The notes under the pieces: model-generated
What the model saw: the letters and a program-made list of their open reading frames with translations, nothing else
What the model was told of the DNA's origin: nothing
Database searches by the model: none
Assembly (NCBI GenBank): GCA_021731625.1
Contig: JAKFXC010000060.1
Location: 794-64,793 of the forward strand
DNA: 64,000 bases
From: Candidatus Omnitrophota bacterium
GTDB lineage: Bacteria; Omnitrophota; Gorgyraeia; Zapsychrales; Fredricksoniimonadaceae
Direction of reading: 5' to 3'
Position numbers and translations under genes: made by a program
Shown here: positions 1-64,000 of the stretch, in pieces
Position numbering within the stretch: position 1 is the first letter of the stretch
How the letters are laid out: the number at the start of each line of letters is the position of its first letter

Positions 1-1746
1 CGGGCCGCGGCATTCGCCGATGATGATCCGGTCGGGGCGCATGCGCAGGGTGTTGACAAACAAATCGCGGATGGTGATCTTGCCCCGGCCTTCGATGTTG
101 GCCGGCCTGGCCTCGAGGCGGGCCCAGTGGACCTTGTTCAAACGCAATTCCGCCGCGTCTTCGATGGTGATGATGCGCTCATTGTCAGGGATGAAATGGG
201 ACACGATGTTAAGCAACGTGGTCTTGCCGGCGCCGGTCCCTCCGGAAACAATCACGTTTTTGCGGCTGAGGACGCAGGCGTTGATAAAATCCGCCATCGC
301 CTGGGACAGTGAATGGAACCGCAGCAACAAATCGTCGATGGTGTATTTTTCCTGCGAAAATTTACGGATGGTGATCATGGGCCCATTGAGTGACAGCGGG
401 GGGATGATGGCATTGATGCGGCTTCCGTCGGGCAAACGGGCGTCCACCATCGGCGACGATTCATCGACCCGGCGGCCCAGCGGGGCCAGGATGCGGTCGA
501 TGCAAGCCCGCACCTGTTCATTGGAAATAAAATGTTTGTTGGTCAAGACGATCTTGCCGCGTTTCTCAACGAAGATCTCGTCCTTGTTGTTGACCATGAT
601 GTCATTGATCTCGGCGTCCGCCAGAAAATCTTCCAGCGGCCCCAGCCCTAAGGCCTCATTGACCACCTCGCGCACCAGGCGCGAACGCTCCTCATGCGAG
701 GAAATAAACCCGCCCGACGCCTCGGCCATGAGGTCGGAGACCACTTTTTCAGCCGCCTTGCGGATGTTGCCGCTCTGGGCCGGGTCGGTCAAGGCCTCCG
801 GCGAGAGTTTCTGCAAATTCATGCGCTCGACCAGGCGCTGGTGAATCGCCCGCTTGAGTTTGATCACCTCGTCTTCTTCTTTGGTGTACATCCCCTTGAC
901 CGGGCCGCCGGCGTTAGGCAAGATGCCGAATTTTTCCCAAAACTCATTGGTCTTTTTCATGCCCGCGTCAGACGTGCGCACATTCAACACCTCGGCGGAC
1001 TGCACATAAATGTCATCCAATTGCAACTTGTCGGCGATCTCAAAAAACGTCTCCGAGACCTTGGCCTTGGGGCTGTCGATGACGCAGGGCACCCCCCGAT
1101 TTAAGGCGACGCCGACGGTCTTTCCGTCGGAGGGAATGAGCACCAAAATGTCGCAGGTCAATGCCGACTTGACTTCCTGCCAAGCCACCCCCCCGCGGCT
1201 CTCGGCCCGGTTTAAAATGAGCTTGATCATCTTGAGGGGATAGTGCAGGTTTTGAATGATCTCGAGGGTGTTTTTGGCCTGGTATACGGCCAGGATATCG
1301 GGAGTGGCAATGAGCAGGATCAGGTTGGACGAATCAAAAACGCTGATCAGCGTCTCCGTAAACACACTGCCGGCGTCGACAATGATAAAATCATAACTGG
1401 GCTGGGCCCGCTTGAAAAACAGCCGGATGTTATCGACGGTGATATGCCCGCTCTGACGGCTGTGATTGATGCCCGGCAGAAAATCCAGGCCGCTGACATG
1501 CGAGGTGACAAAACGCCTTAAGGCGTCCGGTTTGTCGTCCTTTTCAAGGTCCGCCAAAAGATCTACGAGGGAAAAAGCAGTGGAAAGATTGAGCATCCGC
1601 GCCATGTCGCGTCCGGCCTGCAGATCCAGGTCGAGCAGCAACACGCGCTTGCCTTTGATGGCCAAGGCGGTGGCGATATTGACGCTGCTAAAAGTCTTTC
1701 CTACCCCGCCTTTATTGGAGAAAACCGTGATGACTTTACAGGACAT
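1..1746 (-). CDS. Partial (C-terminus beyond window start) fusion protein: N-terminal ParA/MinD-like ATPase domain (TadZ/CpaE-like) fused to VirB11/CpaF/TadA secretion ATPase
   Basis: Minus-strand ORF from ATG at 1746-1744 (GGAG RBS 9 nt upstream) with no stop down to position 1, so it is absent from the ORF track. Translation starts MSCKVITVFSNKGGVGKTFSSVNIATALAIKGKRVLLLDLDLQ (deviant Walker A KGGxGKT of the ParA/MinD family). After about 330 aa it continues into the CpaF-type core DIMVNNKDEIFVEKRGK...VIVSGGTGAGKTTLLN...IITIEDAAEL...IIIGECRGP. Confidence 0.75.
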   Translation of the reverse strand, partial: MSCKVITVFSNKGGVGKTFSSVNIATALAIKGKRVLLLDLDLQAGRDMARMLNLSTAFSLVDLLADLEKDDKPDALRRFVTSHVSGLDFLPGINHSRQSGHITVDNIRLFFKRAQPSYDFIIVDAGSVFTETLISVFDSSNLILLIATPDILAVYQAKNTLEIIQNLHYPLKMIKLILNRAESRGGVAWQEVKSALTCDILVLIPSDGKTVGVALNRGVPCVIDSPKAKVSETFFEIADKLQLDDIYVQSAEVLNVRTSDAGMKKTNEFWEKFGILPNAGGPVKGMYTKEEDEVIKLKRAIHQRLVERMNLQKLSPEALTDPAQSGNIRKAAEKVVSDLMAEASGGFISSHEERSRLVREVVNEALGLGPLEDFLADAEINDIMVNNKDEIFVEKRGKIVLTNKHFISNEQVRACIDRILAPLGRRVDESSPMVDARLPDGSRINAIIPPLSLNGPMITIRKFSQEKYTIDDLLLRFHSLSQAMADFINACVLSRKNVIVSGGTGAGKTTLLNIVSHFIPDNERIITIEDAAELRLNKVHWARLEARPANIEGRGKITIRDLFVNTLRMRPDRIIIGECRGP

Positions 1747-1844
1747 AGAGAAACTCCATGATAATGAAGTTGCATTGTATCACAGAGCTTTTAAGGAAAG
1801 TATATTTTTTTACCTTAACCCGGCGCACTTGAAAGTGAGGGGCA

Positions 1845-3797
1845 TTAATACGCGGTGACGACCGCCTGGGTCTTGGCTTTAGCGTCGGCCTTGCTGTAGA
1901 CAATAGGGATGGTGATGTTCAAATAATCCCCTTTCATGTCCTTAGGAAAGGCGGCATATGGAGCCACGATTTTAGCGGTGTTTAGAGCATCTTTGTCAAA
2001 AATATTGTGCCCTGAAGACTGCACCACTGCTGCTTCCGCCAAAGATCCATCTTTTAAAATGTGGAGCTTGAGCTTGACAGTGCCGTGCAAATTCTTTTTG
2101 AGGGCCTCATAGGGATAGGTGATGGCCTTGGAAATCTTCACCTGAATAGAGCGCACATACGGAGAGATCTTGCCCTCAACCATGGTCGCTTGCGTCGCTA
2201 TTTCCCGAGATGCCGCCTTGTTCCATTTCTCCGATTTTGACCCTCGGTCCTTGGAAGAGCCTTTAGCGTCATCCTTGGCATCTTTCTTAGCATCTTTCTT
2301 AGCATCTTTCCAAGAATCTTTGCCAGATGCTTTGCCGGACGATTTCTTCCCATTCTTGACGCCTTCCTTAGCGGCATCCTTGCCGCTCTTATCGCTCTTA
2401 TCCTTATCCTTAAGGGAAGACGTGTACTTCTTCTGCAGCGGCTTAGGTGGAGGAGGCGGAGGATTTTTGGGTCTGTCCGTCGGCAATGGCTCATATTCCA
2501 TGCCGTATTTGTCTTCCAATTCTCTCATGTTCCTAGTTAAATCGTCACCTGGCATCTTGGCCTGATCTCTGGCATATTGTTTGGTCCGAACGATGGTCGG
2601 GGTCATGCTAATGACCACTTCTTTGGCCTCATCCGGAACAATCTTGCTGGTGTTTCTAAAAAACATGCCCACAATCGGTATTTTTCCCAAGAACGGCACC
2701 CGACGGGTTTGCTCGGCCTCGGCATAGCGGATCAAGCCCGCCATGATGACCGTCTGCTGGTCTTCCATCACCAGTTCCGTTTGCGCCGTGCGGGTCTTAT
2801 ACGCAATGTCGCTGGTGCGGGCGGCGGTGACCGGAAAGGTGGTGTCCACGTCGCTAATCTGCACATTCATCAGCACATTGATCTTTTCATCTTTGATCGT
2901 CGGGGTTACCGTCAAGGTGACGCCGTATTGTTTAAATGTCACATTGGTCTGCGCCGTCAAGCTGCTGGCATTAAAAGTGGTGGATTCGACCGGCACCTCG
3001 CCGCCGACATTCACGGTCGCTTGCTTGCCGCAGGCAACCACCAACCGGGGACGTGACAACGTGCGGGCCTTGCCGTCTTTGATGAGCAAGTTGACCGCCG
3101 TAATAATGGCATTCCTGCGGTTAAATTGCCCCAACTTAAACCAATCTCTGGCCCCGTCTAAATTCGAAGTCAGCGATTCCGTATAGATGAGCTTTAAAGG
3201 AAGACTGTTTTCTCCGCCGTTCCATTCAATGCCTAAATTTTTGTCCAGGGTGGTGCCGAGTTCCGTCACCTGCATGTCGATCTGGATCATGTCTTCGCAA
3301 TCTTTTTCGCGGGTGACATTGACGATCTGCTCGGAAAAGGGGTCCAGCAGCCGTTCCAGCCGGGGTCTTTGCTCTTTGTACACTTCTCCGGAAACGATGA
3401 CTTTGCCTTCCGCCGGGCTGGCGTCCAAATTCAAACCGTTAAGGTCGGCCTCCTCCAATAAACGCTGCAGCCGTTTCTTTAAACCATTTAAATCAACGCT
3501 GGAAACATTCAATGCCACTGTGTGCTTACCTTCGGAATCCCAATAAAACAACACGGTTTGCCCGGCCCGTTTGGCGACCACTGTGACTTTGTCGGCCGTG
3601 GCATCGGAAATATCCGCGATATCAGGGTTGGTGACGGACACCCGCGAAAGGGTCTTGGCTGGAAACGTCTGCACGTCCCCTAAAATCATGTTGGCCTCAG
3701 AGGTCGAGGTCTTTACCTCCTGGGCAATGCCGATACCGACGGGATTGATCGATCCGGTCACAAATACCAGCGTTATTAGGATTCTGAATATATTCAT
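1845..3797 (-). CDS. cpaC: Tad/Flp pilus secretin (CpaC/RcpA family) with Pro/Lys-rich linker and C-terminal TonB_C-like domain
   Basis: Signal peptide MNIFRILITLVFVTGS. Secretin core (GGEVPV...VMEDQQTVIMAGLIRYAEAEQTRRVPFLGKIPIVGMFF...VISMTPTIV). Then PPPPPPKP plus a KDAKKDAKKDAKDD low-complexity linker and a C-terminal domain ITYPYEALKKNLHGTVKLKLHILKDGSLAEAAVVQSSGHNIFDKDALNTAKIVAPYAAFP typical of TonB C-terminal domains. Confidence 0.8.
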   Translation of the reverse strand: MNIFRILITLVFVTGSINPVGIGIAQEVKTSTSEANMILGDVQTFPAKTLSRVSVTNPDIADISDATADKVTVVAKRAGQTVLFYWDSEGKHTVALNVSSVDLNGLKKRLQRLLEEADLNGLNLDASPAEGKVIVSGEVYKEQRPRLERLLDPFSEQIVNVTREKDCEDMIQIDMQVTELGTTLDKNLGIEWNGGENSLPLKLIYTESLTSNLDGARDWFKLGQFNRRNAIITAVNLLIKDGKARTLSRPRLVVACGKQATVNVGGEVPVESTTFNASSLTAQTNVTFKQYGVTLTVTPTIKDEKINVLMNVQISDVDTTFPVTAARTSDIAYKTRTAQTELVMEDQQTVIMAGLIRYAEAEQTRRVPFLGKIPIVGMFFRNTSKIVPDEAKEVVISMTPTIVRTKQYARDQAKMPGDDLTRNMRELEDKYGMEYEPLPTDRPKNPPPPPPKPLQKKYTSSLKDKDKSDKSGKDAAKEGVKNGKKSSGKASGKDSWKDAKKDAKKDAKDDAKGSSKDRGSKSEKWNKAASREIATQATMVEGKISPYVRSIQVKISKAITYPYEALKKNLHGTVKLKLHILKDGSLAEAAVVQSSGHNIFDKDALNTAKIVAPYAAFPKDMKGDYLNITIPIVYSKADAKAKTQAVVTAY

Positions 3798-3800
3798 GGC

Positions 3801-4634
3801 TTAAAGCTCCTTGCCGCCCCGGAAGATCTGGATGTCCGGCCGTTCCGGTTCTTCAGTGGTTGATTGTTGAATGCCTTTCAGTGAATCCGGCAGGTCAATG
3901 TCTGCCCCTTGATTTTGCAAAACATAGTCGGCCAGTGTTTTCCAGGTGGAGGCTTTGACCATTTGGCGTTCGCTTTCCTGAGGGGAACGCAGGGCCAGCT
4001 CCATTTTGCCGTTTTTGTCGGCAAAAGACAACAAACCGGCTTCTTCCGGGTCGACCGCGACCGTGATCCTTAAATCAGGCGCTTTTTGCTGCTCGTCGTA
4101 ATAAATCCCGGTCTCTTCTAAATTGGTATTGACGGCCAAAACTTCGAGGCCTTGAAAAATCATGGCGGTGACGGTATTTTTCTTATCGCCAATGCCCGGC
4201 ACACTTAAACGGGCAATCACGTCGACGGAATCGCCGGGGTTAAGCAGCCCGCCCACCGCGCCCAAAGATTCGACTTTGATGGTCACGGCCCTTTTTCCCG
4301 CCGGAGTCTTTACAGCTAGAGATGGTTTGGGTTTTTTAATGGTTTGGGGATTTTTCTGTATGCTGAGCTTGAGGTCGGCCATTTGTTTCTGCATGGCTTG
4401 GTCTTGTTCGGCCCGCTGCCTGGCAATTTCCGCCTGCAGCGCGGCTTTGTCTGCCGCGGCCTTTTGCTCCATGGCCTGGACAATTTGTTTGGTCTTAGCG
4501 TCGCTTTCTTCCTGGATCTGGGCCTCTTTCTGCGTAATGGTATCAGTCACATATTTCCCGATAAACGCCGCTGCGGCCAGCCCAGCCACCACGGCGATCA
4601 CGAGCAACCCTAACTGTTTTTTGTCCATAAACAA
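3801..4634 (-). CDS. cpaB: Flp pilus assembly protein CpaB/RcpC (SAF domain)
   Basis: N-terminal TM helix, coiled-coil region, C-terminal block KTPAGKRAVTIKVESLGAVGGLLNPGDSVDVIA characteristic of CpaB. Lies immediately upstream of the secretin on the same strand. Confidence 0.75.
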   Translation of the reverse strand: MFMDKKQLGLLVIAVVAGLAAAAFIGKYVTDTITQKEAQIQEESDAKTKQIVQAMEQKAAADKAALQAEIARQRAEQDQAMQKQMADLKLSIQKNPQTIKKPKPSLAVKTPAGKRAVTIKVESLGAVGGLLNPGDSVDVIARLSVPGIGDKKNTVTAMIFQGLEVLAVNTNLEETGIYYDEQQKAPDLRITVAVDPEEAGLLSFADKNGKMELALRSPQESERQMVKASTWKTLADYVLQNQGADIDLPDSLKGIQQSTTEEPERPDIQIFRGGKEL

Positions 4635-4653
4635 ATCCTCCTGCTTCCGGGAA

Positions 4654-5607
4654 TTACTTGACGGCGCCGTCTCCCAGAAGGTTCTTGTTGATTTGCACTT
4701 TTGTTTTTGACGAAAGCTGCTCGATGTGGGCCAAAATGGCTTCCTGCTGTTTGCGTAAGGTCAGGCCCGCGATCAAATCGTCTTTGATGTCTTTGAATGC
4801 CTTGGCCGCGCCGCCTCTTTTGTCGTCGACGTGCACGATGTAATATCCTTGCGGGCCCTTAAACACCGGGCTGGTGCCTCCGGCGTCCAAAGAAGAGATA
4901 GCCGATTGCATGGCGGCGAAAGGGGCCTTGCCGTTATCGAAAGGTTTCAGGGCCCCGCCGGCTGCCGCGGATTTTCCCTTGGATTGGGCCTTGGCAATGT
5001 CGGCGAAACTCCCGCCCTGCAGGACCTGCACTAAAATGTTTTTGGCCGCAGTTTCGTCTTCCACCACAATTTCGCTGACTTTCCATTGAATGGGGTCAAC
5101 AAACATCTGTTTGTTTTTGTCAAAATAGACTTGGGCCTCTTTTTCCGTGGCCGCCACGTTTTTGGTCAAGCGGTTCGCCAATTCCTGCACCAAGAGGGTG
5201 CGGCGAAAATCCTCCACGGCCTCGGCGATTTCCTTTTGGGCGCCGATGCCTGCCTCTTCCGCATCCTTGACCAATAGCTGTTGGCGCACCAATTCATTTA
5301 AGACCGCTTCCTTGTTGCTGGCTTTGCTTTCGTCAAAATTGGGCAGGCCTTCTTTAAGCAGTTTCAGGCGTTGATTAAATTGGTCGGTGGTCAAGGTCCA
5401 ACTGCCTACCTGGGCCAAAACATCGCCGGCGGGAGCCGACGCCTTGGCAGAGGACGGCCGGGTCGCGGGCTCCGCGGTTCCTGTGGACGTCTTTTTGGAA
5501 TCTTTGTTTGAGTTTAGAAAAGAATTGATAAAATCGCAGCCGGAGATTGCTGAAACAACCATCACCACCGCCAATACAGCGACCCACTTTTTTTCAAAAT
5601 ATTGCAT
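4654..5607 (-). CDS. Parvulin/PpiC-type peptidyl-prolyl isomerase lipoprotein (SurA/PrsA-like)
   Basis: Lipobox AISGC. SurA-N-like helical region followed by a PPIase block (FADIAKAQSKG...GGALKPFDNGKAPFAAMQSAI...GYYIVHV). Confidence 0.65.
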   Translation of the reverse strand: MQYFEKKWVAVLAVVMVVSAISGCDFINSFLNSNKDSKKTSTGTAEPATRPSSAKASAPAGDVLAQVGSWTLTTDQFNQRLKLLKEGLPNFDESKASNKEAVLNELVRQQLLVKDAEEAGIGAQKEIAEAVEDFRRTLLVQELANRLTKNVAATEKEAQVYFDKNKQMFVDPIQWKVSEIVVEDETAAKNILVQVLQGGSFADIAKAQSKGKSAAAGGALKPFDNGKAPFAAMQSAISSLDAGGTSPVFKGPQGYYIVHVDDKRGGAAKAFKDIKDDLIAGLTLRKQQEAILAHIEQLSSKTKVQINKNLLGDGAVK

Positions 5608-5685
5608 GTCTCCCCCTTAGAAAAAGAATATAGCTAAGTATACCCGGTAAAAATCCAAAATGCAACCCCATTAGATTAAGTTATT

Positions 5686-6669
5686 TTAATGCACCAACTC
5701 TTCCACGGATTGTTTTTCCGACAATAATTCCTGTAAAGTGGTTTGAATTTTGGCTTTCGCAAAATCATTATGGGTTAAATCTTTGACGATTTCCCAAGAC
5801 TGGCCGTTGGAGCGCAAGGGAAAGCCGAACATCAGGCCCTGCGGCACCCCGTAACTGCCATCTGAAGATACGGCCGCGGAGAAGAATTCTCCGGACGGGG
5901 TGGGGGTGATAATGGCCCGCACGGTGCAGATGACCGCATTGGCTGCGGAGGCCGCGGACGACAGCCCGCGGGCTTTAATGATGGCCGCGCCCCGTTTTTG
6001 CACGGTCTCGATAAAGGCGCCCTGTAACCAGGCCAGGTCGGTAATGACCGTCGCGGCTGGCTTGCCGCTGATCGTGGCATTATAAAAATCAGGGTACTGG
6101 GTGGCGGAATGATTGCCCCAAATCCCTACTCTTTTAACGTCCAACACCGGCGCCTGGGCCTTAATGGCCAGTTGGGCGGCGGCCCGGTTCTGGTCCAACA
6201 TGGTCATGGCAAAGAAATTTGCCGCGGGAATACCGCTGCACACACTCTTAGCAATCCAAGCGTTTGTATTGCAAGGGTTTCCGACAACAAGCACCTTGCA
6301 GGTGGGTTTGGCATGGCTAGATAGGGCCTTGCCCTGTTCGATGAATACGCCGCCATTAATTTTAAGTAAATCGCCCCTCTCCATCCCTTCTTTGCGGGGA
6401 ACGCTGCCGACCAGCAAGGCCCAGTCAATGTCTTTGAACGCGACCTTGACGTCGCTGGAGATGGTAATAGATTTAAGTAAGGGGAAGGCGCAGTCTTCCA
6501 GCTCCATGACCACCCCACCAAGCGCCGGCAGGGCTTTTTCCAGTTCCAACAAATTAAGATCGATGGCTGTGTCTTTGCCGAATACCTCTCCTGCGGCAAT
6601 GCGAAACAACAAAGCATACCCGATTTGACCGGCCGCGCCGGTGACCGCCACTCTGACTCTATTTCCCAT
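5686..6669 (-). CDS. mdh: Malate dehydrogenase (NAD-dependent, LDH/MDH superfamily)
   Basis: [13 protein letters not shown] Rossmann motif and [15 protein letters not shown]. The ORF track start (6729) is probably too far upstream. Internal ATG at 6669 has a GGGGG RBS and gives [15 protein letters not shown]. Confidence 0.85.
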
Positions 6670-7447
6670 GCAGAACCCCCGGTAGTTTTTTCCTGGCGGC
6701 GTACACTTCACCCATATCAAGGTCGCCAAAAATGACTTCTTCTTTATTGTCGCTGCCGCGGGCCAGGATTTCGCCCCAGGGCGATACGATCATGCTGTTG
6801 CCGAATGCTTCGATGCCTCGGGCCCCGACGCCCACCTGGTTGGGGGCCAACACATACGACAGATTTTCAATGGCGCGGGCCCGCACGAGCGGCTCCCAAT
6901 GGGCCTCGCCGGTGTGGCGGGTAAAACACGCCGGCACGGTGAGCACATTGGCGCCTTGGCGACCGTAGCGCCGGTACAAATCGGGAAACCGCAAATCATA
7001 ACAAACGCTCAGTCCGATCTTAAATTTCCCGACGCTGCCCATGGCCTGCCGTCGTCCGGCGGCGAAACTATCCGATTCACGGATTATCTTATCATCGATG
7101 CAGGCGTCGAATAAGTGAATTTTGCGATATTTTGCCTCGACGTTGCCGAGGGGATTGATAAGGACCGAGGTGTTGTAGAGGCGCTGGCCCTGGCGCTCAT
7201 AAATGGAGCCGGCCAGAATGCTGACCGCGGTGCGGCGGGCGAGGCCTTGAAGGGTGCGGATGCTTTCGCCGTTGACGCTCTCCGCGCTGGCTTTAATGTG
7301 GCGAGGGTCAATCCGGCAGTGAAAAATTTCCGGCAGCAGCACAAATCTGGCGCCGCTGCCCACCGCATCGTTTATCATCTGCGATGCCCGTCGGAGATTC
7401 TCTTTCTTGTCCGGCGAAGCATTGAATTGGACCAGGGCTATGCGCAT
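6659..7447 (-). CDS. Carbon-nitrogen hydrolase family protein (nitrilase/omega-amidase-like)
   Basis: MRIALVQFN...FVLLPE...KIHLFD...[15 protein letters not shown] catalytic E-K-C pattern of CN hydrolases. Confidence 0.8.
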
Positions 7448-7461
7448 AGAAAAAGCAGGAA

Positions 7462-7486
7462 AAATAGGGAAAAATAGGGGGCTGTC
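7462..7486 (-). terminator. Rho-independent terminator hairpin AAATAGGGGG-CTGT-CCCCTATTT downstream of the GST gene
   Basis: 9-bp stem plus T-run on the minus strand. One member of a recurring hairpin family (see findings). Confidence 0.5.
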
Positions 7487-7488
7487 CC

Positions 7489-8130
7489 CTATTTCTTGGC
7501 GACCAGCATCTCGCCGTATTCTTTGTACGACTTGGTATAGAACGGCTGTCTTTTTAAACGGGCTCGCCAGGCGCTTAAGTTTGGATATGCGGCTAAGCTG
7601 ACATTCGCCAGTTCCGCCGGTTCCAGGGTGGCGAACAACACCAAGTCCGCCAGAGTCATTTCGTCGCTGACCACATATTTATGGGCGCCCAATTGTTTCT
7701 CTAGCAACGGAAAATACTGGTCTAAAAATTTTTGCGCGTCTTCGAGGGCCTTTTCATTGACCGGCCGGTTCATCCGAGGAGCAAAGATACGGCTGAAGGC
7801 CACCGTTGAGAAGTGCACCCCGATATGAAAACCAACAAAATCAATCCATTGCTCCACCACAATGCGTTTCTTCATGTCCGCCGGGTAAATCGGCGATCTG
7901 TGTTTCTCCGCCAGGTATTTGCAGATGGCATTGCTCTCGAACAAATGAAACCCGTCATCATCAATGGCCGGAATTTTTCCGACGGGATTGATCTTTAAAA
8001 ACCATTCCTGTTTCTGTTCCCCTTCACGCAAATTGAGGGGCTGCCACTTGTAATCGATGCCTATGTAATTGGCGGTCAGCCTGACCTTGATGGCGGGACC
8101 GGATAAATCCGAACCGTAAATGGTTAACAT
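7489..8130 (-). CDS. Glutathione S-transferase
   Basis: N-terminal thioredoxin-like GST domain (INPVGKIPAIDDDGFHLFESNAICKYLAEKH) and C-terminal helical GST domain. Confidence 0.8.
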   Translation of the reverse strand: MLTIYGSDLSGPAIKVRLTANYIGIDYKWQPLNLREGEQKQEWFLKINPVGKIPAIDDDGFHLFESNAICKYLAEKHRSPIYPADMKKRIVVEQWIDFVGFHIGVHFSTVAFSRIFAPRMNRPVNEKALEDAQKFLDQYFPLLEKQLGAHKYVVSDEMTLADLVLFATLEPAELANVSLAAYPNLSAWRARLKRQPFYTKSYKEYGEMLVAKK

Positions 8131-8392
8131 GTGCTGTCCTTTCTGTAAACTGTCTTGTCATCTGCGGCGACCCCAACGGGATTGCGCTCCAGCTTAAAAA
8201 ATCTATAGTCGCGCATTCAAAGCTTCCTTATCATAAAAACATTTGAAACTTTGAATGGAACCCATGCATTGTCAACGGCCTACCCAATGCATCTCAGCAG
8301 ACAACGTCGTTAGCTTAATGTTTTTGTCATCTGGGTTTCGGGTTCAATCGTGAGATCTTCAATTTCAAAATAGGGTAAACCCCTTTTGAAAT

Positions 8393-8469
8393 TGGCGACC
8401 CCAACGGGATTTGAACCCGTGCTGCAAGCTTGAAAAGCTTGTGTCCTGACCAGACTAGACGATGGGGTC
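8393..8469 (-). tRNA. tRNA-Glu (anticodon UUC), CCA encoded
   Basis: Minus-strand cloverleaf: acceptor GACCCCA/TGGGGTC, anticodon stem CAAGC/GCTTG with loop TTTTCAA, T-arm ACGGGTTCAAATCCCGT, 3' GCCA. Confidence 0.85.
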
Positions 8470-8529
8470 GAAAATATGCGGCAAGAATCGGCCTATTATA
8501 AGCGGAGCCTTCCTTTCGTCAAGCCCATT

Positions 8530-10989
8530 CTACTCTGCGTCTTCCTTGCCCACCACGTGCGCGATGGAAGTGACGGCGTCGGACTTCCCCAGCGCAATCA
8601 ATCGCACGCCCACGGCGCTGCGGCCGGTCTCGCGGATCTCCGACGGAGAAGAACGGACCACCATGCCCTGCTTGGTCACCGCCATGATTTCATCGTCGTC
8701 ATTGGTGGTGAGCACTCCCACCACAGCCCCGTTTTTTTCGGTCAACTTCACATTGATGATGCCCTTGCCGCCGCGCGAGGTGGTGCGGTAGTCGGCAAAA
8801 TCGGAACGCTTGGCATATCCCAACTCGCAGACGGTAAGAAGCTTGGCGCCGGTCTTGTCCACGTCGGGGGCAAACACCAGCATGCCCACCACATAGTCCT
8901 TTTTCTCCAAATTTATCCCCCGCACGCCCTTGGCGCCGCGGCCCATGTTGCGCAGCTGCTTCTCCTGGAACCGCAGGGCAATGCCCATATGCGTGGCCAA
9001 GAGCACGTCTTCCTTGCCGTTGCTTAACGCCACGCCGATGAGCTCATCGTCTTTTTCTAAGCCGATGCCGACGATGCCGCCCTTGCGCGGGTTGCCGTAG
9101 GCCGACAGCGCGGTCTTTTTGACCAATCCCTGCTTGGTGGCAAAAACCAAGAATTGATCGTCGCGGAATTCTTTCACCGCCACAATGGCGCTGATTTTCT
9201 CGTCGGGTTTAAAAGACAGCAAGTTGATGATGGCTTTGCCCTTGGCGGTGCGTGAGGCGACGGGGATCTCGTAGACCTTCAACCAGCGCACGCTTCCCAG
9301 ATTTGAAAAAATAAGCAAATAGTCTTTCGAGGAGGCCACAAACATGCGTTCCACAAAATCATCTTCCGACGTGGTCATGGCGTTGACCCCCTTGCCCCCG
9401 CGTTTTTGAGAGCGGTATCCGTCCACCGACAAGCGCTTGATGTATCCCTTATTGCTGATGGTGATAGCCATTTCCTCGTCGGCGATCAAATCCTCGATGG
9501 CGATGTCTTCGGCCTTGCCGGCAATCTCGGTGCGGCGCTCGTCCGCGTATTTTTTGCGCAGGGCCGCCAACTCTTCTTTGATGATGGCATCCACCCGCTT
9601 ATCAGACGCCAATATGGCGCGGTAATTGTCAATGTCCTTAAGCAACTGCTGGTACTCGGCCTCAATTTTGTCCCTCTCCAGGGCTGCCAAACGCTGCAAC
9701 TGCATTTCCAAAATGGCCTGGGCCTGGACTTCCGAAAGGTCGAATTTACGGATCAGCGCTTCCTTGGCGTCCGCGGTGGTTTTGGAAGCCCGGATGGTCT
9801 TGATGATTTCATCCAGATGTTTAAAGGCGGTCTTCAGGCCCTCCAGAATGTGAGCGCGGCGCAATGCTTTGTCCAAATCAAACTGGGTCCGTCGGCGGAT
9901 GACCACGCGGCGATGGCCAATGTAATGGCCCATCAATTGCTTGATATTTAAAACTTTGGGGCTTTTGTTGACTAAGGCCAGATTGATGATCCCAAAGGTC
10001 ACTTCCATCTGGGTGTGCTTAAACAAATAATTCAGCACAATATTGGGATCCACTTCCCGGCGAAGTTCAATGACCACCCGGATGCCGTCTTTGTCGCTCT
10101 CGTCGCGGATGTCGGTGATGCCGTCGACCTGTTTGTTCTGCACCAGCTCAGCAATGTGAGCAATGAGATTAGCCTTATTGACTTGATATGGGAGTTCGTT
10201 GATGATGATGAATTCCCGGTTGCCCTTTTGCTGCTCAACGGAAGCCTTGGCGCGGATGATGACTTTGCCGCGGCCATTGTTGTACGCGTCCACGATCCCC
10301 TCACGGCCGCAGATGATGCCGCCGGTCGGAAAATCCGGGCCTTTGACAAACTTCATCAAATCCTTGATGGCGGCCTCGGGGTTGTCCAGCAAATGCACGA
10401 CGCCGTCAATGACTTCGCCCAGATTGTGCGGGGGCATGTTGGTGGCCATGCCGACGGCAATCCCCGAGGAACCGTTGACCAATAAATTGGGAATCATGCC
10501 GGGCAAAATGTCCGGCTCATCCAGCGAGCCGTCGAAATTGGGGGAAAAATCCACCGTCCCTTTGTCAATGTCGTTCATCATCTCTTCGGCCACCGAAGCC
10601 ATGCGTGCCTCGGTGTAACGCATGGCCGCTGCCGCATCGCCGTCAATGGAACCGAAATTCCCCTGCCCGTCGATCAAAGGATAGCGCAAAGAAAATTCCT
10701 GCACCATGCGCACCATGGTGTCATACACCGCGGTGTCGCCGTGGGGATGGTATTTGCCCAGCACCTCGCCCACGATGCGGGCGCTCTTTTTATAAGGCTT
10801 GTTGTGCTCGAGATTGAGTTCCTTCATCGCAAACAAAATGCGGCGGTGCACCGGTTTTAACCCGTCGCGCACATCGGGCAAAGCCCGGCCGACAATGACC
10901 GACATCGAATAGGACAGATAGGAATTCTTCATCTCCTCTTCGATGTACACCGGAACGATTTTCTCTTTTTTATTCAAATCACGCGACAT
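8530..10989 (-). CDS. gyrA: DNA gyrase subunit A
   Basis: 819 aa. N-terminal GyrA motifs ([25 protein letters not shown], active-site Tyr region [10 protein letters not shown]) and C-terminal beta-pinwheel repeats. Confidence 0.95.
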
Positions 10990-11007
10990 CGCTTACCTTT
11001 CTTTAAA

Positions 11008-11081
11008 AGGGGGACACATACCGTAACCTTAATTCTACGGTAGGTTCTAAGTGGGAATTAAGGTCACGGTATGTGTCCCCT
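11008..11081. repeat. 70-bp palindromic element, copy 1: 25-bp inverted arms GGGACACATACCGTAACCTTAATTC / GAATTAAGGTCACGGTATGTGTCCC around a 19-nt loop
   Basis: Seen directly in the gyrB-gyrA intergenic region. A near-identical copy lies at 32488-32555. Confidence 0.7.
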
Positions 11082-11088
11082 AAATGTC

Positions 11089-13536
<2,448 letters not shown>

Positions 13537-13557
13537 TTAAAAAATGCCGCTCAAGTA

Positions 13558-13830
13558 TTACACTTTCCCGACTTTAAACCGCAACGCTTTAATTTTCGGA
13601 TTTTTTTGGCTGAGTTCTGCCAAATAGTTTGCCTTCTGGGCATTCATGCGCACCAACCTCGCCGAGCAATCCACGTGCACGGTCAAACACCCGTCCTTAA
13701 ATTCCGCTGCCGCGGCGCCTTCGGTCTTGCCGTACAAACGTTCCCACATCTGCGCCAGACCTGTGGGGTTTAAATTCCCCTGGGCCAAAGGCGCAATCAC
13801 CCTTGGAATGATATCCCCAATGGCATCCAT
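13558..13830 (-). CDS. DUF721 protein (DciA-like, putative replicative helicase operator)
   Basis: Internal start MDAIGDIIPRV...WERLYG...GCLTVHVDCSARLVRMNAQKANYLAELSQKNPKIKALRFKVG fits the DUF721 pattern. Its ATG overlaps the dnaN stop by 1 nt (TGATG). Sits in the canonical recF/DUF721 slot between dnaN and gyrB. Confidence 0.6.
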   Translation of the reverse strand: MDAIGDIIPRVIAPLAQGNLNPTGLAQMWERLYGKTEGAAAAEFKDGCLTVHVDCSARLVRMNAQKANYLAELSQKNPKIKALRFKVGKV

Positions 13831-14918
13831 CACAGCCTCATCGGCAACGCCAAATACAAATATTCCCGCAAACGCAGCACGCAAGGCTTGTCCGGGCCCA
13901 GAAATTCCAGCTCCAGGCGCTCGTCAGAAATGTTCTTGAGCACGTCGATAAAAAACTGCGGGTTAAACCCCACCATCATTTCCTGCTGGCCGTACTCAAT
14001 GTCAATTTCTTCCCTGGACTCCCCCACGTCCGGCGTAGTCTTGGAAATCACCAGCTTGTCCTTAAACACCTCGAATTTGATAGCCTGGAAATCGGGGGTG
14101 GACAACAAATTTGCCCGGCGGATGGCAGCCAGCAAATCCGCCGTCTTCACTTTGACTTTATGTGGAATCTCTTTGGGAATGACCTGTTTGTAATTAGGAA
14201 ACTCCCCTTCAATGATGCGGGTGGCAATCAAAATCCCGTCGATGTTAAATAAGACCTGGTTGGGCCCCCCGATGATCACGCAATCTCCCGACTCTTTTAA
14301 ATTGCGGCTTATTTCCGCCACCGCCTTAATGGGAATAATAATAGAAAAATCTTTAGCGCTGGCTTGCAATAATTTTTTCTCAATCTTAGCCAATCGCCGG
14401 CCGTCGGTCGCCACCATCCGCGCCGTGTCTCCGGAAATTTCCAATAACAACCCGTTTAACACATACCGTGATTCCTCATACGAAACCGCGAAAGACGTTA
14501 ACCGGAGCATTTCTTTTAAATCGGTTTGTTTAATCAACACCGCGTCTTTGTCTTTAAATTCTGGAAACTTAGGAAATTCCTCTTTTGGAAGGCCGTTAAG
14601 CTTAAACCGGCAGTTGGTGCCCTCTATTTCAATTTGATTGTTCTTGCGGGCGTAGATGATCACTTCCCCGGCTGGAAGCTCTCTAATAATATCGCTAAAC
14701 TTCTTAGCTGGAATAGTTATCGCCCCTTGTTCAAAAGTATGCACAGGCAATTCACAGGATATACCAATGTCTAAATCCGTTGTGTTCATTTTCAAACCAT
14801 CGCTTTTGGCCTCCACTAACATGTTTGACAGTATAGGAAGTGTGGCCCTGGAAGAGACAATATTACCTACGACCTGGATCCCGCTTAAAAGTTCTTCTTT
14901 CCCAATTTTGATTTTCAT
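13830..14918 (-). CDS. dnaN: DNA polymerase III beta sliding clamp
   Basis: Three-domain beta-clamp pattern starting MMKIKIGKEELLSGIQVV. ATG at 14918 with an AGAAGGA RBS. The ORF-track start at 14921 is an upstream TTG. Confidence 0.9.
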   Translation of the reverse strand: MKIKIGKEELLSGIQVVGNIVSSRATLPILSNMLVEAKSDGLKMNTTDLDIGISCELPVHTFEQGAITIPAKKFSDIIRELPAGEVIIYARKNNQIEIEGTNCRFKLNGLPKEEFPKFPEFKDKDAVLIKQTDLKEMLRLTSFAVSYEESRYVLNGLLLEISGDTARMVATDGRRLAKIEKKLLQASAKDFSIIIPIKAVAEISRNLKESGDCVIIGGPNQVLFNIDGILIATRIIEGEFPNYKQVIPKEIPHKVKVKTADLLAAIRRANLLSTPDFQAIKFEVFKDKLVISKTTPDVGESREEIDIEYGQQEMMVGFNPQFFIDVLKNISDERLELEFLGPDKPCVLRLREYLYLALPMRL

Positions 14919-14921
14919 CAA

Positions 14922-15094
14922 GGCATCCTTCTTATTGCTGTTGGAAATTTTCGCTCCATATAGCCGTCATATTAGTAAGGGTTGTGGATAAATTGAATGA
15001 AACACAAAACCCATTATTTATCAGTATCTTACAATTATTCACAGCTGTGGATAACACTTGAATAAACGGGTAAGTTATACACAATATTCCAACC
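14922..15094. promoter_or_regulatory. Candidate oriC: AT-rich dnaA-dnaN intergenic region with DnaA boxes
   Basis: TGTGGATAA at 14983-14991 (perfect). Dyad TTATTCACA-GC-TGTGGATAA at 15035-15054. TTATACACA at 15075-15083. Surrounded by AT-rich sequence. Confidence 0.6.
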
Positions 15095-16429
15095 CTATTC
15101 TAATAGAACAAAATTCAAATGCTCAACGATTTTTTGTATTTCTTTGTTGCTGTTCAATTCGTTTTCAATTTTGCGGCAGGCATGCAAGATGGTGGTGTGG
15201 TCCTTGCCGCCAAAAGCCGCGCCGATTTCAGGCAATGAATGGGATGTCAGCTTGCGGGCCAGGTACATGGCTGCTTGTCTGGGCAAAATGATATTTTTGT
15301 GCCGTTTCTTGGTTTTTAAGTCTGCCACCGCGATTTTAAAATAGGCGGCCACCTCTTTTTGCACCATTTCCACACTAATGGTTTTGACGGTTTCCCTCAC
15401 CATGTCTTTGAGCACATTCTTGGCCACCTGCAAGTTGACGGGTTTGCCTTCCAGCAAAGCATAGGCCACCACGCGGATGAGTGCCCCCTCGAGCTCGCGG
15501 ATGTTGGACTTGATTTCAGCGGCGATGAAAGTCACCACATCGTCGGCAACCACCACGGACTCCAGCTCCAGCTTTTTCCTTAAGATGGCCACGCGGGTTT
15601 CATAGTCCGGCGGCTGAATGTCGGTAATCAAGCCCCAGGCAAAGCGCGACACCAGGCGCTCCTCCAGGTTAGCGATTTCTTTCGGCGGCCGGTCGGAACA
15701 GATGATGATTTGCTTGCAGTGGTCGTGCAGGCTGTTAAAGGTGTGAAAAAATTCTTCCTGGGTGGATTCTTTGCCGGCGATGAAATGGATGTCGTCGATG
15801 AGCAGCACATCGATGGTGCGGTATTTTTGCCGAAACGCCTCGGTGGCGCGGTGCCGAATGGCATTGATGAGCTCGTTGGTGAATTTTTCCGATGATAAAT
15901 AACACACCTTGAGCGACGGATGCCGGCTGCTGATTTCGTGGGTAATGGCCTGCATGAGGTGAGTCTTGCCCAACCCCACCGGACCATAAATAAAGAAAGG
16001 ATTATAGGTTTTGGCCGGAAAATCCGCCACGGCGTGGGCGGCCGCAAAGGCAAAACGGTTTGACGGGCCCACCACAAAATTTTCAAAGACGAAGCGGCTG
16101 TTGAGGCCTAAATTTTTATTGCCGCTGTCAAAATGCTGCTCCAGCCGGTTTAATTTTTCCTGCACCGGTTTATTGAGCAGCCCGGTGTTGACTTCAAACT
16201 GCAGGGCCAGGTCCTCCCCGGACTGGGTTCTTAAACAGCGCGCGATCATAGTGGCGTAGTGCTCCACGATCCAGTTTTTAAAAAATTCATCCGGCGCTTG
16301 CACGGTGATGGTCTTGCCTTCCCCGTGGTCGACCGCGTTTAAGTTGGTAAACCAGGTGTCATAAGACGTGTCTCCGATGGCGGCGCGGATGGGTTGTTGG
16401 ACTTTTTGCCAGACTTCGAGGAGATTCAT
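15095..16429 (-). CDS. dnaA: Chromosomal replication initiator DnaA
   Basis: AAA+ domain (FIYGPVGLGKTHLMQAI, Walker B LLIDDIHF) and C-terminal DNA-binding domain (ILPRQAAMYLARKLTSHSLPEIGAAFGGKDHTTILHA). True start taken as MNLLEVWQKV at 16429. The ORF-track N-terminal extension (to 16783) reads through a tandem repeat. Confidence 0.9.
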   Translation of the reverse strand: MNLLEVWQKVQQPIRAAIGDTSYDTWFTNLNAVDHGEGKTITVQAPDEFFKNWIVEHYATMIARCLRTQSGEDLALQFEVNTGLLNKPVQEKLNRLEQHFDSGNKNLGLNSRFVFENFVVGPSNRFAFAAAHAVADFPAKTYNPFFIYGPVGLGKTHLMQAITHEISSRHPSLKVCYLSSEKFTNELINAIRHRATEAFRQKYRTIDVLLIDDIHFIAGKESTQEEFFHTFNSLHDHCKQIIICSDRPPKEIANLEERLVSRFAWGLITDIQPPDYETRVAILRKKLELESVVVADDVVTFIAAEIKSNIRELEGALIRVVAYALLEGKPVNLQVAKNVLKDMVRETVKTISVEMVQKEVAAYFKIAVADLKTKKRHKNIILPRQAAMYLARKLTSHSLPEIGAAFGGKDHTTILHACRKIENELNSNKEIQKIVEHLNFVLLE

Positions 16430-16452
16430 ACTTAAGGTAAGGCGTTCACAAG

Positions 16453-16472
16453 TTATCCACAGCTGTGGACAT
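16453..16472. promoter_or_regulatory. DnaA-box dyad TTATCCACA-GC-TGTGGACAT upstream of dnaA
   Basis: Perfect TTATCCACA at 16453-16461. Inverted partner at 16464-16472 with 2 mismatches to TGTGGATAA. Same architecture as the dyad at 15035-15054. Confidence 0.6.
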
Positions 16473-16523
16473 CGTCGGAGCAGCCGGGACTCCCTCTCGG
16501 GGCCATCTTCTCTCCAACGTTTC

Positions 16524-16765
16524 ATGTCCCTCGACCCTTCGGGCCAATCCTGCTTCGCAGTATTGGGGATTACCCCACTCATAAAAAACGCTCGGGGGTT
16601 ACCTCTCGGGACGAACGGCTTGTCCCTCGACCCTTCGGGCCAATCCTGCTTCGCAGTATTGGGGATTACCCCACTCATAAAAAACGCTCGGGGGTTACCT
16701 CTCGGGACGAACGGCTTGTCCCTCGACCCTTCGGGCCAATCCTGCTTCGCAGTATTGGGGATTAT
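16524..16765. repeat. Tandem repeat, 96-bp unit x about 2.5, between the DnaA boxes and rpmH
   Basis: Unit GTCCCTCGACCCTTCGGGCCAATCCTGCTTCGCAGTATTGGGGATTACCCCACTCATAAAAAACGCTCGGGGGTTACCTCTCGGGACGAACGGCTT repeated at 16524, 16620 and partially at 16716. Both strands give spurious repeat ORFs because the unit is 32 codons long. Confidence 0.85.
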
Positions 16766-16861
16766 AACAAACAAAATTGACAATGCAACGGATTTTTCGT
16801 ATCGCTCGATATTCCCGACGGCTTCAGCTGTGATTTTGCAGTCTGGACAATTGTAAAAAAC

Positions 16862-16889
16862 TTGACTTGGGGATGCCCTGTGTTATAAT
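16862..16889 (+). promoter_or_regulatory. Sigma70-type promoter for rpmH (TTGACT-16 bp-TATAAT)
   Basis: TTGACT at 16862-16867, TATAAT at 16884-16889, about 10 nt before the rpmH ATG. Confidence 0.55.
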
Positions 16890-16898
16890 CGACAAATT

Positions 16899-17039
16899 AT
16901 GAAAAAGCATTTAAAGACCCCTACCAAAATTGTGGGCAAGAGGAAACACGGTTTTCGCAGGCGCATGGCAACATCCGACGGCAGAGAGGTGCTTAGACGC
17001 CGCCGGGCCAAGGGCCGCCATAACATTATCCCGTTATAA
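16899..17039 (+). CDS. rpmH: 50S ribosomal protein L34
   Basis: 46-aa [49 protein letters not shown] matches the L34 pattern (HGFRxRMAT...GRxVLxRRRAKGR). Below the ORF-track size cutoff. Confidence 0.9.
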
Positions 17040-17054
17040 AATCCCCGGCTTTCC

Positions 17055-17264
17055 ATGATCAGTCAGGTCACTATCGGCTTTATCAGGCTGTACCGGCGTA
17101 TATGCTTTTTCACCGCCGGACACTGTCGATTTTCCCCTTCCTGCTCGGACTATGCCATTGATGCCATTAACAAGCACGGCACCCTGAAAGGAATGACCTT
17201 AGCTCTTTGGCGGCTGTTACGATGTTCTCCCCTATCTCACGGCGGCCATGATCCGGTAAAATAA
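17055..17264 (+). CDS. yidD: Membrane protein insertion efficiency factor YidD
   Basis: [45 protein letters not shown] matches the YidD signature. Confidence 0.85.
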
Positions 17265-18841
17265 TGATGGAACGAAAAACAATCCTGGCCATTTTTGCCT
17301 CCCTAGCGGTTTTATTCCTCTATCAGAGCATTTTTGTTCCGCCTAAACGGCCGCAAACAGCTGTTAATTCAGAAGTTATTGAAAGTAAACAAGTTAAGAA
17401 AATAACTGATGTTATCCTGCAACAGACCTCAAAAAAGCCAATACACTCCACTGATCCAGAAATAGTGGCCGAAAACTACGATATAAAAACCCCATCACTG
17501 AATATGCAAGTTTCAAATGTGGGCGGGTCTCTCCACAATGTCGGAGTCGGCCATCACCCTGTTTTTCCTTTGGATGACATTCTGGTTATTCCGGGGTTCG
17601 AGTCTGTTGAGTTCAAACCAAGGGTTGACGGCAAGAGCTATGCGTATGAGAATGACAATTGGCGGATCGTGAAAACTGTCGAATCTATTGATGAGAATGC
17701 GTTTAAGGTAAAAATCGAATTTTTTCCATCCCGCATGATGTCCAGACTGGAAAATCTCGAGTTCGTACTATTTGGTATTAATTCTAATATGATTGATCCA
17801 AGTAATAAGAGGGAGACCATGCTGGACGAGTATTCTGTCAATAGCAATGATAAGATTGTTCGCAAGGGGAACGCGTTTAAATTTGAGCAGAAAGAGGCAA
17901 AGAGCCAAGATGGCACGGTGAAGTGGGCTGGATTTAGAGATCACTATAATGCTTTTGTGGTTAGGCCCGAATTCCAGACTAAAGGCCATGCGATTAAAGT
18001 AGTTTCGGATAAGGAGCTTCAGGTCTCGGTTGTTCCTCAGGAACATCGGGTGGCGCAAGGGGAGCCGCAGTCGTTCGAATTTACAGTGTATGCAGGTCCT
18101 CAGAGCGTTTCCCTCATGAAGACCTACGAGAAGGAATTTGAGAAGATTGTGGCTTTTAGCGGATTTTGGCTCATTAACGGCATAGCCATGGCCATATATT
18201 ATACTATACCGTTTTTACATAACATATTTAAAAGCTGGGGGTTATGTATTATATTGATAGCGCTATTGGTTTATGCGTTAAGCTATCCGCTGACGATTAA
18301 AAGCATGGCATCCATGCGGAAAATGCAGCTCATTTCACCTAAGATTAAGGCAATTCAGGACCGCAACAAGGGTGACCCAAAAAAGGCCCAGGCTGAGATC
18401 TTAGAGGTTTATCGTCGGGAAAAGATTAATCCCATGGGAGGGTGTCTGCCGCTTATTTTACAGATGCCCTTATTTATGGCATTGTATCAGGTGATCTGGC
18501 GGGCGCATTATTTTAATGGCGAGGGGTTCTTGTGGGTCCGGGATTTGACCTTGCCGGATCGATTATTTATTCTACCTTTTTCATTGCCTTTTCTGGGGAA
18601 TGAATTTAATATATTACCTATACTCATGGCCATTGTCATGGCCGCACAACAGTTTTTATCCGCGAAGAGCATGGTCATTACCGACGAGCAGCAGGCCTTG
18701 CAACAGAAGATGATGATGTACATATTTCCGGGATTTATAGGGTTTATTTTTTATAAATTTGCTGCCGGGCTATCGTTGTATTTTACAGTGTTTTATTTGT
18801 TGTCAACCCTTACCCAGTGGAAAATGATGAAGGTGAAATGA
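17264..18841 (+). CDS. yidC: Membrane protein insertase YidC
   Basis: Long periplasmic domain then conserved 5-TM core (GGCLPLILQMPLFMALYQVI...). Confidence 0.9.
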   Translation: MMERKTILAIFASLAVLFLYQSIFVPPKRPQTAVNSEVIESKQVKKITDVILQQTSKKPIHSTDPEIVAENYDIKTPSLNMQVSNVGGSLHNVGVGHHPVFPLDDILVIPGFESVEFKPRVDGKSYAYENDNWRIVKTVESIDENAFKVKIEFFPSRMMSRLENLEFVLFGINSNMIDPSNKRETMLDEYSVNSNDKIVRKGNAFKFEQKEAKSQDGTVKWAGFRDHYNAFVVRPEFQTKGHAIKVVSDKELQVSVVPQEHRVAQGEPQSFEFTVYAGPQSVSLMKTYEKEFEKIVAFSGFWLINGIAMAIYYTIPFLHNIFKSWGLCIILIALLVYALSYPLTIKSMASMRKMQLISPKIKAIQDRNKGDPKKAQAEILEVYRREKINPMGGCLPLILQMPLFMALYQVIWRAHYFNGEGFLWVRDLTLPDRLFILPFSLPFLGNEFNILPILMAIVMAAQQFLSAKSMVITDEQQALQQKMMMYIFPGFIGFIFYKFAAGLSLYFTVFYLLSTLTQWKMMKVK

Positions 18842-19029
18842 TGTTTCTAGAAGGGGGATTTAAGGAATTTGAGGGCGGTACTGTGGAAGAGGCCATTGGC
18901 AAGGCAGAGAAAATATTTGGCGTTGGACGTGAAACGTTGGATATTAAAGTAGTCTGTGAGGAGAAGCGGGGCCTTTTTGGCATGAGGGGTGCAAAATTAG
19001 CGAAAATCAAAGCTACGATCAAGAAGTAA
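18838..19029 (+). CDS. Jag_N-domain-only protein (truncated Jag/KhpB homologue)
   Basis: FKEFEGGTVEEAIGKAEKIFGVGRETLDIKVVCEEKRGLFGMRGAKLAKIKATIKK matches the Jag N-terminal domain. No KH/R3H domains follow. ATG overlaps the yidC stop (ATGA). Confidence 0.55.
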   Translation: MMFLEGGFKEFEGGTVEEAIGKAEKIFGVGRETLDIKVVCEEKRGLFGMRGAKLAKIKATIKK

Positions 19030-19073
19030 GCCAAACCCCTGTTCCACATGAAACAATCGGGAAAGGCCCGAAC

Positions 19074-19835
19074 ATGTCTAAGATCATAGCTGTGTGCAAC
19101 CAGAAGGGGGGCACCGGCAAAACGACAACTTCGGTTAATTTAGCCGCATCTATAGCCGCATTAGGAAAAAAGGTTCTCTTGGTGGATATGGATCCCCAAG
19201 GGAATGCTACAAGTGGAGTGGGGGTCAACAAGAGCGACATTAAGACCTCCATATATGATGTCCTGGTCCACAAATTTCAAATCGCCGACATTATTCATAA
19301 AACTGATTATCCGAACTTAGATATTGTTCCTTGCAACATTCATCTTACGGGCGCGGAAATTGAATTGGTGGGGGCTATCTCCCGCGAAACCCGATTGAAG
19401 AAATCCCTGGACCAGATTAAGAGTAACTATGATTTTATCTTCATTGATTCCCCGCCATCGCTGGGGCTGTTGACTTTAAATACCCTAGTTGCTGCGGACT
19501 CTCTTTTAATTCCTATACAATGTGAATTTTACGCCTTGGAAGGAGTATCGCAACTACTTAATACCATTGGACTTATAAAAGATGGCATGAACTCTAATTT
19601 GGAAATTCAAGGCGTGTTGATGACCATGGCTGACTACCGCACCAATTTGACCAATGAGGTCATCAATGAAATTAAAACCTATTTCAAAGAGAAGGTGTAC
19701 AGGACCGTCATTCCTCGCAACGTGCGCCTGAGCGAAGCGCCTAGCTACGGAAAGCCCATTACCTACTATGATCCCCAATCCGCCGGCTCTCTCAAATATC
19801 AGGAATTGGCAGAAGAATTCTTAAGGAGATTTTAG
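19074..19835 (+). CDS. parA: Chromosome partitioning ATPase ParA/Soj
   Basis: IIAVCNQKGGTGKTTTSVNLAASIA deviant Walker A. Typical ParA length. Confidence 0.9.
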   Translation: MSKIIAVCNQKGGTGKTTTSVNLAASIAALGKKVLLVDMDPQGNATSGVGVNKSDIKTSIYDVLVHKFQIADIIHKTDYPNLDIVPCNIHLTGAEIELVGAISRETRLKKSLDQIKSNYDFIFIDSPPSLGLLTLNTLVAADSLLIPIQCEFYALEGVSQLLNTIGLIKDGMNSNLEIQGVLMTMADYRTNLTNEVINEIKTYFKEKVYRTVIPRNVRLSEAPSYGKPITYYDPQSAGSLKYQELAEEFLRRF

Positions 19836-20684
19836 ATGGAAAATAAAGTATTGGGAAAAGGCCTGTCGGCCCTAATTTCTCAGAAACTAGATGAAAATAA
19901 TAAAGATAGGGCTGTTTCCAGTCTGGAAACAAGCATTATAAAAAACAACCGACAACAACCACGCCAGAATTATAATGATTCCAGTCTGGAAAGCTTGAAA
20001 GCCTCCATAGCTGAAAAGGGGATCCTTCAGCCGATTCTAGTCCGGGCGGCCGGAAATGGTTACGAGGTTATTGCTGGAGAACGGCGGTTGCGGGCAGCCC
20101 GAGCCTTGGGATTACCTCGGGTGCCCGTCATTATCAAAAATGTAACGGACCAGGAATCCTTTGTCCTAGCATTGATCGAGAATATTCAGAGGGAGGATCT
20201 CAACGCCGTAGATAAGGCGTTAGGGTACAAACGTCTGATTGAAGAGTTTAAGTTGACCCAGGAATCCGTGGCTCAGTCAGTGGGCAAAGACCGCACGTCG
20301 ATTACGAACGGGCTGCGGCTGCTCAAATTACCTCAAGAAATTCAGCAGTATATCATTGAAGAGAGAATTTCTGAAGGCCATGCCCGGGCGCTGTTAGGGC
20401 TAGACAGTGCCAAAGACCAAAAAGCAATGGCGGATATGGCCATTGCCAAGAATTTGTCCGTGCGCCAAGTCGAGGCTTACGTGCGCAAGGATACGCAAAC
20501 TCTGGCAAACAAAATTAAGAAAGTAAACTCCAAAAGCCGGGACATTCAAATTCTGGAAGAGGAGCTCAGCCAGAGGCTGGGGACACGGGTGTTTGTGGAG
20601 CACCGAAATAACAAAGGCAAAGTGGTCATTGAATACTATTCGTTGGATGACTTGGATCGCATCTTGGGGATCATTCGCACATGA
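19836..20684 (+). CDS. parB: Chromosome partitioning protein ParB/Spo0J
   Basis: GERRLRAA ParB box, HTH, and C-terminal dimerisation domain. Confidence 0.9.
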   Translation: MENKVLGKGLSALISQKLDENNKDRAVSSLETSIIKNNRQQPRQNYNDSSLESLKASIAEKGILQPILVRAAGNGYEVIAGERRLRAARALGLPRVPVIIKNVTDQESFVLALIENIQREDLNAVDKALGYKRLIEEFKLTQESVAQSVGKDRTSITNGLRLLKLPQEIQQYIIEERISEGHARALLGLDSAKDQKAMADMAIAKNLSVRQVEAYVRKDTQTLANKIKKVNSKSRDIQILEEELSQRLGTRVFVEHRNNKGKVVIEYYSLDDLDRILGIIRT

Positions 20685-21130
20685 GGGAATCGGCGCTCGT
20701 TCTTATTAAGCCTGATGGGATGCGCAAAGGTTTGGCCGGGGAGGTTTTAAGCCAATTCCTCGTCGGAGATGTGCATTTGGTGGGGCTTAAGCTGGTGGCG
20801 GTATCGCATAAAAAAGCCCAGGCGCACTACGGCCATTTGCGGGACAAGTTCTTTTATAAAGAGATCGTGTCTTATTTAGCGGGGGACCTGCATGACGGCC
20901 AGCCGGTGGTGGCCATGGTGTTTGCTGGAGACCATGCGGTCAAAAAATGCCGCGCTATTGCCGGTGCCACCAACCCCGAAGAAGCGCACCCTAAATCCGT
21001 GCGCGGGAAATTCGGCCGCATCACCACCAAAGGGGTCTATGAAAATTTGGTGCACGTCTCGTCGGACCGCATGGAAGCTGAACGGGAAATTAGATTGTGG
21101 TTTAAAAAAACCGAGTTGCTTAAGCATTAA
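20681..21130 (+). CDS. ndk: Nucleoside diphosphate kinase
   Basis: LVLIKPDG...GATNP...IRGKFG...NLVHVSS NDK signature (active-site His in NLVHVSS). Confidence 0.9.
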   Translation: MRESALVLIKPDGMRKGLAGEVLSQFLVGDVHLVGLKLVAVSHKKAQAHYGHLRDKFFYKEIVSYLAGDLHDGQPVVAMVFAGDHAVKKCRAIAGATNPEEAHPKSVRGKFGRITTKGVYENLVHVSSDRMEAEREIRLWFKKTELLKH

Positions 21131-21370
21131 GTAAAGGAGCAGTTATTATGTTCGGCAGGGGACATTTCCGCCGTTTGCTTCGGTTTACGTCTCGAAAATT
21201 TTATAGGTGAATTTATTATATTAATTTTCTCGACGTAAAACCTCGCAAACATTTGGCGGAAACGCCAACCTTGTGCCTCAGATCATAACTGTTCCTTACA
21301 CAAGGATTGAGGTTTACCCAAGCTTTTTGTTTAATCCCCTCATAGGGCGCCATTAGATAGGATAAAATTT

Positions 21371-22192
21371 ATGATCTCAGGAATGACCGGATTTGGGGCC
21401 AGCGATTTTAGCATTAAGAAGGTCAAAGGGCTGGTGGAAATTAAAAGCGTCAACCATCGGTATTTTGACCCGGCGTTTTATTTGCCGTCGGGGTTTTCCG
21501 CCTTCGAAGAGCGCATTCAAAAAATTGTTTTTGCGCACATCAAGCGCGGCCGGGTGACCATTGCGGTTAGGATCATTGAGAGACCAGGGGTGGATGTTGT
21601 GCTCAACCCCGATGCGGTGCAGCGTTATGTGGATTTTGGCAAAGCATTGGCCAGGCGCCTGGGGATTGCGTACGATTTAACCGCGGCGGACATACTCAAG
21701 CTCCCCGGTGTTATTGAAACTAAGGAAGTCTTTGTCCCGGCCCAGGCCCTATGGCCTGCGGTTGAGAAGGCTTTGCTGAAGGCGATCGTTTCGGTGGCCG
21801 AGATGCGCCGGCGGGAAGGCCGGTCTTTGGTGACTGACATCGGCGGCCAGCTCTCACGCATGAACAAGCGGATTTCTCAAATCAGGGCCCGCGCAAATGC
21901 GTTGCTTAAGGAAAATAAACAGACTCTGAGCAATGATGAGTTTGCGGCTTACCGGAAAAGCAATGACATCAACGAAGAGTTGGCGCGCCTGTCGCACCAC
22001 ATCGACGAGGCCAAGGCCCTGCTCAAACAAAATCTGGAAGCAGGCAAGAAGCTAGATTTCATCGCCCAGGAAATGCAAAGAGAGACCAATACCGTTGGGT
22101 CCAAGGTGCAGGACAAGGAAATTTCCGCTGCTGTCATCGCGCTGAAGGGCAAGGTAGAAAAGATTCGCGAGCAGGCCAATAATGTTGAGTAA
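21371..22192 (+). CDS. yicC: YicC-family protein (UPF0701)
   Basis: MISGMTGFGASDF N-terminus and C-terminal helical YicC domain. Conserved yicC-gmk-rpoZ neighbourhood. Confidence 0.85.
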   Translation: MISGMTGFGASDFSIKKVKGLVEIKSVNHRYFDPAFYLPSGFSAFEERIQKIVFAHIKRGRVTIAVRIIERPGVDVVLNPDAVQRYVDFGKALARRLGIAYDLTAADILKLPGVIETKEVFVPAQALWPAVEKALLKAIVSVAEMRRREGRSLVTDIGGQLSRMNKRISQIRARANALLKENKQTLSNDEFAAYRKSNDINEELARLSHHIDEAKALLKQNLEAGKKLDFIAQEMQRETNTVGSKVQDKEISAAVIALKGKVEKIREQANNVE

Positions 22193-22793
22193 GCAGGAGG
22201 GCAAAATCATTATCCTTTCAGGTCCGTCTGGATCTGGAAAGACCACGCTGCACAAGGCGCTGCTCAAAGACCCGGCGTTAAAGCAAATTCTGATCAAATC
22301 CGTTTCTGCCACCACCCGCCCAATGCGTCCCGGCGAAAAAAGGGGCAAGGATTATTTCTTTCTCACCCGGCCGCAATTTGAATCGCGGATCACCAAGGGG
22401 TATTTCTTGGAGTGGGAGAAGGTATGTGATAATTATTACGGCACGTCCAAACGGCAGGTGCTTGGCCTGTTGGGCAAGGGCAAGAACGTGCTCTTGTGCA
22501 TCGATGTCAAGGGGGCCCGGAATGTGCGGCAGGAATTCCCCCGCACCGTGGGAGTTTTTATAAAGACCCCGTCGATGAAAGTGCTGCGGGAGCGATTGAG
22601 CCGGCGGGCCTCGGAATCCCCTGAGGGCCTTAAGCGGCGCCTGGACATTGCCCGGGCCGAGCTTAAAGAAGCGGGGCAGTACGAGCACGTCATCACCAAT
22701 GGCCGTCTGGACAAAGCTCGTCGGGAATTAAAGCGGATCATTGTTAAAATTTTGGCGCCCGAAGGAAACGCAGGGGCTTCGGGGAAAGGTTGA
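22182..22793 (+). CDS. gmk: Guanylate kinase
   Basis: IIILSGPSGSGKTTL P-loop and SATTRPMRPGEKRGKDYFF GMP-binding region. Confidence 0.9.
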   Translation: MLSKQEGKIIILSGPSGSGKTTLHKALLKDPALKQILIKSVSATTRPMRPGEKRGKDYFFLTRPQFESRITKGYFLEWEKVCDNYYGTSKRQVLGLLGKGKNVLLCIDVKGARNVRQEFPRTVGVFIKTPSMKVLRERLSRRASESPEGLKRRLDIARAELKEAGQYEHVITNGRLDKARRELKRIIVKILAPEGNAGASGKG

Positions 22794-22866
22794 CAGCCCC
22801 CAGCGCGTGTGTTATAAAAACTGTTTTTATTAAGTGGCAGAGTTTGAAATTGGAGGAATCGAGCAT

Positions 22867-23100
22867 ATGGGTTATCAGCCGTTAGAAGAATTGTTAGGTA
22901 AAGCCGGGGGAAGCGTTTATACTTTGGTGCGCCTTGCGTCCCGTCGGGCTTTGGAAATCAGCAATACCGGAGCCAAACTCATCCAGGCCCCTTCGGAAGC
23001 AAAATTAACCACCATCGCGCTGGATGAAATCCGCCAGGGCAAAGTCGTTGAGAAATGCGTTGAAAAAGAGTTTGATCCAAAAAACGCGGGCAAAAAATAA
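22867..23100 (+). CDS. rpoZ: DNA-directed RNA polymerase subunit omega
   Basis: MGYQPLEELL...YTLVRLASRRALEI. Internal ATG at 22867 with a GGAGGA RBS is preferred over the ORF-track GTG at 22834. Confidence 0.8.
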   Translation: MGYQPLEELLGKAGGSVYTLVRLASRRALEISNTGAKLIQAPSEAKLTTIALDEIRQGKVVEKCVEKEFDPKNAGKK

Positions 23101-23109
23101 GGAAACAAC

Positions 23110-23637
23110 GTGAAGAAAAAAATTGTCTTGGGGGTCTGCGGGAGCATTGCGGCCTATAAGGCCGGCGACATCATCCGCCGGCTGCAGGAGAAAGGTTGCG
23201 AGGTCTCGGTCATTATGACGACAGGGGCGCAGCAATTTATTACATCGCTAACGTTGGCCACGCTCTCCGGCAAAACCGTATACGGGGACATGTTCGACCC
23301 GCAGGGCTGGCAATTGGCGCACATTGATTTGGCCAAGGATGCGGACCTGGTCTTGATTGCCCCGGCAACGGCCAATGTGATATCCAAAATCGCGCACGGG
23401 ATGGCCGATGATTTCTTGACCACGTTTATATTGACGGTGCGGGCGCCGGTGGTGATCGCGCCGGCGATGCATGATGAGATGTACACCAATGCCATCGTCG
23501 TCGAGAATTGCGCGAAGCTTAAAAAACACGGCATCAAATTCGTGGAGCCGGTTAAAGGCAAGCTGGCCAACGGCGATATCGGGGTGGGGCATTTGGCGGA
23601 GGTGGAAACCATCGTCCAAGCGGCCATCGGCCAATGA
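23110..23637 (+). CDS. coaC: Phosphopantothenoylcysteine decarboxylase (flavoprotein, CoaC domain only)
   Basis: KIVLGVCGSIAAYKAGDIIRRL...LVLIAPATANVISKIAHGMADD flavoprotein signature. 175 aa, so no CoaB half. Confidence 0.8.
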   Translation: MKKKIVLGVCGSIAAYKAGDIIRRLQEKGCEVSVIMTTGAQQFITSLTLATLSGKTVYGDMFDPQGWQLAHIDLAKDADLVLIAPATANVISKIAHGMADDFLTTFILTVRAPVVIAPAMHDEMYTNAIVVENCAKLKKHGIKFVEPVKGKLANGDIGVGHLAEVETIVQAAIGQ

Positions 23638-24436
23638 GAGCAAAGTCGGCAATTTATGCCATTGCCGTGTTGTTTATAACAACGCAAGCGGTAATGGCAG
23701 ATACAACAAGCATTGATGAGATTAAAAAAAGCAATGCGCATAGCCATCAAAGAGTGAAATTTTCAACCCGTCTCAAGGATGGCAAATATTCTGAGGCGGA
23801 GAATGAGTTGAAGAAATGGGAACAACCGTATCCCGACGATAAACAAGAGATAGGAAACATGCGCGCGTTATTAGCTGGAGCAATCAAAGAAGATCCGCCT
23901 ACGGAAAAGGAAAAAAAGGCCCTGGATCAATTGATAGAACTGAGCAATCGGCTCTTAAGATTCAATGATCGGATGGCGCCTGCTGTGGAGAAATTAGAGG
24001 CGGCGCTATCAGACCCTCGAATAAGTGCGACGACCAGTAACGGGTTGATTTTGGAAACCATTAAGAAAGATGATGTTGAAGAATTGAAGAAACTCTTGCA
24101 TAAGGGCATAACCCAGACCAGGATAATTATCTAATACCAGTATTGCCGGAGGCTGCACACAAGGGGAATATTGCGATCATACAATTACTGTTAGACAAAG
24201 GTGTCAAGATTGACAAGACCAATTGGCATGGCAGGACGGCTTTAATGGTTGCTGCGAATAATAATCACTCGCAAGCTGTTGATTTATTGTTGAAATCAGG
24301 GGCCCAGGTAAATTTTAGAACCAATAGGGAAAATGAGACAGCCCTAGATTTTGCCCTGAAAAATAACAATGCCCAGATGGTTAAGCTGCTAAAGGATGCC
24401 GGGGGGCTTTCTTTTCCATCTGATAAAAAGGATTAG
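23634..24436 (+). pseudogene. Secreted ankyrin-repeat protein apparently split by a frameshift (two ORFs 23634-24134 and 24143-24436)
   Basis: ORF1 has a signal peptide and ends ELKKLLHKGITQTRIII*. Upstream of its TTG start, ORF2's frame already reads GHNPDQDNYLIPVLPEAAHKGNIAIIQLLLDKG then two clear ANK repeats. An ANK-like segment spans the frame junction near 24100-24134. Confidence 0.45.
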
Positions 24437-24454
24437 TCCCGGTTCTTCGAACAG

Positions 24455-24681
24455 GGTTATTTGGAATAGAAACATTGTGGCTGATGACCTCGCACTTGCC
24501 CTCTCTAGAAAGCTTATAAGGAAGCAAGTACTGCCCTCTGATTTTTCTAGAAGAATTTGCAAAAGTAAGATTGTGGCTGATGACGGCGCACTTGCTCTCT
24601 CTAGAAAGCTTATAAGGAAGCAAGTACTGCCCTCTGATTTTTCTAGAAGAATTTGCAAAAGTAAGATTGTGGTAATCAGAG
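24455..24681. repeat. Tandem repeat, 96-bp unit x about 2.3, directly upstream of tRNA-Cys
   Basis: ATTGTGGCTGATGAC... units start at 24474, 24570 and 24666. Each holds hairpin GCACTTGC/GCAAGTAC plus two TCTAGA-centred palindromes. The last unit's GCCCTCTGATT pairs with AATCAGAGGGC at the tRNA 5' end. Confidence 0.85.
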
Positions 24682-24756
24682 GGCGTGGTAGCCAAGTGGT
24701 AAGGCAGCGGTCTGCAAAACCGCTATTCACCGGTTCGATTCCGGTCCACGCCTCCA
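24682..24756 (+). tRNA. tRNA-Cys (anticodon GCA), CCA encoded
   Basis: Acceptor GGCGTGG/CCACGCC, anticodon loop CTGCAAA, T-arm ACCGGTTCGATTCCGGT, 3' TCCA. Confidence 0.85.
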
Positions 24757-24776
24757 AAAAATATCAAGGGAGATCG

Positions 24777-25067
24777 ATGTCGGAAGAAAGAAATCCCGTT
24801 ACTAGAATAGTTTTTTGCCTGCTTTGGTTGTTGCCAGTCATGATTGTCATACATTCCATCGTTGGAGGATTTGTTGGGGGCATAGCAGGACCTTCCGGCG
24901 AGGGAGTTGAGGATAGTTTTAATGCCGGAGCTAGGGCTTCGGCGGAGTTTTTTGCAAAAAATCGGTTGGCGATGACCGTCATCGACGTGGCTGTTTGGGG
25001 GTATTTGTGTTTTATTGGATGGTTGCCGGGCACAAGCACCATTAAGAAATCGAAAAAGAATACGTAA
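24777..25067 (+). CDS. Small hypothetical membrane protein (96 aa)
   Basis: ATG at 24777 with a GGGAG RBS, MSEERNPVTRIVFCLLWLLPVMIVIHSIVGG. The ORF-track version (24396) reads through the repeats and tRNA-Cys and is rejected upstream of this ATG. Confidence 0.4.
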   Translation: MSEERNPVTRIVFCLLWLLPVMIVIHSIVGGFVGGIAGPSGEGVEDSFNAGARASAEFFAKNRLAMTVIDVAVWGYLCFIGWLPGTSTIKKSKKNT

Positions 25068-25182
25068 AGATTGTGGCGACGGAGGGGCGCACTTGTTTTT
25101 CTTAGAACAACATTTAAGGAAACAAGTGCAGCCCTCAACTTTCTCTAGATATATGTATAAAAGAAAAATGGGGGTAAGTTGA

Positions 25183-25266
25183 GGGCGGGTGGTGGAACTG
25201 GTATACACGCAGGACTTAAAATCCTGTGACCGCAAGGTCATGAGGGTTCAATTCCCTCCCCGCCCA
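25183..25266 (+). tRNA. tRNA-Leu (anticodon UAA), no encoded CCA
   Basis: Acceptor GGGCGGG/CCCGCCC, anticodon loop CTTAAAA, long variable arm TGACCGCAAGGTCAT, T-arm GAGGGTTCAATTCCCTC. Confidence 0.85.
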
Positions 25267-25308
25267 TTTACAGGAACTCAAAAACGCAGAGAAAGAAAAA
25301 AATACAGC

Positions 25309-25383
25309 GGACCCGTAGCTCAGTTTGGTTAGAGCGTCTCCTTGACATGGAGAAGGTCAGAGGTTCGAGCCCCCTCGGGTCCA
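25309..25383 (+). tRNA. tRNA-Val (anticodon GAC), no encoded CCA
   Basis: Acceptor GGACCCG/CGGGTCC, D-arm GCTCAGTTTGGTTAGAGC, anticodon stem TCTCC/GGAGA with loop TTGACAT. Confidence 0.8.
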
Positions 25384-25396
25384 TTTTTAAAATTTT

Positions 25397-26032
25397 ATGA
25401 AAGGAAAAATCGCCATTATAGCTTCCTTGGTGAGTATTTTTACGGGAGTACCTTGCTCTGCACACGGGTTAAATCCCTATAAAGATGAGGGGAGGAACGT
25501 CATTTATAACCTCTTATTTTGCGATGATATTAAGTTATTCAAAAACGGCTCTGATGGTGAAGAGGAGCCGCCGTGGAGCATCCTGCTTTCCGAATCCGCA
25601 GATAAGGATGAACTCAAAAAAATTGGACAAGACCCCGCCGGTGAGACACGTTCGAGGATTTTGGCGTATAACAAATTGAGGCAACTGGGTGTAGAGATTG
25701 ACCGCCAAGAGTTATTAGGAATGATCGTCGAGTACGGTATCAATGGAGGCATAGATGTTGTGGCGGCATACACAGATGGCACCGCCAGGTATATTAATTA
25801 TTCCGGGAAATTAATTACTTACGAGGCCCATAACAAGGCGATCGATACCCGCATTACGGCATTTATGCACAATGGCCAGCGCATGGTTTCTAAAGCAGAC
25901 CCGCAAAACACACGGACTTCACCACCCCAACAGGGAGATGTCAAAATCACATTGCTGACCTCCGATGGTGTCTATATGAGAGAAGGGGAGTTCAATAAGC
26001 TCACTGAGGATGCAATTGGGGGACCGGTATGA
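25397..26032 (+). CDS. Secreted hypothetical protein
   Basis: N-terminal signal peptide (IAIIASLVSIFTGVPCSA). No recognisable domain. Confidence 0.55.
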   Translation: MKGKIAIIASLVSIFTGVPCSAHGLNPYKDEGRNVIYNLLFCDDIKLFKNGSDGEEEPPWSILLSESADKDELKKIGQDPAGETRSRILAYNKLRQLGVEIDRQELLGMIVEYGINGGIDVVAAYTDGTARYINYSGKLITYEAHNKAIDTRITAFMHNGQRMVSKADPQNTRTSPPQQGDVKITLLTSDGVYMREGEFNKLTEDAIGGPV

Positions 26033-26087
26033 AAATCGGCATTCGAATTAATGAGCATATTACAGCAAAAATCTTCCGAGGAATAAT

Positions 26088-27818
26088 TTGGACTACTCCC
26101 GCGACATAGATAAACTCCGCCACACCTGTTCGCACGTCCTGGCCCAGGCGGTGAAAGAGCTTTGGCCGGATGCCAAAGTGACGATCGGCCCTGCCATCGA
26201 GGCCGGATTTTATTACGACTTCGATAAGAAAGAGCCGTTTACCGACGATGATCTGAAGAAAATCGAAAAGGCCATGCACCGCATTGTCAACAAAAACTTG
26301 CCCATGAAGCAATCTTCCATGGCTCGGGAAGAAGCCATTCAGTTGTTTCGCTCCATGCACGAGGATTTTAAAGTCGAACTCATCGAGAACCTGCCGGACA
26401 AAGAAGTTTCCATTTTTCACACCGGCGATGAATTCCTGGACCTCTGCAAAGGCCCGCACGTCGCGTCCACCGGGCTCATCAAAGGCTTTAAGTTGCTTAC
26501 CGTCGCTGGTGCTTATTGGCGCGGTGATGAAAAAAGACCCATGCTGCAGCGCATCTACGGCACGGCCTTCTTCAGCCAAAAAGAGCTCGACGATTATTTG
26601 AAAATGCAGGAAGAGGCAGCCAAGCGCGACCACCGCAAACTTGGCACTCAGCTCGACCTGTTCCACATTTATCAAGAAACCGCCGGGGCCGGGCTGATTT
26701 TTTACCACCCCAACGGAGGCATGCTGCGCAAAATCATCGAAGATTATGTGCGGGAACAACATTTGAAGCACGGATACAAACTGGTCTACACCCCGCATAT
26801 GCTCAAAGGCAAGCTTTGGGAAGTCTCCGGCCATGCCGACCATTACAGAGACAACATGTATTATTTTAAGGTTGACGACGAGGATTATGCGGTCAAGCCC
26901 ATGAATTGCCCGGCCCACATCATGATTTACAAATCGCAAACTCGCTCGTACCGTGACCTGCCGGTGCGTTATTTTGAACTGGGCACCGTGTATCGCCAGG
27001 AAAAAGCCGGCGTGCTGCACGGGCTGCTGCGGGTGCGCGGCTTTACCCAGGACGATGCGCACATCTTCCTGCGCTCCGACCAGGTCAAAGAAGAGGTGAT
27101 GGCGGTTATTGATTTTGTTTTTTCGGTCATGAACGATTTTGGTTTCCATGATTTGCACATCGAGCTTTCCACTCAGCCTAAAGATTCCATGGGCGCTCAA
27201 AAAGATTGGGACACCGCCACCGCGGCCTTAAAAAGCGCTTTGGATGCCAAGGGCATCAAATACGACATCAATGACGGCGACGGCGCTTTTTACGGCCCCA
27301 AAATTGACATCAAACTCAAAGACGCCATCGGGCGCGAGTGGCAATGCGGCACCATCCAATGCGATTTCAATCTACCGCAGCGTTTCGAACTCAATTATAT
27401 CGACGAGAGCGGCCAGAAAGTGCGGCCCATCATGCTGCACCGGGCCATATTGGGAAGTCTCGAGCGTTTCATCGGCACCTTGATCGAACATTACGCCGGC
27501 AATTTTCCGCTGTGGCTGGCACCCCATCAAGTGGCGATCATCCCAATCAAGGCGGAACATGCCGAATATGCAGAGCAATTAAAAGCTGAGCTCACGCAGG
27601 CCGGCCTGCGGGTAAGCATCGACCACCGCAATGAGTCTTTGTCCAAGCGCATCCGGGAAGCCTCCATGATGAAAATCCCCTATCAACTGGTCATTGGGGA
27701 TAAAGAAATGCAAAGCCAGCAGGTGGCGGTGAGAGCCCAAGGAGACGGGGATTTGGGCACCATGTCGTCCGCAGCTCTGATCGAGCGCCTGAAACAACAG
27801 GTTATTGACAAAAAGTAG
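26088..27818 (+). CDS. thrS: Threonine--tRNA ligase (short form lacking the N-terminal TGS domain)
   Basis: HTCSHVLAQAV editing-domain motif, class II motifs (YRDLPVRYFELGTVYRQE, GLLRVRGFTQDDAHIF), C-terminal anticodon-binding domain. 576 aa. Confidence 0.9.
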   Translation: MDYSRDIDKLRHTCSHVLAQAVKELWPDAKVTIGPAIEAGFYYDFDKKEPFTDDDLKKIEKAMHRIVNKNLPMKQSSMAREEAIQLFRSMHEDFKVELIENLPDKEVSIFHTGDEFLDLCKGPHVASTGLIKGFKLLTVAGAYWRGDEKRPMLQRIYGTAFFSQKELDDYLKMQEEAAKRDHRKLGTQLDLFHIYQETAGAGLIFYHPNGGMLRKIIEDYVREQHLKHGYKLVYTPHMLKGKLWEVSGHADHYRDNMYYFKVDDEDYAVKPMNCPAHIMIYKSQTRSYRDLPVRYFELGTVYRQEKAGVLHGLLRVRGFTQDDAHIFLRSDQVKEEVMAVIDFVFSVMNDFGFHDLHIELSTQPKDSMGAQKDWDTATAALKSALDAKGIKYDINDGDGAFYGPKIDIKLKDAIGREWQCGTIQCDFNLPQRFELNYIDESGQKVRPIMLHRAILGSLERFIGTLIEHYAGNFPLWLAPHQVAIIPIKAEHAEYAEQLKAELTQAGLRVSIDHRNESLSKRIREASMMKIPYQLVIGDKEMQSQQVAVRAQGDGDLGTMSSAALIERLKQQVIDKK

Positions 27819-27852
27819 AATTCAGGGATAATAAAAGTCTTTTTCGGGAGGA

Positions 27853-28374
27853 ATGTCTATTTTAAAAACAATTCGCATTAATCATCAAATTCGTGCCAAA
27901 GAAGTGAGGGTTATAGGCCCCAATTCCGAACAGCTGGGCGTGGTTACGATCGGACGGGCCCTGGAGTTGTCCAACGAATATGAGCTTGATTTGGTCGAGG
28001 TAGCCCCCACGGCAGCCCCGCCGGTATGCCGCATCATTGACTTTAGCAAGTATAAATACGACCAGGAGAAAAAGGAACGCAAGGTCAAAAAGAACCAGCA
28101 CGTGTCGCATTTAAAGCAAATTCGTCTGAAGCCGCACATCAGCGACCATGATCTGGAAACCAAAATGAAACAGGCCATTGTCTTCTTGTCCAAGAAAGAC
28201 AAGGTCAAGATCAACTTGATGTTTCAAGGCCGGGAGATGAGTTTCCGTGACCAATGGAAGGCTGTCCTGGACAAAGTGATCGCGCAGACATCCACGTATG
28301 CGACCATCGAAAAACAACCGCTGGCGGAAGGCCGGGTGGTTTCGATGGTGTTGGCACCCAAAGCAGATAAATAG
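27853..28374 (+). CDS. infC: Translation initiation factor IF-3
   Basis: INHQIRAKEVRVIGPNSEQLGVV and C-terminal IF3 domain. Conserved thrS-infC-rpmI-rplT order. Confidence 0.9.
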   Translation: MSILKTIRINHQIRAKEVRVIGPNSEQLGVVTIGRALELSNEYELDLVEVAPTAAPPVCRIIDFSKYKYDQEKKERKVKKNQHVSHLKQIRLKPHISDHDLETKMKQAIVFLSKKDKVKINLMFQGREMSFRDQWKAVLDKVIAQTSTYATIEKQPLAEGRVVSMVLAPKADK

Positions 28375-28388
28375 GAATTGAGGTATTT

Positions 28389-28607
28389 ATGGGGATAGGC
28401 AAAAAAGGAAAGCTGAAAACGAATAAAGGCGCGGCCAAACGGCTGCGTTTCACCAAAAGCGGGCGACTCAAAAAACGCAATGCCGGCCGCCAGCATATTT
28501 TGGGTAAAAAATCGCGCAAACGCAAACGCCACCTACGTAAAGACGGGTATATAACAGGCACGGACGCCAAGCGCATAAGGAGGCTTCTGCCCTATGGTTC
28601 GCATTAA
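28389..28607 (+). CDS. rpmI: 50S ribosomal protein L35
   Basis: Basic 72-aa protein KRLRFTKSGRLKKRNAGRQHILGKKSRKRKRHLRK in the canonical slot. Confidence 0.8.
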   Translation: MGIGKKGKLKTNKGAAKRLRFTKSGRLKKRNAGRQHILGKKSRKRKRHLRKDGYITGTDAKRIRRLLPYGSH

Positions 28608-28986
28608 GAGTAATGTTTACGCACATCGACGCAAAAAACGCGTTTTAAAAGAGGCCAAGGGCCAGTTCGGCAACCGCAGCAAGAGATATAAGGAAGCGAT
28701 CAAGTCGCTCATTGCCAGCCGCCAATACGCCTATTTTGACCGCAAGAAAAATAAAGGCAATTTCCGGAGCCTCTGGATCATCCGCATCAATGCGGCTTGC
28801 AGGGATTCAGGCATTGCTTACAGCCGTTTTATCCGCGGGCTGATAGCCGCCAAAATCGAACTTAACCGCAAGGTGCTGGCGGATTTAGCTGTGACCGAAC
28901 CGCAGGCCTTTGCGCACATCGTGGATATCGCCAAGACCGCCTTGACGGCGCCACCAGCCAAGAAAAAAACAGCCAAAGTAAAATAG
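28594..28986 (+). CDS. rplT: 50S ribosomal protein L20
   Basis: MVRIKSNVYAHRRKKRVLKEAKGQFGNRSKRYKEAIKSLIASRQYAYFDRKKNKGNFRSLWIIRINAA matches the L20 signature. Confidence 0.9.
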   Translation: MVRIKSNVYAHRRKKRVLKEAKGQFGNRSKRYKEAIKSLIASRQYAYFDRKKNKGNFRSLWIIRINAACRDSGIAYSRFIRGLIAAKIELNRKVLADLAVTEPQAFAHIVDIAKTALTAPPAKKKTAKVK

Positions 28987-29003
28987 GGGCCAGCCCCCTA
29001 TTT
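28981..29003 (+). terminator. Hairpin AAATAGGGGC-CA-GCCCCCTATTT between rplT and pheS (possible terminator or attenuator)
   Basis: Same hairpin family as 7462-7486 and 36061-36131. A weak T-run follows. Confidence 0.4.
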
Positions 29004-29005
29004 CT

Positions 29006-30025
29006 ATGCACTGGGACTTTCAACAATTACAGGACGCTGCCCGCCAAGAAATTGAGTCCGTCACTGACGCGCACTCACTGGAATCTTTCCGCTTAAAATA
29101 TTTAGGCAAAAAAGGTCTGGTCGCCGATATTTTTCTTTCCCTGGCGTCTGCTTCTGCGGCAGAAAAGGGAGCCATCGGCAAAGGGGCCAATGACCTGCGC
29201 CATTTGGTCACTGCCTTAATCACGGACAAACAAAAGAAGGTTTCGAGTCAGCAACGCCCGGGAAGCCATCGGATTGATGTAACTATGCCCGGTGCGGTGC
29301 CAAACCTCGGCCATAGACACATCCTCACGCAGACCACCGAAGAAATTTGCCAGGTTTTTGAGAAGCTGGGGTTTGTTCTCGAGGAAGGCCCGGAGGTAGA
29401 GACGGAATTCAATAATTTCACCGGTTTAAATATCCCCATCGACCACCCCTCGCGCGATGCCTTCGACACATTTTATCTGCAGGCCTCTGATCTCACGGCC
29501 AAAGGCCGTAAGCTGCTGCTGAGAAGCCACACATCGCCGGGACAGGTGAGGGTCATGACCGCCCATAAGCCGCCCCTGGCCGTCATCATCCCCGGACGGG
29601 TCTACCGGCCCGACGCGGTGGACGCCAGCCATTCGTTCATGTTCCACCAAATCGAAGGATTGCTGGTTGACAAGAACATAAAATTTTCCGATCTAAAGGG
29701 CCTGCTTACCGAATTCTGCCGCCGGTTTTTCGGGCCGTCGGTTAAGATGCGTTTCCGGCCGCATTATTTTCCTTTTACGGAACCCTCGGCAGAAGTCGAC
29801 ATTGCCGCAGACATATTCAAGGGAACCAGCCGCAAACCGTGGCTGGAAATTTTAGGCTGTGGAATGGTCAATCCCAAGGTATTTGCTGTGGCCGGTTATC
29901 CGCCGGGAATATACACCGGCCTGGCCTTCGGCATGGGTGTCGAGCGCATGGCTATGCTTAGGCATGGAATTAGAGATATACGGATGTTTTACGAGAATGA
30001 TGTGCGGTTCTTAAACCAGTTTTAA
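29006..30025 (+). CDS. pheS: Phenylalanine--tRNA ligase alpha subunit
   Basis: Class II core (FRPHYFPFTEPSAEVD, GCGMVNPKV, GLAFGMGVERMAML). Confidence 0.9.
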   Translation: MHWDFQQLQDAARQEIESVTDAHSLESFRLKYLGKKGLVADIFLSLASASAAEKGAIGKGANDLRHLVTALITDKQKKVSSQQRPGSHRIDVTMPGAVPNLGHRHILTQTTEEICQVFEKLGFVLEEGPEVETEFNNFTGLNIPIDHPSRDAFDTFYLQASDLTAKGRKLLLRSHTSPGQVRVMTAHKPPLAVIIPGRVYRPDAVDASHSFMFHQIEGLLVDKNIKFSDLKGLLTEFCRRFFGPSVKMRFRPHYFPFTEPSAEVDIAADIFKGTSRKPWLEILGCGMVNPKVFAVAGYPPGIYTGLAFGMGVERMAMLRHGIRDIRMFYENDVRFLNQF

Positions 30026-30182
30026 TTAGCTTCGGTAGAATTTTACGGCTCCGGTTGTCTTTTTCCGCCAATCTTCTCTCGGTGCCCAGAAACACAAGGC
30101 ACCTTCGGTGCTGTGTTTCTGAATCGGCGACGTAGATCAGCGGGACAACAGTCGCCTTAGAAATTCTACCAAAGCTAATTAA
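30022..30182. repeat. Nested inverted-repeat element in the pheS-pheT intergenic region
   Basis: Outer arms TTAATTAGCTTCGGTAGAATTT (30022-30043) and AAATTCTACCAAAGCTAATTAA (30161-30182) with 1 mismatch. Inner hairpins CAGAAACACAAGGCACC/GGTGCTGTGTTTCTG and GGCGAC...GTCGCC. Confidence 0.6.
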
Positions 30183-30193
30183 AAAGACATTAA

Positions 30194-32233
30194 ATGAAAC
30201 TCTCCCTCAATTGGCTTAAAGATTACGTAAACCCTAAACTCTCTCCTGAGAAGCTGGCGGAGCGCTTGACCATGGCGGGCCTAGAGGTGGAAGAAGTCCG
30301 TCACACCGGCAACGACACTGTCTTAGACTTGGAAATTACCCCCAATCGTCCCGACTGTCTAAGTATCATTGGTTTGGCCCGGGAAGTGGCAGGCATAACG
30401 GCGAACTCGTTAAAGCTCCCCAAAATAAAGTCTTATGCTCTAAAGAAATCCGCAGCCTTCAGAGTTACCGTCGAGAATACCAAAGATTGTCCGCGATACA
30501 TTGGCACCCTCATTAAAAATGTCCACGTTGCCGCGGCCCCGGACGGCCTCGCGTCCCGGCTGTCTACCGTCGGGATTAAGAGCATCAATAACGCGGTCGA
30601 CATTACCAATTTTGTGTTGCTGGAAACCGGCCAACCCCTGCACGCGTTTGACTATGACAAATTGGCCGGCGGCGCAATCATCGTCCGGCGGGCCAGAGCC
30701 GGAGAGAAGATTATCGCCATCGACGGATCCGCACACAGGCTGGACCCCTCCATTTTAGTACTCGCCGACGCCCAAAAGCCTGTGGCCATTGCCGGAATCA
30801 TGGGTGGGAAAGAAAGCGAGATCACCGCGCAGACCAAAAATATCGTGCTGGAGAGCGCGCAATTTGATATGGGGCTGGTGCGGCGGGCGTCCAGGACTCT
30901 GGGCTTAAAAAGTGATTCGTCTTACCGGTTCGAGCGGGGGGTGGATTATGAAGGGGTGCTCACCGGCGCCAATCGGGCCACAGATTTATTGTTGGAACAT
31001 CTCAAGGGAGTTTTGTCTGATCGCATTGATGTGCGATCGACTCAAATAAAAACAAAAATGATCGCGATCTTCCCAACGGAGATTGAGGCTTTGCTGGGCA
31101 CGGCAGTGAGCGCTGCCCAAGCAAAGAACATGCTTAGCCGTTTAGGGTTAAAAGTCAAAACCGGCGCCCAGGGCAAATTGCAGGTGGGCATACCTGACTT
31201 CCGCGTTGATCTAAATCAGCCGGCGGATTTGATTGAGGAGATCGCCCGCATGATCGGGTATGACCGGCTGCCACTGTCCTTGCCCACCATCGCGGTCGCC
31301 AATATCAGCGTCATTGCTCGTCCTCGCGAAGTCAAGAAAACCATCACCGAGGTTTTATTCGCTCAGGGTTTCAGCGAGGCCATTACGTATGCCCTCATTA
31401 ACCAAAACGATTTGAATCGAAGTCATTTAGGCCATTTGCCGAAGCTGCCACTGGAGAGTTCCTTAAGCCAGGAGCATAATATTTTGCGGCCGAGTTTATT
31501 GCCCAGTTTGCTCAAGGTCGCAGCGGGAAATTTTAACCACGGCCAAAAAGATTTGAAAATTTTCGAAATCGGCAAACGGTATTTGCCCGATGGTAGAGGA
31601 GCGGCGGAGCATCCCACGCTAGGCATCTTGATCACCGGTAAACGCAATCATGACTGGCGTACCAGTAACAAGGAAACGCTCAATTTTTTTGATTTAAAAG
31701 GCGCGCTGGAGAATATTGTCCAGGCGCTGCAGGCGCCGCTGCAGGTCGCGCTCCATCCGTATCCAGCTTTTGCGCCTGCCGAGTCGGTGTCGCTGCTGCT
31801 TCATGGCAAGAGTATTGGCACGGCGGGCCGCATCGATGCGCAGGTATTGACACAATGGGGCATCAAAGCCAAGGAAGTTTATTTTGCCGGGGTCCATTTG
31901 GAGGAATTGTTTGTTCTTCCTAAGCCGGTGCTCAAATACCAGCCGGTGTCTGAATTCCCGGCCATCCAGCGCGACGTCAGCCTTGCGGTCAAACAGGAGA
32001 TTTCCTATCGGGCCTTAAGCAGCCGTTGTATGGAGATGGGCGGCGACATCCTCCAGGAAATGCACTTGATCGAAGAGTACACCGGCGATAAAATCCCCCA
32101 AGGCACCCGCGGCCTGGTGTTCGCTTTAATCTACCAGTCGCTCAAGCGCACCCTGCGCGAAGAAGAGGTCAATGCCGTCCATCAGAAGCTCCTCAACGCC
32201 CTTACCCACGAATTCGGCGCTACAGTTCGCTAA
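30194..32233 (+). CDS. pheT: Phenylalanine--tRNA ligase beta subunit (short, 679 aa)
   Basis: tRNA-binding N-terminus (MKLSLNWLKDYV), B3/B4, catalytic-like and C-terminal FDX-ACB domain. Confidence 0.9.
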   Translation: MKLSLNWLKDYVNPKLSPEKLAERLTMAGLEVEEVRHTGNDTVLDLEITPNRPDCLSIIGLAREVAGITANSLKLPKIKSYALKKSAAFRVTVENTKDCPRYIGTLIKNVHVAAAPDGLASRLSTVGIKSINNAVDITNFVLLETGQPLHAFDYDKLAGGAIIVRRARAGEKIIAIDGSAHRLDPSILVLADAQKPVAIAGIMGGKESEITAQTKNIVLESAQFDMGLVRRASRTLGLKSDSSYRFERGVDYEGVLTGANRATDLLLEHLKGVLSDRIDVRSTQIKTKMIAIFPTEIEALLGTAVSAAQAKNMLSRLGLKVKTGAQGKLQVGIPDFRVDLNQPADLIEEIARMIGYDRLPLSLPTIAVANISVIARPREVKKTITEVLFAQGFSEAITYALINQNDLNRSHLGHLPKLPLESSLSQEHNILRPSLLPSLLKVAAGNFNHGQKDLKIFEIGKRYLPDGRGAAEHPTLGILITGKRNHDWRTSNKETLNFFDLKGALENIVQALQAPLQVALHPYPAFAPAESVSLLLHGKSIGTAGRIDAQVLTQWGIKAKEVYFAGVHLEELFVLPKPVLKYQPVSEFPAIQRDVSLAVKQEISYRALSSRCMEMGGDILQEMHLIEEYTGDKIPQGTRGLVFALIYQSLKRTLREEEVNAVHQKLLNALTHEFGATVR

Positions 32234-32487
32234 AATTCCCTCAGTACGCAAACATTTGACAAAATCCAAAAAGTGCTATAATTGATGTTGAATCCTGCTC
32301 CGTGCGTCAGGGCTCGGATGTATTGAACCACAAAACTAACTCCAGGGAACTGGTTCTTGCAGATGCGCATAGTCGCTCTCACACTGGTTCCCACCTGTGA
32401 AAACAGGTTCTCATTACACCAGTCCAACGGCGGCGCGGGATTTTGTTTTTGATTTTCCGGTGATTTTCCGGATTTTCCGGATTTATC

Positions 32488-32555
32488 GGGACACATACCG
32501 TAACCCTAATTCCAAATTTACCCGCTCAATGGAATTAAGGTTACGGTATGTGTCC
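32488..32555. repeat. 70-bp palindromic element, copy 2: arms GGGACACATACCGTAACCCTAATTCC / GGAATTAAGGTTACGGTATGTGTCCC, 16-nt loop
   Basis: Arms nearly identical to copy 1 (11008-11081), loop unrelated. Preceded by a short GATTTTCCG x3 tandem repeat (32443-32485). Confidence 0.7.
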
Positions 32556-32575
32556 CTCTTCCCTTTTTCTTTCCT

Positions 32576-33889
32576 ATGCCGACGCCGAATTTGTTTTCCT
32601 CAGATCTTGAGATCCCCAAGGACGCGCCCTTAAGCGCCCGCATGCGGCCGCGCACCCTGGAGGAATACGTTGGCCAAACGCATATCCTAGGCCCCGGCAA
32701 GCTGCTCACCCGGGCCATTGAGGCCGATCGTATCAATTCTCTTATTGTCTACGGCCCGCCGGGCGCAGGTAAAACTACGCTCGCGCTCTGCATCGCCCAG
32801 CGCACCCAATCGCATTTTGAAAAGATCAACGCGGTGGCGTCCAACGTCGAGGAAATGCGCAAAATCATCGCCGGCGCCCAGCACCGCCGGGCCACCTCGG
32901 GCCGCAAGACCCTGTTTTTTATCGACGAGATCCACCGCTTCAACAAAGCCCAACAAGATGTCCTCATGCCGGACATCGAAGAAGGCAACATCATTTTAAT
33001 CGGCACCACGGTCTTTAACCCTTTCTTTGCCCTGGTCAGTCCGCTCATTTCCCGGTCCATGATTTTTGAGCTCCATGCCCTCAGCAAAGAAGATGTTTTG
33101 GTCATTTTAAACCGGGCCCTACAAGACGCCGAGAGGGGACTCGGCTTTTTAAAGATCAAAGCAGAAGCCCCGGCCTTAGAATTTTTAGCCCAAACCTGCG
33201 ATGGAGACGGCCGCCGGGCCCTCAATGCCTTGGAAGTTGCCGCCGTCACCACGCCTCCGGACGCTCGCGGCGCGGTGCACATCACCCTCGACATTGCCCA
33301 GGAAAGCATTCAGAAAAAAGCCCTCAACTATGATCACGACGGCGACGCCCACTACGACACGGCTTCGGCGTTCATTAAGTCGATGCGCGGCTCAGACCCG
33401 GACGCGACGCTCTATTGGATGGCCAAAATGATTTATGCCGGCGAAGACCCGCGGTTCATTGCCCGCCGCATCGTCATCTGCGCCAGCGAAGATGTGGGCA
33501 ATGCCGATCCCAATGCGCTGGTGGTGGCCAATGCCGCCGCGCAAGCCAGCGAGTTTATCGGCCTGCCGGAGTCCCGCATCATCCTGGCCCAGGCCGCGGT
33601 CTACGTCGCCTGCGCCCCCAAATCCAACGCGGTGTATTTAGGGATTGATACTGCCCTGGCTGACGTCAAGGAGAAACGCCTGTCCGGCGTCCCTAACCAC
33701 TTAAAAGATGCCCATTACAAGGGCGCCGCCAAGTTAGGCCACGGAGAGGGCTACAAATACGCGCACGATTATCCGCTCCATTATGTCGACCAGGCGTACA
33801 TGAACCATAAGGCCCAATACTACAAGCCTGGCGATTTAGGCTACGAGGCCAAGATCAAAGAACGCTTGGACAAGTTAAAGAAAAAATGA
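32576..33889 (+). CDS. rarA: Replication-associated recombination protein A (AAA+ ATPase, MgsA/WRNIP1 family)
   Basis: MRPRTLEEYVGQTHILGPGKLL...LIVYGPPGAGKTTLA...FIDEIHRFNKAQQD and C-terminal MgsA helical domain. Confidence 0.9.
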   Translation: MPTPNLFSSDLEIPKDAPLSARMRPRTLEEYVGQTHILGPGKLLTRAIEADRINSLIVYGPPGAGKTTLALCIAQRTQSHFEKINAVASNVEEMRKIIAGAQHRRATSGRKTLFFIDEIHRFNKAQQDVLMPDIEEGNIILIGTTVFNPFFALVSPLISRSMIFELHALSKEDVLVILNRALQDAERGLGFLKIKAEAPALEFLAQTCDGDGRRALNALEVAAVTTPPDARGAVHITLDIAQESIQKKALNYDHDGDAHYDTASAFIKSMRGSDPDATLYWMAKMIYAGEDPRFIARRIVICASEDVGNADPNALVVANAAAQASEFIGLPESRIILAQAAVYVACAPKSNAVYLGIDTALADVKEKRLSGVPNHLKDAHYKGAAKLGHGEGYKYAHDYPLHYVDQAYMNHKAQYYKPGDLGYEAKIKERLDKLKKK

Positions 33890-33905
33890 TACGATACACC
33901 GTTTC

Positions 33906-34460
33906 ATGAATACCAAAAGTTCTTTACGAGGGTATTTTTTAGAACTTCTCACCAAGCAGGGGAGCCAGGAACGGAAGCACAAAAGCAGTAGAATCGCGCA
34001 GCAATTATATAAGCTGCCGGCTTTTGTTAACGCTCAGACCGTTCTTTTTTATGCTTCTTTGCCGGGCGAAGTGGAAACCTTCGCGATGATGACCATGGCC
34101 ATGCAATTGCACAAACACGTCGCACTTCCCGTTATTACGCGCGATCAAAGGAAAATCATTCCAACATTAACCGATTCGGTGGAGGGCCTGCCCGTTGGGC
34201 TTTATGGTATACCTTCGCCTCACCCCGACCGCACCGGCGGACCAGTGGATCTACAGGCGCTGGACATGGTGGTCGTCCCCGGGTTGGCCTTTGACAAGGC
34301 CAAGAACCGTCTGGGACGGGGCAAAGGATATTACGACCGGTTTTTAAGGACATTGCCGGAGCGTACCGCCAAAGTTGGAATTGCTTTTGATTTTCAAATT
34401 GTGGATTGCCTGCCTGTCGAGGAACACGATGTTCCTCTCGATGTGATCATCGCCGCCTGA
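33906..34460 (+). CDS. 5-formyltetrahydrofolate cyclo-ligase
   Basis: GLAFDKAKNRLGRGKGYYDRFL signature of the MTHFS family. Confidence 0.8.
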   Translation: MNTKSSLRGYFLELLTKQGSQERKHKSSRIAQQLYKLPAFVNAQTVLFYASLPGEVETFAMMTMAMQLHKHVALPVITRDQRKIIPTLTDSVEGLPVGLYGIPSPHPDRTGGPVDLQALDMVVVPGLAFDKAKNRLGRGKGYYDRFLRTLPERTAKVGIAFDFQIVDCLPVEEHDVPLDVIIAA

Positions 34461-34498
34461 AGTTTCCCCGTCCTTAAGTATTATAGAAAGGGGTCCCC

Positions 34499-36064
34499 AT
34501 GCAAAATGTTTCTTTTGTATTGATTGCCGTTTTCGTCGGCATTGTGTGTGTTATTGCCGGATTTTTCTTAAACCGGATTTTGGGCGGCAAACGGAGCCGG
34601 CAGGCCCAACAAGGCGCTGCGGAAATCCGTGAACTGGCCCAGAGAGAAGCGGAAACCATCCGCAAAGAAGCAGACCTCCAGGCGAAGGACTTGCTGATTA
34701 AACTCCGCCAGGATTTTGAGAACCAGATCAAAGAGCGGCGGGACGAAATCACCAATGCCGAAAAACGCATTGTGCAGCGTGAGGAAAATTTAGACAAACG
34801 GGTGGATTTGCTGGAGAAAAAAGAAAAAGATCTGGCCAGCCGCTTGGAAGTCCTGCGCGACGGAGAGGCCAAGAATAAAGAAAAAGAAGAGACCTTGACG
34901 AAATTGGTGACCGAAGAAAAGGCCCGCTTGCAGTCTATTGCGAATCTGTCCCAGGACGAGGCCCGCAAAGTTCTATTGGCTCGGGTGGACGAGGACCTTA
35001 AGACCGAGAAGTCGGTGCGCATCCGCCAGATGAATGAAGAGATCAAGGAAGTTTCCGACAAAAAGGCGCGGGAGATTATCAGCACCGCGATCCAGCGCTG
35101 CGCCTCAGACCACACTGCTGAGACGACCATTTCCGTGGTGCCGCTGCCGTCCGACGAGATGAAAGGCCGCATCATCGGCCGCGAAGGCCGCAACATCCGC
35201 GCCCTGGAGCAGGCCACTGGGGTCGACATCATCATCGACGACACACCGGAGGCAGTGACCATTTCGGGGTTTGACATGGTGCGCCGTGAGACCGCCCGCA
35301 TGGCCCTGGAAGCGCTCATTGTTGACGGCCGTATCCATCCTGGCCGCATCGAGGAGGTGGTGGAGAAGGCCAAAGGAGATTTAGAGAAGAAAATGAAGGA
35401 AGAGGGGGAACATGCGGCCATGGAGCTTGGCATCCACGGCATGCACCCGGAACTCATCAAACTGGTGGGGCGTTTGCGTTACCGCACTTCGTTTGGGCAA
35501 AATGGACTAAACCACTCAGTGGAAGTCGCCAAATTGATGGGCATCATGGCCTACCAATTGAATGTCGACGTGAAGGCCGCCAAGCGGGCGGGCCTGTTGC
35601 ATGACATCGGCAAAGTGGTTTCATCGGATGTGGAGGAAGGTACTCATGCCATTGTCGGCGGACGGCTTTGCCGCAAATACGGTGAGGCCGAAGACGTGGC
35701 CTATGCTGTAGAAAGCCACCACGGGGAAGTGGAAATGAACACCCTCTACGGAATTTTAGTTTCTGCGGCGGACGCCATCAGCGCGGCCAGGCCAGGGGCC
35801 CGGGCGGAGTCAATGGAAACCTACATCAAGCGATTGGAAAATTTGGAAAAGATTTCCAATTCGTTTAAGGGTGTTGAGAAAAGTTATGCCTTGCAGGCCG
35901 GCCGGGAGATTAGGATCATGGTGATGCCCGATAAAGTCAATGATGATGAGGCGGTCGTCATGGCGAGGGACATCCGCAAGAAAATTGAAGAAGAAATGGA
36001 ATATCCCGGGCATATCAAAGTCATGGTGGTCCGCGAAACCCGCGCCGTGGAGTATGCTAAATAG
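34499..36064 (+). CDS. rny: Ribonuclease Y
   Basis: N-terminal TM helix, coiled coil, KH domain ([26 protein letters not shown]), HD domain (LLHDIGKV...HH). Confidence 0.9.
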
Positions 36065-36131
36065 GGGCCAGCCCCCTATTTTTTATATAGTTAACTTGCT
36101 TAAAAATAGGGGGCTGGCCCCTATTTAGCAG
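36061..36131. terminator. Paired inverted copies of the AAATAGGGGCCAGCCCCCTATTT hairpin forming a 19-bp-stem bidirectional terminator after rny
   Basis: AAATAGGGGCCAGCCCCCTATTTTTT at 36061-36086 and its reverse complement AAAAATAGGGGGCTGGCCCCTATTT at 36107-36131. T-run follows the first hairpin. Confidence 0.65.
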
Positions 36132-36149
36132 GGGAGTTGTTCCTACTTT

Positions 36150-36932
36150 ATGAAGGTCCTATGCATAGGCGATATCGTAGGCCGGCCGGGACGGGAAATC
36201 CTGGCCAAATCCTTGGGTCCGTTCAAGGAGCAGCACCGCGTTGACTTTGTCATTGCCAACGGCGAGAATGCGGCCGGTGGCAGCGGCATCCTTCCCAAAC
36301 AGGCGGAGGAGATTTATGCCTGCGGGGTCGATGTCATCACCCTCGGTGACCATGTCTGGGACAAGTCGGACATTTACGCGTATCTTAATGAGCAGGCCCG
36401 CATTGTCCGGCCGATCAATTTTCCGGAAGGGGTGCCGGGCAAGGGCTGGGCGATTTCCATTGCCGGAAACCAGGTCAAAATCGGCGTAATAAACCTTCTG
36501 GGCCGTACTTTTATGCGCTACAATGTCAATTGTCCGTTCCGCGCCTTGGACGCGGCCGTCGAGCACATCAAAAAAGAAACGCCGGTGATTTTTGTGGACA
36601 TGCACGCCGAAACCACCAGTGAGAAAGTCGCCATGGGCCATTACGCCGATGGGAAAGTTTCTTGCGTGTTCGGCACCCACACGCACGTCCAAACCGCTGA
36701 CGATAAGATTTTACCGCAGGGCACGGCATACATCACCGACCTGGGCATGAGCGGCCCGCACAACTCCGTCATCGGCCAAAACAAAGAAAAAATCATCCAG
36801 CGTTTCCTGACTTGCATGCCCCACAAATTTGAAGTGGCCGAGGGAGACAATATTTTAAACGGCATTTTAGTGGACGTTGACGAAGACACCGGCAAATCCC
36901 GTCACATCACACGCATCCAGCAAAAGGAGTAA
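36150..36932 (+). CDS. ymdB: YmdB-family 2',3'-cyclic-nucleotide 2'-phosphodiesterase (TIGR00282 metallophosphoesterase)
   Basis: MKVLCIGDIVGRPGR...ANGENAAGG...GDHVWDK motifs. Conserved rny-ymdB pairing. Confidence 0.85.
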   Translation: MKVLCIGDIVGRPGREILAKSLGPFKEQHRVDFVIANGENAAGGSGILPKQAEEIYACGVDVITLGDHVWDKSDIYAYLNEQARIVRPINFPEGVPGKGWAISIAGNQVKIGVINLLGRTFMRYNVNCPFRALDAAVEHIKKETPVIFVDMHAETTSEKVAMGHYADGKVSCVFGTHTHVQTADDKILPQGTAYITDLGMSGPHNSVIGQNKEKIIQRFLTCMPHKFEVAEGDNILNGILVDVDEDTGKSRHITRIQQKE

Positions 36933-36936
36933 CCCT

Positions 36937-37329
36937 ATGGCCTGGCAAGGCAACGACCGCCGCAAATTTCCCCGTATCCTCTATCCGTGCATGATCAAGA
37001 TTTTTTCGAGCGAACAAGGACAGGAAGTGATGTTGACGCACACGGAGAACGTCGGCGTGGGAGGGTGCTGCATCATTGTTAAGAAAGCCATTCAACTCTT
37101 TAGCCCGGTCTCCGTGGAGCTGGATTTAATTGACGAGGCCGACCATATCCGGGCCGAAGGCAAGGTGGTCTGGTCGGTGCGGCGTAAGGCGGTGGAATCG
37201 TTTAAACCCTCTTTTTATGACATCGGCATCGAATTTGCCAACGTCTCAGAACAAAATCAAAAAAGGCTGGAGAAGGCCATGAATATATTCCTCAAAAAAG
37301 GATATAAGACGCTTCGCCCGGTGTATTGA
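36937..37329 (+). CDS. PilZ domain protein (c-di-GMP binding)
   Basis: NDRRKFPRI (RxxxR) and ENVGVGGCCI (DxSxGG-like) motifs. Start MAWQGN at 36937. Confidence 0.65.
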   Translation: MAWQGNDRRKFPRILYPCMIKIFSSEQGQEVMLTHTENVGVGGCCIIVKKAIQLFSPVSVELDLIDEADHIRAEGKVVWSVRRKAVESFKPSFYDIGIEFANVSEQNQKRLEKAMNIFLKKGYKTLRPVY

Positions 37330-38615
37330 TTGGCATGGTCCGGGTCCGTTTTGCCCCGTCTCCGACGGGCTATCTGCACATCGGCGGCGCGCGCACCGCA
37401 CTCTTTAACTGGATGTACGCCAAAGCCCAGGGCGGCAAGTTTATCCTGCGCATTGAAGACACCGACAAGGCGCGTTCCAAATCCGAATTCCTCGACGAGA
37501 TCCTAGAGAGCATGGAATGGCTGGGCCTGACTTGGGACGAGTTTTACAAGCAAAGCGACCGCTTTGATCTGTACGCCCAGTATGCCCAAAAATTGCTGGA
37601 TGAGGGCAAGGCCTACAAGGACGACCAAGCTGTGCTGTTGACCATGCCGCAGAAGACGATCAAAATGTACGATTTGATCCGCGACGAGATCGTCGTTGAC
37701 ACCAAAGAGATCAAGGACCAGGTGCTGATCAAAAGCGACGGCTCGCCGACGTACAGCTTTGCCTGTGTCATCGACGATGCGTTGATGGAGATTTCCTGCG
37801 TCATCCGGGGCGAAGACCACATCTCTAATACGCCAAAACAAATTGTCATTTACGAAGCGCTTGGTTTTAAGCCGCCCAAATTTGCCCACCTGCCGCTCAT
37901 CCTCGACGATGAACGGGCCCGGCTGTCCAAACGCGCCGGTGCCGTGGCTGTCTCCGATTACCGCACCCAGGGCTTTTTGCCGGAAGCTGTCGTCAATTAC
38001 TTGATGCTCTTGGGATGGTCGCCGGGCAATAATCAGGAGAAGATCGCCCTGGCATCGGCGATTAAGAATTTTTCCATCAAAAAAATCAACAAAGCCGGCG
38101 CCGCGTTTTCGATGGACAAATTAAAGTGGCTTAACAGCCAGTACATTAAAGAGATAGACAGCGTGCGGTTGGCGGAGTTGATCAAACCCATGTTGGTGGC
38201 AAAATATGATGAGCGGACGGTGCAGTCTTACGATCTGGCTAAAATAGCCACGCTATACAAAGGTCGTATGGAGACTTTGGCAGATTTTTTGGATTGGACG
38301 GAATACATTTTCTCCGATCTGCTGAAGTTTGACCCTGAGGCCAGGGCCGCCCACCTGAGCAAGAATATGGGCAAGGAATTTACCCTCCTCGCTGAACACC
38401 TGAATGGTATACTTAATTTTGATGCCAAATCAGCGGAGGAGGCGTTTCGGGCGGTGGTGGCTGCTTTGGGCATTGATGCCGGGACGTTGGTGCACCCCGT
38501 GCGGGTGGCTTTAACCGGCCGCGCCGTCGGGCCAGGGCTTTTTGATACCATGGCGGTTTTGGGAAAAGACATCACGGTTGCGCGGTTACGGTCGACGTTT
38601 GCCAAAACACAATAA
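37326..38615 (+). CDS. gltX: Glutamate--tRNA ligase (short form, 429 aa)
   Basis: RFAPSPTGYLHIGGARTALFNW (HIGH), catalytic-core residues, KMSKS-like LSKRAG. Short C-terminal anticodon-binding region. Confidence 0.9.
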   Translation: MIGMVRVRFAPSPTGYLHIGGARTALFNWMYAKAQGGKFILRIEDTDKARSKSEFLDEILESMEWLGLTWDEFYKQSDRFDLYAQYAQKLLDEGKAYKDDQAVLLTMPQKTIKMYDLIRDEIVVDTKEIKDQVLIKSDGSPTYSFACVIDDALMEISCVIRGEDHISNTPKQIVIYEALGFKPPKFAHLPLILDDERARLSKRAGAVAVSDYRTQGFLPEAVVNYLMLLGWSPGNNQEKIALASAIKNFSIKKINKAGAAFSMDKLKWLNSQYIKEIDSVRLAELIKPMLVAKYDERTVQSYDLAKIATLYKGRMETLADFLDWTEYIFSDLLKFDPEARAAHLSKNMGKEFTLLAEHLNGILNFDAKSAEEAFRAVVAALGIDAGTLVHPVRVALTGRAVGPGLFDTMAVLGKDITVARLRSTFAKTQ

Positions 38616-38631
38616 TCAACAGGGAGGACCC

Positions 38632-39279
38632 TTGTTGAACCGGATATTTAAGCCCCCGTATTTTTCGAAAGAAAATTTTACAAAGTTATTGTTCATTCTC
38701 ATTTGCGCGCTGGGCCTGCTTTTAGTTTACCGCCTGTTTATCTATAAATATTTAAACATGTGGTCGATGAACTGGAGGGTGGAAGGCAGCAGGTTTGTGG
38801 ACCGGGAATACCGTTTGTCGTTTCAGCTGCCGCCAGGCACGGCACCTTATAGGGCCTGGGGGTCTGGGGCAGTCATGAGGGAAATGGAGTTAAACTGGAG
38901 CGGCTCAGATTACCTGCGCAGCGACTACTCCTTAAAAATATCCTATGATAAAATCAGGACGGAAGAACAGTCAGAGACGCAATTGATCCAAAGGGCCATG
39001 GCTTGGAAATCTACACAAGTCAACACATGGTATCCCAACGTGCAGTTTAAAGACATTGAATTGCTCAACAGTGAGAACAGGGTTGTGGGTATTTTGACGT
39101 ACACGATGCCAACCCGGGAACGGTCCGAGCAGTGCTTTTATTTTGTTAAGGACGGGTATATTGTCGGGATTACTTATGCGGCAGGCACGAGAAGACTGGA
39201 CCGCTTGAATCAGGATAAACTCAGACGTATGTTTGGAGCCGTCGCTGAGAGTTTTGAGGGGGGTTTGAACAGGTTGTGA
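38632..39279 (+). CDS. Hypothetical membrane-anchored protein
   Basis: TTG start after an AGGGAGG RBS. One N-terminal TM helix (LLFILICALGLLLVYRLFIY). No recognisable domain. Confidence 0.45.
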   Translation: MLNRIFKPPYFSKENFTKLLFILICALGLLLVYRLFIYKYLNMWSMNWRVEGSRFVDREYRLSFQLPPGTAPYRAWGSGAVMREMELNWSGSDYLRSDYSLKISYDKIRTEEQSETQLIQRAMAWKSTQVNTWYPNVQFKDIELLNSENRVVGILTYTMPTRERSEQCFYFVKDGYIVGITYAAGTRRLDRLNQDKLRRMFGAVAESFEGGLNRL

Positions 39280-39307
39280 ATGGAAGCGTGCCCTGCGTAA
39301 CGAATTG

Positions 39308-39680
39308 CCCTGCCCTGATTTTTCTAGAATTGACAATAAGGTAGTCAGGACTGGGCAATATTTTTCTAGATGTTGTTCTTTTAGAATTGTGGAAATATTT
39401 GCCCTGCCCTGATTTTTCTAGAATTGACACTAAGGTAGTCAGGACTGGGCAATATTTTTCTAGATGTTGTTCTTTTAGAATTGTGGAAATATTTGCCCTG
39501 CCCTGATTTCTCTAGAATTGACACTAAGGTAGTCAGGACTGGGCAATATTTTTCTAGATGTTGTTCTTTTAGAATTGTGGGAATATTTGCCCTGCCCTTG
39601 CTTTTTAGAAGAAAAGCATAAGGAAGCAGGGACTAGGGCAAATTTTTCTTAAAGTAGTTCTTATAATTTTTTGGAAATTT
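39308..39680. repeat. Tandem repeat, 93-94-bp unit x about 3 plus a diverged proximal unit, directly upstream of tRNA-Gln
   Basis: Units start at 39308, 39401, 39495 and 39589 (GCCCTGCCCTGATTTTTCTAGAATTGACA...TCAGGACTGGGCAATATTTTTCTAGATG...). Each begins with a copy of the tRNA-Gln 5' acceptor sequence TGCCCTG. Shares the ATAAGGAAGCA and CCCTGATTTTTCTAGAA motifs with the tRNA-Cys and tRNA-Leu leaders. Confidence 0.85.
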
Positions 39681-39751
39681 GCCCTGTCGTCTAACGGTAG
39701 GACCCAAGATTCTGGATCTTGTTGTCTAGGTTCGAATCCTAGCGGGGCAAT
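39681..39751 (+). tRNA. tRNA-Gln (anticodon CUG), no encoded CCA
   Basis: U1-A72 acceptor TGCCCTG/CGGGGCA, anticodon stem CAAGA/TCTTG with loop TTCTGGA, T-arm CTAGGTTCGAATCCTAG. Confidence 0.8.
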
Positions 39752-39832
39752 TTTTAAACACAACCTCCTGTGATTAGATAAATTGCAGGAGCTTTTTTTT
39801 GACTTGACAGCCACAAGAGGCGTGTATACAAT

Positions 39833-40111
39833 TTGTATATACAAATGAACATAGAAAACATCTCATGGAATCCATTAAAAAACGAGCGCTTAAAGAAAAC
39901 GCGAGGCATTTCGTTTGAAGAAATTATTATCTCCAAATTGATCGATATACGTAAACATCTCAAAAAGGATACTCAGAGGATATTGATTTATAAATGTAGA
40001 GGTTATATTTGGGCCGTTCCGTTTGTCAAAATAGAGAGCGGGATATTTTTGAAAACCATCTATCCGAGTCGCAAATTTACAAAGATGTACAAAGAGGGAG
40101 GAATCTTATGA
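39833..40111 (+). CDS. brnT: BrnT-family (DUF497) type II toxin ribonuclease
   Basis: WNPLKNERLKKTRGISFEEII...ILIYKCRGYIWAVPFVKIESGIFLKTIYPSRK matches the BrnT pattern. Confidence 0.7.
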   Translation: MYIQMNIENISWNPLKNERLKKTRGISFEEIIISKLIDIRKHLKKDTQRILIYKCRGYIWAVPFVKIESGIFLKTIYPSRKFTKMYKEGGIL

Positions 40112-40356
40112 GAGTCATCAAATTAACAAGGGAAGAGCGTGAGATCGAAGAGAATATCGAAAAATTTGTCCCGGTGGATAAGAAAGAATTCGAAACCATC
40201 GTTCGAGCCTTGGAGGCCCGGAAGAAGGACGCCGTGTTAAATATTCGGGTCAGCAAGTATGACCTGGACAGCATAAAGCAAAAAGCAGCTCAGCTGGGAA
40301 TTCGATACCAGACGCTTATTTCTGAGATTTTGCACAGAGTAGCTCAGGCCTCATAA
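40108..40356 (+). CDS. brnA: BrnA-family antitoxin
   Basis: ATGA overlap with the brnT stop. C-terminal IRVSKYDLDSIKQKAAQLGIRYQTLISEILHRVA typical of BrnA. Confidence 0.7.
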   Translation: MRVIKLTREEREIEENIEKFVPVDKKEFETIVRALEARKKDAVLNIRVSKYDLDSIKQKAAQLGIRYQTLISEILHRVAQAS

Positions 40357-40476
40357 GCCAGTTGCGAAACTCGTCCAAATGAGGCAACCATACTAATCTC
40401 TTGATTTCCCCATCGAGAGATTATTCGGAAAAACACACTGCTTGACTAATGAATTTTTCAGTGTAAAACTATAATC

Positions 40477-40911
40477 ATGAAAAGGTTACATAAAAAGAAA
40501 ATCGGCGGATTTTTACCGATACCTCTTTTATTTGCAATCACTTTCTGTTGCTGCTTAGAGGAGAAAGTTTCTGCTGATGAAACCCGTTCAGATTTTTCCA
40601 TGGAACATCACCAAGAGTCCCATGAATTAGAGAAGTCTGATCAAGCCGAACACCAGGAGCATTCTCATGGGGATCAGGAATGTTCTTGCCCAAAGCATTT
40701 AAGTTTTCTTTTCTCACAATCATCCGCAGATATAATTTTTGATTCTACCGTCAGCCAAATGTTGGCCAAGAATTTTATGGTTGACTTTGGGTTTGATAAC
40801 ATTATTTTTCTTGCCTCATTATCAAATCACTCGCAGGGGCCACCCCTGTTAGATCATAGGGAGTACGTTTCTCTTCCCATCTATCTCAAAGTGTCCAACC
40901 TCCGTATTTAA
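40477..40911 (+). CDS. His-rich hypothetical protein (possible periplasmic metal-binding)
   Basis: N-terminal hydrophobic segment then HHQESHELEKSDQAEHQEHSHGDQECSCPKH His/Cys-rich stretch. In the copper-gene context. Confidence 0.35.
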   Translation: MKRLHKKKIGGFLPIPLLFAITFCCCLEEKVSADETRSDFSMEHHQESHELEKSDQAEHQEHSHGDQECSCPKHLSFLFSQSSADIIFDSTVSQMLAKNFMVDFGFDNIIFLASLSNHSQGPPLLDHREYVSLPIYLKVSNLRI

Positions 40912-41038
40912 TCAAATCTAAAAATTGACCTTAGATCTGAAAGGCCAAGAGTGTTTTCTTTTGGTCAAGGGAAGATTTAGGGGCCGGTATTTTTTGGTCA
41001 TTTAACTTAAACCATGTAACTAATCTAAGGAGAACAAA

Positions 41039-41407
41039 ATGACATCAAAATTAATCGCTTTAAGTTTAGCAGCTGTTTTGTCCTTGTCGTATTCCAATTA
41101 TGTCTTGGCTAATGAAGGTCAGGAACATCAAATGCCTGATGGAACTATGATGAAAAATAGCGATATGACTCAAGGCCAGATGAACCAAGAATCAACCAAA
41201 GCAGTCGACGTCGGCAATAAAATTTGTCCTGTCAGTGGTGAGAAAGTCCCTGCTCCCGGCGAAAAAAGCGAGATGGGTGAGGCTGTTAAATACATATACA
41301 ACGGCAAGATTTATAATCTTTGCTGCTTAATGTGCGTGAAGGATTTTAAGAAAAATCCTGAAAAATATAGTGCCATTGCCGAAAAGGAAATTAAAGAAGC
41401 CAAATAG
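41039..41407 (+). CDS. Periplasmic YHS-domain protein with Met-rich motifs (putative copper-binding)
   Basis: Signal peptide. Met-rich MPDGTMMKNSDMTQGQM. YHS/TRASH-like motif ICPVSGEKV...YNGKIYNLCCLMCVKDFKKNPEKY. Confidence 0.6.
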   Translation: MTSKLIALSLAAVLSLSYSNYVLANEGQEHQMPDGTMMKNSDMTQGQMNQESTKAVDVGNKICPVSGEKVPAPGEKSEMGEAVKYIYNGKIYNLCCLMCVKDFKKNPEKYSAIAEKEIKEAK

Positions 41408-41627
41408 CATAGAGGTGATATATGGAAAACACATTTGTACAAATGTTATATCCGATACACCCTAAACTCGTGCATTTCCCCATAGCGTTGATTGTCAGTG
41501 CTATGGGGATGCAGGGGCTTGGCCGCTCATCAAGGAGGAAGAATGGTTTATGAATTGTCATCGTCACGGCGAACAAGATTACTAAATACGACAAGGGTTT
41601 AAATGTCGTTAGAGAAGTCGAGCAAAA

Positions 41628-41772
41628 GATGGACATGGAAGGTATGAAGAAGATGATGAAAGATTGTCCGATGATGGGTAAAGGCATAATGGAAAACATG
41701 GGTGAGGATGCTGAAACAACAGCAGATAAGGCAGAGCCTGCAAAAGAAGTCGATCACGCCAATCATCACTGA
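41628..41772 (+). CDS. Small Met-rich peptide (47 aa), putative copper-binding
   Basis: MDMEGMKKMMKDCPMMGKGIMENMGEDAETTADKAEPAKEVDHANHH with MxxM/MMxK motifs. Followed by terminator hairpin GGGCGCAGGATATTATCCTGCGCCC plus T-run. Below the ORF-track cutoff. Confidence 0.3.
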
Positions 41773-41833
41773 TCCGTAAAGAAGCATAGGGCGCAGGATA
41801 TTATCCTGCGCCCAGCATTTTTTATATTATGAT

Positions 41834-42212
41834 GTGTATATGAAATTCTCCAAATTCGATAAAGAAATCTATATGGGCTTTTTGGCCATTACCGGAATTT
41901 TTCTATATTTGGTTTTACGTTTTTTATTAGGCGTTCCTGTAGGTCTGTCCAATTGGCCATTATTGATTACGTTGGCCTTAGGTGGCGTCCCATTGGTTTG
42001 GGACCTTTTGATCAAGCTTTCCAAGCGCTAATTCGGGTCCGATCTTGTCGCCGGGATTTCAATTATTACTTCGATTTGGTTAGGTGAATACCTGGCCGGG
42101 ACGTTAGTGGTACTGATGCTTTCCAAAGGGGAGGCTCTCGAAGGCTTTGCCGTACGACGCGCTTCTTCGGTATTGGCCGCATTTGACCCGCATTTGCTTA
42201 AAAGGAGCGTTT
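41834..42212 (+). pseudogene. N-terminal fragment of a heavy-metal P1B-type ATPase, interrupted by an in-frame TAA (42029-42031) and truncated at the start of the intact ATPase gene
   Basis: Same frame before and after the stop: ...[79 protein letters not shown]. These are the typical first TM helices and GEaLE region of CopA/CadA-type pumps. It ends where the full-length ATPase begins in another frame. Confidence 0.6.
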
Positions 42213-44492
42213 ATGGCCATTGATCCAATTTGTGGAATGACAGTTAAGGAAGATACTCCTTTTAAAGTAAAAAAGGAGGAGCAAGTTCATTATTTTTGTT
42301 CGGCTCATTGTAAGGATAAATTTTTGTCGACTACTCCGGTCAGTGAGAAGTCCAAATCAATGTCTTCAGCAAAGCTAATTTATACCTGCCCCATGCATCC
42401 TGAAATTAGGCAAGATCATCCCGGCGACTGTCCGAAATGCGGCATGCATTTGGAGCCGTTAAATCCAACCGGCGAAGAAAACGAAGATCAACAAGAAACT
42501 CGATCCTTGTCATTGAAATTTTGGGTTGGCTTTGCGTTTGCTGTCCCTCTCGTATTGCTCGTTGTGGGTGAAATGATCCCATCTTTTAATATCGATTCCG
42601 TTATTCCACACCGGCTCATTCCTTTTATTCAATTTATATTGGCAACCCCAATCGTCTTATGGGCGGGAGGCATGTTCTTTGTAAAAGGCTGGATGTCTTT
42701 GATTAACCGAAATCTGAACATGTTTACTTTAATTGCCCTTGGTGTTGGCGCAGCGTATGGTTATAGTACAATAGCAACTTTCTTCCCTCATATTTTTCCG
42801 GATTCATTGAAGAAAATGGAAAAAGTAGATTTGTATTTTGAAGCAGCGGCGGTTATCACGGTATTAATCATTTTGGGGCAGTTGTTGGAAGCACAAGCAC
42901 GAAGCCAAACGGGGAAAGCCATTAAAGCACTTCTTGGATTGGCCGCAAAGAATGCGCACCTTGTTCGGAATGGCGTAGAAGAGGACGTTGAGATTGGTTC
43001 TGTCCAAGAAGGCGATATCTTACGCGTCCGGCCGGGAGAAAAAATTCCATTAGACGGAATTATTATTGAAGGAAAGAGCAGTGTTGATGAATCCATGATA
43101 TCCGGGGAGCCTATGCCAGTCGAAAAAAATACTGGTGATCGTGTCATTGGCGCAACGGTTAACCAAACCGGCGCATTTATGATGAGGACAGAAAAAGTGG
43201 GGGCAGAAACATTGCTTTCTCAAATCGTTCACATGGTTGCCGAAGCTCAACGCAGTCGTGCACCTATTCAAAAATTGGCGGATACGATTTCCGGCTATTT
43301 TGTCCCCATTGTGGTTTTGATTTCCGTGGTAACGTTTATCATCTGGGCCAATTGGGGGCCGGAGCCGAGATTGGTGTATGCCATTGTCAATGCGATTGCC
43401 GTTTTGATTATCGCTTGTCCATGTGCGTTAGGGTTGGCCACGCCCATGTCCATCATGGTCGGTGTTGGCCGGGGCGCACAGGCAGGAATTTTGATTAAAA
43501 ATGCTGAAGCTATTGAGAAATCAGAGAAAATCACTCATCTTCTGACGGACAAGACTGGCACATTAACGGAAGGTAAGCCCAAAGTGACTGCCTATATTCC
43601 GAACGAAGGATGGAATGAACAATCATTGCTTGGTGTTGCAGCTTCGATTGAACAAAGTAGCGAACACCCTTTGGCAAGAGCGGTGATAGATTATGCTAAA
43701 GAAAAGAATGCAAAGATTGAATCTGTGCAGGATTTTGAGTCCGTTACGGGCGGTGGCATAAAGGGAAAGCTCAATGGACAGAGAATTATTCTAGGTAAAC
43801 AAAAATTTCTCGAAGATCAAAAGATCATCCTTCCCGAGAATCTAAAAAAAGAGTCTGTTCAATTGCAGGCAAAGGCGCAGACAGTTGTATGGGTTGCGTC
43901 AGAACAAAAGATTGCAGGCATCCTCGGCATTTCTGATCCTATTAAGAAGACCGCTCCTCAAGCGATTCAAGACCTTCATAACATGGGCATCAAAGTGATT
44001 ATGTTGACGGGAGATAATCGCAAGACGGCTGAAGCCATTGCTAGAGAATTGGGAATTGATGATGTTCGCGCTGAATTAGAGCCGAAAAGCAAACAAGAGA
44101 TCGTCAAACAGTTTAAAAGTCAAGGCGCCATTGTGATGATGGCAGGAGATGGTATTAACGATGCCCCTGCTTTGGCGCAAGCGGAAGTTGGGGTAGCGAT
44201 GGGGACAGGAACAGATGTGGCGATTGAAAGCGCCGGGATCACTTTAGTCAAAGGCGATCTCAATGGCATCGTAAAAGCACTTCGTCTAAGCCGGGCAGTG
44301 ATGAAAAATATCCGTCAGAATCTCTTCTTTGCTTTTATTTATAATATGCTGGGTGTGCCTATTGCTGCTGGAATTTTATATCCCTTCTTCGGGATACTAT
44401 TGAGTCCGGTTATTGCCGGTGCGGCGATGGCGTTTAGTTCGGTCAATGTTATTGGAAATTCTTTAAGATTACGTGGAGTAAAACTAAGCTAA
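42213..44492 (+). CDS. copA: Copper(I)/silver-translocating P1B-type ATPase with N-terminal YHS/TRASH and CxxC metal-binding segments
   Basis: [11 protein letters not shown]...[12 protein letters not shown] (YHS), [29 protein letters not shown] motif ([13 protein letters not shown]), [22 protein letters not shown] at 42203. Confidence 0.9.
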
Positions 44493-44531
44493 TAGGGAAT
44501 CGGCCCGTTCCTTCATAAACAGGATTGACGT

Positions 44532-45047
44532 ATGCACCGCAATATAAAGATGCTTTTGACATGTTCTATTTTAATTCACGGAGGGATTAATTTACTTGCC
44601 CCTATTTACGCCATTTTCATTAAGAATATCGGCGGTACATTATTGGATGCTTCGGTCACGGTCGGATTTTACGCAGTCTTAAAAGGCATCCTTTATTTTG
44701 TTCTTAGAAATTTGAAAGAAAGTAAGTTCAGCCGAAAGCTTATGATTGCGTTTGGATATTTTATGTTTTTTATGGGTTATGTCATGTATATGTTCGCCTC
44801 CAATGTTTATCACGTTTTAGTCATTCAAGGCCTCTTGGCTTTTGGAGAGGTGGTGATCAATCCGTCGTGGAGTGCCGTTATTGCCAATGCCCTAACAAAA
44901 GGTAAGGAGCGGAGTATTTATTCCGACTTTTATGGCTACCGGTCTATTGCTGAAGGTGGAGCTGCCATTTTGGGAGGAATCCTAGCCACTCAATTAGGAT
45001 TTAACGTGTTGTTTGGTCTTATGGCTGGGTTTGCGTTGGGGGGCTAG
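44532..45047 (+). CDS. Six-TM membrane protein resembling half of an MFS transporter (probably truncated)
   Basis: 171 aa, hydrophobic throughout. The gene ends about 95 nt before the island-boundary repeat. Confidence 0.4.
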   Translation: MHRNIKMLLTCSILIHGGINLLAPIYAIFIKNIGGTLLDASVTVGFYAVLKGILYFVLRNLKESKFSRKLMIAFGYFMFFMGYVMYMFASNVYHVLVIQGLLAFGEVVINPSWSAVIANALTKGKERSIYSDFYGYRSIAEGGAAILGGILATQLGFNVLFGLMAGFALGG

Positions 45048-45142
45048 TATTCTGTCATTATTTTTAGAGAAATCTTAAGTAGGAAGGGGAGCCTGGGTTC
45101 CCCTGATGGGGAGCGAGACCGAACGCAGTGAGGCGAGCGACA

Positions 45143-45166
45143 GGTTCGAATCCTAGCGGGGCAATT
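45143..45166 (+). repeat. 24-bp direct repeat of the tRNA-Gln 3' end (GGTTCGAATCCTAGCGGGGCAATT), putative attR of an integrated island
   Basis: Identical to 39730-39753 (T-arm through acceptor end of tRNA-Gln plus 2 nt). Confidence 0.7.
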
Positions 45167-45242
45167 CTGTTCAAATCGAACATAATGGACGTATTGACTA
45201 TTATGTCTAAATAGGGTATACTTGCGTAAGGAGGTGAGACGA

Positions 45243-45482
45243 ATGACAAAGACAACAGCTACAGAAATGAAAAATCATTTTGGCCAATATCTGGAAGGGG
45301 CTATCTCCGAACCGGTGATCATTGAAAAGTCAGGCCGTTCGGTTGTGGTCATGCTTTCCATTAAGGAGTATGAACGGCTTGTAGCCTTAGACGATGCTCA
45401 TTGGGCTCAGAAGGCTCTTAAGGCAGAGAAAGCGGGGTATATTGGACAGAAAGAATCCTCTAAATTTTTAAGGTCTAAATAG
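45243..45482 (+). CDS. Phd/YefM-family antitoxin
   Basis: MTKTTATEMKNHFGQYLEGAISEPVIIEKSGRSVVVMLSIKEYERL matches the YefM pattern. AGGAGGTGA RBS. Confidence 0.75.
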   Translation: MTKTTATEMKNHFGQYLEGAISEPVIIEKSGRSVVVMLSIKEYERLVALDDAHWAQKALKAEKAGYIGQKESSKFLRSK

Positions 45483-45485
45483 CGC

Positions 45486-45752
45486 ATGCTTTCCCTTGAT
45501 CTTACTCATCAGGCCAAGGATTTCTTAGATCAACTAGATTCCAAGCGATTTCGTCAGGTTGTTAAAAAGATTTTCACTTTAATGGAAAATTCTCGGCCCC
45601 TGGATTCAAAGGCCCTGCAAGGACATCTATTCTGGCGTGCCGATATTGGAGAATATCGGATTATTTACCGTGTTGAAGAGAATTGTTTGAAAGTGGCGCT
45701 GGTAGACAAGCGCAATGACGACGAAGTTTATAAAAAATTAAGACGCATGTAA
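45486..45752 (+). CDS. RelE/ParE-family type II toxin
   Basis: LQGHLFWRADIGEYRIIYRVEENCLKVALVDKRNDDEVYKK matches the RelE/ParE C-terminal pattern. Immediately follows the antitoxin. Confidence 0.75.
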   Translation: MLSLDLTHQAKDFLDQLDSKRFRQVVKKIFTLMENSRPLDSKALQGHLFWRADIGEYRIIYRVEENCLKVALVDKRNDDEVYKKLRRM

Positions 45753-45771
45753 TCGAAAATAAGCCAACGTC

Positions 45772-46014
45772 ATGGTTTTTGAAATCCGCAGGGCTAAAAA
45801 TGGCTATATTCTAAAAGTCGTTAACACAGAAAATGTTGCGACTGAAGCAGAAGAAATTGTTTATCAGGAGAAATACGATGATGAGGTCGAATGTTTCGCT
45901 GAGTTTCTGAGATATTTGAACGATGAATACGGGCCATCCACTAGCCGTTATTCTGAAAAACGGATTCATATAAGCGTGTGCCCGGGGGATAAGTTTAATG
46001 AACCGGCTTCATAG
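45772..46014 (+). CDS. Hypothetical protein (80 aa)
   Basis: ORF only, no recognisable motif. The recurring 3' motif lies 70 nt downstream. Confidence 0.35.
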   Translation: MVFEIRRAKNGYILKVVNTENVATEAEEIVYQEKYDDEVECFAEFLRYLNDEYGPSTSRYSEKRIHISVCPGDKFNEPAS

Positions 46015-46282
46015 CTGTCGCTTTGACTTTATGTGCCCCGCTCAGTGTTTTTGTTATTTTTCTAAAGGTCGAAATTCTGCATAAAGCCAGTTCGTCCAAA
46101 CGGGGAACCACTGACGGTCTGGAGCCCGAATGTTTAAATTCTCTCAGTTACTGATGTGTTTTCTTGTTATCAGTTCGGTTTTCTTGTCACTTGCCTTAAA
46201 AGGCATTTCCAGCTCCTTAAAATCGAGAGCAGCGTCACTATTACTCCTATTGCTATGAGGTTTAGTATTTGTCTTTTACTAT

Positions 46283-46510
46283 TTGATAGGAGAAGCAGAT
46301 TGGCAATATATGGGGACAGGCTGGGACCACTTCTATGAGCAGATATTTTATAGAATTGGTTTTGTAGCGGCAAGTGGTGCCAGTTTGGCAGTATTAGGAT
46401 ATTTGCTCAAAATTCGGCAAAATAAAAACAATATCGTTCTTGTGATTTCATCGATCGTTGTTACTTTATTTGCAATCCTCCTGCTATGGTTTAACGTCCG
46501 AAGCCCGTAG
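46283..46510 (+). CDS. Small hypothetical membrane protein (two predicted TM helices)
   Basis: ORF with two hydrophobic stretches. AT-rich context. Confidence 0.3.
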   Translation: MIGEADWQYMGTGWDHFYEQIFYRIGFVAASGASLAVLGYLLKIRQNKNNIVLVISSIVVTLFAILLLWFNVRSP

Positions 46511-46576
46511 TTTACCTTAGGTGTAAAAACTCGCAACTGCTTATCAATATTATAGTTGTGTATTTTTTATGTCAAT

Positions 46577-46639
46577 TTGATATTTTACCGGGAATCCCGG
46601 TAAAATTAGCTTGATTTTTACCGGGATTCCCGGTAGAAT
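46577..46639 (+). promoter_or_regulatory. Tandem promoters, each with a 17-bp palindromic operator in the spacer, immediately upstream of the GHKL-ATPase gene
   Basis: P1: TTGATA (46577-82), 18-bp spacer holding TACCGGGAATCCCGGTA (46586-46602), TAAAAT (46601-06). P2: TTGATT (46611-16), 17-bp spacer holding TACCGGGATTCCCGGTA (46619-46635), TAGAAT (46634-39). The ATG at 46646 lies about 7 nt after the P2 -10 element (a possibly leaderless transcript). Confidence 0.6.
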
Positions 46640-46645
46640 TTAACT

Positions 46646-47599
46646 ATGAAAATACACGTACCAAATAGCGCATTTCTTGGCAATTTAGATCCTTTTTTGA
46701 AAGGGTTTGATCCTACGGATCCCCATTCGCTGCATGTAACCTTAAATCCCAAGTGGACGTCAGTGCACCCCCTTGTGCTATCTATGATCGGTTCCCTTGG
46801 GTTAACTATTAAACCTGAAAATATCCATATTGATAAATTAGTGGCAAGATCAAGCCACTACTTGGTTAGAATGGGACTATATAAATTACTTAATATTTCT
46901 TGCGGTACAGTTATACAGGAGCATGCCCCTGAAGGAAGATTTATTCCACTTAAACAGGTTCGCACATCAGATGAGTTGGCCGAGTTCATTACTGAAATGA
47001 TACCGCTTCTTCATTCAGATCCTGAACAATCTAAAACAATTGGATACATAATTAGTGAACTTGGGAGAAATGTTCTTGAACATTCTGTATCAGAAAATGG
47101 GGCTATCCTGTGCGCCCAATTCTATGCCAAAAGCAATACCATTCGTATAGGAATAGCCGACACGGGCGTAGGCATAAAAAAAACCATTAACCGGTCTCAC
47201 AACGCCATAACGGATTTGGAGGCCATTCAACTGGCATTATGGCCGGGGATTACTGGTACAACCAGCGCTCCTGGAGGGACTGCACAAAATGCCGGCGCTG
47301 GTTTATTTTTTATTAAGTCCATAGCAAATTTAAATAAAGATTTTTTTGTTATATATAGCGGGAAGGGTTTTTATAAACTGTTAGCTAAAAAGAGTAAGAA
47401 AGTACGGCTTAATGCGGATCCTTTTGAAGATCAACATAGCAAATCGGATCAATTGCCATATTGGCAAGGAACGTTAGTCGGAATAGACATAAGCCTTGAT
47501 CAGACGACGGAATATTCCAAACTGTTGGATGCCATTAGAGACATTTACTATGCATTAAGAAAAACTAAGAAATCACATAAGAGAGCAAAATTCATATGA
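46646..47599 (+). CDS. GHKL/HATPase_c-domain protein (RsbW-like serine-kinase fold) with an uncharacterised 110-aa N-terminal domain
   Basis: N box ELGRNVLEHS, G1 box IADTGVGI, G2 box GAGLFFIK. 317 aa. No sensor-kinase dimerisation/H-box domain. Confidence 0.7.
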   Translation: MKIHVPNSAFLGNLDPFLKGFDPTDPHSLHVTLNPKWTSVHPLVLSMIGSLGLTIKPENIHIDKLVARSSHYLVRMGLYKLLNISCGTVIQEHAPEGRFIPLKQVRTSDELAEFITEMIPLLHSDPEQSKTIGYIISELGRNVLEHSVSENGAILCAQFYAKSNTIRIGIADTGVGIKKTINRSHNAITDLEAIQLALWPGITGTTSAPGGTAQNAGAGLFFIKSIANLNKDFFVIYSGKGFYKLLAKKSKKVRLNADPFEDQHSKSDQLPYWQGTLVGIDISLDQTTEYSKLLDAIRDIYYALRKTKKSHKRAKFI

Positions 47600-47913
47600 G
47601 AGAGATCAACATTTACGAAAAGATCGGCAATAAGGATTTCGCCGAGAATAAAGATATTGGCAAAGACATTCGCCTAGAAGAGATCATGCCCGAATTAGAG
47701 AAAAACAATGTGGTTATCTTAAATTTCGATAAAATAGACCGGGCATCACAATCTTTTATTCATTCGCTCATCAGCGATCCAATCCGACAATACGGGGACA
47801 ATGTTTTAGACATAATGTTATTCAAAAACTGTAATGATAGAGTTAAGGAAATGATTAAGATCGTTTTAGGTTATTTGCAGGATGCCATTGACAATAAGGA
47901 TGGCTTGTCGTAG
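47596..47913 (+). CDS. DUF4325-like (STAS-fold, anti-sigma-antagonist-like) small protein
   Basis: 105 aa, IYEKIGNKDFAENKDIGKDIRLEEIMPELEKNNVVILNFDKIDRASQSFIHSLISDPIRQYGDNVLDIMLFKNCNDRVKEMIKIVL. ATGA overlap with the upstream GHKL gene. Confidence 0.6.
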   Translation: MREINIYEKIGNKDFAENKDIGKDIRLEEIMPELEKNNVVILNFDKIDRASQSFIHSLISDPIRQYGDNVLDIMLFKNCNDRVKEMIKIVLGYLQDAIDNKDGLS

Positions 47914-48001
47914 TTCATAAGATGCCTATAAGAGGTTCAGTCTTTAGCCAGCTGTGAAACTCGTCCCAGACGGGACATCCAAAATAAGGTGCGAATTGCG
48001 C

Positions 48002-48547
48002 ATGAACCCCATAATACGCAGCGTAAGTATAGGCGCGTTGATGCTCATACTGTATTTTTATGAAGCTCAAATCCTTCACAGTGCGGATTTTGCCGATACC
48101 ATTCGCCGCGAGGCCCAAAAAATGTCTGAGGCTATGCGGAAAGGCGATTTTAACACCCTCATAGATTACGCTCTGCCAAAGGTCGTTCATATGGTCGGGA
48201 AAGATAAAGCCCTCGCACAAATGAGGCAGATGGACGCACAGATGAAGAAAGAGGGGTTCTTTTACGATTCTGCGACGATCGGCACGCCCGGCCAAGTCAG
48301 CGACATCAACGGAAAACTTTACGTCCTTATTCCAGAGACGGTCAAAATCAAGGCTCCCGGGGGCATGATCACAAAAGAAAGCCATTTGATGGCCATATCC
48401 GAGGACAAGGGAAAGCGCTGGTATTTTGTAGATACCGCCGGATTGGTGAATGAAGAAGTCTTCAAGGACACTCTCCCCGACGTCGTGGGAAGAATCGAAA
48501 TCCCAACACCCAAGCAGACAACTTTTACTCCCGACCCAAAGAAGTAA
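48002..48547 (+). CDS. Secreted hypothetical protein
   Basis: Start MNPIIRSVSIGALMLILYFYEAQI (signal peptide). No recognisable domain. The overlapping minus-strand ORF (47915-48385) is judged spurious. Confidence 0.5.
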   Translation: MNPIIRSVSIGALMLILYFYEAQILHSADFADTIRREAQKMSEAMRKGDFNTLIDYALPKVVHMVGKDKALAQMRQMDAQMKKEGFFYDSATIGTPGQVSDINGKLYVLIPETVKIKAPGGMITKESHLMAISEDKGKRWYFVDTAGLVNEEVFKDTLPDVVGRIEIPTPKQTTFTPDPKK

Positions 48548-48674
48548 TCAAAGAGCGCCGCAGGCATTTTCCGGAATACAACTAAATAGGATATAAGCAG
48601 TTACAGAATGATATAAAAAGAAACAAAAATCACTACTCAGTCTAGTACATTATGATATATAATGATACATAGTT

Positions 48675-48854
48675 ATGAGTAAGTTATTGCGCAAATTAGA
48701 GGACTATAGATTGGAAAATAAGATATCTCAGAGTAAACTTGCTGAGATGCTTGGGGTTACGTTTGTCACCGTCAACCGCTGGTTTAATAAAAAATTTGAG
48801 CCCAACCAGATCCAACGCCACCACATCAAGAAGCTGATCAAAAGCGAATCCTAG
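48675..48854 (+). CDS. Small XRE-family HTH transcriptional regulator (59 aa)
   Basis: MSKLLRKLEDYRLENKISQSKLAEMLGVTFVTVNRWFNKKFEPNQIQRHHIKKLIKSES with the canonical HTH_XRE core SQSKLAEMLGVTFVTVNRW. Below the ORF-track cutoff. Confidence 0.5.
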   Translation: MSKLLRKLEDYRLENKISQSKLAEMLGVTFVTVNRWFNKKFEPNQIQRHHIKKLIKSES

Positions 48855-48941
48855 CAAGCCCTCATAAGCCAAATCCCTGGACTCAAAAATAAACTTGACA
48901 TGTCGACCTTCTCATGGTACCTTTGACAGCAAGAGGTTGAT

Positions 48942-49940
48942 ATGTCAACTAAATCGCAAAGGGAACTTTTTAGGATCTTCAAGCGGATAGCCACGACCGC
49001 GTTTATTGCCTTTGGCGCCGTTATAGCCACCACTTACGGCTGGAGGTCTCCGGCAAACCAGGGTTCCTATTTTAAGGACCAACCTGCGTTGGCTCAAAAA
49101 CTGGCAGCACACGTGCGTGTTTTAAGCCAGCACATTGGAACCAGGAACTACGCCCATTATGAGAATTTGCAGAAGGCCGCGGATTATGTAAAGGAAGAGT
49201 TTGAGGCAAGGGGCTATAAAATCCAAGAACAGGCCTATACGATCGATGGGACCACGTATAAAAATATCATAGTCAAAACCGGGGAGAGCCCAACTGGCGA
49301 GTACATTGTGGTGGGCGCCCATTACGACTCCTGCTTTAACCCCGGCGCGGATGATAATGCCAGTGGGGTGGCGGGATTGCTTGAGTTGGCGCGGATGTTG
49401 AAGGCAGAACATCTAGAAACACCGGTTATGCTGGCCGCTTTTGTTAACGAAGAGCCGCCTTTCTTTATGACGGACAATATGGGAAGCCTGGTATTTGCCA
49501 AGAAGTTGTCACAAGAAGGCATCAAAGTAAAAGGCGCCATCATCCTAGAGATGCTTGGGTTTTATTCAGATCAGCGGTTCTCCCAAAAATACCCTCCCTT
49601 GTTCGGTCCGTTTTACCCCAATCAAGCCAATTTCATCGCCCTGGTCGGCAATTTTAAGTCCAAAAAGCTGGTGGATTTTATCCATAGGGATTTTACCAAA
49701 AACGAATATTTTCCGATGGAGGCCGTCGCCTCACCTGAATTTGTCCCGGGAGTCAATTTTTCCGACCATTGGTCATTCTGGCAGCTGGGGTACCCGGCGG
49801 TGATGGTGACCGACACGGCGTATTTGCGCAGCAAACATTACCATCAAATGAGCGACACCGCTGAGACCTTAGACTATGAAAAAATGGCCAAGGTGATTTT
49901 TGGCCTCAATAGAACTATTGCCGCGCTCGCGCAACAATAA
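48942..49940 (+). CDS. M28-family zinc aminopeptidase
   Basis: VVGAHYDSC...ADDNASGVAGLLELAR...NEEPPFF...SDHWSFWQLGYPA metal-ligand pattern of the M28 family. Confidence 0.8.
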   Translation: MSTKSQRELFRIFKRIATTAFIAFGAVIATTYGWRSPANQGSYFKDQPALAQKLAAHVRVLSQHIGTRNYAHYENLQKAADYVKEEFEARGYKIQEQAYTIDGTTYKNIIVKTGESPTGEYIVVGAHYDSCFNPGADDNASGVAGLLELARMLKAEHLETPVMLAAFVNEEPPFFMTDNMGSLVFAKKLSQEGIKVKGAIILEMLGFYSDQRFSQKYPPLFGPFYPNQANFIALVGNFKSKKLVDFIHRDFTKNEYFPMEAVASPEFVPGVNFSDHWSFWQLGYPAVMVTDTAYLRSKHYHQMSDTAETLDYEKMAKVIFGLNRTIAALAQQ

Positions 49941-49951
49941 ACGGAGTAAAC

Positions 49952-50443
49952 ATGGATGCTTTGAAACCATTTGGGATGGACATCGGCAAGGGCAATATCA
50001 ACGAGGAAGTGGTGTACTTGCTGGCGCTCATTTACAGCTATCTCTTCGACGACATGTCCGGCTATTTGAGCAAATCTCAACTGACGCCGGCAAAATTCAA
50101 TGTGCTCATGATCCTTAAACACCACGGCGGAAAAGCAGGCATGCGCCAAGGCGATTTAAGCCAGCGCCTTTTGGTGAGCACTTCGAATATGAGCCGGGTC
50201 TTAGAAAAATTGCAGAGGGAAGGCTTGATCACTTTAGGCGGCACCGCAACCGATCGTCGCATCAAATTGATACGCATCACACCGGCGGCCACCAAGTTAT
50301 TGGATAAAGTCTGGCCTGGCTATACCCAGCGGCTCAAAGACTTAACGCAAGCACTGCCGGAGGACAAGAAGAGGGAATTATCTGGGATTCTCGTGCAATG
50401 GATAGGCTTTTTCACCCAAAAAGGAGGGGCGCATGCCCGCTAA
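49952..50443 (+). CDS. MarR-family transcriptional regulator
   Basis: Winged-helix region GMRQGDLSQRLLVSTSNMSRVLEKLQREGLITL...DRRIKLIRITPAATKL. Confidence 0.8.
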   Translation: MDALKPFGMDIGKGNINEEVVYLLALIYSYLFDDMSGYLSKSQLTPAKFNVLMILKHHGGKAGMRQGDLSQRLLVSTSNMSRVLEKLQREGLITLGGTATDRRIKLIRITPAATKLLDKVWPGYTQRLKDLTQALPEDKKRELSGILVQWIGFFTQKGGAHAR

Positions 50444-51755
50444 AAAATCGGTGCAATGGCTTTACCAGGAACTACCCGAACTCGTCAGCAAAGGCGTTCT
50501 TTCGGAAACGGCTGCCGACAAGCTTCGGGAACATTACGGAGACATCAAAACGGCGGACAAAAAGTGGTTTGTGATTGTACTGTGTGGGGTGTTAGGCGCC
50601 TTATTTATAGGGTTAGGGATCATTCTTCTGGTCGGCCATAACTGGGAACAGTGGTCTCGGCCGACGAGGACGGTGCTTTCCATTTTGCCGCTGATCCTGG
50701 CGCAGGGTCTGGCTCTTTGGGTTCTGTGGAAGCGGCCGTTGTCCGACGCTCTCAAAGAGAGCACGGCCACTTTTTTAACCCTTATGGTGGGCGCCTCCAT
50801 GGCCCTCATCAGCCAAACGTACAACATCACCTGGGATACCACGGACTTTATCTTGTCATGGATGCTGCTTATTGTTCCCTTGGTTTATCTTATGCAGGCT
50901 AGCATCCCGGCAGCTATTTACGTCGGGGGTATTGCGACCTGGGCGGTTAAGTCAAGCTCTTTTTGGGACCCTTCCGGGCAGGGCATGTTGTTTTGGCCGC
51001 TCTTAGGCGTTGTGGTGCCGCATTTTGTCTGGGCTGTGCAACAGGAAAAATACGCGATCCGGTCTTCGCTCCTGACCATGGTTATGGCCATCAGCATTGC
51101 TATTGAGGCAGGCTTTACTTTAGGCAGGGCTTGGCCGGGAGGTTGGATTATCATGTATTCCAGTCTCTTCACGTTATTTTATTTGATTGGGACCTGGGAG
51201 TTTAAGAAAGTGACCACCGCCTGGCAGCGGGAGTTGCGGGTTTTCGGCGGCCTGGCAATTTTTGTCATGATGTTTATGCTCACGTTTCGATTCCCCTGGC
51301 AGAGTGTCGGCCAGTATGGTTACTATACGCATCAGAATGTGCCGCAGGGGCAGAATATAGCGGACTATATTTTGGCCGTGTTAATGATTGGCGCCGCCCT
51401 GCTCATGAGCTATGCCTACGCCCGACGCCGGGGTTTGATGTCAGCCACATTTGTAGGTTTGCCTGTGGTGACAATTTTTGCATATATGTTTGCCACTGTG
51501 TCCGTCGATTACGCGTTATTTCTCTGCAATGTGTTTTTATTTACGGCCAGCGTGGCCCGCATCTTAAGTGGAATTAAGAGCTATAACTTGGGCGTCATCA
51601 ATACCGGCATGGTGATGTTGGCTGCCCTCATCCTTGCCAGGTTTTTTGACAGCGAAGTGAGTTTTATGGTCAAGGGGCTGGTGTTTATCCTCGTGGGCTT
51701 AGGCTTTCTATTCACCAATGTCATGGTGCTTCGCCGGAAAAGGGGGAAGGCATGA
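50433..51755 (+). CDS. DUF2157-like polytopic membrane protein
   Basis: N-terminal soluble region then about 10 TM helices. Paired with the GDYXXLXY protein downstream, as commonly seen. Confidence 0.6.
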   Translation: MPAKKSVQWLYQELPELVSKGVLSETAADKLREHYGDIKTADKKWFVIVLCGVLGALFIGLGIILLVGHNWEQWSRPTRTVLSILPLILAQGLALWVLWKRPLSDALKESTATFLTLMVGASMALISQTYNITWDTTDFILSWMLLIVPLVYLMQASIPAAIYVGGIATWAVKSSSFWDPSGQGMLFWPLLGVVVPHFVWAVQQEKYAIRSSLLTMVMAISIAIEAGFTLGRAWPGGWIIMYSSLFTLFYLIGTWEFKKVTTAWQRELRVFGGLAIFVMMFMLTFRFPWQSVGQYGYYTHQNVPQGQNIADYILAVLMIGAALLMSYAYARRRGLMSATFVGLPVVTIFAYMFATVSVDYALFLCNVFLFTASVARILSGIKSYNLGVINTGMVMLAALILARFFDSEVSFMVKGLVFILVGLGFLFTNVMVLRRKRGKA

Positions 51756-52297
51756 ACAAAAAAATCTTAAGTTTATTTGCCATTTTAGCCATTGTTCAAC
51801 TCGCGGTGCCAATGTCCATGATCTTAAAAAGGGAACTGGTATTAAAAGAAGGCCAGTTGTTTTGGTTTAAAACGGCGCCGGTGGATCCCTATGATGCTTT
51901 TCGCGGGCGATACGTGGCTTTGGGCATTGAGGCAAATCGTGCGCCCACCCCGAGCGGAGTCAATTTGCGGTTTGGCCAAAAAGTGTACGCCCTGCTTGCC
52001 GTCGATGAACATGGCCTGGCAAAAATTACCCAAGTGACCATCCAAAAGCCCAACGGCCGGTCTTATATAACGGCAAAGGTGGGGTATGTTTCCGGCAATG
52101 AGGTTATCCTGCAATTGCCCCTGGACCGCTATTATATGGAAGAAAAGGCTGCTCCTCAGGCCGAGCAGCTCTATAGAGAACGCAGCAGGCGCGGCGCTCA
52201 AGATGCTCGGTTGGCCGTCAAAGTTAAAGACGGCATCGTCGTCATTGAAGGTCTGTACGTGGGGGGCGAAAGAATCGAAAAAATGTTGAAGTCATAG
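51752..52297 (+). CDS. GDYXXLXY-domain protein
   Basis: Signal/TM then VDPYDAFRGRYVAL core motif. Confidence 0.65.
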   Translation: MNKKILSLFAILAIVQLAVPMSMILKRELVLKEGQLFWFKTAPVDPYDAFRGRYVALGIEANRAPTPSGVNLRFGQKVYALLAVDEHGLAKITQVTIQKPNGRSYITAKVGYVSGNEVILQLPLDRYYMEEKAAPQAEQLYRERSRRGAQDARLAVKVKDGIVVIEGLYVGGERIEKMLKS

Positions 52298-52319
52298 TTG
52301 GCATCAAAGGAGAGTAAGA

Positions 52320-53027
52320 ATGATGAAATCTATTCCGAATTATTGTGGAAAAATACTCATCTTAACCTGCTTTGTCTTATCCAGCCCGACGTGGGGAGCA
52401 GCTCCGTCTAACACTTCGGAAGCCGGACAAAAATTTGACCGTATGGAGTTTGTTCTCTTTTATAATGCCAATCATTTGCCCAAGGGAATGTCCACCTACA
52501 AGGTCGATCGCGATCAAAAAAAAGTGCAGTATTTTGACGCGGATGGTCACCTGCGGGAGGAACGTGTCCTGGATATGCAAAAGAACATAGTATCAAAAAA
52601 ATTTAATCCACAAGGGGATCTTGTCAGCGAGACTGTTGTTACAGAACAAGACGTGAATCGTTCCGGGCAGGAGTCCCAGAAATACGGCAAGGAGGTCGTG
52701 GAACCAAAAGTCCAAGCGCTCATTCAAAAGCTTGCCCAGGCTGCGGAAAATTATGCCAAGAAGCATAGCGGGCAGTATCCCGTTAACATGACGGATTTAA
52801 CAAAATCAGCGCCTGCTTATCTAGACACATGTGAGTGCGATCAGAATAAGGACATGTATTACATTCGCTGCAACTTGAAAGAAGATGGATACACATTCAT
52901 AGCACACTCGATTTGGTCCCATAAAGAATCATTTGTCATTTCTACAGGCGGACAATTGCAGACGAAGAAACCGGGAGAACTCGGGCCCGGACTTCCATAT
53001 ATCAAATCGGAGTCGCCTTGCCAATGA
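52320..53027 (+). CDS. Secreted hypothetical protein
   Basis: Signal peptide (ILILTCFVLSSPTWGAAP). No recognisable domain. Confidence 0.5.
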   Translation: MMKSIPNYCGKILILTCFVLSSPTWGAAPSNTSEAGQKFDRMEFVLFYNANHLPKGMSTYKVDRDQKKVQYFDADGHLREERVLDMQKNIVSKKFNPQGDLVSETVVTEQDVNRSGQESQKYGKEVVEPKVQALIQKLAQAAENYAKKHSGQYPVNMTDLTKSAPAYLDTCECDQNKDMYYIRCNLKEDGYTFIAHSIWSHKESFVISTGGQLQTKKPGELGPGLPYIKSESPCQ

Positions 53028-53199
53028 ACGCGGCAGAACAAATATAATTTGACAAATATAGGGTGATGAGGCATACTATGGGCGTAGTAAATATAGCAGA
53101 AGCACCGTAAAGCCGTAAGGCGAGAAGGTTTAAATGCCTTGCGGTTTTTATTTTGCCGTTATTTACTCAAAATTCACAGGAAAAGGAGGTAGTAAAGTA

Positions 53200-53400
53200 A
53201 TGGCAAAAGGAACAGTAAAATGGTTCAGCGACCAAAAAGGTTTTGGCTTCATTACTCCAGAGTCAGGCAAAGATGTGTTCGTTCACCACAGCGCAATTCA
53301 AGGTGAAGGTTACAAATCGTTAGCCGAAGGTCAGGCGGTTGAGTTCGACATCACCACCGGCCCCAAAGGAGAACAAGCCCAAAACGTGGTTAAGCTGTAA
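53200..53400 (+). CDS. cspA: Cold-shock protein (CspA family)
   Basis: [51 protein letters not shown] with RNP1/RNP2 motifs. AAGGAGG RBS. The ORF-track start at 53134 is too far upstream. Confidence 0.9.
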
Positions 53401-53442
53401 ACTAAGAAAATCACGGTCCTACTAACGGGCCTTTTCTTGATA

Positions 53443-53477
53443 ACCCCTGCGAGCAACACCGCAGGGGTTATTTTTTG
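53443..53477 (+). terminator. Rho-independent terminator after cspA
   Basis: AACCCCTGCG-AGCAACAC-CGCAGGGGTT followed by ATTTTTTG. Confidence 0.7.
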
Positions 53478-53658
53478 GGGACTTAATGCTATTTTAATCT
53501 TTCTTTCATAAATGATCTGGTACAATTTTGAACATGCGACCGAATAATATTGAGGGGAAAGGCCGTTGGGTCGCAGTTTTATGGCTGCTAGGGGTCCCCT
53601 TGCCGATCCTATTGCTCGTCTTTTTCTTACGCGGATGTCAATAACCCCGAGGTAGATC

Positions 53659-54024
53659 ATGTCGAATTTAAGCCGCATCATTATTATCAAAAATTCCACC
53701 CAAACCGTGTTTAAGCTCTTTGATCTAGGGGTACTCCCTAGTTTCATCAAAAATACTTTGGCGCAGGACCGGCAATGGAACACCGAAATCGTGGAAGTTC
53801 AAAGGAATCGGCGCATCCGTTGGCACAGCAGCAGCGGTGAGATCGAAACTAAGGGTCAAGTGATTTTAAATGCCCTGGATCATGACCGCACGGAGCTTGT
53901 GTTTAAATTGGAATCCACAGCGGATCCTGCCCACCAAAAATTGGAGGAAGATTTAAAGAGATTTAAGGAAATCGCCGAGAACTCTGAGATATTTTCTTCT
54001 GCAATTGTGCCTCATCTGTTATAA
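53659..54024 (+). CDS. Hypothetical protein, possibly SRPBCC/START-like
   Basis: 121-aa ORF with only weak similarity to the cyclase/dehydrase fold. Confidence 0.35.
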   Translation: MSNLSRIIIIKNSTQTVFKLFDLGVLPSFIKNTLAQDRQWNTEIVEVQRNRRIRWHSSSGEIETKGQVILNALDHDRTELVFKLESTADPAHQKLEEDLKRFKEIAENSEIFSSAIVPHLL

Positions 54025-54071
54025 TCCCATCCGGATAAAATCAGTTTTAATCTAGAACAAGGAGTGAACAC

Positions 54072-54770
54072 ATGCGCATAATGAGCCCTTTTGTTATGGT
54101 GTGCCTTTGGTCATCCGAGGCCTTCGCCGCGACCGTCGACCCCAGTGGCACGGAGATGACGCTTTGGCAGACCCTGGTGGCCGGCGGCATGGTCATGATT
54201 GTTATCGGGATCTTGTCGATCATTGCCGGGGCCATCATCATTTATGATTTTTGGAACTTGAAAGTAGAAAAGCTGACGCCCAGGCGATTCTTTCAGGAGG
54301 TAACCCGCAAACTGGAAGAGAAAAATTTGAAAGATGCCCGGGTCATGTGCCTCAAGGAAAACAACAACATCATTGCCCGCATCGTTTTGGCCGGTTTGGA
54401 TAAACTCAAAAAAGGGCAAACTGATGTGAAAGAGTCCGTCGAGCACCAGGCCCGCATCGAGATCGGCAACCTTTGGCAGAATTTGAGTTACCTCTCCGAC
54501 ATTGTCGCGGTGGCCCCGCTTTTGGGGTTGCTGGGAACAGTGCTGGGGATGATCCAGGCCTTCCATGCGGTGCCGCTGCAGTCGGCTGCTGTCAAGACCA
54601 CCTTGCTCGCCGCCGGTATCTCCAAAGCCATGGTCGCCACCGCGTCCAGTTTGATTGTCGCCATTCCAGTGCTTATGGCGTATTCCTATTTTCGCGGCCG
54701 GGTGCAGCAATTGACCACGGTGATTGAAATGTACACCACGGAAACCATCCGGATGTTGGAAAAATTATAA
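54072..54770 (+). CDS. exbB: MotA/TolQ/ExbB-family proton channel
   Basis: Three TM helices and the C-terminal conserved block LLAAGISKAMVATASSLIVAIPVLMAYSYF. Confidence 0.85.
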   Translation: MRIMSPFVMVCLWSSEAFAATVDPSGTEMTLWQTLVAGGMVMIVIGILSIIAGAIIIYDFWNLKVEKLTPRRFFQEVTRKLEEKNLKDARVMCLKENNNIIARIVLAGLDKLKKGQTDVKESVEHQARIEIGNLWQNLSYLSDIVAVAPLLGLLGTVLGMIQAFHAVPLQSAAVKTTLLAAGISKAMVATASSLIVAIPVLMAYSYFRGRVQQLTTVIEMYTTETIRMLEKL

Positions 54771-54776
54771 AGATCG

Positions 54777-55217
54777 ATGGGGGGCCGCATGTTTAAATTC
54801 GACGTTTCGGAGTATCAAAAAATAAGACCGCAGATCCAGCTGGCGCCGATGGTGGACATCGCTTTTTGGGCGCTGATGTTTTTTATGATCATTGCGGTGT
54901 TTAACCAAATGGAATCGCAAGTCAACATCACCGTGCCCAAATCAAACGCCGCCACGGAATCCTTGCCCAGCGCCGGGAAATTGATCATCAATGTCACCAG
55001 GGAAGGGCGGTTTATTTTAAACCAGCAAGAGCTCGATGGCAGCGCTCTGGAGGCCATGCTCGCCAAGGTGTACAAATTGTTCCCCAACCAGCAGGTCATT
55101 ATCCGGGCCGACGCCATGGCGTACCATAAATACATCATTCAGGCCTTGGATGCCTGCATGCGGGCGAATATCACCGATGTGGCATTTTCGACCGTTAAAG
55201 GAGATGACCGAGAATGA
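54777..55217 (+). CDS. exbD: ExbD/TolR-family protein
   Basis: Single TM (MVDIAFWALMFFMIIAVF) and periplasmic ExbD domain. Immediately follows exbB. Confidence 0.85.
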   Translation: MGGRMFKFDVSEYQKIRPQIQLAPMVDIAFWALMFFMIIAVFNQMESQVNITVPKSNAATESLPSAGKLIINVTREGRFILNQQELDGSALEAMLAKVYKLFPNQQVIIRADAMAYHKYIIQALDACMRANITDVAFSTVKGDDRE

Positions 55218-57568
55218 GGATTTGGTTTATGCTGGCTGCGGTGTTGCTCCTTGGCGCCGGGGCCCCGATGCATCCCTGGGCGCAGGAATCCCAAAGGGAA
55301 ATGGAACAGTTGGATTTTGCCCAGGGCTTGCTCATGCGCGGGTTAAACGAGATGGCGGTGGCCGAATACCAAAAATTCATCACCGAGTTTCCGCAAAGCC
55401 CGTCCCTGCAGGACGCGTATTTAGGCCTGGGCGAAAGTTATTTTATCATCCAGGATTTTCCTAAATCCGCCGAGGCGTTTGGCACCATCAAAAAACATTA
55501 CCCGGATTCGCCGAATTTCCCCACCGCGGTGCTGCGGCTGGGCCAGATCGCCTTTGGCCAAAAACAATACGACCAAGCCATCCAGGAATTAAGTTCGGTC
55601 AATTTTGAGGAGCGTTTCAAGGACCAGCTGCAGGTGTTGCAGTCATTTTATTTTTACCTGGCCAAATCCTTCCGTGGCAAAGGGGACTGGAGTTCCGCTT
55701 TAAACTATTTTCAAAAGGCCGCCAAGCTCGAGGGGGTTTCCACCAACACGGCCAATGCCCTCCAGGAAGCCGGAGAAATTTATAGCCAGAATGCCCAATA
55801 TCAGGAAGCTGTGGAAAGTTATGGCCAGGCGATCCAGGCCGCCGACGGACACACCCTGAAGGCGTACTTGATTGTTAAGCTTGGGGAAACCCATTTTCTG
55901 GCCGGGGAGTACGAGCGGTCCATCAGTGTGCTTCGGCAGATCGTAGAAAAATATGCCACGCTGGAGATTACCAAAGATGCGTTGGCGAATATTTTGCTGG
56001 GCTATTCGAACTTGGGCCAATTTGAACAAGTGCTGGCTGAGTATAACAGCAATGCTAACCTTATTAAGGAAGTCGGCAGTCATTTTGACATCCATTTCTC
56101 CGCTGCAAAGGCCTTGATAGAGCTGAAACGGTATGAGGAAGCTGCGGCGTTGTTAAATAAAATGTGGTCTTGGCCTGACCTTAAGGCCGCAGACAGACGT
56201 AAAGTGGATTTAAAGAAGGCGGACATTTTACTGAGGCAGAAAAGATTCCCGGAAGCTGCGGGCTTACTGGAGGCCCTGGAGCCAGGCACCGATGGGGCAG
56301 ATGAGGCGGCATTTTTAAAGGCCCAAAGCTATTATGGCCTGGGGGATTTTGAAAAAGCCGGCCAATTTTTTTCCGAGGTCAAAGACAATCATGCCGGTTC
56401 GAATTTTGCCGGGGCCGCTTTGCTGGGGTTGGCCCACGCCCGCCGGGAGGCGGGCAAATACGACCAGGCCGGCGAGCTTTTCTTCAAATTTTATAGCAGC
56501 GAGGCCCAGGGGAGTTTAAAAGAAGAGGCCTTGTATTATGCCGCCTTGATGGATGCGAAGCTAAATGCCCAGACCCAAGCCATTGCGCGGGCCCAGGAAT
56601 ATATCAAAAACTATCCGGACGGGGGGTATTTGGACGCCAGCGTGCTGCTGCTGGCAGACCTTTACGGAAAAACCAATCAGGCCGAGAAGGCCGTCAGTCT
56701 TTTACAGGTGCAGGCGCTGCGGGCCTCTGCCCTCAAACGGCCCCAGGCGGTTTATTTTTTACTGGGATATAACCAACAGCTTTTGGGAAATACCGACCAG
56801 GCGCTGGAGTCTTATTCAAAAGTGGCGTCCGGAAGCGATGAGCAGGCGGTGTACGTTTCTGCCCTAAAGAATTCCGCGGCCATTCAGTTGTCCCGTAAAA
56901 ATGATGCTCAGGCAGCTCAGCTTTTTGACCGTTTGATCACCGAGATTGACAAGAACAATCTGGAAATGCAGACCTACTTGTGGGTGTGCGATCAATATTT
57001 GAGGCAAGAGAAATGGAGCGACGTGCTGCGCGTGGCCCAGAAGGCGGAGCAATATTTTCCCGGACAAATTGAAGGCTCCACCGCCTATTTTAAAGCCGAG
57101 GCTTGGCGTGAACTCAAGGACATGGAGCAAGCGCTGAAAAATTATGATTTGGTTTTAGCGGCACCGGCGAAAAGCATGTACACCGGCGCCGCCCACATCG
57201 GCAAAGCCATGGTCCAGGCGGAGTCTGGCAAATTTGACGAAGCCAAGGCAGAACTGCAAAAAGCCATCGAGGAGAACCCCGAAGACAATACCATCACGCT
57301 GCGGGCCCGCTTTGAGCTGGGCAATGTGGCGGGGGCGGTGGCGGATTGGCAGTCGGCGCTCAAATTCTTTATGCTGATTGTCACCATTTACGACGACGAT
57401 TATTATGTGCCGGAAAGTTTGGTGCGGGCCGGCTGGGCACTGGAGAATTTAAACCGCCAGACAGAGGCCTTAAAGATTTATCAGGAAGTCACCGAGAAGT
57501 ATAAGGATACAGCGCAGAGCGCTCAGGCCCAGGAAAGGACAATGGCTTTGCATGCGGGCAGTAATTAG
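55214..57568 (+). CDS. Large TPR-repeat protein with signal peptide
   Basis: 784 aa of TPR-like repeats (YbgF/CpoB-like repeats near the N-terminus). Shares the operon with exbBD. Confidence 0.7.
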   Translation: MRIWFMLAAVLLLGAGAPMHPWAQESQREMEQLDFAQGLLMRGLNEMAVAEYQKFITEFPQSPSLQDAYLGLGESYFIIQDFPKSAEAFGTIKKHYPDSPNFPTAVLRLGQIAFGQKQYDQAIQELSSVNFEERFKDQLQVLQSFYFYLAKSFRGKGDWSSALNYFQKAAKLEGVSTNTANALQEAGEIYSQNAQYQEAVESYGQAIQAADGHTLKAYLIVKLGETHFLAGEYERSISVLRQIVEKYATLEITKDALANILLGYSNLGQFEQVLAEYNSNANLIKEVGSHFDIHFSAAKALIELKRYEEAAALLNKMWSWPDLKAADRRKVDLKKADILLRQKRFPEAAGLLEALEPGTDGADEAAFLKAQSYYGLGDFEKAGQFFSEVKDNHAGSNFAGAALLGLAHARREAGKYDQAGELFFKFYSSEAQGSLKEEALYYAALMDAKLNAQTQAIARAQEYIKNYPDGGYLDASVLLLADLYGKTNQAEKAVSLLQVQALRASALKRPQAVYFLLGYNQQLLGNTDQALESYSKVASGSDEQAVYVSALKNSAAIQLSRKNDAQAAQLFDRLITEIDKNNLEMQTYLWVCDQYLRQEKWSDVLRVAQKAEQYFPGQIEGSTAYFKAEAWRELKDMEQALKNYDLVLAAPAKSMYTGAAHIGKAMVQAESGKFDEAKAELQKAIEENPEDNTITLRARFELGNVAGAVADWQSALKFFMLIVTIYDDDYYVPESLVRAGWALENLNRQTEALKIYQEVTEKYKDTAQSAQAQERTMALHAGSN

Positions 57569-59225
57569 GAAGAGGATTTATTTTTCGCTGCTCCTTTCGC
57601 TGTTTGCCCACGTAGGGTTTATGGTGTGGAGCTTTTTTGTGCATGTCGTTCCCAACGCGTACGTGGTCCAGCCCCCGGAAAAATTCATCCACGTCAAGAT
57701 CACCAATGAGGAAAAATTGCGGCACGACGCGCCGCAGTCTAAGGTGAACGCTTCTGAAAAGACCGCCCAGCCCGAAAACCCCTTTGCCCAGACCAAGACC
57801 CTGGAACCGTCCATTGAATCCCAGGAGGCGGTCAAGGACAACATTGCCTCCGCGGTGCAAAGGAACGATGAACCGCCGGCGATTTCTTCGACCCCGGCGC
57901 AGCTGCTGAAGAAACCGCAAATGACGGACCTGGTAGTGACCAAGAAAGTTCGGCGCTCAGACCGCCGGAACCTGGTCGAAGTCGGCGAAGTGCCTCATGA
58001 GGAATTCGCTTCCGGGGCCCCGATCATCATTTCCGGCGAGGACATCTCTCCAAATTTCCTGGATAAAGGCAACATTGCGGTGAAGACGGCGCCGGCTGCC
58101 CCGGTGCAGGCTGCCAATGGCCAAAGAGAATTTCAAATCATGCAGAAAAGCTCCTGGGGGGTCAGCCGCAAGTCCAAGGCGGTGGATTCGGGCACCACCT
58201 TGGCGTATGAGCTTTACAAATACCAAGACCCGCAATCGGGGCAGAAATATTTTAAGCTCTTGGTGAAAGTGCGCGATGCCACCATGAATTTTCCGGTCAT
58301 CCCCAAGGAAATCATTTTTTTGGTGGATGCCTCGCAGAGTATCGGAGCGACGCGGTTGGCCCAATTTCAAGAGGCCGTCCTCTATAGCTTAAACCATCTG
58401 AATAAAGACGATTTCTTTAACATCATCATTTTTAAGGCAAAGACCATTCCGTTAAGCGAGGTGTCGCTCCGCGCCCAGCCGGAAAACATCAAAAAGGCCG
58501 CCGCTTTTCTGGCGGAACTAAAATCCGGGGCCACCACCGACGTTTACAATGCGGTGCAGATGAGCTTAAATACCAAAACGCCGTTTACTCCGTCGTACCG
58601 CGTGCTTTTAAGCGACGGCTTTCCCACCCGCGGGATCATCAATTCCCGCCAGGTCATTAATGAAGTGTCTAAAATTAATAACGGCAAAGTAAGTATCTTT
58701 GCCTTTGGGGGCGGAGTGAGTATTAGCCGGTATATGTTGGACTTCGTGGCGTATAAGAATCGGGGGTGGTCACGGTTTACCGATCGGGATTACGCCATCA
58801 GCAAAGAAGTTGCCAAGCTTTATGATGAGATCAGAGACCCGCTGCTTTTGCATTTGCGTTATCATGTAAGCGGCTTAAACGGCAAAGAAGTTTTTCCGCA
58901 AAACCTGCCGGATTTCTTTAAGGGCTCGGAGTTTGTCATTTACGGGACCTATGGCATGGAAGACAGGTTTTTTGTGCAGGTGCTGGGGGATGCTTTAGGC
59001 CAGACGAAAGAGTTTATCGTCAATGATGCTTTGACCAACGCTTTGCCGGGAGACAAAGACATTGCCCGCCAATGGGCTTTCCATAAAATTTATCATCTCA
59101 TCGGCCAATTGAAATACAAAGAAAACAATGAAGCGATCATCAACGAAATCAATGCCTTATGTGCCAAGTATAATATTGTGACCCCTTATTCCAAAAACCT
59201 CGAGAGGAAGCACCCGCCGAATTAA
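57552..59225 (+). CDS. Membrane-anchored von Willebrand factor A domain protein
   Basis: N-terminal TM helix, Pro-rich region, vWA core with MIDAS-like IIFLVDASQSIG...TDVYNAV. Confidence 0.7.
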   Translation: MRAVIRKRIYFSLLLSLFAHVGFMVWSFFVHVVPNAYVVQPPEKFIHVKITNEEKLRHDAPQSKVNASEKTAQPENPFAQTKTLEPSIESQEAVKDNIASAVQRNDEPPAISSTPAQLLKKPQMTDLVVTKKVRRSDRRNLVEVGEVPHEEFASGAPIIISGEDISPNFLDKGNIAVKTAPAAPVQAANGQREFQIMQKSSWGVSRKSKAVDSGTTLAYELYKYQDPQSGQKYFKLLVKVRDATMNFPVIPKEIIFLVDASQSIGATRLAQFQEAVLYSLNHLNKDDFFNIIIFKAKTIPLSEVSLRAQPENIKKAAAFLAELKSGATTDVYNAVQMSLNTKTPFTPSYRVLLSDGFPTRGIINSRQVINEVSKINNGKVSIFAFGGGVSISRYMLDFVAYKNRGWSRFTDRDYAISKEVAKLYDEIRDPLLLHLRYHVSGLNGKEVFPQNLPDFFKGSEFVIYGTYGMEDRFFVQVLGDALGQTKEFIVNDALTNALPGDKDIARQWAFHKIYHLIGQLKYKENNEAIINEINALCAKYNIVTPYSKNLERKHPPN

Positions 59226-59264
59226 GATTATTTAATTTCCCTTTAACCTCTGATTCACTTTGCT

Positions 59265-59987
59265 ATGCGTATAGTACCCTTTATGAGCATTGCCACGTTG
59301 TTCCAAAAACAAACCTTCGCCGGCGACAAAAAGCATTTGGTGCACTTCCTTGTGCCGTATGAGAAAAAACTCATTGCCGCCCTGTTGCCCGTGGTCCCTG
59401 CCCAGATGAGCACCGTTCACCTGACCTTAATGACCGTGTTGTGGTCCATTGTGATCATTGCGGCGGGGTACCTGGCCCAGCATGACATGCGCTGGATGGC
59501 GCTCTTTAGCGCGGGCATTTTTTTACAGTATGTCACCGATATGCTGGATGGGGCCGTGGGCCGCCTGCGCGGTACGGGCTTGATCAAATGGGGCTTTTAC
59601 ATGGACCATTTCCTAGATTTTATTTTCCTCTGCTCCATTATCACGGGCTATTCCTTTTTATTGCCGGCCTCGTTTTTGCCATTGGTCTTATTGTGTTTGG
59701 CTTGTTGCGCCGGGTTTATGGTGCATGCCTTCCTGGATTTCGCCATCACCAATAATTTTAAAATCAGCGTCAATGAATTTGGCGTGTCCGAGGCCCGTAT
59801 GGCGCTGATCCTTTTTAATATCGGGCTCATTTTCACCGGCAAGGATTTGCTGGTGAGCATATTCCCATTTTTTGTGACTTTGGCCTGCATCGCTTTGTGT
59901 GCCGTGGTTTACAATTCACAAAAAACGTATGGCCACATTGATGCGATGCAGCAAGCCACCACCAATGAGGAGGTGAGCTATGGATAG
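59265..59987 (+). CDS. CDP-alcohol phosphatidyltransferase family protein
   Basis: DMLDGAVGRLRGTGLIKWGFYMDHFLDFIF matches the D(x)2DG(x)2AR...G(x)3D(x)3D motif. Polytopic membrane protein. Confidence 0.7.
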   Translation: MRIVPFMSIATLFQKQTFAGDKKHLVHFLVPYEKKLIAALLPVVPAQMSTVHLTLMTVLWSIVIIAAGYLAQHDMRWMALFSAGIFLQYVTDMLDGAVGRLRGTGLIKWGFYMDHFLDFIFLCSIITGYSFLLPASFLPLVLLCLACCAGFMVHAFLDFAITNNFKISVNEFGVSEARMALILFNIGLIFTGKDLLVSIFPFFVTLACIALCAVVYNSQKTYGHIDAMQQATTNEEVSYG

Positions 59988-60444
59988 GCCGTTGAACAAA
60001 GGGATGCACCATGTGATTACGGCCATTCTGGTCTTTCAATTGGCCGGATGCGGGACCCTGCTTTACCCGGAGCGTCGAGGGCAGAAGGCCGGGCATTTGG
60101 ATGCCGGAGTCGTCATTCTGGATGCCATCGGTTTGTTGTTTTTCTTGATCCCCGGCATCATTGCCTTTGCAGTGGATTTTAGCAACGGGACCATCTATTT
60201 GCCTGCTTCGAGGACCTCCGCGTCCAGCGGCGATAAAATCGAATATCGAAAAATCAAGTTCGATCCTAAGCGCACCACCATGGTTGAGATCGAAGACACG
60301 ATCAGGAAAGAGACAGGGTATAAAATTAAGCTGACCCAAAGCAATGTGACAATCACGCGTCTTAAGACCCTGGAAGACATGCAGGCAAGTTTCGCAGAAG
60401 CTATGTCGGGCATACACAACAATCGCATTGCCTTAAGCCTTTAA
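59980..60444 (+). CDS. Hypothetical lipoprotein/membrane protein
   Basis: Lipobox-like LAGCGT then a hydrophobic helix. No recognisable domain. Confidence 0.4.
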   Translation: MDRPLNKGMHHVITAILVFQLAGCGTLLYPERRGQKAGHLDAGVVILDAIGLLFFLIPGIIAFAVDFSNGTIYLPASRTSASSGDKIEYRKIKFDPKRTTMVEIEDTIRKETGYKIKLTQSNVTITRLKTLEDMQASFAEAMSGIHNNRIALSL

Positions 60445-60476
60445 AACGTGCAAGAGTATAAACGGGAGGAGGATAT

Positions 60477-60743
60477 ATGACAACGGATCAGATGGTATTA
60501 TTAGTGCTTCTCATTTTAGTCATTGGGGCGTTTCCCGCCTGGCCGTACAGCCGCGCTTGGGGCTATGGGCCCATGAGTGCTCTGACTGTTATTGTGGTGA
60601 TTTTGGTGGTGTATGCGCTGGTTATCAAACCATCGTCTCGACCAGCAGGTGAAAGTTTGCGCTCCGACGTGAGGGCGGCTGGCCAAGATTTGAAGGAAAT
60701 GGGCCGCGATGCCGCAGACACGGTCCGGGATGCGGTGAAATAG
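60477..60743 (+). CDS. DUF3309-family small membrane protein
   Basis: LLILVIGAFPAWPYSRAWGYGPMSALTVIVVILVVYAL matches the DUF3309 signature (PxWPYSRxWGYGP). Confidence 0.65.
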   Translation: MTTDQMVLLVLLILVIGAFPAWPYSRAWGYGPMSALTVIVVILVVYALVIKPSSRPAGESLRSDVRAAGQDLKEMGRDAADTVRDAVK

Positions 60744-60775
60744 CATTTAATCTGGAATCAGGTAAGGGAGACTAT

Positions 60776-61015
60776 ATGAATGTGAAAATGATGTGGATCA
60801 GTTTATCCGCGGCGACGGCAGTGCTGGCAGCCGGTTGCAGCCCTTCATTTTGGGGCGGTGGCGCCACCGGAGCGGTGGGAGCAGGGGCCGGGTATGAATG
60901 GCACGCCAATCAGGAAAAAAAGAAAATAGATGATGATTTGAAGGCTGGAAAGATTGATCAGCGCGAATACGATATTCGCCGTGATCAGATCCAACGGGAT
61001 TCTGTCCTGCAATAG
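60776..61015 (+). CDS. Small lipoprotein, hypothetical
   Basis: Signal peptide with lipobox LAAGCS. 79 aa. Confidence 0.4.
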   Translation: MNVKMMWISLSAATAVLAAGCSPSFWGGGATGAVGAGAGYEWHANQEKKKIDDDLKAGKIDQREYDIRRDQIQRDSVLQ

Positions 61016-61052
61016 CCCTTGGATCGGCGGTATTTAAACCCCTTGGCAAGAT

Positions 61053-61868
61053 TTGTTAAGGGGTTTATTATTTTGTATGCCTAAATCCAATCGGGATTTT
61101 GCCGCGCAGACATTGAGGGTTGAATTTCAGCGTTTGCAGCGCGACACCGCCAGGGTTGTTCACGCCGCGGGGGCCGCAACCGTGCATGATGTGCGGGTGG
61201 CGGCCATGAGGGTGGCATTTGGACTTAAATTTTTTGAAGATTATCTTAACGTCCAAGAGGCCACGCTCCTTAAGGATCGGCTGAAACAGGCTCGGGACAA
61301 GATGGGGAAGGCCCGCAATTGGGACATTATGTGGGAACGTGTTCCAGAGAGGGAAATACGATCACTGGTCTTTGTTCGTCGCAGCATGGCTCGCAAGGAA
61401 TTGAAAGGCACTCTTAAGTCGTCTTGGTACAAGAGGATTTTTGGGCACAACGAAGAATTGATCCTGAAGGATCTTAAGGACAATCATCACGCTCAAGATT
61501 TGCTGGAGGCGGAGGCTCAAAAATTTCTCCGCTGGCAGAGAAAAAGGATCCGCCGCAAAGACCTGCACCAAGTCCGCATTAGTTTCAAAAAGTTAAGATA
61601 TGCTTGCGAATTTACCGCAAATTTCTATAAAATAGATTTGCATCGAATCGTGGCATTGCTCGAGAAATTCCAGGATGTTTTGGGTGAGCGCCAAGATGCC
61701 TTAAGCATGAAAGAACAGCTGGTCCAGTTAAGGGAAGCCGGGCAAAGAATTCCTCAAAAAATCATTAAACGGCAAAAGCGAGAGGTTCAAAAGGCGGAAT
61801 CCCGCTTTGAACGGCTCTGGAACAAATATTCCCCCGAGACCCTCATCCGCTTAATTAAAAATGCCTAA
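61053..61868 (+). CDS. CHAD-domain protein
   Basis: VHDVRVAAMRVAFGLKFF...LGERQD conserved His/Arg helices of the CHAD domain. Confidence 0.65.
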   Translation: MLRGLLFCMPKSNRDFAAQTLRVEFQRLQRDTARVVHAAGAATVHDVRVAAMRVAFGLKFFEDYLNVQEATLLKDRLKQARDKMGKARNWDIMWERVPEREIRSLVFVRRSMARKELKGTLKSSWYKRIFGHNEELILKDLKDNHHAQDLLEAEAQKFLRWQRKRIRRKDLHQVRISFKKLRYACEFTANFYKIDLHRIVALLEKFQDVLGERQDALSMKEQLVQLREAGQRIPQKIIKRQKREVQKAESRFERLWNKYSPETLIRLIKNA

Positions 61869-62238
61869 AACCAGTTATATTCCGCTATTTTTGTGGATGC
61901 TGCTCATTTTTTGTCTTTCGTCGATTCCGAGAGTGGCTTTGCCGCAAATGCCGACGGATACGGTGGATTTTGTGGCGCATAAATTCGCGCATTTGGTGGA
62001 GTACACCATGTTAGGGTTGTTGTGGGCCAGGGCCTGGGTCAAGAGCGGCGGGACCATTAAATTTAGGACCATTCTATTTTTAATGTGCTGGGTCCTGGTT
62101 TATGCGGCTTTTGACGAATGGCATCAGACTTTTGTGCCGGGGCGTCATGGGCGGGGTGTGGATGTCTTCTTTGATACAATTTACGGAACGATCGGCATCC
62201 TGCTTTACCGGCGCACGTTAAAAGTCTTTGCAAGGTAA
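61861..62238 (+). CDS. VanZ-family membrane protein
   Basis: Four TM helices with DEWHQTFVPGR...DVFFDTIG motif. Confidence 0.7.
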   Translation: MPKTSYIPLFLWMLLIFCLSSIPRVALPQMPTDTVDFVAHKFAHLVEYTMLGLLWARAWVKSGGTIKFRTILFLMCWVLVYAAFDEWHQTFVPGRHGRGVDVFFDTIYGTIGILLYRRTLKVFAR

Positions 62239-62264
62239 GATTTTTCTGATAGCTTGATGATCCT

Positions 62265-62609
62265 ATGCCTAAACATCCATACCATTCTTCCTATTTCCGC
62301 ACCGCGTATTCCTGCATCCTGATTTGTTTGGTCATGACGGTCGGCACCATCGGGGTTCATTTTATTGAACATATGCCCTGGAGCGACGCCTTTTATTTTA
62401 TGAGCATGATCGCCACTGCCCAAGGGGCAAATTATGAGCCGCAAACCGTTCTGGGGAAGGTGTTCATAGCGGCTATGGCTTTTGTGAGCGTGGGTGCAGT
62501 GGTGGCGGCGTTGGGATTTTTGTTTGGGCCATTTCTAGGAAAGGTATTTTTGGTGGGGGAACATACATTTGAGGAAGAGATTAAGAGCGTAAAACATAAA
62601 AGGGATTAA
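62265..62609 (+). CDS. Hypothetical two-TM membrane protein (ion-channel-like pore-loop architecture, no K+ selectivity filter)
   Basis: TM1-pore-like loop-TM2 layout (GTIGVHFIEHMPWSDAFYFMSMIATAQGANYEPQT). No TVGYG motif. Confidence 0.35.
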   Translation: MPKHPYHSSYFRTAYSCILICLVMTVGTIGVHFIEHMPWSDAFYFMSMIATAQGANYEPQTVLGKVFIAAMAFVSVGAVVAALGFLFGPFLGKVFLVGEHTFEEEIKSVKHKRD

Positions 62610-62795
62610 GGAATACAGATTTTTCGGCTGGGCGGCCGAAAAATCTGTACGTGGCCCAATGTGGGCCAAGTACGCCCGGCTGACGTGGCGTTCGCTTAGA
62701 CAGAATATTTGCTCGATAAGCGTTTCAGGATCTATGCCGCAAACATTCTTTCTAAACAAGCTCCGCAAGTCAGGGGCTCATTTAAAGGAGGTTTT

Positions 62796-63059
62796 ATGAG
62801 AACCACAACAGTTATTTTACTTTTAACTTCGACATTGATCTTAAGCGGTTGCGCCCAAAATAAGACCAGGGTAGCCGAAGGGGCTGGCATCGGCGCGGTT
62901 TTAGGGGCGGCAGTGGGAGGCATCATCGGGTACCAAAGCGGGCATCCGTTGCAGGGAGCGGCTATTGGCGGTGCCGTGGGTGGAGCCAGCGGTGCGGCGG
63001 TCGGAGCTCAGATCGAGAAACCAGCCGGGGATGTACAAACCAATGGCACAAGCAACTAA
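62796..63059 (+). CDS. Glycine-zipper lipoprotein (SlyB/Pcp-like)
   Basis: Start MRTTTVILLLTSTLILSGC (lipobox) with an AAGGAGG RBS. Then GxxxG repeats AGIGAVLGAAVGGIIG...GAAIGGAVGGASGAAVG. Confidence 0.65.
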   Translation: MRTTTVILLLTSTLILSGCAQNKTRVAEGAGIGAVLGAAVGGIIGYQSGHPLQGAAIGGAVGGASGAAVGAQIEKPAGDVQTNGTSN

Positions 63060-64000
63060 TTCATTTGGACTCTCGGATGTCCGCCATGTGGTTGCGGTGT
63101 CCTCCTGCAAAGGGGGCGTAGGGAAATCTACGGTGGCCGCCGGTTTGGCCAGGGCCCTGGCTGCTCAAGGGTTTAAGACCGGGATTTTGGATGCCGATAT
63201 CCACGGGCCTTCCTTGCCCACCTTGTTTCATTTGCCGCAGGCCCAACTGCAGGCCAATGAATTTAAAATGCTCAAGCCCATCGAAGCCGAAGGACTTAAA
63301 CTCATGTCCTTCGGCTTTTTATTGGGGGATGCGCCTGCTGTGATGCGCGGGCCTATTGTCACGCGTTATATCCAGCAATTGCTGTTTCAAACCGACTGGG
63401 GCAAGCTGGATTATTTGATCGTGGACATGCCGCCAGGGACAGGCGACGTGCAACTGACAATCACGCAATCGGTGCGTTTGACCGGAGCGGTGATTGTCAC
63501 CACCCGCCAAACGCTGTCGCTGGTGGATGTGGCCCGGGGCATTTTGATGTTTGAGAAAGTCCAGGTGCCGATTTTGGGCATTGTTGACAATATGGCTTAT
63601 TTTGTTTGCGATGACTGCCAAAAGAAACATTTTTTATTCGGGGCCACGGATGTGCAGGAGCGTTTCGGGGTAAGGGTTTTGACGCAGATCCCCTTGCTGC
63701 CTAGCCTTAACCTGCATACGTATATGGAAGCGGCAAGCCGGGCCATGCAGGAAGCCATTAAGATCCAGGCCCTGGCCAGCCAAACGCTGCCGCAGATCCG
63801 ATTCGACGCCCAATCTGTTGGGCTGAAGTTTGCTGATGGCAAAGAAGTAACGTTTAAAAACCGAGATCTGCGGGCCCTGTGCCGCTGCGCCTTATGTGTC
63901 AACGAACTGAGTGGAAAAAGCTTACTTGACCTAGCCGCAATCCGGCCGGACATTGCCGCCAAAGAAATCCTCCCTTTGGGCAATTACGCTATAGGCATCA
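63043..64000 (+). CDS. Partial Mrp/ApbC/NBP35-family Fe-S cluster carrier ATPase with C-terminal DUF971-like domain (3' end beyond window)
   Basis: MAQATNSFGLSDVRHVVAVSSCKGGVGKSTVAAGLA...LDYLIVDMPPGTGD...CDDCQKKHFLFG. Then LKFADGKEVTFKNRDLRALCRCALCVNE (DUF971-like). No stop before 64000. Confidence 0.85.
   Translation, partial: MAQATNSFGLSDVRHVVAVSSCKGGVGKSTVAAGLARALAAQGFKTGILDADIHGPSLPTLFHLPQAQLQANEFKMLKPIEAEGLKLMSFGFLLGDAPAVMRGPIVTRYIQQLLFQTDWGKLDYLIVDMPPGTGDVQLTITQSVRLTGAVIVTTRQTLSLVDVARGILMFEKVQVPILGIVDNMAYFVCDDCQKKHFLFGATDVQERFGVRVLTQIPLLPSLNLHTYMEAASRAMQEAIKIQALASQTLPQIRFDAQSVGLKFADGKEVTFKNRDLRALCRCALCVNELSGKSLLDLAAIRPDIAAKEILPLGNYAIGI

Follow-up and report, generated by a model that had tools for sequence, protein, structure and literature searches.

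In the window, i.e., the entire 64-kb stretch of DNA that was analyzed, the open reading frame at positions 1845 to 3797 of the minus strand begins with ATG and is a single intact frame that encodes 650 amino acids without interruption. A preliminary description of the window had interpreted this gene as encoding a complete secretin that was followed by a low-complexity linker and a TonB C-terminal domain (i.e., TonB_C). Searches with the Pfam and NCBIfam models, profile comparison with the PDB and fold search all agree with this interpretation, and the strings quoted in that description (i.e., PPPPPPKP, the KDAKKDAKKDAK run and ITYPYEALKKNLHGTVKLKLHILKDGSL...) were all found in the translated sequence. 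The gene is part of a cassette near dnaA/gyrBA that consists of:

4654 to 5607, minus strand: SurA/PrsA-like PPIase lipoprotein with the lipobox ISGC and Asp at +2 (Rotamase_2, 66 bits; SurA_N)

3801 to 4634, minus strand: CpaB/RcpC alignment-complex protein (PF16976, 79 bits; TIGR03177, 94 bits), 3 nt upstream of the secretin gene

1845 to 3797, minus strand: Tad-type secretin with C-terminal TonB_C, whole gene (650 amino acids plus stop; from the ORF, its domains and the conserved family)

1 to 1746, minus strand: CpaE/TadZ-like ParA ATPase fused to CpaF/TadA ATPase (from the translation; ATG at 1746, running off the left edge of the window)

The order found in the secretin is signal peptide, pil_N domain, BON-like domain, secretin core, linker, TonB C-terminal domain and a 15-residue tail, and the features recognized within the gene are:

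3723 to 3797, minus strand: signal peptide, approximately residues 1-25, MNIFRILITLVFVTGSINPVGIGIA/QE (hydrophobic N-terminus read from the sequence)

3504 to 3692, minus strand: T2SS-T3SS_pil_N domain, residues 36-98 (Pfam PF13629, 38.6 bits, cutoff 23)

3303 to 3491, minus strand: second periplasmic alpha/beta (BON-like/YscD-like) domain, residues 103-165 (PF21934, 27.8 bits)

2586 to 3086, minus strand: secretin core, residues 238-404 (PF00263, 128.5 bits, cutoff 27.5)

2505 to 2546, minus strand: post-secretin helix, S-domain-like, residues 418-431 (helix in the AlphaFold model)

2178 to 2477, minus strand: disordered linker, approximately residues 441-540 (NPPPPPPKP, then a Lys/Asp/Ser-rich low-complexity stretch)

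2263 to 2321, minus strand: 12-nt tandem repeat, 4.9 copies, encoding the KDAK repeats of the linker (Tandem Repeats Finder)

1893 to 2168, minus strand: TonB C-terminal domain, residues 544-635 (PF03544 and TIGR01352)

1848 to 1892, minus strand: C-terminal tail, residues 636-650, KADAKAKTQAVVTAY, with a clade-specific strand-like motif at the C-terminus

The signal-peptide region forms a helix at residues 3-16 in the AlphaFold model, and the homologues begin alike. The pil_N domain, which is the N-domain typical of CpaC/RcpA, was modeled with pLDDT >90 and has a mean pairwise identity of 51% in the family, and the BON-like domain, whose Pfam match covers residues 107-157, was also modeled with pLDDT >90. 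The best solved relatives of the secretin core, for which the mean pairwise identity in the family is 56%, are the pil_N-bearing secretin 8jvb (4e-25) and RcpA 8odn (4e-20). The fold search with the secretin part returned secretins, the scores of the GspD, PilQ and SctC equivalog models were far under their cutoffs, and no match to the Secretin_N domain was found in the Pfam search. The helix that follows the core is weakly conserved (22%). The gene encodes the secretin of a Tad/Flp (type IVc) pilus machine; its location in the outer membrane and its assembly into a 13-14-mer pore are assumed from homology to RcpA (PMC10499894).

Like the RcpA/CpaC secretins (i.e., P. aeruginosa RcpA in RcpA-TadD 8odn, Caulobacter CpaC and 8jvb/9wfd), this protein combines a pil_N N-domain with a secretin core, and its gene likewise adjoins those for CpaB/RcpC, a CpaE-like ATPase and a CpaF ATPase, with Flp/TadE-type pilins encoded downstream in relatives. 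For example, locus L003 encodes downstream at least eight pilins in which the G/xxxEY motif is present, as well as a TadG-like protein. Unlike in the RcpA/CpaC loci, a single protein combines CpaE and CpaF. This fusion was found in all 80 loci listed, and in its full-length orthologue (L001:11704-13875) the ParA-like region spans residues 4-240 and T2SSE residues 367-642. No tadB/tadC platform genes were seen within 10 kb of the secretin gene and, therefore, parts of the system are encoded elsewhere. Among the C-termini compared, the CpaB peptide IQIFRGGKEL is invariant. This peptide is disfavored as a TonB_C-specific partner, given that the region belongs to the general CpaB model (TIGR03177 aligns to the end) and that the CpaB C-terminal region in other Tad systems binds the secretin N-domain or CpaI (PMC13170226 for Caulobacter).

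The C-terminal domain passes the TonB_C models, and its predicted fold is of the TonB CTD/TolA type. The Pfam model TonB_C matched residues 559-634 with 65 bits (cutoff 24.6), TonB_2 matched residues 545-618, and NCBIfam tonB_Cterm (TIGR01352) scored 52.8 bits (cutoff 27.1), while tolA_full scored only 17.8 bits, which was under its cutoff of 59.45. In comparison with the PDB, the profile of the C-terminal family matched TonB CTDs at full length (H. pylori 6sly/5lw8, E ~3e-11). The domain was modeled with pLDDT of 91-97 and the topology alpha0-alpha1-beta1-beta2-alpha2-beta3, and it displays the motifs YP, GTVKL, DG, SSG and PIVY. In the fold search, all of the top 25 PDB matches were TonB CTDs or TolA domain III, with H. 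pylori TonB-CTD 5lw8 as the closest (TM 0.78) and the TolA domains 1lr0 and 6s3w third and seventh. Residues Y547, G572, G584, S595, G596, D601, P613 and P631 are invariant, and conservation reaches at least 90% at I632, V633 and Y634.

The linker that precedes this domain is of a different nature. Its mean identity is 15%, and its pLDDT is <50 over residues 453-540. In the family, the spacer is unconserved and varies from 20 to 189 amino acids in length and from 3 to 27% in Pro content; the shortest natural spacers, found in some species, have 20-29 amino acids. The Pro/Lys richness noted in the preliminary description is thus not a trait of the family but peculiar to the source genome, in which the Lys-rich run is a local expansion of the 12-nt repeat.

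The C-terminal extension recurs in independent assemblies. The secretin-TonB_C fusion was found in 80 of the 80 species-representative genomes listed (i.e., at least 80 species), most of which are labeled Omnitrophota, and the architecture is represented by 72 clusters at 90% identity and 64 clusters at 50% identity. In all 80 of these loci, TonB_C occurs on the secretin ORF only. The fusion is the normal and strongly conserved form of the secretin across the Omnitrophota-type genomes, and its gene is always a member of the cassette described above. Given that the mean identity of the TonB module (52%) is close to that of the secretin core and far above that of the linker, the module appears from these sequence comparisons to be under purifying selection. 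Two tandem TonB_C modules are found in 6-7 of the 80 species listed and in 12 of the 64 clusters (about 10-20% of members), and the divergent two-module members, as judged from the 50% identity clusters, sit in the same cassette.

The statement in the preliminary description that secretins normally carry N-terminal periplasmic domains only is incorrect, as C-terminal pilotin-binding S-domains are well known, including that of RcpA (PMC10499894). What is unusual for a secretin, as that description had recognized for the layout as a whole, is a folded TonB_C at the C-terminal position. RcpA has a functionally important C-terminal extension on the outer, periplasmic side of the barrel, where the Omnitrophota secretin is also extended; the C-terminus of RcpA consists of ~17 unstructured residues, of which the last four bind the separate pilotin TadD that rings the barrel (PMC10499894). 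Around CpaC, the ring is formed by CpaD, a separate lipoprotein, and in situ a spoke-like CpaD belt and CpaI at the level of the peptidoglycan surround the Caulobacter secretin (PMC13170226). Unlike RcpA and CpaC, the Omnitrophota secretins end in a spacer of 20-189 amino acids and one or two folded TonB_C. Other secretins are also held in position or stabilized by additional modules at the barrel periphery or in the periplasm, such as the AMIN domains of PilQ, which bind peptidoglycan and position the secretin (PMC10653833), the TsaP ring (6ve2) and the S-domain-pilotin pairs of GspD/InvG. These accessory modules have different folds (i.e., AMIN, LysM, TPR and small lipoproteins), the AMIN domains of PilQ are N-terminal, and TsaP and the pilotins are separate polypeptides, unlike the fused TonB_C.

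The Omnitrophota module shares with H. pylori TonB (5lw8/6sly) its family, fold and extra N-terminal helix, as well as the common motifs YP, SSG and PI.Y and a flexible spacer before the domain, which in the source genome is partly Pro/Lys-rich. It differs from TonB in that the protein has neither an N-terminal transmembrane anchor nor an ExbB/ExbD partner, in that the domain would hang from a pore in the opposite membrane (i.e., an 'inverted' topology) and in that the copy number per complex would be, by analogy, at least 13. Although it shares the fold of TolA domain III, its scores favor TonB_C, and the protein lacks the helical domain II and the membrane anchor of TolA. TonB_C outside a TonB context is also found in secreted multi-TonB_C proteins (e.g., P0167, P0179 and P0196), which have a signal peptide and three to six tandem modules; they have, however, no secretin, and their modules are only distantly related, with 20-60 bits each vs. 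80-150 bits in the secretin family.

The C-terminus of a secretin comes out at the outer, periplasmic side of the barrel, directly below the outer membrane. Thus, the barrel of a 13-14-mer ring would be crowned by 13-14 (or, with two modules per subunit, 26-28) TonB_C modules. The most likely reading, to which we give an even chance, is that these modules serve as a built-in docking or anchoring belt near the outer membrane that stabilizes the secretin and/or aids its assembly. The modules would capture a partner peptide by beta-strand augmentation at the beta3 edge, and they would either build a belt at the periphery of the barrel, close to the outer membrane, or attach to one, and this belt would hold the secretin in place in the envelope. 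Candidate ligands include a strand of an outer-membrane or peptidoglycan-associated protein, a neighboring subunit and the tail of the secretin itself. TonB CTD and TolA domain III both bind a short extended peptide by strand augmentation, and in TolA domain III a C-terminal element covers the site of partner capture (PMC7391070). The beta3 edge of the Omnitrophota module (PIVY) is nearly invariant. In other systems, the job of such a belt is done by separate proteins, such as TadD on RcpA, CpaD on CpaC and TsaP/AMIN on PilQ. In the related loci, covered for about 10 kb on each side of the secretin, no gene for an accessory of this kind was seen.

A belt beside the barrel fits the shortest spacers. 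Because only 20-29 residues separate the module from the secretin in some species, the partner should lie within a few nanometers of the barrel, and bridging to the inner membrane is unlikely. It should be noted that action close to the outer membrane is required only if all members share one function. Long spacers (up to 189 amino acids, and ~100 disordered residues in the secretin of the window) would allow a much longer reach. The net charge of the module varies across the family from -11 to +9, which argues for specific recognition of a peptide over generic binding of an anionic polymer, and the tandem duplication of the module fits docking of the avidity type.

The positioning, stabilizing and envelope linkage of Tad secretins are carried out by a different accessory in each system studied (i.e., TadD in Pseudomonas and CpaD/CpaI in Caulobacter). 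By hard-wiring a TonB-type peptide-capture domain where those accessories bind, the Omnitrophota would have a third and genetically simple solution, and the module provides a defined handle of 90 residues for fishing out its partner. The bacteria of this uncultured phylum are largely ultra-small and probably predatory or parasitic, and a likely role in attachment has been pointed out for their Tad system in particular (PMC10066038). A secretin feature that is specific to the phylum is, therefore, relevant to the holding of prey.

The strand that the modules capture could also be their own. In 20 of the 80 species loci listed and in approximately half of the 72 clusters, the protein ends in the motif [TA][EQ][KT]V[IV]A[SA]Y (e.g., ...TQAVVTAY, or EKVIASY in relatives), which resembles E. 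coli TonB boxes such as DTLVVTA of BtuB. The retention of this motif is consistent with the possibility, which we regard as unlikely, that the tail acts as a TonB-box mimic in self-association or autoinhibition. [quoted passage not shown] The tail of another clade is an amphipathic, helix-like LDxFLKNVA that recalls the displaceable alpha4 helix of TolA domain III (PMC7391070), and the extreme C-terminus of RcpA is likewise a functional docking peptide (PMC10499894). However, 33 of the 80 species listed and all of the two-module proteins have no tail (i.e., eight or fewer residues after beta3), and tail pairing is, therefore, not the general function of the module; a seven-residue, beta-prone motif may also look like a TonB box by chance. 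In the AlphaFold monomer models, the module was docked to neither the secretin nor the tail; docking in cis was absent from both models, in which the tail had pLDDT <50.

A direct anchor to the peptidoglycan is improbable as well. The TonB_C modules would in this case bind murein, as do the AMIN domains of PilQ or the OmpA-like domain of CpaD. The C-terminus of E. coli TonB has a reported affinity for murein, and the modules of the secretin family are multivalent and sometimes duplicated. Peptidoglycan-binding modules have been recruited by other secretins (PMC10653833; PMC13170226). Nevertheless, the fold search with the TonB module returned only TonB CTD/TolA domain III and no LysM, OmpA-like, AMIN or SPOR folds, the net charge of the module is not conserved, and the best-established activity of its fold is the capture of peptides by strand augmentation (PMC7391070).

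The TonB module occupies the position of the S-domain, which in other secretins binds the pilotin (PMC10499894), and a search of the genes called in four related loci (from the set L081-L085) and of the 10 kb that follow the secretin gene in L001/L003 revealed no TPR (TadD-like) or OmpA-like (CpaD-like) gene. Both observations would suit a transient, built-in substitute for a pilotin that targets or assembles the secretin and has no role in the mature machine, which we consider unlikely. Through the module, the unfolded secretin could, for example, attach to an assembly factor of the outer membrane or to the lipoprotein PPIase, a chaperone encoded in the same cassette, whose gene comes first there and is present in at least 69 of the 80 loci listed. 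The tether of this lipoprotein, however, has no conserved free strand motif besides the start of the SurA_N domain. By the E. coli rules, moreover, a Cys-Asp lipobox retains a lipoprotein in the inner membrane, which would count against this role, although the rule may fail in Omnitrophota.

A bolder version of the docking belt is that of an 'inverted TonB', in which the TonB_C crown tethered to the outer membrane grips a strand on a mobile or force-bearing partner and thereby couples the gating of the secretin, or the mechanical anchoring of a predatory pilus as it retracts, to strand augmentation of the Ton/Tol type. Candidate partners would include a TolQR/ExbBD-driven adaptor, outer-membrane proteins bearing a TonB box and the TonB-box-like tails of the secretin itself, which would form a closable ring. 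We hold this to be a long shot; if true, it would establish a new functional link between the type IV filament machines and the Ton/Tol-type systems.

A true role in a TonB system has still less to recommend it and is judged very unlikely. In such a role, TonB_C would bind the TonB boxes of TonB-dependent transporters in order to cluster or regulate them at the base of the pilus, or it would be the missing partner of the exbB-exbD/tolQ-tolR pair of the window. The domain is a genuine TonB_C, and its beta3 is TonB-like. Furthermore, neither TonB nor TolA adjoins the MotA/ExbB-ExbD pair at 54072-55217, as the preliminary description had pointed out with regard to TonB, and no second TonB_C was found in six frames of the 64-kb window. 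The link between the secretin and this pair that was implied in that description is, however, unsupported and was rejected. The pair lies 50 kb from the secretin gene and scores higher as TolQ/TolR than as ExbB/ExbD (97 vs. 57 bits and 55 vs. 36 bits), and it is followed by a CpoB-like TPR protein with six CpoB/YbgF-like repeats. By gene order, exbBD are absent within 10 kb of the secretin in all 80 loci listed. No TonB-dependent receptor was found among the large ORFs of the window that were checked, and a 2026 preprint remarks, with regard to gene flanks, that the genomes it examined lack canonical TBDR/sus-type import clusters, which also counts against a TonB-system role. The secretin has no N-terminal membrane anchor, as its N-terminus is a signal peptide of the cleavable type directly before the pil_N and secretin domains. 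It could, therefore, be coupled to neither ExbBD nor TolQR and could not transmit the proton-motive force. Its topology thus suggests that the secretin-TonB_C protein is not a TonB in the functional sense, i.e., not an energy transducer.

Finally, there is practically no chance that the fusion is an artefact, either an assembly chimera or read-through of two genes. TonB_C appears as a separate small ORF in two database records (P0126 and P0133), but both are frameshifts within the linker (one on a nanopore contig with several broken genes and one with its parts in different frames), and the single-ORF fusion, which many independent assemblies share across at least 80 species, excludes a chimera. 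Neither of the outcomes that the preliminary description had named as refuting it, i.e., a C-terminal domain that fails the TonB_C models or a chimera of two genes, was thus borne out. A word-indexed search with the TonB_C profile mainly retrieved pieces of these fused genes from short contigs, and an exhaustive profile search found no closely related carrier of TonB_C without a secretin. In the literature searched, no description of the secretin-TonB_C fusion was found, and nothing relevant on TonB in Omnitrophota besides the papers cited here. The public records name these genes 'TonB family protein' (PGAP) or 'TonB C-terminal domain', and the 2026 preprint likewise uses TonB-type naming. 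For the Omnitrophota secretins such names are misleading, as they hide the identity of these proteins as pilus secretins.

The minus-strand ORF at 1845-3797 encodes a Tad-type secretin whose C-terminal domain is conserved, folded and of the TonB type (TonB_C, the module). The ORF starts with ATG and runs uninterrupted for 650 codons, and the preliminary description had been correct in placing a secretin and a TonB_C in this one reading frame: the sequence strings quoted there are all present in it, and the Pfam and NCBIfam domain matches score above cutoff. The features of the protein and its adjoining genes are as follows.

1-1746 (-): CpaE-like (ParA/MinD-type) domain fused to CpaF, downstream of the secretin gene; ATG at 1746, running off the window
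3801-4634 (-): CpaB/RcpC, 3 nt upstream of the secretin gene
4654-5607 (-): SurA/PrsA-like PPIase with lipobox, preceding CpaB/RcpC
2263-2321: KDAK repeats of the linker (12-nt tandem repeat, x4.9, 82% matches)
Residues 36-98 (-): T2SS-T3SS_pil_N (PF13629), Pfam, 38.6 bits
Residues 107-157 (-): BON-like domain, Pfam
Residues 238-404 (-): Secretin (PF00263), Pfam, 128.5 bits
Residues 545-618 (-): TonB_2, Pfam
Residues 559-634 (-): TonB_C (PF03544), Pfam, 65 bits (cutoff 24.6)

The protein has the core, N-domain and gene context of a Tad-type secretin, each of which was examined. The module belongs to the TonB_C domain family, in agreement with which the NCBIfam model tonB_Cterm scored 52.8 bits (cutoff 27.1). 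In a full-length AlphaFold model based on a 73-sequence family alignment, the N-terminal domains and secretin sheets were confident, a helix was found at residues 418-431, residues 453-540 were disordered (pLDDT <50), residues 541-640 formed an alpha/beta domain of very high confidence (pLDDT 91-97), and the tail was of low confidence. Fold searches with this model returned secretins first, the top match being a pil_N-bearing 14-mer (8jvb/9wfd), and RcpA-TadD (8odn) was also among the matches. Modeled separately, the C-terminal module had the topology helix-helix-strand-strand-helix-strand, and its best 25 PDB matches were all TonB C-terminal domains or TolA domain III. The closest was the Helicobacter pylori TonB-CTD (TM 0.78, rmsd 2.1 Å over 89 columns), which the sequence profile of the module also matched end-to-end (E ~3e-11).

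A protein-cluster search of 5.8 billion proteins recovered 72 clusters at 358-692 bits, every one with PF13629, PF00263, and PF03544, below which scores fell sharply to ordinary CpaC lacking TonB_C (≤157 bits). Exhaustive HMMER searching of 1.84 billion representatives found the pil_N, secretin and TonB_C architecture in 64 clusters at 50% identity, and no closely related module in any other protein type. When one genome per GTDB species was scanned, at least 80 species loci had a secretin match, with alignments reaching residues 635-650. At all 80 loci listed, the secretin ORF was the sole carrier of TonB_C within 10 kb and the gene order was invariant (GyrA ... Mdh - PPIase - CpaB - secretin-TonB_C - CpaE::CpaF). 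This synteny was common to all 80 whatever their record label (52 Omnitrophota/Omnitrophica, 24 "uncultured Planctomycetales," a submitter label on TPA assemblies, and four others). A separate small TonB_C ORF in two records was rejected, as both were frameshifts inside the linker. The fusion is genuine, and it represents the standard form of the secretin in this lineage. Divergent two-module members of up to 1,091 aa retain the cassette unchanged, and one contig with such a member also encodes an ordinary PilQ/GspD-type secretin without TonB_C. Two divergent members, L083:2584-5721 (P0232) and P0190, are 1,045-1,091 aa long, with two TonB_C modules and a long Lys-rich C-terminal extension. 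One cluster member is labeled "Candidatus Hydrothermarchaeota archaeon" at NCBI, most likely a binning error because its contig holds bacterial secretin and pilus genes.

The cassette lies ~11 kb from dnaA. The origin-proximal block at 5686-16783 (-) comprises dnaA (15095-16783), dnaN, gyrB, gyrA, a GST-like gene, a CN-hydrolase/amidase gene and mdh, followed by PPIase-cpaB-secretin, with the order conserved at the 80 related species loci listed. The PPIase gene is invariably first in the cassette, directly upstream of cpaB; its product, which has a signal peptide, a lipobox (…AISGC, Asp at +2) and a disordered tether of 40-50 aa, may serve the secretin as a dedicated chaperone. CpaB ends (3801-3842 (-)), after a variable acidic spacer, in a peptide that is nearly invariant at 77 loci, KPxIQIFRGGKEL, the counterpart of the RcpC/CpaB C-terminal beta element, whose binding partner in other Tad systems is either the secretin N-domain or CpaI. 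In Caulobacter and Pseudomonas the CpaE/TadZ-like and CpaF/TadA proteins are separate, whereas in essentially all related loci the ParA/MinD ATPase and the secretion ATPase form one protein of ~720 aa (L001:11704-13875); two tandem genes of this kind are present at L084, a divergent locus. Further downstream, the relatives encode DUF192, always followed by a conserved soluble protein of ~470-490 aa (L001:14248-15657; L003:14267-15748) for which only a weak HTH-like N-terminal match and no family was found, then at least eight small Flp/TadE-type pilins with a G/xxxEY motif, a TadG-like protein (463 aa in one relative) and, after these, a very large ORF (>1,149 aa in that relative) (L003:15856-20085 and L085:20093-21752).

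The mean pairwise identity was 51% in pil_N, 56% in the secretin core, 22% in the post-secretin helix, 15% in the linker, 52% in TonB_C and 24% in the tail; thus, the module is constrained as much as the pore. Among the positions that are invariant in it, or nearly so, are the YP motif, GTVKL (beta1), DG, SSG, D601, A604, P613, and the beta3 edge P631-I-V-Y634. Homology identifies beta3 as the strand with which TonB boxes and the TolB N-terminus pair (PMC7391070). Across 123 complete proteins the spacer varies from 20 to 189 residues (5th percentile 29, median 58). The linker in the window is among the longest and most Lys-rich of the family, and its 12-nt repeat suggests recent slippage expansion in this genome. 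Tandem double modules occur in 6-7 of the 80 species listed and in 12 of the 64 clusters.

In secretins, the C-terminal S-domains are found outside the barrel on its periplasmic side, where pilotins bind (PMC10499894); by this topology the modules should surround the barrel in the periplasm, with one or two contributed by each subunit. As capture of extended peptides by strand augmentation is the established activity of the TonB CTD/TolAIII fold (PMC7391070), the conserved beta3 edge would capture such a peptide, and the ligand should lie within a few nanometers of the barrel because spacers of 20-29 residues suffice in some species. Other Tad and type IV machines have separate accessory proteins at this same place: TadD at the RcpA C-terminus, TsaP and AMIN domains around PilQ, and in Caulobacter a spoke-like belt attributed to CpaD, an OmpA-like lipoprotein, together with CpaI at the peptidoglycan level (PMC13170226). 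For this reason the module is most likely a covalently attached belt or anchor, which would fix the secretin or help its assembly. No TadD-like TPR lipoprotein or CpaD-like OmpA-like lipoprotein is on record in the related loci checked.

The preliminary description had suggested tethering to peptidoglycan or to a TonB-box-bearing partner, an interpretation supported in part only. Direct binding of peptidoglycan by the module, which across the family has a net charge of anywhere between -11 and +9, is unlikely. Ring formation or autoinhibition through the tail is likewise improbable. Tails differ by clade: a strand-like C-terminal [TA][EQ][KT]V[IV]A[SA]Y is found in the window and in 20 of the 80 species listed, an amphipathic LDxFLKNVA in 12 and EKAILG in five, and 33 have none. 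A transient, pilotin-like role in assembly, to which the S-domain location would correspond, appears quite improbable, and a genuine Ton/Tol connection highly so. The pair of genes that the preliminary description had pointed to as lacking a TonB is the following.

54072-54770 (+): MotA/ExbB-family ORF
54777-55217 (+): ExbD-family ORF

The TolQ and TolR models outscored the alternatives (97 vs. 57 and 55 vs. 36 bits, respectively), all four scores being below equivalog cutoffs. The next genes encode a protein of 784 aa, in which six CpoB/YbgF-type repeats were recognized (167 bits vs. a cutoff of 90), and a 557-aa VWA-domain protein. This cluster (54072-59225 (+)) is an atypical Tol-like cluster with TolA, TolB, and Pal not adjacent; no TonB, TolA, TolB, Pal or TonB-dependent receptor was found among the window ORFs checked, and none of the window's frames encodes another TonB_C. 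Nothing was found in support of a functional tie between the pair and the secretin. That the fusion protein is itself a TonB was rejected, as neither an N-terminal anchor nor a linkage to ExbBD was found; since the anchor is absent, energy could not be transduced from ExbBD or TolQR, and there is little to support a mechanical or energetic coupling to Ton/Tol-type systems.

We found no published description of a secretin-TonB_C fusion in the searchable literature, and what is new is the combination of a Tad-type secretin with TonB_C. The fusion is abundant in databases under the misleading name "TonB family protein." Seymour et al. (PMC10066038) reported an expressed Tad locus at 12-30 kb of the V. 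archaeovorus genome and discussed RcpA, with TonB or a fused secretin nowhere mentioned. The "TonB-domain" genes that, with Tad cassettes, flank giant Omnitrophota genes in a 2026 preprint are probably these secretins. A phylum-wide TonB_C-bearing secretin, the function of which we infer, is unexpected and experimentally tractable for specialists in secretins and type IV pili. In addition to the fusion, many unrelated proteins without a membrane anchor carry multiple TonB_C modules; P0167, P0179, P0188, P0196, P0200, and others have a signal peptide and three to six tandem, weakly scoring copies. Evidently, TonB_C has found wide reuse as a repeat module, whether periplasmic or secreted.

Follow-up and report, generated by a model that had tools for sequence, protein, structure and literature searches.

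Why should a non-coding unit of about 95 bp stand directly in front of several different tRNA genes, and what could it do there? The question is raised by a window of 64 kb (the whole stretch of DNA that was analysed) from an uncultivated Omnitrophota bacterium, in which one to four copies of such a cassette precede tRNA-Cys, tRNA-Leu and tRNA-Gln, all on the + strand. The sequence-only reading had proposed a 96-bp unit in tandem before tRNA-Cys, a diverged copy before tRNA-Leu and the same module before tRNA-Gln, and all three observations were borne out. TRF placed the Cys array at 24459–24672, with a 96-bp period, 2.2 copies and 94% matches; the single homologous copy upstream of tRNA-Leu (25068–25182) is identical to the Cys unit at 83 of 110 positions (z=15.7 against shuffles), and four units with a 94-bp period stand before tRNA-Gln. 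A three-box composite pattern matched six times in the 64-kb window against 0 expected, all six matches lying within these arrays, 5' of tRNAs, and the same search gave no module copy outside them. The module is therefore not a repeat scattered over many non-tRNA loci of the window, nor is it a coincidence limited to one tRNA, since other tRNAs in this and other genomes carry it. It is present at three of the five tRNAs of the window, tRNA-Val and tRNA-Glu being without it.

Each unit starts with a -10-like box (TAAGAT, TAGAAT, TAAAGT or TATAAT) followed by TGTGG, continues with a short A-rich leader and a copy or near-copy of the first 3–8 nt of the downstream tRNA, and then, in place of the tRNA body, carries a hairpin with a conserved tip (TTTTCTAGAA-N6-7-TAAGGAAG), the conserved stem-loop tip reading UUUUCUAGAA...UAAGGAAG. 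The sequence of the 3' arm is the complement of the cognate tRNA's leader and acceptor 5' strand, and the unit closes with a U-tract holding a second TCTAGA palindrome and a 15–20-nt A/T-rich spacer that leads to the next -10-like box. In the final unit of each array the real tRNA stands where the hairpin would be, and the cassette looks, from its layout, like a gutted tRNA transcription unit. All the motifs listed earlier can be read in the sequence, namely ATTGTGG, GGCGCACTTG, the arms GCACTTGC/GCAAGTAC and GCACTTGTTT/AAACAAGTGC, TAAGGAAGCA (TAAGGAAACA in Leu) and the TCTAGA palindromes. A point that had been overlooked is that the base of the stem differs tRNA by tRNA (Cys/Leu, Gln, Arg and the Leu module of the relative L166), the tip being conserved.

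The Cys array opens with a partial spacer (24459–24471; ATTTGGAATAGAA, homologous to ATTTGCAAAAGTA of the full units, from the TRF start and sequence reading), followed by module 1 (24472–24567, 96 bp), which runs through ACATTGTGG, the 5' arm, Box1 TCTAGAA, TAAGGAAG (24517), the 3' arm GCAAGTACTGCCCTCTGATT and a T-run with Box2 TTCTAGAA (24545–24552) to the spacer. Module 2 (24568–24663, 96 bp) has its 5' arm GGCGCACTTGC at 24585–24595, Box1 TCTAGA at 24600–24605, TAAGGAAG at 24613–24620, the 3' arm at 24620–24639 and the T-run with Box2 at 24638–24648. In the proximal leader region (24662–24681) the -10-like TAAGAT (24662–24667), TGTGG (24668–24672) and the leader TAATCAGAG (24673–24681) precede tRNA-Cys (GCA) at 24682–24756 (ARAGORN; Rfam RF00005, 70.2 bits). 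The Leu module and proximal leader comprise AGATTGTGG (25068–25076), the 5' arm GGAGGGGCGCACTTGTTT (25081–25098), Box1 TTCTTAGAA, TAAGGAAA (25115–25122), the 3' arm (25120–25141), Box2 TCTAGA (25144–25149), TATAAA (25156–25161) and the leader AAGTTGA (25176–25182), directly before tRNA-Leu (UAA) at 25183–25266 (ARAGORN, Rfam). Before tRNA-Gln, the first unit, module 0 (39297–39382; hairpin ATTGCCCTG...CTGGGCAAT), lacks 12 nt (TGGAAATATTTG) of the other units, apparently through a deletion between TTG repeats. Modules 1 and 2 (39383–39570, 94 bp each) are 97% alike and consist of TAGAAT, TGTGG, the leader AAATAT, TTGCCCTG (equal to nt 1–8 of tRNA-Gln), the inner stem CCTGA/TCAGG, the tip TTTTTCTAGAATTGACACTAAGGTAG, the 3' arm ACTGGGCAATATTTTT and Box2 TCTAGA. 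Module 3 and its proximal region (39571–39678) are diverged, nearest to the Cys type, with TATAAT at 39662–39667 and the leader GGAAAT; tRNA-Gln (CUG) follows at 39679–39751 (ARAGORN, Rfam) and a conventional terminator at 39765–39791.

At each of Cys, Leu and Gln, 11 perfect bp can form between the 3' arm of the last unit and the true leader with the tRNA 5' end (p<=0.0005 by shuffling in every case). At Cys, AATCAGAGGGC (24674–24684) is the exact complement of GCCCTCTGATT (24629–24639; p about 0.0005 by shuffling); at Leu, the leader and the first 4 nt of the tRNA pair with 25131–25141 (GCCCTCAACTT/AAGTTGAGGGC; p<0.0005 by shuffling); and at Gln, AGGGCAAATTT (39635–39645) in module 3 is the exact complement of AAATTTGCCCT (39675–39685). 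The module had been said to end with this 11-bp segment; the complementarity stands and the position does not, as the segment is the base of the hairpin 3' arm, 33–37 nt 5' of the leader. Such a leader-complementary arm is absent at tRNA-Val and at the module-less tRNAs of relatives. The tRNA 5' end is also copied directly, over 10 nt at Gln (ATTTGCCCTG), 13 nt at L166 Leu (AGTTTTGGGCGGG) and 8 nt at the tRNA-Arg of L029, where the leader plus GCGCCTG are copied, and in these three cases the copying goes no further than the last nucleotides of the acceptor strand (nt 7–8).

The hairpins are more stable than shuffled sequences, with z between -2.6 and -4.9 for LeuW, Gln1, Gln3, Arg and L166 (Leu, -37.1 kcal/mol and z -4.9; Gln1, z -2.95; Gln3, z -2.6); the Cys hairpin is weak (z -0.9), and its minimum-energy fold pairs Box1 with Box2 instead. 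Because bulges shift the register between module types, the arms were compared in a matrix of cognate and non-cognate duplexes and not by column-wise covariation. In this matrix the 3' arms generally pair best with the 5' arm of their own module type, and the leader of their own tRNA is always the best leader partner; the Cys 3' arm reaches -22.0 kcal/mol with its own leader against -13.6 with its own 5' arm. Compensatory changes are seen between Cys and Leu, where the leaders TCA and GTT correspond to 3' arms with TGA and AAC, and in the inner stem, GTCGC/GCGAC in L029 and GCCGC/GCGGC in L190. In four of six module types folding is better on the tRNA strand than on the opposite one, with 4–6 G.U pairs, which favours a structure at the RNA level. 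Folding of the leader-tRNA precursor, suggested earlier as a check, was run: in the predicted read-through precursors the module 3' arm sequesters the tRNA leader and first acceptor nucleotides, and for Gln and Leu the module 5' arm is predicted to pair with the tRNA 3' acceptor strand.

The distribution of the cassette is sporadic. Three further Omnitrophota MAGs carry related cassettes, before tRNA-Arg and tRNA-Leu, so that the claim of one structured, duplication-prone 5' module common to different tRNAs extends beyond Cys, Leu and Gln, and modules or remnants were found in five genomes in all, in a survey of individual loci and contigs. The idea of a common leader conserved in the lineage was not upheld: at the syntenic tRNA-Cys, Leu, Val and Gln loci of relatives whose PheS is 76–79% identical there is no module, and the tRNAs either adjoin the upstream gene directly or are served by an ordinary promoter. 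L001 and L169 are without modules at syntenic loci, in L173 a truncated 5' copy of tRNA-Leu (15 nt) is all that is present, Cys, Val and Gln being without a module, and the module pattern was not found in the loci of the other relatives. In L029 a truncated tRNA 5' copy extends to 20 nt, and L166 and L190 hold diverged or decayed copies, that of L190 with an insertion of ~55 nt, Box2 lost and a hairpin z of -1.2, that of L166 with Box2 lost; L166 also holds a tRNA-Val-like remnant. The L029 cassette is identical to Gln module 3 of the window at 79 of 94 positions (z=14) and reaches only z=6.4 against its own orthologue in L190, so that the copy of a distant lineage is nearer to those of the window than to its own decayed orthologue. 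FtsA identity between the two clades (L029 side versus window) is only about 58%, and the L029/L190 loci share no further nucleotide similarity with the window.

Collections of species representatives, which lacked the window's own genome, were scanned with TAGAAN{5,8}TAAGGWARN{12,24}TTYTCTAGA, a pattern so strict that diverged copies would escape it and yet loose enough to admit chance matches. It matched 42 loci among genome contigs, L029 alone being real, at least 120 among metagenome contigs, none adjoining a tRNA among the matches listed, and 13 among viral contigs, all chance matches in coding sequence. A loose descriptor (a TAAG-box in any hairpin of >=11 bp) gave only noise beyond the known modules. 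In the scans run, the cassette appears confined to Omnitrophota. An orphan ORF at 25397–26032 was rejected as a companion of the module, its homologues being <=49% identical and in unrelated contexts.

The sequence-only reading had considered a common promoter, and this part stood only for candidate -10-like hexamers, sought in the form TAnnnT, which lie 11–14 nt before tRNA +1 or the hairpin at Cys, Gln and L029 Arg, the sole -10 candidate at Leu being TATAAA, 21 nt upstream. A sigma-70-type -35/-10 pair with a 16–18 nt spacer was found neither in any module nor before the Cys, Leu and Gln tRNAs (0 sites in 24300–25500; the single one in 39100–39900 is downstream of tRNA-Gln), so that promoter activity would depend solely on the -10-like boxes. 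The tRNA-Glu of the same window has the promoter TTGACG-17-TATAAT, and the tRNA-Gln of L173 an ordinary TTGACC-17-TATAAT promoter where the window has its array. With regard to termination, for which an intrinsic terminator would need a G+C-rich stem, a 3–8-nt loop and an adjoining U-tract, TTTTT lies directly 3' of the 3' arm in Cys, Gln and Arg, the Leu module being poor in its U-tract, and the hairpins range from -23 to -37 kcal/mol. A consensus terminator scan did not call the module hairpins, since their loops and bulges fall outside its rules.

The reading that we prefer, with a probability of roughly 40%, is that of a laterally spreading, recombination-amplified pseudo-tRNA cassette, acting in cis as terminator plus promoter, whose 3' arm can sequester the RNase P site in read-through RNA. 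It is favoured by the arrays standing solely 5' of tRNAs, the copies and complements of the tRNA 5' ends, the specificity of the arms, the hairpin stability, the better folding of the tRNA strand, the compensatory changes, the U-tracts, the -10-like boxes and the sporadic distribution with its cross-lineage similarity. The cassette would arise at the 5' end of a tRNA, and unequal recombination between the repeated promoter-leader-acceptor segments would multiply it into the 96- and 94-bp arrays; it would be copied to further tRNA loci (locally between Leu and Cys, in either direction), spread between genomes and then decay. The long hairpin and U-tract would stop or process transcripts coming from the upstream gene or upstream unit, and from the -10 box of the spacer transcription would begin anew, a short distance 5' of the tRNA. 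Where a transcript reads through, its 3' arm could pair instead with the genuine leader and first acceptor nucleotides, occluding the RNase P site. What counts against this reading, besides the missing -35/-10 pair, the hairpins not called as terminators, the weak Cys hairpin, the poor Leu U-tract and the small number of genomes with modules or remnants, is that there is no mechanical account of how a new cassette gains both the copy and the complement of the 5' end of its new tRNA. Moreover, the Cys and Leu 3' arms match the leader more than the acceptor 3' strand, and an origin as a tRNA gene with its core replaced is therefore easier to reconcile with Gln and Arg than with Cys and Leu.

It is also possible, if tentatively so, that the cassettes are a new class of tRNA-specific element whose hairpin base is re-written to suit the leader and acceptor strand of each target tRNA, the tip being kept constant, either as a mobile element homing by complementarity or as a cis-acting RNA that gates RNase P or releases minihelix mimics. 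We know of no bacterial tRNA genes with dedicated structured 5' cassettes base-pair-matched to the individual tRNA, and such an element would add to the biology of tRNA genes a layer not known before, in a phylum that is uncultivated.

Rather doubtful is a further explanation, in which integrative elements that recombine site-specifically at tRNA 5' ends would have given rise to the cassettes, either as their footprints or as miniature, non-autonomous derivatives. The promoter-leader-acceptor repeat would then be an att core duplicated with each integration, the arrays successive integrations and the TCTAGA palindromes recombinase or accessory-protein sites, and the element would bring its own promoter and leader, keeping the tRNA expressed. 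The sequence-only reading had also offered such a footprint, and its geometry is found: a tRNA segment flanks the insert as a direct repeat (the copies of 10, 13 and 8 nt given above), in the order core, insert, core plus rest of the tRNA, repeated in tandem. At known att sites, likewise, a tRNA-segment repeat brackets foreign DNA, an intact tRNA is regenerated and tandem accretion is possible. This explanation is also favoured by the truncated tRNA 5' copies of other lengths nearby in L029 and L173, by accessory genes flanking the loci (ankyrin ORFs, orphan ORFs and a BrnT/BrnA-like pair), by the sporadic distribution with cross-lineage similarity above orthologue similarity, and by two perfect 8-bp palindromes per unit, 42–46 bp apart, TTCTAGAA occurring 5 times against 0.68 expected. 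However, in known tRNA att systems an integrase gene is present and it is the 3' part of the tRNA that serves as target, the part on which known tRNA-targeting integrases reportedly rely, whereas here the 5' end is repeated, the inserts are only about 65 bp, and Pfam scans that covered the ORFs flanking the modules and most others in the window (about 45 of 63 candidates) gave no integrase or other recombinase, transposase or reverse transcriptase. Nor does a footprint account for the complement of the tRNA 5' end in each module, as an insert has no reason to bear the complement of its core, and the compensatory changes and G.U pairs point instead to selection on, or correction of, the hairpin.

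We consider it unlikely that the hairpins are functional RNAs, either a cis switch hiding or exposing the RNase P site or acceptor-stem minihelix mimics, freed by RNase P or RNase III, that would titrate or recruit a reader of the acceptor stem (RNase P, the CCA-adding enzyme, a synthetase or a tRNA-targeting toxin). In favour of this, the G.U pairs give the tRNA strand the better fold; pairing is kept while the stem sequence varies, the tip is conserved across distant genomes, and both the acceptor-strand limit of the copied segment and the hidden leader and first acceptor nucleotides of the predicted precursors agree with such a role. Against this stand the rapid decay of the orthologous copies in L190 and L166, the absence of the module from most relatives and from two of the five window tRNAs, the weak Cys hairpin and the lack of an Rfam family match. 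No more probable is a neutral origin, in which replication slippage and template switching in the 5' flanks of tRNAs would have left the cassettes as by-products, multiplied by tandem duplication, with quasi-palindrome correction keeping the arms complementary without selection and common descent alone explaining the common boxes. Near-identical array copies (97% and 94%) imply recent duplication, and the deletion in Gln unit 0, the partial tRNA duplications of L173, L029 and L166 and the decay of orthologues would all fit. But a non-coding ~95-bp unit that is 84% identical between such distant clades, when closer orthologues are more diverged, cannot be put down to common descent, and the retargeting of both arms to four different tRNAs is left unexplained.

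The cassettes are confirmed, as an observation, to be a real element without match to a described RNA family, their function being what we infer, and the earlier view that they are not a standard described element agrees with this. Searches against Rfam 15, T-box leaders included, gave no family match, the hits to miRNA-precursor hairpins scoring 13–24 bits against thresholds of 84–211. With E up to 10, cmscan placed RF00005 at the four true tRNAs of the two regions and nowhere else, the modules included, and ARAGORN called no tRNA inside the modules. Several other identities were rejected: a MITE- or REP-like repeat, as conserved terminal inverted repeats are absent, the stem bases differ with only cognate arms pairing well, and copies in unrelated intergenic sites are lacking in the 64 kb; a CRISPR array, as whole 94–96-bp units repeat, inter-hairpin spacers included; a leader peptide or SD-sequestering hairpin (start codons do not follow TAAGGAAG at a steady distance); T-box-like UGGN:discriminator pairing (N mismatched for Arg, Cys and Leu); a sigma-54 promoter (wrong GG-GC spacing); a DnaA box in TGTGGAAAT (best 7/9); a primer-binding site for a tRNA 3' end (no TGG next to the acceptor copy); a protein-coding repeat (the Gln array is uncovered by an ORF on either strand); and an invertible promoter (only 33–37 bp between the inverted repeats).

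Among known systems, the tyrT operon of E. coli has repeat units of ~178 bp that each bear a short copy of the tRNA terminal segment. In the account of the tyrT operon (rtT/rttR RNA) given in PMC3318445, citing Bosl and Kersten 1991, the tandem repeats beside the tRNA gene are co-transcribed and one unit gives rise to a small RNA. As there, the Omnitrophota units directly adjoin the tRNA in tandem, an arrangement prone to unequal recombination, but the tyrT units are found on the downstream side, as copies of the tRNA 3' end, and they are not known to have a tip common to different tRNA species, a leader-complementary arm or any sequence kinship with the modules. In plastid trnL-trnF spacers of Brassicaceae and Solanaceae, clade-specific trnF pseudogene arrays of variable copy number lie upstream of the functional tRNA (PMC3786074). 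These too are short, partial tRNA copies in tandem, but the Omnitrophota units copy only the leader and acceptor 5' strand, the body being replaced by a conserved non-tRNA tip, and one cassette serves four tRNA species; the resemblance to both systems, tandem units beside a tRNA that each bear part of its sequence, is an analogy of organisation, not homology. REP/BIME, ERIC, Correia and RUP-type MITEs are non-coding, laterally distributed repeats of 35–150 bp that form long imperfect hairpins in transcripts and can serve as terminators, processing sites or promoters. Unlike these families, with conserved terminal inverted repeats at many dispersed intergenic sites, the modules conserve tip and spacer only, the stem base tracks the neighbouring tRNA, and all copies seen are 5' of tRNAs.

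If transcribed as predicted, the cassettes would be a compact natural terminator-plus-promoter insulator, and they may give cis control of RNase P access; if mobile, they would be a rare case of an element aimed at tRNA 5' ends with a target-matched arm. The 5' flanks of tRNAs are marked as recombination hot spots in Omnitrophota, which affects the assembly and annotation of MAGs. At the Cys locus, for example, a spurious ORF of 223 aa spans the array plus tRNA-Cys itself.

Five tRNA genes lie in the window, tRNA-Glu (8393-8469, reverse strand), tRNA-Cys (24682-24756), tRNA-Leu (25183-25266), tRNA-Val (25309-25383) and tRNA-Gln (39679-39751). The tandem 96-bp unit that the sequence-only reading had described 5' of tRNA-Cys is present (24459-24672; 2.2 copies, 94% matches by TRF), the diverged copy 5' of tRNA-Leu is clearly homologous to it (83/110 identical, z=15.7), and the module is indeed shared with tRNA-Gln, where TRF gives a period of 94 bp at 39305-39606 (3.2 copies, 97% matches); the motifs quoted in that reading are all found in the sequence. 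A composite pattern of three conserved boxes (TAGAA-N5-9-TAAGG-N15-28-TCTAGA) had six matches in the 64-kb window versus 0 expected, all inside the arrays 5' of these three tRNAs, and a generic dispersed repeat at non-tRNA loci is thus not borne out at this scale. By itself, TTCTAGAA occurs five times in the window (0.68 expected), four of them within modules. Modules are absent at tRNA-Val and tRNA-Glu of the window, the latter having an ordinary type of promoter (TTGACG-17-TATAAT).

A common plan was derived from the alignment of the units. Each begins with a -10-like hexamer (TAAGAT, TAGAAT) and TGTGG, followed by a leader of 5–9 nt, A-rich for the most part, a copy of the start of the downstream tRNA, an inner stem that varies in sequence with the module type, and a conserved tip, TTTTCTAGAA-N6-7-TAAGGAAG, whose pyrimidine half can pair with the purine half via G.U pairs. 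The second half comprises the complement of the inner stem, then a bulge of 1–4 nt (usually ACT), a 3' arm that complements the leader and the tRNA-start copy, TTTTT continuing into the second TCTAGA palindrome (Box2), and an A/T-rich spacer of 15–20 nt reaching the next -10-like box. The true tRNA occupies the hairpin position in the final unit of an array. The segment copied from tRNA-Gln, ATTTGCCCTG, consists of the leader end plus tRNA nucleotides 1–8, ending where the acceptor strand ends. At 8215-8256 (reverse strand), an 11-bp hairpin (ATTCAAAGTTT/AAGCTTTGAAT) has TAAGGAAG at its loop end with an ATG directly after; TAAGGAAG is a probable Shine-Dalgarno sequence there, which gives the module box the look of a ribosome-binding site; within the modules it has no start codon after it.

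On both of its arms the stem base is adapted to the tRNA it precedes, which is not a property of simple dispersed repeats. The 3' arm of the tRNA-proximal unit is a perfect 11-bp complement of the true leader plus the first 3–7 nt of the tRNA, as had been noticed earlier for Cys (GCCCTCTGATT/AATCAGAGGGC) and Leu (GCCCTCAACTT/AAGTTGAGGGC) and as also holds for Gln (AGGGCAAATTT/AAATTTGCCCT; p<=0.0005 each by shuffling), and nothing comparable was found for tRNA-Val or for ten tRNAs of relatives that lack a module. Homology between the Cys and Leu cassettes extends all through the leader (GGTAATCAGAGGGCG vs GGTAAGTTGAGGGCG), where the three differing positions (TCA/GTT) are mirrored by complementary changes in the 3' arm (TGA/AAC). 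In a duplex-energy matrix, the best 5'-arm partner of a 3' arm generally came from its own module type and the best leader partner was always that of its own tRNA; the Cys 3' arm prefers the true leader (-22.0 kcal/mol) over its own 5' arm (-13.6).

MFE folding predicts RNA hairpins more stable than shuffled controls for the window Leu copy (-37.1 kcal/mol, z -4.9), the second and last of the four Gln units (-25.7, z -2.95, and -29.0, z -2.6) and two modules from other genomes described below, L029 Arg (-27.5, z -2.6) and L166 Leu (-26.9, z -3.8). The Cys unit departs from this (z -0.9), its two TCTAGA boxes pairing together in its best fold. Four of six module types fold better on the tRNA strand than on its complement because of 4–6 G.U pairs, a predicted bias that mildly favours RNA-level structure on that strand. 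In predicted folds of read-through precursors, the module 3' arm is base-paired to the tRNA leader and the start of the acceptor strand; for Gln and Leu, the module 5' arm is paired as well, with the 3' strand of the tRNA acceptor.

We favour, with a probability of about 0.4, a putative pseudo-tRNA promoter/terminator cassette, in which each unit has the layout of a tRNA transcription unit with the tRNA body swapped for the conserved hairpin tip. Unequal recombination between the repeated promoter-leader-acceptor segments would enlarge the arrays, transcription from upstream would be halted or processed at the hairpin and U-tract, and the spacer would allow restart just 5' of the tRNA. The 3' arm could in addition pair with the true leader and block RNase P on read-through RNA; this pairing could also be a mere consequence of the repeat structure. 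Consensus scans found no sigma-70-type -35/-10 pair and did not call the hairpins as terminators. Rfam 15 holds no family for the modules, which agrees with their having been considered no standard described element, and its tRNA model did not match them even with E up to 10. In E. coli, the tyrT operon has repeated units, one encoding rttR RNA (PMC3318445, citing Bosl and Kersten 1991), and plastid trnF is preceded by tandem trnF pseudogene arrays (PMC3786074). Both are similar to the modules only in how they are organised; neither is known to have a tip common to different tRNAs or a leader-complementary arm.

A miniature integrative element or att footprint targeting tRNA 5' ends appears unlikely. 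Accessory genes do adjoin the modules (ankyrin-repeat ORFs, two orphan ORFs, and a weak CopG-antitoxin match beside a small unassigned ORF), and Pfam scans of the module-flanking and most other ORFs (~45 of 63 candidates in the window) revealed no recombinase, transposase or reverse transcriptase. Directly after tRNA-Gln and its terminator, a small ORF pair (39833-40356) is a further sign that accessory DNA gathers at tRNA flanks; its first ORF has no Pfam match, its second matches a CopG antitoxin family weakly, under the Pfam cut-off, and the pair may be BrnT/BrnA-like. Two adjoining same-strand ORFs between the flavoprotein gene and tRNA-Cys (23634-24436), the second with ankyrin repeats, are inserted relative to the syntenic relatives examined and may be a single gene broken by a frameshift or stop. 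A mechanical 223-aa ORF (24396-25067, forward strand) runs in frame across both Cys modules, tRNA-Cys and a small membrane-protein ORF, which probably starts at ATG 24777; annotation pipelines risk miscalling it.

Somewhat less probable still is a putative acceptor-stem mimic or processing switch with a function of its own, and a neutral slippage product with its palindrome maintained through template-switch correction seems just as improbable as the switch.

Syntenic loci of relatives were reached via PheS homologues (76–79% identical; window PheS at 29006-30025). PheS proteins at about 70% identity to that of the window bear the names Omnitrophica or Omnitrophota. Two have no module: in L001, Leu, Cys and Val are tightly placed between the flavoprotein gene and thrS, and in L169, Cys, Leu, Val and Gln adjoin upstream genes. 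L173 has a canonical promoter (TTGACC-17-TATAAT) for its tRNA-Gln at the position of the window Gln array, and upstream of its tRNA-Leu a bare 15-nt copy of the gene's own 5' end (6541-6555), then the box-like ACATTAAGAAGC. L166 carries a diverged module upstream of tRNA-Leu, with TATAAT and duplicates of the leader AGTTTT and of GGGCGGG; the tip TTTTTCTTGGGAAGATTTTAAGGAAA is kept, the inner stem is now GCAATTT/AAATTGC and the second TCTAGA box is missing.

Among 185,579 species representatives, one strict pattern, used for each large collection, gave a single true match, in L029, an Omnitrophota MAG of another clade (FtsA 74–78% identical to proteins named Omnitrophica, only 58% to that on L001's 1.34-Mb contig); no further cassette appeared among the matches listed from metagenomes or in the viral scan. 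The cassette in L029, 5' of tRNA-Arg(UCG), shares tip, T-run, Box2 and TTGTGGTAAT with the window modules, and its stem base, GCGCCTG, is that tRNA's acceptor strand. In L190, which is more closely related to L029 (FtsA 85%), the same tRNA is preceded by an orthologous decayed cassette, with the acceptor copy and TTAAGG box kept, a compensatory change in the inner stem (GTCGC/GCGAC to GCCGC/GCGGC), a ~55-nt insertion and no Box2. The L029 cassette matches the last window Gln unit best (79/94 identical, z=14; z 7–10 for the remaining units) and its own L190 orthologue only at z=6.4; besides the cassette, neither locus has nucleotide similarity to the window. Across the five genomes with modules or remnants, the cassettes of distant ones are alike, those of close ones have decayed and the tRNAs involved vary between genomes, which speaks against a conserved common host leader and is the pattern that lateral spread followed by decay would produce.

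The 5' ends of tRNAs also occur as truncated direct copies, the L173 one and another of 20 nt of tRNA-Arg in L029 (4698-4754), at 37–48 nt upstream of the intact genes, indicating that partial duplication at tRNA 5' ends is recurrent in these lineages. L166 has, after tRNA-Val, a tRNA-Val-like remnant (6810-6925, no ARAGORN call) with a diverged 5' part and a long hairpin replacing the anticodon arm, the T arm and acceptor 3' strand being intact with CCA at the end. In L001, ~55 bp with the thrS ribosome-binding site and first codons are duplicated (6478-6535 and 6848-6900), the duplicate lying directly after tRNA-Leu, 370 bp 5' of the real thrS start. In the window, a 6S/SsrS RNA (Rfam RF00013, 60.2 bits, gathering score 46.4) was found just 3' of pheT (32289-32445, forward strand). 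Finally, an unrelated 96-bp unit (2.5 copies, 100% identity) occupies the dnaA-rpmH intergenic region (16525-16764), ~65 bp from a consensus DnaA box, TTATCCACA (16453-16461); it could be part of the origin or dnaA promoter region, or an assembly effect.

Follow-up and report, generated by a model that had tools for sequence, protein, structure and literature searches.

Mobile restriction-modification (R-M) cassettes of the C-protein/C-box type bring with them their own regulator, tandem palindromic operators and a leaderless transcript for the regulator gene, and the C proteins themselves are small helix-turn-helix (HTH) proteins. In toxin-antitoxin-like operons, the repressor is usually the small partner. 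The 64-kb window analysed here (the whole 64,000-nucleotide stretch of DNA, from a Candidatus Omnitrophota bacterium) carries a two-gene locus that resembles both kinds of system in its layout, but encodes proteins of a different type. Full-text literature searches on DUF4325, on STAS-like proteins and on partner switching with defence returned no description of this cassette or its operator.

The first gene of the pair (46646..47599, + strand) encodes a 317-aa GHKL (SpoIIAB-like) ATPase/kinase ending in a strongly basic C-terminal tail of 27 residues, and the second (47596..47913, + strand) a 105-aa DUF4325 STAS-like protein. The start codon of the second gene overlaps the GHKL stop codon by 4 nt (ATGA), an arrangement that is kept in nearly all homologous loci and indicates translational coupling of the STAS-like gene to the GHKL gene. 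Domain searches of both proteins against Pfam, NCBIfam and PADLOC found only HATPase_c_2 in the GHKL protein, as a weak match (E 7e-4), and DUF4325 in the STAS-like protein (E 3.6e-9), and neither protein matched a known toxin or antitoxin family or an RHH, HTH, AbrB or Phd domain. Throughout the GHKL family, the residues of the N, G1 and G2 boxes do not vary (E138, N142, D172, G174, G176, G217 and G219), and an AF2 model of the full-length protein (pLDDT 82) displays a SpoIIAB-like core, with a Foldseek SpoIIAB probability of 1.0. The STAS-like protein, in turn, has a conserved QSF.H.LIS motif. No database record matches the exact GHKL protein of the window, and its STAS-like protein is identical to a database homologue (P0121).

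Two palindromes lie directly upstream of the GHKL gene. The distal one, TACCGGGAATCCCGGTA (46586..46602, not assigned to a strand), forms together with its flanking T and A runs a perfect 23-bp palindrome (46583-46605). The proximal one, TACCGGGATTCCCGGTA (46619..46635, likewise unstranded), fills the spacer of a core sigma-70-type promoter (46611..46639, + strand) composed of TTGATT (46611-46616), a 17-bp spacer and TAGAAT (46634-46639), so that the final TA of the palindrome is the first TA of the -10 element. The palindrome centres, at 46594 and 46627, are 33 bp apart. The first-pass annotation of this DNA had reported two palindromes set in promoter spacers at this distance upstream of the GHKL ATG, and a re-reading of the sequence agrees. 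With up to three mismatches allowed, these are the only two matches to the palindrome in the 64-kb window, against a chance expectation of 0.14, and two matches were reached in 1 of 100 shuffles. The start codon (46646..46648, + strand) coincides with the predicted transcription start, 6 nt after TAGAAT, and has no Shine-Dalgarno sequence; the predicted transcript is thus leaderless. Since the TAG at 46634-46636 is in frame with the GHKL open reading frame (ORF), that frame cannot begin farther upstream.

The distal palindrome is also associated with a promoter-like unit, TTGATA-18-TAAAAT (46577..46606, + strand; TTGATA at 46577-46582 and TAAAAT at 46601-46606), and a consensus scan recovers both hexamer pairs of the window (10/12 and 9/12 matches). 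This pair of units had earlier been interpreted as two promoters by design. The distal TTGATA, however, is absent even from the closest relatives, having no counterpart in L001 (where the sequence is TTTCAA), L002, L003, L024 or L025. The distal palindrome itself is retained in relatives. The putative second promoter is therefore at best specific to the window, and probably remains from an event that duplicated the promoter/operator unit in tandem. Duplications of this kind recur elsewhere, with three 33-bp units in L005 and three palindromes at a 28-bp period in L073 and L074.

Relatives of the locus were identified by scanning one genome per species, which yielded 20 loci with GHKL identities of 53-91% distributed across Planctomycetales, Omnitrophota, several CPR phyla, Gammaproteobacteria, Micrarchaeota, Woesearchaeota and Altiarchaeales. 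These genome loci were complemented with 80 metagenomic loci. About 110 homologous loci have only the two genes in common, and the gene pair has thousands of relatives in metagenomes. Clustering of ORFs of at least 60 aa across 21 loci revealed that only the GHKL and DUF4325 families are present everywhere, the remaining small clusters being antisense ORFs inside the two cassette genes, and a search of 83 loci detected no conserved ORF of at least 25 aa within their 800-bp flanks. In DNA comparisons, the homology of the window to its six closest relatives (L001, L002, L003, L004, L024 and L025) begins at 46556-46586, with the start falling at 46581-46586, that is, at the distal palindrome, in five of the six, and ends at 47900-47918, at the stop codon of the STAS-like gene. 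The limits of homology and the restriction of shared genes to two define the unit as a two-gene cassette of 1.33 kb that is bounded on the left by the palindrome pair. This self-contained unit spans about 46582-47913 and comprises the operators and promoter, the GHKL gene and the DUF4325 STAS-like gene.

Individual loci adjoin HsdR, N6_N4 methylase, AbiEii or PycTM genes. In a sample of 149 neighbouring ORFs from 85 loci, most neighbours were housekeeping genes and no recurrent defence family was found, and a PADLOC defence search returned only a partial DrmA match. A general defence role of the cassette is therefore unsupported.

The palindrome is conserved together with the genes. With a full site defined as a 17-mer that has at most four mismatches from the consensus and lies in the 130 bp preceding the homologues, 95 of 103 loci carry one or more full sites directly upstream of the cassette, and 76 of the 166 sites are perfect. 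The presence of the same palindrome upstream of orthologous cassettes bears out the earlier proposal of operator-like sites in the core promoter. Within the core, CCGGGA-W-TCCCGG, each position is 86-100% conserved, and A and T occupy the centre in 42% and 56% of sites, a balance as would be expected for a symmetric dimer site with an unread centre. Half-sites occur at 24.9 per kb in the 160 bp upstream of the cassette versus 2.6 per kb elsewhere. Exact copies of ACCGGGAWTCCCGGT in the 20 genome loci (about 0.2 Mb) all sit just upstream of a GHKL gene. The first-pass annotation had allowed for the palindrome being a dispersed repeat unrelated to the operon, but the placement of its copies, two in the window and all of those in the genome loci upstream of the cassette, rules out a dispersed repeat, MITE or REP element within the 64-kb window and the 20 genome loci. 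The operator travels with the cassette, as evidenced in these sequences by the same site occurring upstream of it across phyla, by the edge of homology at the palindrome and by the sharing of only two genes.

The same 17-mer also occurs in viral contigs, as 29 single sites, none of them near a GHKL or STAS homologue. A closer look at 12 of these viral loci placed the sites mostly in terminator stems or within coding sequence, in some cases in Pro-Gly-rich stretches. Unlinked to the cassette genes and found in other contexts, these viral 17-mers were considered irrelevant to the cassette.

The spacing between sites is less constant than the sites themselves. Of the site pairs measured centre to centre, 54 are 27-29 bp apart and 10 are 32-33 bp apart, the latter class including the subfamily of the window and L110. 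The notion that the 33-bp distance represents a design of three helical turns did not survive this comparison, given that most pairs are spaced at 27-29 bp and that the two classes differ by about half a turn, which argues against helical phasing as a conserved requirement. Changes in the palindrome arms are predominantly one-sided (116) rather than compensatory (8), a pattern pointing to selection on the sequence and not on a hairpin.

A sigma-70-type promoter (TTGACA-17/18-TATAAT, score of at least 9/12) was identified in 78 of 108 loci, with a spacer of 17-18 bp in 70. The dominant layout consists of a palindrome, TTGACA, a 17-18-bp spacer holding the second palindrome, TATAAT, 6 nt and the ATG. 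Most loci thus have a single promoter, flanked and filled by two operators. Measured from the start codon, the proximal site has its centre at -19 in 41 loci and between -18 and -23 in 60, and the -10 element ends 6 nt before the start codon in 49 loci and 7 nt before it in 11. The leaderless mRNA suggested earlier for the window is accordingly predicted for 60 of the 78 loci with sigma-70-type promoters. About 16 loci, including those of Micrarchaeota (L006), Woesearchaeota (L013) and Altiarchaeales (L017), show instead an archaeal-type layout in which a purine-rich stretch separates a full palindrome from a downstream TTTATAAA at about -30, often with a half-site, TTCCCGGTA, just before the ATG. 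Judged by its sequence elements, this is BRE/TATA promoter geometry, with the start codon at the expected transcription start. Both layouts, bacterial and archaeal-type, predict leaderless mRNA. Leaderless mRNAs are translated in both bacteria and archaea, and the cassette should consequently be expressible in either domain. Taken together, the sigma-70 layouts in 78 loci and the TATA-type layouts in about 16 argue that the operator is constant and the basal promoter is exchanged to suit the host. The location of the full site upstream of the BRE/TATA elements in archaeal-type loci could mean that activation is possible there.

Some lineages carry variant operators. In class B loci (L018, L021-23, L104, L106 and L107), which form a large, mostly CPR clade, TACCCGTAGAGTGC is followed by the -35 element and then by GCACTCTACGGGTA. 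The class C operator is TACCGT-N4-ACGGTA (L005, L108 and L110), and L014 carries TACCGGGACTCCGGTA. All of these variant inverted repeats occupy the same promoter position as the canonical site. Conservation of at least 95% across 96 canonical loci singles out 102 GHKL columns, and just two of these, G12 and N34 (codons 46679-46681 and 46745-46747 in the window), differ in all three operator-variant lineages. Assuming independent changes, about 0.02 columns would be expected to change in all three by chance, and the covariation signal rests on three independent lineages. Under a looser criterion the discriminating GHKL columns are 8, 12, 33, 34 and 71, all within the first 100 residues, and no operator-discriminating column was found in the GHKL core or in the STAS-like protein. 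The N-terminal domain of the GHKL protein (about residues 1-100; 46646..46945, + strand) is hence the likely operator-recognition domain.

Residues 12 and 34 were then checked in the 120 nearest homologues from the database, and the four that deviate were examined for their operators. As predicted beforehand, P0065 (K12/H34) and P0108 (A12/H34) have altered operators, TACCGTACATACGGTA and TACCGTGTTTACGGTA, of class C. The canonical operator is kept in P0111, which has only H34, and in P0088, which has only W12, so that one substitution is insufficient to change the operator. The existence of natural classes A, B and C with matching operators suggests that residues 12 and 34 may largely set specificity.

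An AF2 model of the N-terminal 100 residues (pLDDT 88.5) displays a beta-alpha-beta-alpha-beta-alpha-alpha fold. The isolated domain model has no significant fold match in the PDB (best E 0.2), and the domain returned no match in Pfam or in profile searches, so that none of these three approaches revealed a recognizable DNA-binding fold. The domain is near neutral in charge. A profile built on it finds 167 representatives among 1.84 billion 50%-identity clusters, nearly all of them members of the family or fragments of members. Weak Foldseek matches of the full-length protein to RsbV/RsbW complexes had raised the possibility of a STAS-like N-terminal domain, which was discarded because the isolated domain has no significant match.

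The palindromes could, in principle, act as a nucleic-acid structure or as a mobility site, be it a hairpin, a terminator or attenuator, a cruciform or a recombination site. The predicted RNA fold of the region is very stable (-40.8 kcal/mol, z -8.3), the homology of the cassette to five of its six closest relatives sets in at the distal palindrome or no more than a few bases from it, and some viral contigs use the same 17-mer as a terminator stem. However, a consensus scan of 46300-46800 detected no terminator-like site, and the stems in the window are followed by A-runs and not T-runs. Moreover, the proximal site of most loci is upstream of the predicted transcription start and would therefore remain untranscribed, changes in the palindrome arms are mostly one-sided and not compensatory, and in class B and L019 the half-sites are split around the -35 element. 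Rfam returned only miRNA-hairpin matches, all far below gathering thresholds, and no matching site is present at the right end of the cassette. We thus regard a primarily structural or mobility function as improbable, although the palindromes may have recombination as a second role, since cassette homology begins there. Even less probable is a host-encoded regulator. The first-pass annotation had pointed to nearby XRE and MarR proteins as candidate repressors, and the XRE gene (48675-48854) does encode a genuine HTH_3 protein, 0.75 kb downstream of the cassette, that is also found near the cassette in L001. This relative, however, shares synteny with the window, across 34529-38563 and at the tRNA-Gln gene, and is the only one of 113 loci with an XRE homologue; a MarR homologue was found in none of the 113. 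With the operator conserved in bacteria and archaea of many phyla and no gene shared beyond the two of the cassette, binding by either protein is very hard to sustain.

The gene content of the loci indicates that the site reader is almost certainly encoded by the cassette itself and not by the neighbouring XRE gene. In the absence of a third linked gene, and given the implausibility of a factor common to Planctomycetes, CPR and DPANN, the reader should be either the GHKL or the STAS-like protein. The small second gene, which no locus lacks and which is translationally coupled, resembles the antitoxin of a type II toxin-antitoxin operon, and the evidence for co-transfer fits equally well with a reading in which the autoregulatory operators are recognized by the DUF4325 STAS-like protein, or by a GHKL-STAS complex with base contacts made by the small protein. 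Against this, operator classes are discriminated by five columns of the GHKL N-terminal domain and by no STAS column, and the STAS-like protein is acidic (median pI 5.35; net charge of -5 for the window copy) and matches no DNA-binding family. We therefore deem recognition by the STAS-like protein unlikely, while assigning it a higher probability than the previous two alternatives. More broadly, the surface that touches the DNA could belong to the STAS-like protein, to the basic tail or to the complex, in which case residues 12 and 34 would co-vary with the operator for other reasons.

The covariation of operator and GHKL N-terminal columns favours a different assignment, and the contrast in charge between the basic GHKL tail and the acidic STAS-like protein is a supporting detail. 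We infer autorepression by the GHKL N-terminal domain, and consider it reasonably probable that the palindromes are the cassette's own operators, bound by this domain in a negative autoregulatory circuit. Under this model, the GHKL protein would bind each 8+1+8 palindrome as a symmetric dimer through its family-specific N-terminal domain, and residues near positions 8/12, 33/34 and 71 would touch the inner bases of the palindrome. The proximal site would cover the spacer and the first bases of the -10 element and the distal site would adjoin the -35 element, and from these positions occupancy would be expected to exclude RNA polymerase. Repression would set a low, self-limited level of expression. 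The predicted first transcribed base is the A of the ATG, with the STAS-like gene translated through ATGA coupling. The STAS-like partner presumably modulates the GHKL protein, and thereby repression, and may do so as a phosphorylation substrate or binding partner, via its QSF.H.LIS motif. With a leaderless start and a self-carried operator, the cassette would need neither a host regulator nor a match to the host Shine-Dalgarno sequence, and such host-independent expression fits its occurrence in both bacteria and archaea and the placement of the operator beside a TATA box in the latter. A wider reading, which we hold more tentatively and with slightly less than even confidence, is that the cassette constitutes a cross-domain portable expression unit, in which an undescribed DNA-binding domain on a GHKL ATPase/kinase reads TACCGGGAWTCCCGGTA and autoregulates a leaderless, coupled operon, with residues 12 and 34 largely setting specificity. 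On this reading the design would work unchanged behind a bacterial sigma-70 or an archaeal TATA promoter.

These results turn a pair annotated as "ATP-binding protein / STAS-like protein" into a defined regulatory unit with an exact operator, a predicted reader domain and predicted specificity residues. They also illustrate a way for a mobile gene pair to keep its proper expression when it moves between bacteria and archaea, by carrying its own operator and probably its own repressor. In such transfers between domains, dependence on a ribosome-binding site is avoided and the basal promoter element alone is exchanged. Should the N-terminal domain prove to bind DNA, its fold would be new among DNA-binding proteins and would come with three or more natural pairings of protein and operator specificity, of use for orthogonal regulators.

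Among known systems, C-protein/C-box R-M control shares with the cassette palindromic operators in tandem at its own promoter, a self-carried regulator (as proposed here for the GHKL protein) and a leaderless regulator transcript (predicted for the GHKL gene). In contrast to C-protein systems, the cassette proteins lack an HTH, no R-M genes are part of the cassette, the operator sequence is unrelated, and the cassette is found in both bacteria and archaea with its promoter type exchanged. Type II toxin-antitoxin modules are likewise coupled two-gene mobile operons whose palindromic operators overlap the -35 and -10 elements, and the self-repression put forward for the cassette would extend the parallel. 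They differ from the cassette in that the latter matches no known toxin or antitoxin family, contains no RHH, HTH, AbrB or Phd domain, and has its specificity signal in the large first protein and not in the small one. The cassette can therefore be placed neither with C-protein R-M systems nor with type II toxin-antitoxin systems, as it has no HTH or RHH domain, no R-M genes and no toxin or antitoxin match.

In protein composition, the closest parallel is partner switching by SpoIIAB/SpoIIAA and RsbW/RsbV, which also pair a GHKL serine-kinase-like protein with a small STAS-type partner, a likeness underscored by the invariant N, G1 and G2 boxes, the Foldseek assignment to SpoIIAB and the DUF4325 match. 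Unlike partner-switching modules, however, the cassette has no linked sigma factor or PP2C phosphatase, its GHKL protein is extended at the N-terminus by a 100-residue domain showing covariation with a DNA site, and it occurs also in archaea, which have no sigma factors. LacI/TetR-style spacer operators provide a further precedent, with a palindrome between and over the -35 and -10 elements and an auxiliary second site nearby. The cassette departs from that model in the proposed reader, which lacks a known DNA-binding fold, and in the unphased spacing of its sites, with 28-bp and 33-bp classes. In comparison with all of these systems, two elements are plausibly new here: the reader domain, and an operator that stays fixed while the promoter type around it is swapped between domains of life.

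A low-GC stretch that includes the cassette lies after a tRNA-Gln gene (39679-39751): within window positions 39679-48650, the sequence that follows this gene has a GC content of 0.39-0.45, against ~0.52 elsewhere. It includes a CopG-like ORF, a YHS-domain ORF, a copper P-type ATPase gene (42147-44492), a truncated MFS gene (44532-45047), a Phd/ParE pair (45222-45752) and the cassette itself. The related Planctomycetales locus L001 has the tRNA and flanks in common with the window, with a tRNA-to-cassette gap of only ~1.3 kb; the 39679-48650 region thus resembles a tRNA-Gln-associated island of variable content. Immediately beyond the left boundary of the cassette, and oriented away from it, lies a promoter-like TTGACA-17-TAATAT site (46547-46575, minus strand, 10/12 matches); no convincing gene was found 3' of this minus-strand site.

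Comparison of the window GHKL protein (46646-47599) with the PADLOC DrmA model PDLC02567 (DISARM) aligned residues 56-249 to model positions 62-251 (E 1e-12), a sequence match implying that a homologous N-terminal module exists in some DrmA proteins. Class B cassettes, with operator half-sites split around the -35 element, occur on three IMG/VR contigs classified as viral (L021, L022 and L023; listed together with P0203). They show 41% identity to the window protein, and their closest named relative comes from Candidatus Saccharimonas. The PHROG family phrog_5816 comprises a single protein in which the GHKL and DUF4325 parts are fused.

Several homologous cassette loci that have the leaderless geometry (L027, L030, L031, L032, L039, L042 and L056) use GTG as start codon in place of ATG, which is uncommon among leaderless mRNAs translated in model bacteria. 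Locus L061 encodes an otherwise typical class A protein (G12/N34), but no recognisable operator was found in the 118 bp of 5' sequence available (L061:1-118), where the sole inverted repeat is a different, GC-rich one; possible explanations are promoter replacement and an error in contig assembly.

Tandem duplication of the promoter/operator unit appears to be recurrent. The entire unit, here 33 bp long with a class C-like site, is present three times in tandem in L005:5870-6000, and loci L073 and L074 carry three units ~100 bp 5' of the gene, with three canonical palindromes at a period of 28 bp. In locus L019 (5895-6000), the canonical half-sites ACCGGGAAT and ATCCCGGTA lie 16-17 bp apart with the -35 element in between, an arrangement present twice. 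Class B operators have this split layout too, and it suggests that a separately tethered domain reads each half-site.

Follow-up and report, generated by a model that had tools for sequence, protein, structure and literature searches.

A translationally coupled GHKL kinase-type and STAS-like gene pair with a tandem operator in Omnitrophota, related to CapK-CapS and VapK-VapS-VapC

The stretch of Candidatus Omnitrophota DNA that we analysed (64,000 nucleotides, referred to as the window) carries a self-contained unit of about 1.33 kb that consists of operators, a promoter and two genes, A and B (Table 1). Both open reading frames, of 317 and 105 amino acids, were found exactly where the first-pass annotation had placed them, and the coupling that it had described could be read at positions 47596-47599, where an ATGA sequence makes the TGA stop codon of A overlap the ATG of B.

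Table 1. Positions in the window of the regulatory sites, genes and protein regions of the A-B cassette
Feature	Coordinates	Strand	Description
Upstream promoter-like site, TTGATA-18-TAAAAT	46577..46606	+	Promoter scan, 10/12 matches; spacer contains palindrome 1
Operator palindrome 1, TTTTACCGGGAATCCCGGTAAAATT	46583..46607	.	Core TACCGGGAATCCCGGTA at 46586-46602
Main sigma-70-type promoter, TTGATT-17-TAGAAT	46611..46639	+	Promoter scan
Operator palindrome 2, TTTTACCGGGATTCCCGGTAGAATT	46616..46640	.	Core at 46619-46635
Gene A (K)	46646..47599	+	317-aa Ser-kinase-type GHKL protein, basic, pI 9.3
A residues 1-105	46646..46960	+	STAS-like sensor domain, beta-alpha-beta-alpha-beta-alpha (model secondary structure)
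A residues 106-285	46961..47500	+	GHKL (Bergerat) kinase domain
A residues 286-317	47501..47596	+	C-terminal helix and basic tail, conserved (K/R)xxxF-x end
Gene B (S)	47596..47913	+	105-aa single-domain STAS-like protein (DUF4325), acidic, pI 4.8
Codons for S51-Q52-S53 of B	47746..47754	+	Candidate phospho-acceptor, N-terminus of helix alpha-2

The surroundings of the pair correspond in most respects to the AT-rich accessory segment that had been proposed. The G+C content is 0.39-0.45 over 39-49 kb versus about 0.52 in the rest of the window, a tRNA-Gln gene lies at 39679-39751, and the low-GC stretch adjoins toxin-antitoxin (TA) genes. The ORFs of the 39.8-50.4 kb region were read by eye and ten of them were scanned against Pfam. 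These scans identified Phd/YefM and ParE, a CopG-type BrnA-like gene, a YHS copper-type protein and an HTH_3/XRE gene; a nearby ORF reads by inspection as a CopA-type P-type ATPase. The putative BrnT ORF of the first-pass annotation had no Pfam match. Among the ORFs read here, neither a sigma factor nor a PP2C was noticed.

In the kinase domain of A, we observed the three GHKL motifs as previously quoted, that is, the N box ELGRNVLEHS (E138, N142, H146), G1 IADTGVGI (D172, G174, G176) and G2 GAGLFFIK (G217, G219), and alignments of 26 close and 40 distant homologues show little or no variation in them. A hairpin with K161-K162, the lid WPGITGTT and a G3 element (G275-T276) are also present. 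Within the C-terminal region, F316 is almost invariant, even in relatives with 27-48% identity. The search for homologues returned 2904 clusters with E-values down to 1e-188, which shows that the homology is not a chance match; JGI labels these homologues 'anti-sigma regulatory factor'. Profile databases described the protein poorly: Pfam gave HATPase_c_2 alone, below threshold (E 7e-4), NCBIfam gave nothing useful, and a sequence search of the PDB gave no matches. With PADLOC-DB 2.0, A matched positions 62-251 of the 1750-position DrmA (DISARM) model (E 1e-12) and, weakly, PDC-M65A; there was no full-length significant match for A and none at all for B. The best structural matches of A were all anti-sigma Ser kinases of the SpoIIAB/RsbW type, its N box follows the SpoIIAB pattern E-x3-N-x3-H, and a transducer domain is absent.

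A related and characterised group exists, namely CapK-CapS and VapK-VapS-VapC, in which a kinase activated by ssDNA phosphorylates a partner of the STAS type (Chambers et al., EMBO J 2026; PMC13373217). A shares 26% identity with VapK over 166 residues (52.8 bits), and the B-family profile found VapS (9z7o_A) as its best match in the PDB (E 0.0026 over 75 residues), so the statement that the pair belongs to no named system no longer holds. A begins directly with a STAS-like domain, an HTH being absent, and this domain contains an invariant W37 and H41-P42 (KWxSVHP). Although the N-terminal 110 residues had been left unassigned, their topology and motif alignment suggest that they correspond to the STAS-like sensor of VapK/CapK. 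By hhalign, the N-domain of A showed no similarity to the B family, and Pfam STAS_2 was detected in it in one of 40 diverse relatives, weakly (E 0.16).

The assignment of B to the DUF4325/STAS fold was borne out by a Pfam match above threshold (DUF4325, E 3.6e-9) and by its closest structural matches, which are STAS domains, RsbV and SpoIIAA among them. B is a bare 105-aa STAS domain without a wHTH; its last STAS helix (H81-101) takes it to its end, so that there is no sign of a separate C-terminal region. Ser53 is invariant in all 102 B proteins compared, and residue 51 is Ser or Thr in 101 of them. Ser53 aligns within one residue of VapS S48, and its position is that of CapS S54 and SpoIIAA S58 (PMC13373217). 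The structural matches thus place the pair in the RsbW/RsbV type, as the first-pass annotation had proposed. They also bear on a different explanation, in which A would be a DNA-acting GHKL ATPase in the style of MORC, MutL or Topo VI-B, loading at the palindromes or on DNA of foreign origin, and B its regulatory lid. We consider this improbable, since the best matches of A are exclusively anti-sigma Ser kinases, its N box has the SpoIIAB pattern, it has no transducer domain, and the Ser at the STAS phospho-site is invariant in B.

Two copies of the palindrome TACCGGGAWTCCCGGTA, detected as direct/inverted repeat family D2 and with cores of 17 bp, flank the promoter. Palindrome 2 occupies the spacer of the main promoter and adjoins its −10 box; in most bacterial relatives, palindrome 1 lies immediately 5′ of the −35 box. 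Since only 6 nt separate the end of the −10 box from the ATG, the mRNA of A is expected to be leaderless and to lack a Shine-Dalgarno sequence. In agreement with this, 52 of the 66 bacterial loci have −35 and −10 boxes, and in these the distance from the end of the −10 box to the ATG is 4-11 nt (mode 6); none of the loci examined has an SD-like sequence. The core promoter is of the −35/−10 type in bacterial copies and a TATA box in archaeal copies, while the operator is identical in both.

The operator is present upstream of A in 84 of 84 loci, and it has been retained although synonymous sites are saturated. Even allowing three mismatches, no further copy was found in the 64 kb window; the operators lie 5′ of A only, with no second operator downstream of B, and in 1.03 Mb of related loci one site only was detected elsewhere. 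In a metagenome collection, an A homologue directly follows 49 of 51 exact tandem operators, and one more precedes a deletion remnant of A (L138). This remnant indicates that the cassette can be lost, and joint loss of both genes is compatible with TA behaviour. Given that the tandem operator hardly occurs outside the cassette, we presume that the repressor is encoded by the cassette itself, as A, B or an A-B complex. Tandem operators also turn up as orphans, without K or S, in one metagenome contig and four viral contigs, and therefore use of the site by something besides autoregulation may occur. Most of the single operator matches in viral contigs resemble ordinary terminator hairpins.

The pair is conserved as a unit. 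B follows A in all 84 loci, and the 4-nt overlap with B is found in 96 of 112 distinct A genes. Natural single-chain K-S fusions also exist (P0310, P0338, P0341 and P0349), and phrog_5816 spans both proteins. A further candidate fusion, P0215, proved to be read-through from A into B after a frameshift and was rejected. DNA homology to the nearest loci extends from operator 1 to the stop codon of B. The identity of A is 61-91% across Elusimicrobiota, Omnitrophota, CPR and five archaeal phyla, with saturated synonymous sites, and purifying selection is very strong along the whole of A and B. The synonymous-site profile is flat at 0.92, and no DNA or RNA element embedded in either gene was evident from it.

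The spread of the cassette is patchy: a collection of 185,579 species genomes yielded 279 stretches with relatives. Of the loci, 15 are archaeal and have archaeal promoters. Relatives occur in the cargo end of Streptococcus prophages, adjoining paratox, between cI and the integrase in a Francisella prophage, and on plasmids; IMG/VR contained no member of the A-B cassette subfamily. The A-B cassette is accessory DNA. These data are relevant to the possibility that the pair is a purely signalling or regulatory partner-switch with an unlinked target, in which B (in either state) or A binds a conserved protein or set of promoters. It would act like SiaC or RsbV, and the cassette would be non-toxic and would tune a stress response to DNA damage. 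This explanation seems rather unlikely to us, given that the patchy spread, the variable insertion sites and the occurrence in two domains fit accessory mobile DNA, that the operator was found elsewhere at a single site (64 kb window plus 1.03 Mb of related loci), and that the target would need to be common to bacteria and archaea.

An all-against-all clustering of 648 flanking ORFs revealed no conserved third gene or neighbour, the largest cluster comprising seven loci. The gene 3′ of B changes from locus to locus, with few exceptions, and about half of the loci have it on the opposite strand. Most of the 147 genes nearest to the pair in 80 loci are unrelated genes of a housekeeping kind, with a handful of TA or defence candidates, and no enrichment of defence islands was seen among them. 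The defence-island context, which had been put forward on the basis of the window, is thus weak for the family. Matches of neighbours to mad3, mad8 and AriA number five members each, as do the neighbouring ABC-transporter ATPases, and were read as generic ATPase cross-matches.

Sigma-factor, PP2C/SpoIIE and PIN families were all absent from the 25 commonest families of these 147 genes. An unlinked phosphatase may nevertheless serve the pair. The earlier observation that the pair has no sigma factor, PP2C or output domain nearby was extended from the window ORFs read to the commonest neighbour families, and homologues beside a sigma factor and a PP2C, the arrangement named at the outset as the mark of an ordinary partner-switching module, were not seen in this sample. 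The similarity of the folds and the 'anti-sigma regulatory factor' names could still suggest a housekeeping RsbW/RsbV or SpoIIAB/SpoIIAA module that controls a sigma factor. However, this is very hard to sustain and is already contradicted by the distribution: in addition to the neighbour data, the 15 archaeal loci have archaeal promoters and sigma factors do not exist in archaea, and A scored 12.9 bits with the TIGR01925 spIIAB model, versus a cut-off of 135.

The same neighbourhoods weigh on a further alternative, a controller of the CapK-CapS type in which B (or A) represses a downstream cargo operon that is de-repressed by DNA damage. The homology to CapK/CapS, the palindromic operators and the lack of a terminator-like site after B on the + strand of the window are in its favour. 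Nevertheless, we judge its chances to be small, since B has no wHTH and A no HTH, the downstream gene varies by locus and is inverted in about half of the cases, no operator lies 3′ of B, and DNA homology stops at the stop codon of B.

Taking these results together, we favour, with as much doubt as conviction, the idea that the locus is an autonomous and autoregulated kinase-substrate switch of the CapK-CapS/VapK-VapS type, cut to its two core proteins and TA- or abortive-infection-like. We infer the kinase activity, the phospho-site and the ssDNA cue from the 26% identity to VapK and from the motif alignment. A nucleic-acid cue, most likely ssDNA resulting from DNA damage or phage infection, would switch A on by binding between its STAS-like and kinase domains (W37, K161/K162), and active A would phosphorylate B at Ser53 or at Ser/Thr51. 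The preferred candidate for the repressor would be the basic protein A with its basic C-terminal tail, held by unphosphorylated acidic B. Once B is phosphorylated, the complex might fall apart, which would free A and lift the repression of the operon. The last step is the most speculative: A, when free or over-produced, or else phospho-B, would arrest growth through a target that bacteria and archaea share. Kinase A would be both sensor and effector and B the antidote, the toxicity of A being a guess. The combination of a basic A and an acidic B, the location in prophages and plasmids, the natural fusions and the match of A to the N-terminus of DrmA are hints of a TA-like nature. Against this, very strong purifying selection on both genes is unusual for defence or TA genes and counts against a TA or abortive-infection (Abi) reading, and the orphan tandem operators, the lack of a recognisable DNA-binding domain in A or B, the neighbourhoods without defence enrichment and the negative sequence statistics for a STAS fold in the N-domain of A count against the favoured explanation as a whole.

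A bolder version, which we regard as doubtful, is a minimal kinase-toxin/STAS-antitoxin or Abi system shared by both domains, in which A is sensor, autorepressor and effector at once. A would bind the operator through its family-specific basic C-terminal tail or an ssDNA groove, and phages carrying copies of the tandem operator could titrate or exploit the cassette. Under this version, the cassette would be expressible in bacteria or archaea, since it is leaderless and nothing but the core promoter is exchanged.

CapK/CapS and VapKSC showed that anti-sigma-type kinase/STAS pairs have been recruited as DNA-damage sensors for immunity (PMC13373217). The favoured reading would make the A-B cassette the barest form of this CapK/VapK switch, with no attached effector and no DNA-binding domain, although strong selection acts on it in phyla that range from Elusimicrobiota and CPR bacteria to methanogenic and DPANN archaea. 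Should the output be the kinase itself or the phospho-STAS protein, this would represent a new effector logic for the family and a rare defence- or TA-type module unchanged across both prokaryotic domains. An operator kept through the swap from sigma-70 promoter to TATA box offers a testable factor/operator pair independent of the host transcription machinery, which could also serve as a portable damage-responsive switch.

The literature searched contained no description of a two-gene, effector-less K-S form. The first-pass annotation had presented the pair as its best candidate for an undescribed system; in the searched literature this stands for the effector-less form, which is a distinct branch without HTH, wHTH, PIN toxin or conserved neighbour, but not for the group to which it belongs, whose members CapK-CapS and VapK-VapS-VapC have been characterised. 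VapKSC is an anti-phage TA system (PDB 9Z7O; PMC13373217). Like it, the A-B cassette has a kinase of about 300 aa with a GHKL domain and a probable STAS-like domain encoded first, followed by the gene for a small STAS partner that has a conserved Ser/Thr where helix alpha-2 begins; a by-eye alignment also pairs an aromatic residue in the beta2-alpha2 loop (W37 of A, F54 of VapK). In contrast, a VapC/PIN gene was not found as third gene in any of the approximately 80 A-B loci, B has no evident counterpart of the C-terminal inhibitory region of VapS, and A continues into a C-terminal helix and basic tail that VapK lacks. The A-B family also differs in its conserved tandem operator and in its occurrence in both archaea and bacteria.

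CapK-CapS is a controller of adjacent pathways (PDB 9Z71-9Z73; PMC13373217). It resembles A-B in combining a GHKL kinase and a STAS protein with palindromic operators, which in CapK-CapS serve autoregulation, and the residues W68, K237 and K239 with which CapK contacts ssDNA have probable counterparts in W37 and K161/K162 of A (YYKKSN hairpin). However, the N-terminal HTH of CapK and the C-terminal wHTH of CapS are both missing from A-B, and CapKS lies upstream of the immune operon that it regulates, whereas A-B has no constant downstream partner.

SpoIIAB-SpoIIAA and RsbW-RsbV provide the best structural matches, the same N, G1 and G2 motifs and the same position of the STAS phospho-Ser; unlike them, A-B has no sigma factor or PP2C among the window ORFs read or the commonest neighbour families, carries an extra STAS-like N-domain in A, is found in archaea, is mobile and has its own operator. 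HipBA is a two-gene operon for a protein kinase and a small partner that is autoregulated via palindromic operators overlapping the promoter. Its likeness to A-B is a functional analogy only, with no homology, since the kinase fold of HipA is different, and HipB is an HTH protein that is encoded first. With type II TA systems in general, the A-B cassette shares a small coupled bicistronic arrangement, palindromic operators in the promoter and a scattering by horizontal transfer.

Gene A, which encodes a GHKL kinase-type protein of 317 aa, and gene B, which encodes a DUF4325/STAS protein of 105 aa, were recovered as the first-pass annotation had delimited them, with the stop codon of A and the start codon of B overlapping in the sequence ATGA. 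The N, G1 and G2 motifs reported for A are present, and they are invariant or nearly so across 26 close homologues and a set of 40 with identities down to 27%. Pfam matched A only to HATPase_c_2, below the threshold (E 7e-4), and B to DUF4325, 'STAS-like', above it (E 3.6e-9); the NCBIfam scan gave no useful match (spIIAB, 12.9 bits versus a cut-off of 135). The structures nearest to the AlphaFold2 model of A (pTM 0.79) were anti-sigma Ser kinases, and those nearest to the model of B (pLDDT 94) were the STAS domains of RsbR (6.8), RsbV (6.6), RsbS (6.6) and SpoIIAA (6.3), with which Foldseek agreed weakly. According to these models, the earlier label 'RsbW/RsbV-like' holds for both halves at the level of the fold. 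The helices of the STAS domain fill the 105 residues of the B model. A is basic (pI 9.3, net charge +8.5) and carries at its C-terminus an extra helix and a basic tail with a nearly invariant Phe at the end; B is acidic (pI 4.8, net charge −5.4). S53 of B was invariant in 102 of 102 B proteins, and residue 51 was Ser or Thr in 101 of them. The STAS nature of the N-domain of A rests on the order of its secondary structure elements and the position of its motif; its comparison with the B family (hhalign) and with the Pfam STAS models gave nothing significant.

The A–B pair is an obligate, self-contained unit. Homologues of A formed 2904 clusters, and relatives were detected in 279 stretches when one genome per species was scanned, the best 80 of which showed 61–91% identity to A. 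The bacterial sources of these 80 are Elusimicrobiota, Omnitrophota, Planctomycetes-labelled MAGs, Saganbacteria, Chlamydiae, Deltaproteobacteria and several CPR/Patescibacteria, and the archaeal ones are Nano-, Woese- and Micrarchaeota, Thermoplasmatota and Methanosarcinales. A homologue of B lies directly 3' of A, on the same strand, in 84 of 84 loci. Among 112 distinct full-length A genes, metagenome loci included, the 4-nt overlap was observed in 96 and a gap of 2–13 nt in 6; no B could be called for 10, in some cases because the contig ends first. The PHROG profile phrog_5816 (441 positions) spans both proteins, and the distant relatives P0310, P0338, P0341 and P0349 are true single-chain A–B fusions. 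Another candidate fusion, P0215 (451 aa), was rejected as a frameshift or assembly artefact, since it runs out of frame after LPYW and then returns to the B frame. In comparison with the closest loci (81%, 80.5% and 74% identity), the homologous DNA covers exactly the operator-promoter region, A and B. The normalised codon entropy (approximately 0.92, flat along both genes) revealed that synonymous sites are saturated; therefore, the 61–68% identity between bacterial and archaeal proteins reflects strong purifying selection and not recent transfer.

The marine-sediment contig L142 carries two full cassettes (operator, A and B) in tandem, and both copies of A are about 52% identical to that of the window. 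On metagenome contig Ga0247727_10000509 (L138), unrelated sequence follows the first nine codons of A (VKIHLPNSA), which are intact, as are the operators and the −35 and −10 boxes; this deletion scar indicates that cassettes are lost by deletion of both genes.

Upstream of A we found the perfect palindrome TACCGGGA(A/T)TCCCGGTA in two copies, and no other copy was detected in the 64 kb window even when three mismatches were allowed. At least one copy (up to two mismatches) occurs within 200 nt upstream of A in 84 of 84 loci, and two copies in 54 of them. The 1.03 Mb of flanking DNA contained one single further palindrome, a perfect intergenic operator located 1.4 kb downstream of the cassette on a Methanosarcinales contig. 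In the bacterial layout, palindrome 1 is followed by TTGACA and then by palindrome 2 fused to TATAAT; the −35/−10 boxes are present in 52 of 66 bacterial loci, and the −10 box ends 4–11 nt (mode 6) before the ATG. The archaeal layout, found in 14 of 15 loci, consists of palindrome 1, then TTTATAWA at −29 to −32, and a half-site that immediately precedes the ATG. No Shine-Dalgarno-like sequence was observed at any bacterial or archaeal locus examined. We infer that a leaderless mRNA, of the type that bacteria and archaea can both translate, is made from the cassette and that B is produced by translational coupling. Since synonymous sites are saturated, selection also keeps the operator invariant.

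Positions of the features in the window and in other contigs
Feature	Position	Setting	Source
Gene A	46646-47599 (+)	window	
Gene B	47596-47913 (+)	window	
Palindrome 1, core	46586-46602	directly upstream of A	repeat analysis
Palindrome 2, core	46619-46635	directly upstream of A	repeat analysis
Promoter TTGATT-17-TAGAAT	46611-46639	upstream of A	promoter scan
Second promoter-like site		around palindrome 1 in window	promoter scan
DNA homology, start	46556-46585	window	
DNA homology, stop	47903-47918	window	
Part of A matching DrmA	46811-47392	window	
tRNA-Gln	39679-39751	window	
25-nt repeats	39728-39752, 45142-45166	window	
Phd/YefM and ParE/RelE genes	45222-45752	window	
80-aa ORF	45772-46014	window	
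HTH_3/XRE gene	48653-48842	window	
XRE match	14072-14262	L005	
Perfect operator	6946-6965	L070, Methanosarcinales	
Tandem cassettes	2997-3039, 5416-5458	L142	
Deletion scar	2106-2200	L138	
Three palindromes	~520-592	L146	
K-like ORF	3605-4636	L086, plasmid p2OC074	
Viral operator pair	1989/2017	L093	
Viral operator pair	9290/9318	L107	
Viral operator pair	1735/1763	L109	
Viral operator pair	10954/10982	L116	

When 241 million metagenome records were scanned for two exact palindromes 10–20 nt apart, 51 sites were obtained in 50 loci. A homologue of A (45–91% identity, from residue 1) follows within 60 nt of 49 of these tandem operators; another site is the deletion remnant in L138. The sole true orphan, on metagenome contig Ga0207150_1426 (L146), has three palindromes without A or B, and the gene that follows has, by eye, an N-terminus like that of dihydropteroate synthase. 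The operator is essentially private to the cassette, so the simplest inference is that the protein binding it is A, B or their complex; A or the A–B complex is the favoured candidate, because the basic C-terminal tail of A and the operator are both specific to this family. Two operator-like palindromes exactly 28 nt apart, the usual spacing in the cassette, were also found in intergenic phage DNA of four IMG/VR viral contigs, with no homologue of A or B at these loci. The chance of a second palindrome at a fixed offset is about 2e-6, far too low for these pairs to be a coincidence. They could serve as decoy operators, place phage genes under the host switch, or bind a different protein; together with L146, they leave room for another binder or for exploitation of the switch by phages.

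All-against-all clustering of 648 flanking ORFs revealed no conserved third gene (the largest family occurs in 7 loci). Among the 147 nearest genes, unrelated housekeeping functions predominate (ABC transporters, HisRS, GyrB, sugar epimerases), and toxin-antitoxin or defence candidates are few (AAA_14/DUF4143, AbiEii, a nucleotidyltransferase); the defence-gene setting proposed from the window is not a clear trend across the family. Sigma factor, PP2C and PIN genes were absent from the 25 commonest families of these neighbours. A housekeeping anti-sigma module, which the first-pass annotation expected to lie routinely beside a sigma factor and a PP2C phosphatase, is excluded by this absence and by the existence of archaeal copies: the pair is real and is not a housekeeping partner switch. 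Regulation of neighbouring genes, as in CapK-CapS, is disfavoured, given that about half of the loci have the gene after B in the opposite orientation, that the DNA homology stops at the end of B, and that the palindromes are restricted to the region upstream of A in the window, with the one extra copy in the flanks.

The 3' end of tRNA-Gln recurs in the window as an exact direct repeat of 25 nt, and between the two copies lies a low-GC segment of 5.4 kb with BrnT/BrnA-like genes, copper genes (YHS and CopA-type) and a truncated MFS gene. This segment resembles an integrated element flanked by att-like ends; no integrase was found in the part of the ORFs listed for 39728-45166 that was searched. 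Just after the second repeat there is a separate type II toxin-antitoxin pair (Phd/YefM antitoxin, E 1e-12; ParE/RelE toxin, E 8e-6), followed by an 80-aa ORF and about 560 nt without a recognisable gene. The cassette begins 1.4 kb past the repeat, within another low-GC stretch. A small HTH_3/XRE gene lies 0.76 kb downstream of B, and its DNA is matched at 73% identity in L005, the closest related contig, 4.8 kb downstream of the cassette; this sole flanking similarity between the two loci may reflect residual synteny or a loose association.

PADLOC-DB (2023) holds no model for A or B. One of its models, of the DISARM helicase DrmA (1750 positions), matches residues 56–249 of A at positions 62–251 (E 1e-12), implying DrmA variants with an N-terminal K-like domain; this match suggests that a K-like sensor-kinase domain is also fused N-terminally to a defence helicase. 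Distant relatives (20–30% identity) form two-gene units at the cargo end of Streptococcus prophages, adjoining paratox, and, with a partner annotated 'STAS-like', on an Alicyclobacillus plasmid. Another distant relative is a single 343-aa ORF on a small Acinetobacter plasmid (A. baumannii p2OC074, 6.8 kb), directly beside a BrnT/BrnA pair; a BrnTA-like pair is also present in the window island. Published reports describe a Francisella prophage in which a 293-aa ORF and then a 112-aa DUF4325 ORF lie between the cI repressor and the integrase, and a PIN/VapC subgroup 'transcriptionally coupled to DUF4325 genes'.

The cassette, initially placed in no named system, can now be recognised as kin of CapK-CapS and VapK-VapS-VapC (Chambers et al., EMBO J 2026, PMC13373217). 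CapK is an HTH-STAS-GHKL kinase activated by ssDNA via W68, K237 and K239, and its target is Ser54 of CapS (STAS-wHTH), a dimer that represses both its own promoter and the downstream immune operon. VapK (STAS-GHKL, 302 aa, F54) and VapS (STAS domain plus C-terminal helix, S48) control the PIN toxin VapC, and the system protects E. coli approximately 100-fold against phage Bas42 (PMC13373217). The best PDB match of the B-family profile was VapS (9z7o_A; E 0.0026, 75 aligned positions). Using the VapK sequence from the AlphaFold 3 file of Chambers et al., we observed 26% identity with A over 166 residues (52.8 bits), and 40 bits with the A profile. By eye, the invariant KW37xSVHP of A corresponds to RF54LRPN of VapK and AW68IDEN of CapK, in the loop that follows strand 2 in the N-domain, and the family consensus YYKKSN (YAK162SN in A) to YK237GK239 of CapK and IKKN of VapK.

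By homology with these systems, A would be a Ser kinase switched on by a nucleic-acid cue, probably ssDNA, and would phosphorylate B at the N-terminus of helix α-2 (S53, with Ser/Thr at residue 51). A rival reading is that A is a GHKL ATPase that acts on DNA. The anatomy of the cassette suggests that it represses itself via both palindromes. As no effector is linked to the pair, the role of output would fall either to A itself, through phosphorylation or binding of a target common to both domains, or to phospho-B; speculatively, the cassette would in that case be toxin-antitoxin- or abortive-infection-like. It could also be read as a non-toxic partner switch with its target in trans. The spread of the cassette across domains, the very strong constraint on it and the independence of its operator from the promoter are unusual and open to experiment.

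In contrast to CapK-CapS, A lacks the HTH and B the wHTH, and unlike VapK-VapS-VapC, B has no evident C-terminal extension and the cassette no PIN gene. A possesses a C-terminal helix and basic tail additional to what was described for CapK and VapK, and the cassette differs from both systems in having a private operator and in occurring also in archaea. Among the kinase/STAS sensors that were described in 2026, the cassette forms a distinct branch of two genes that lacks an effector.
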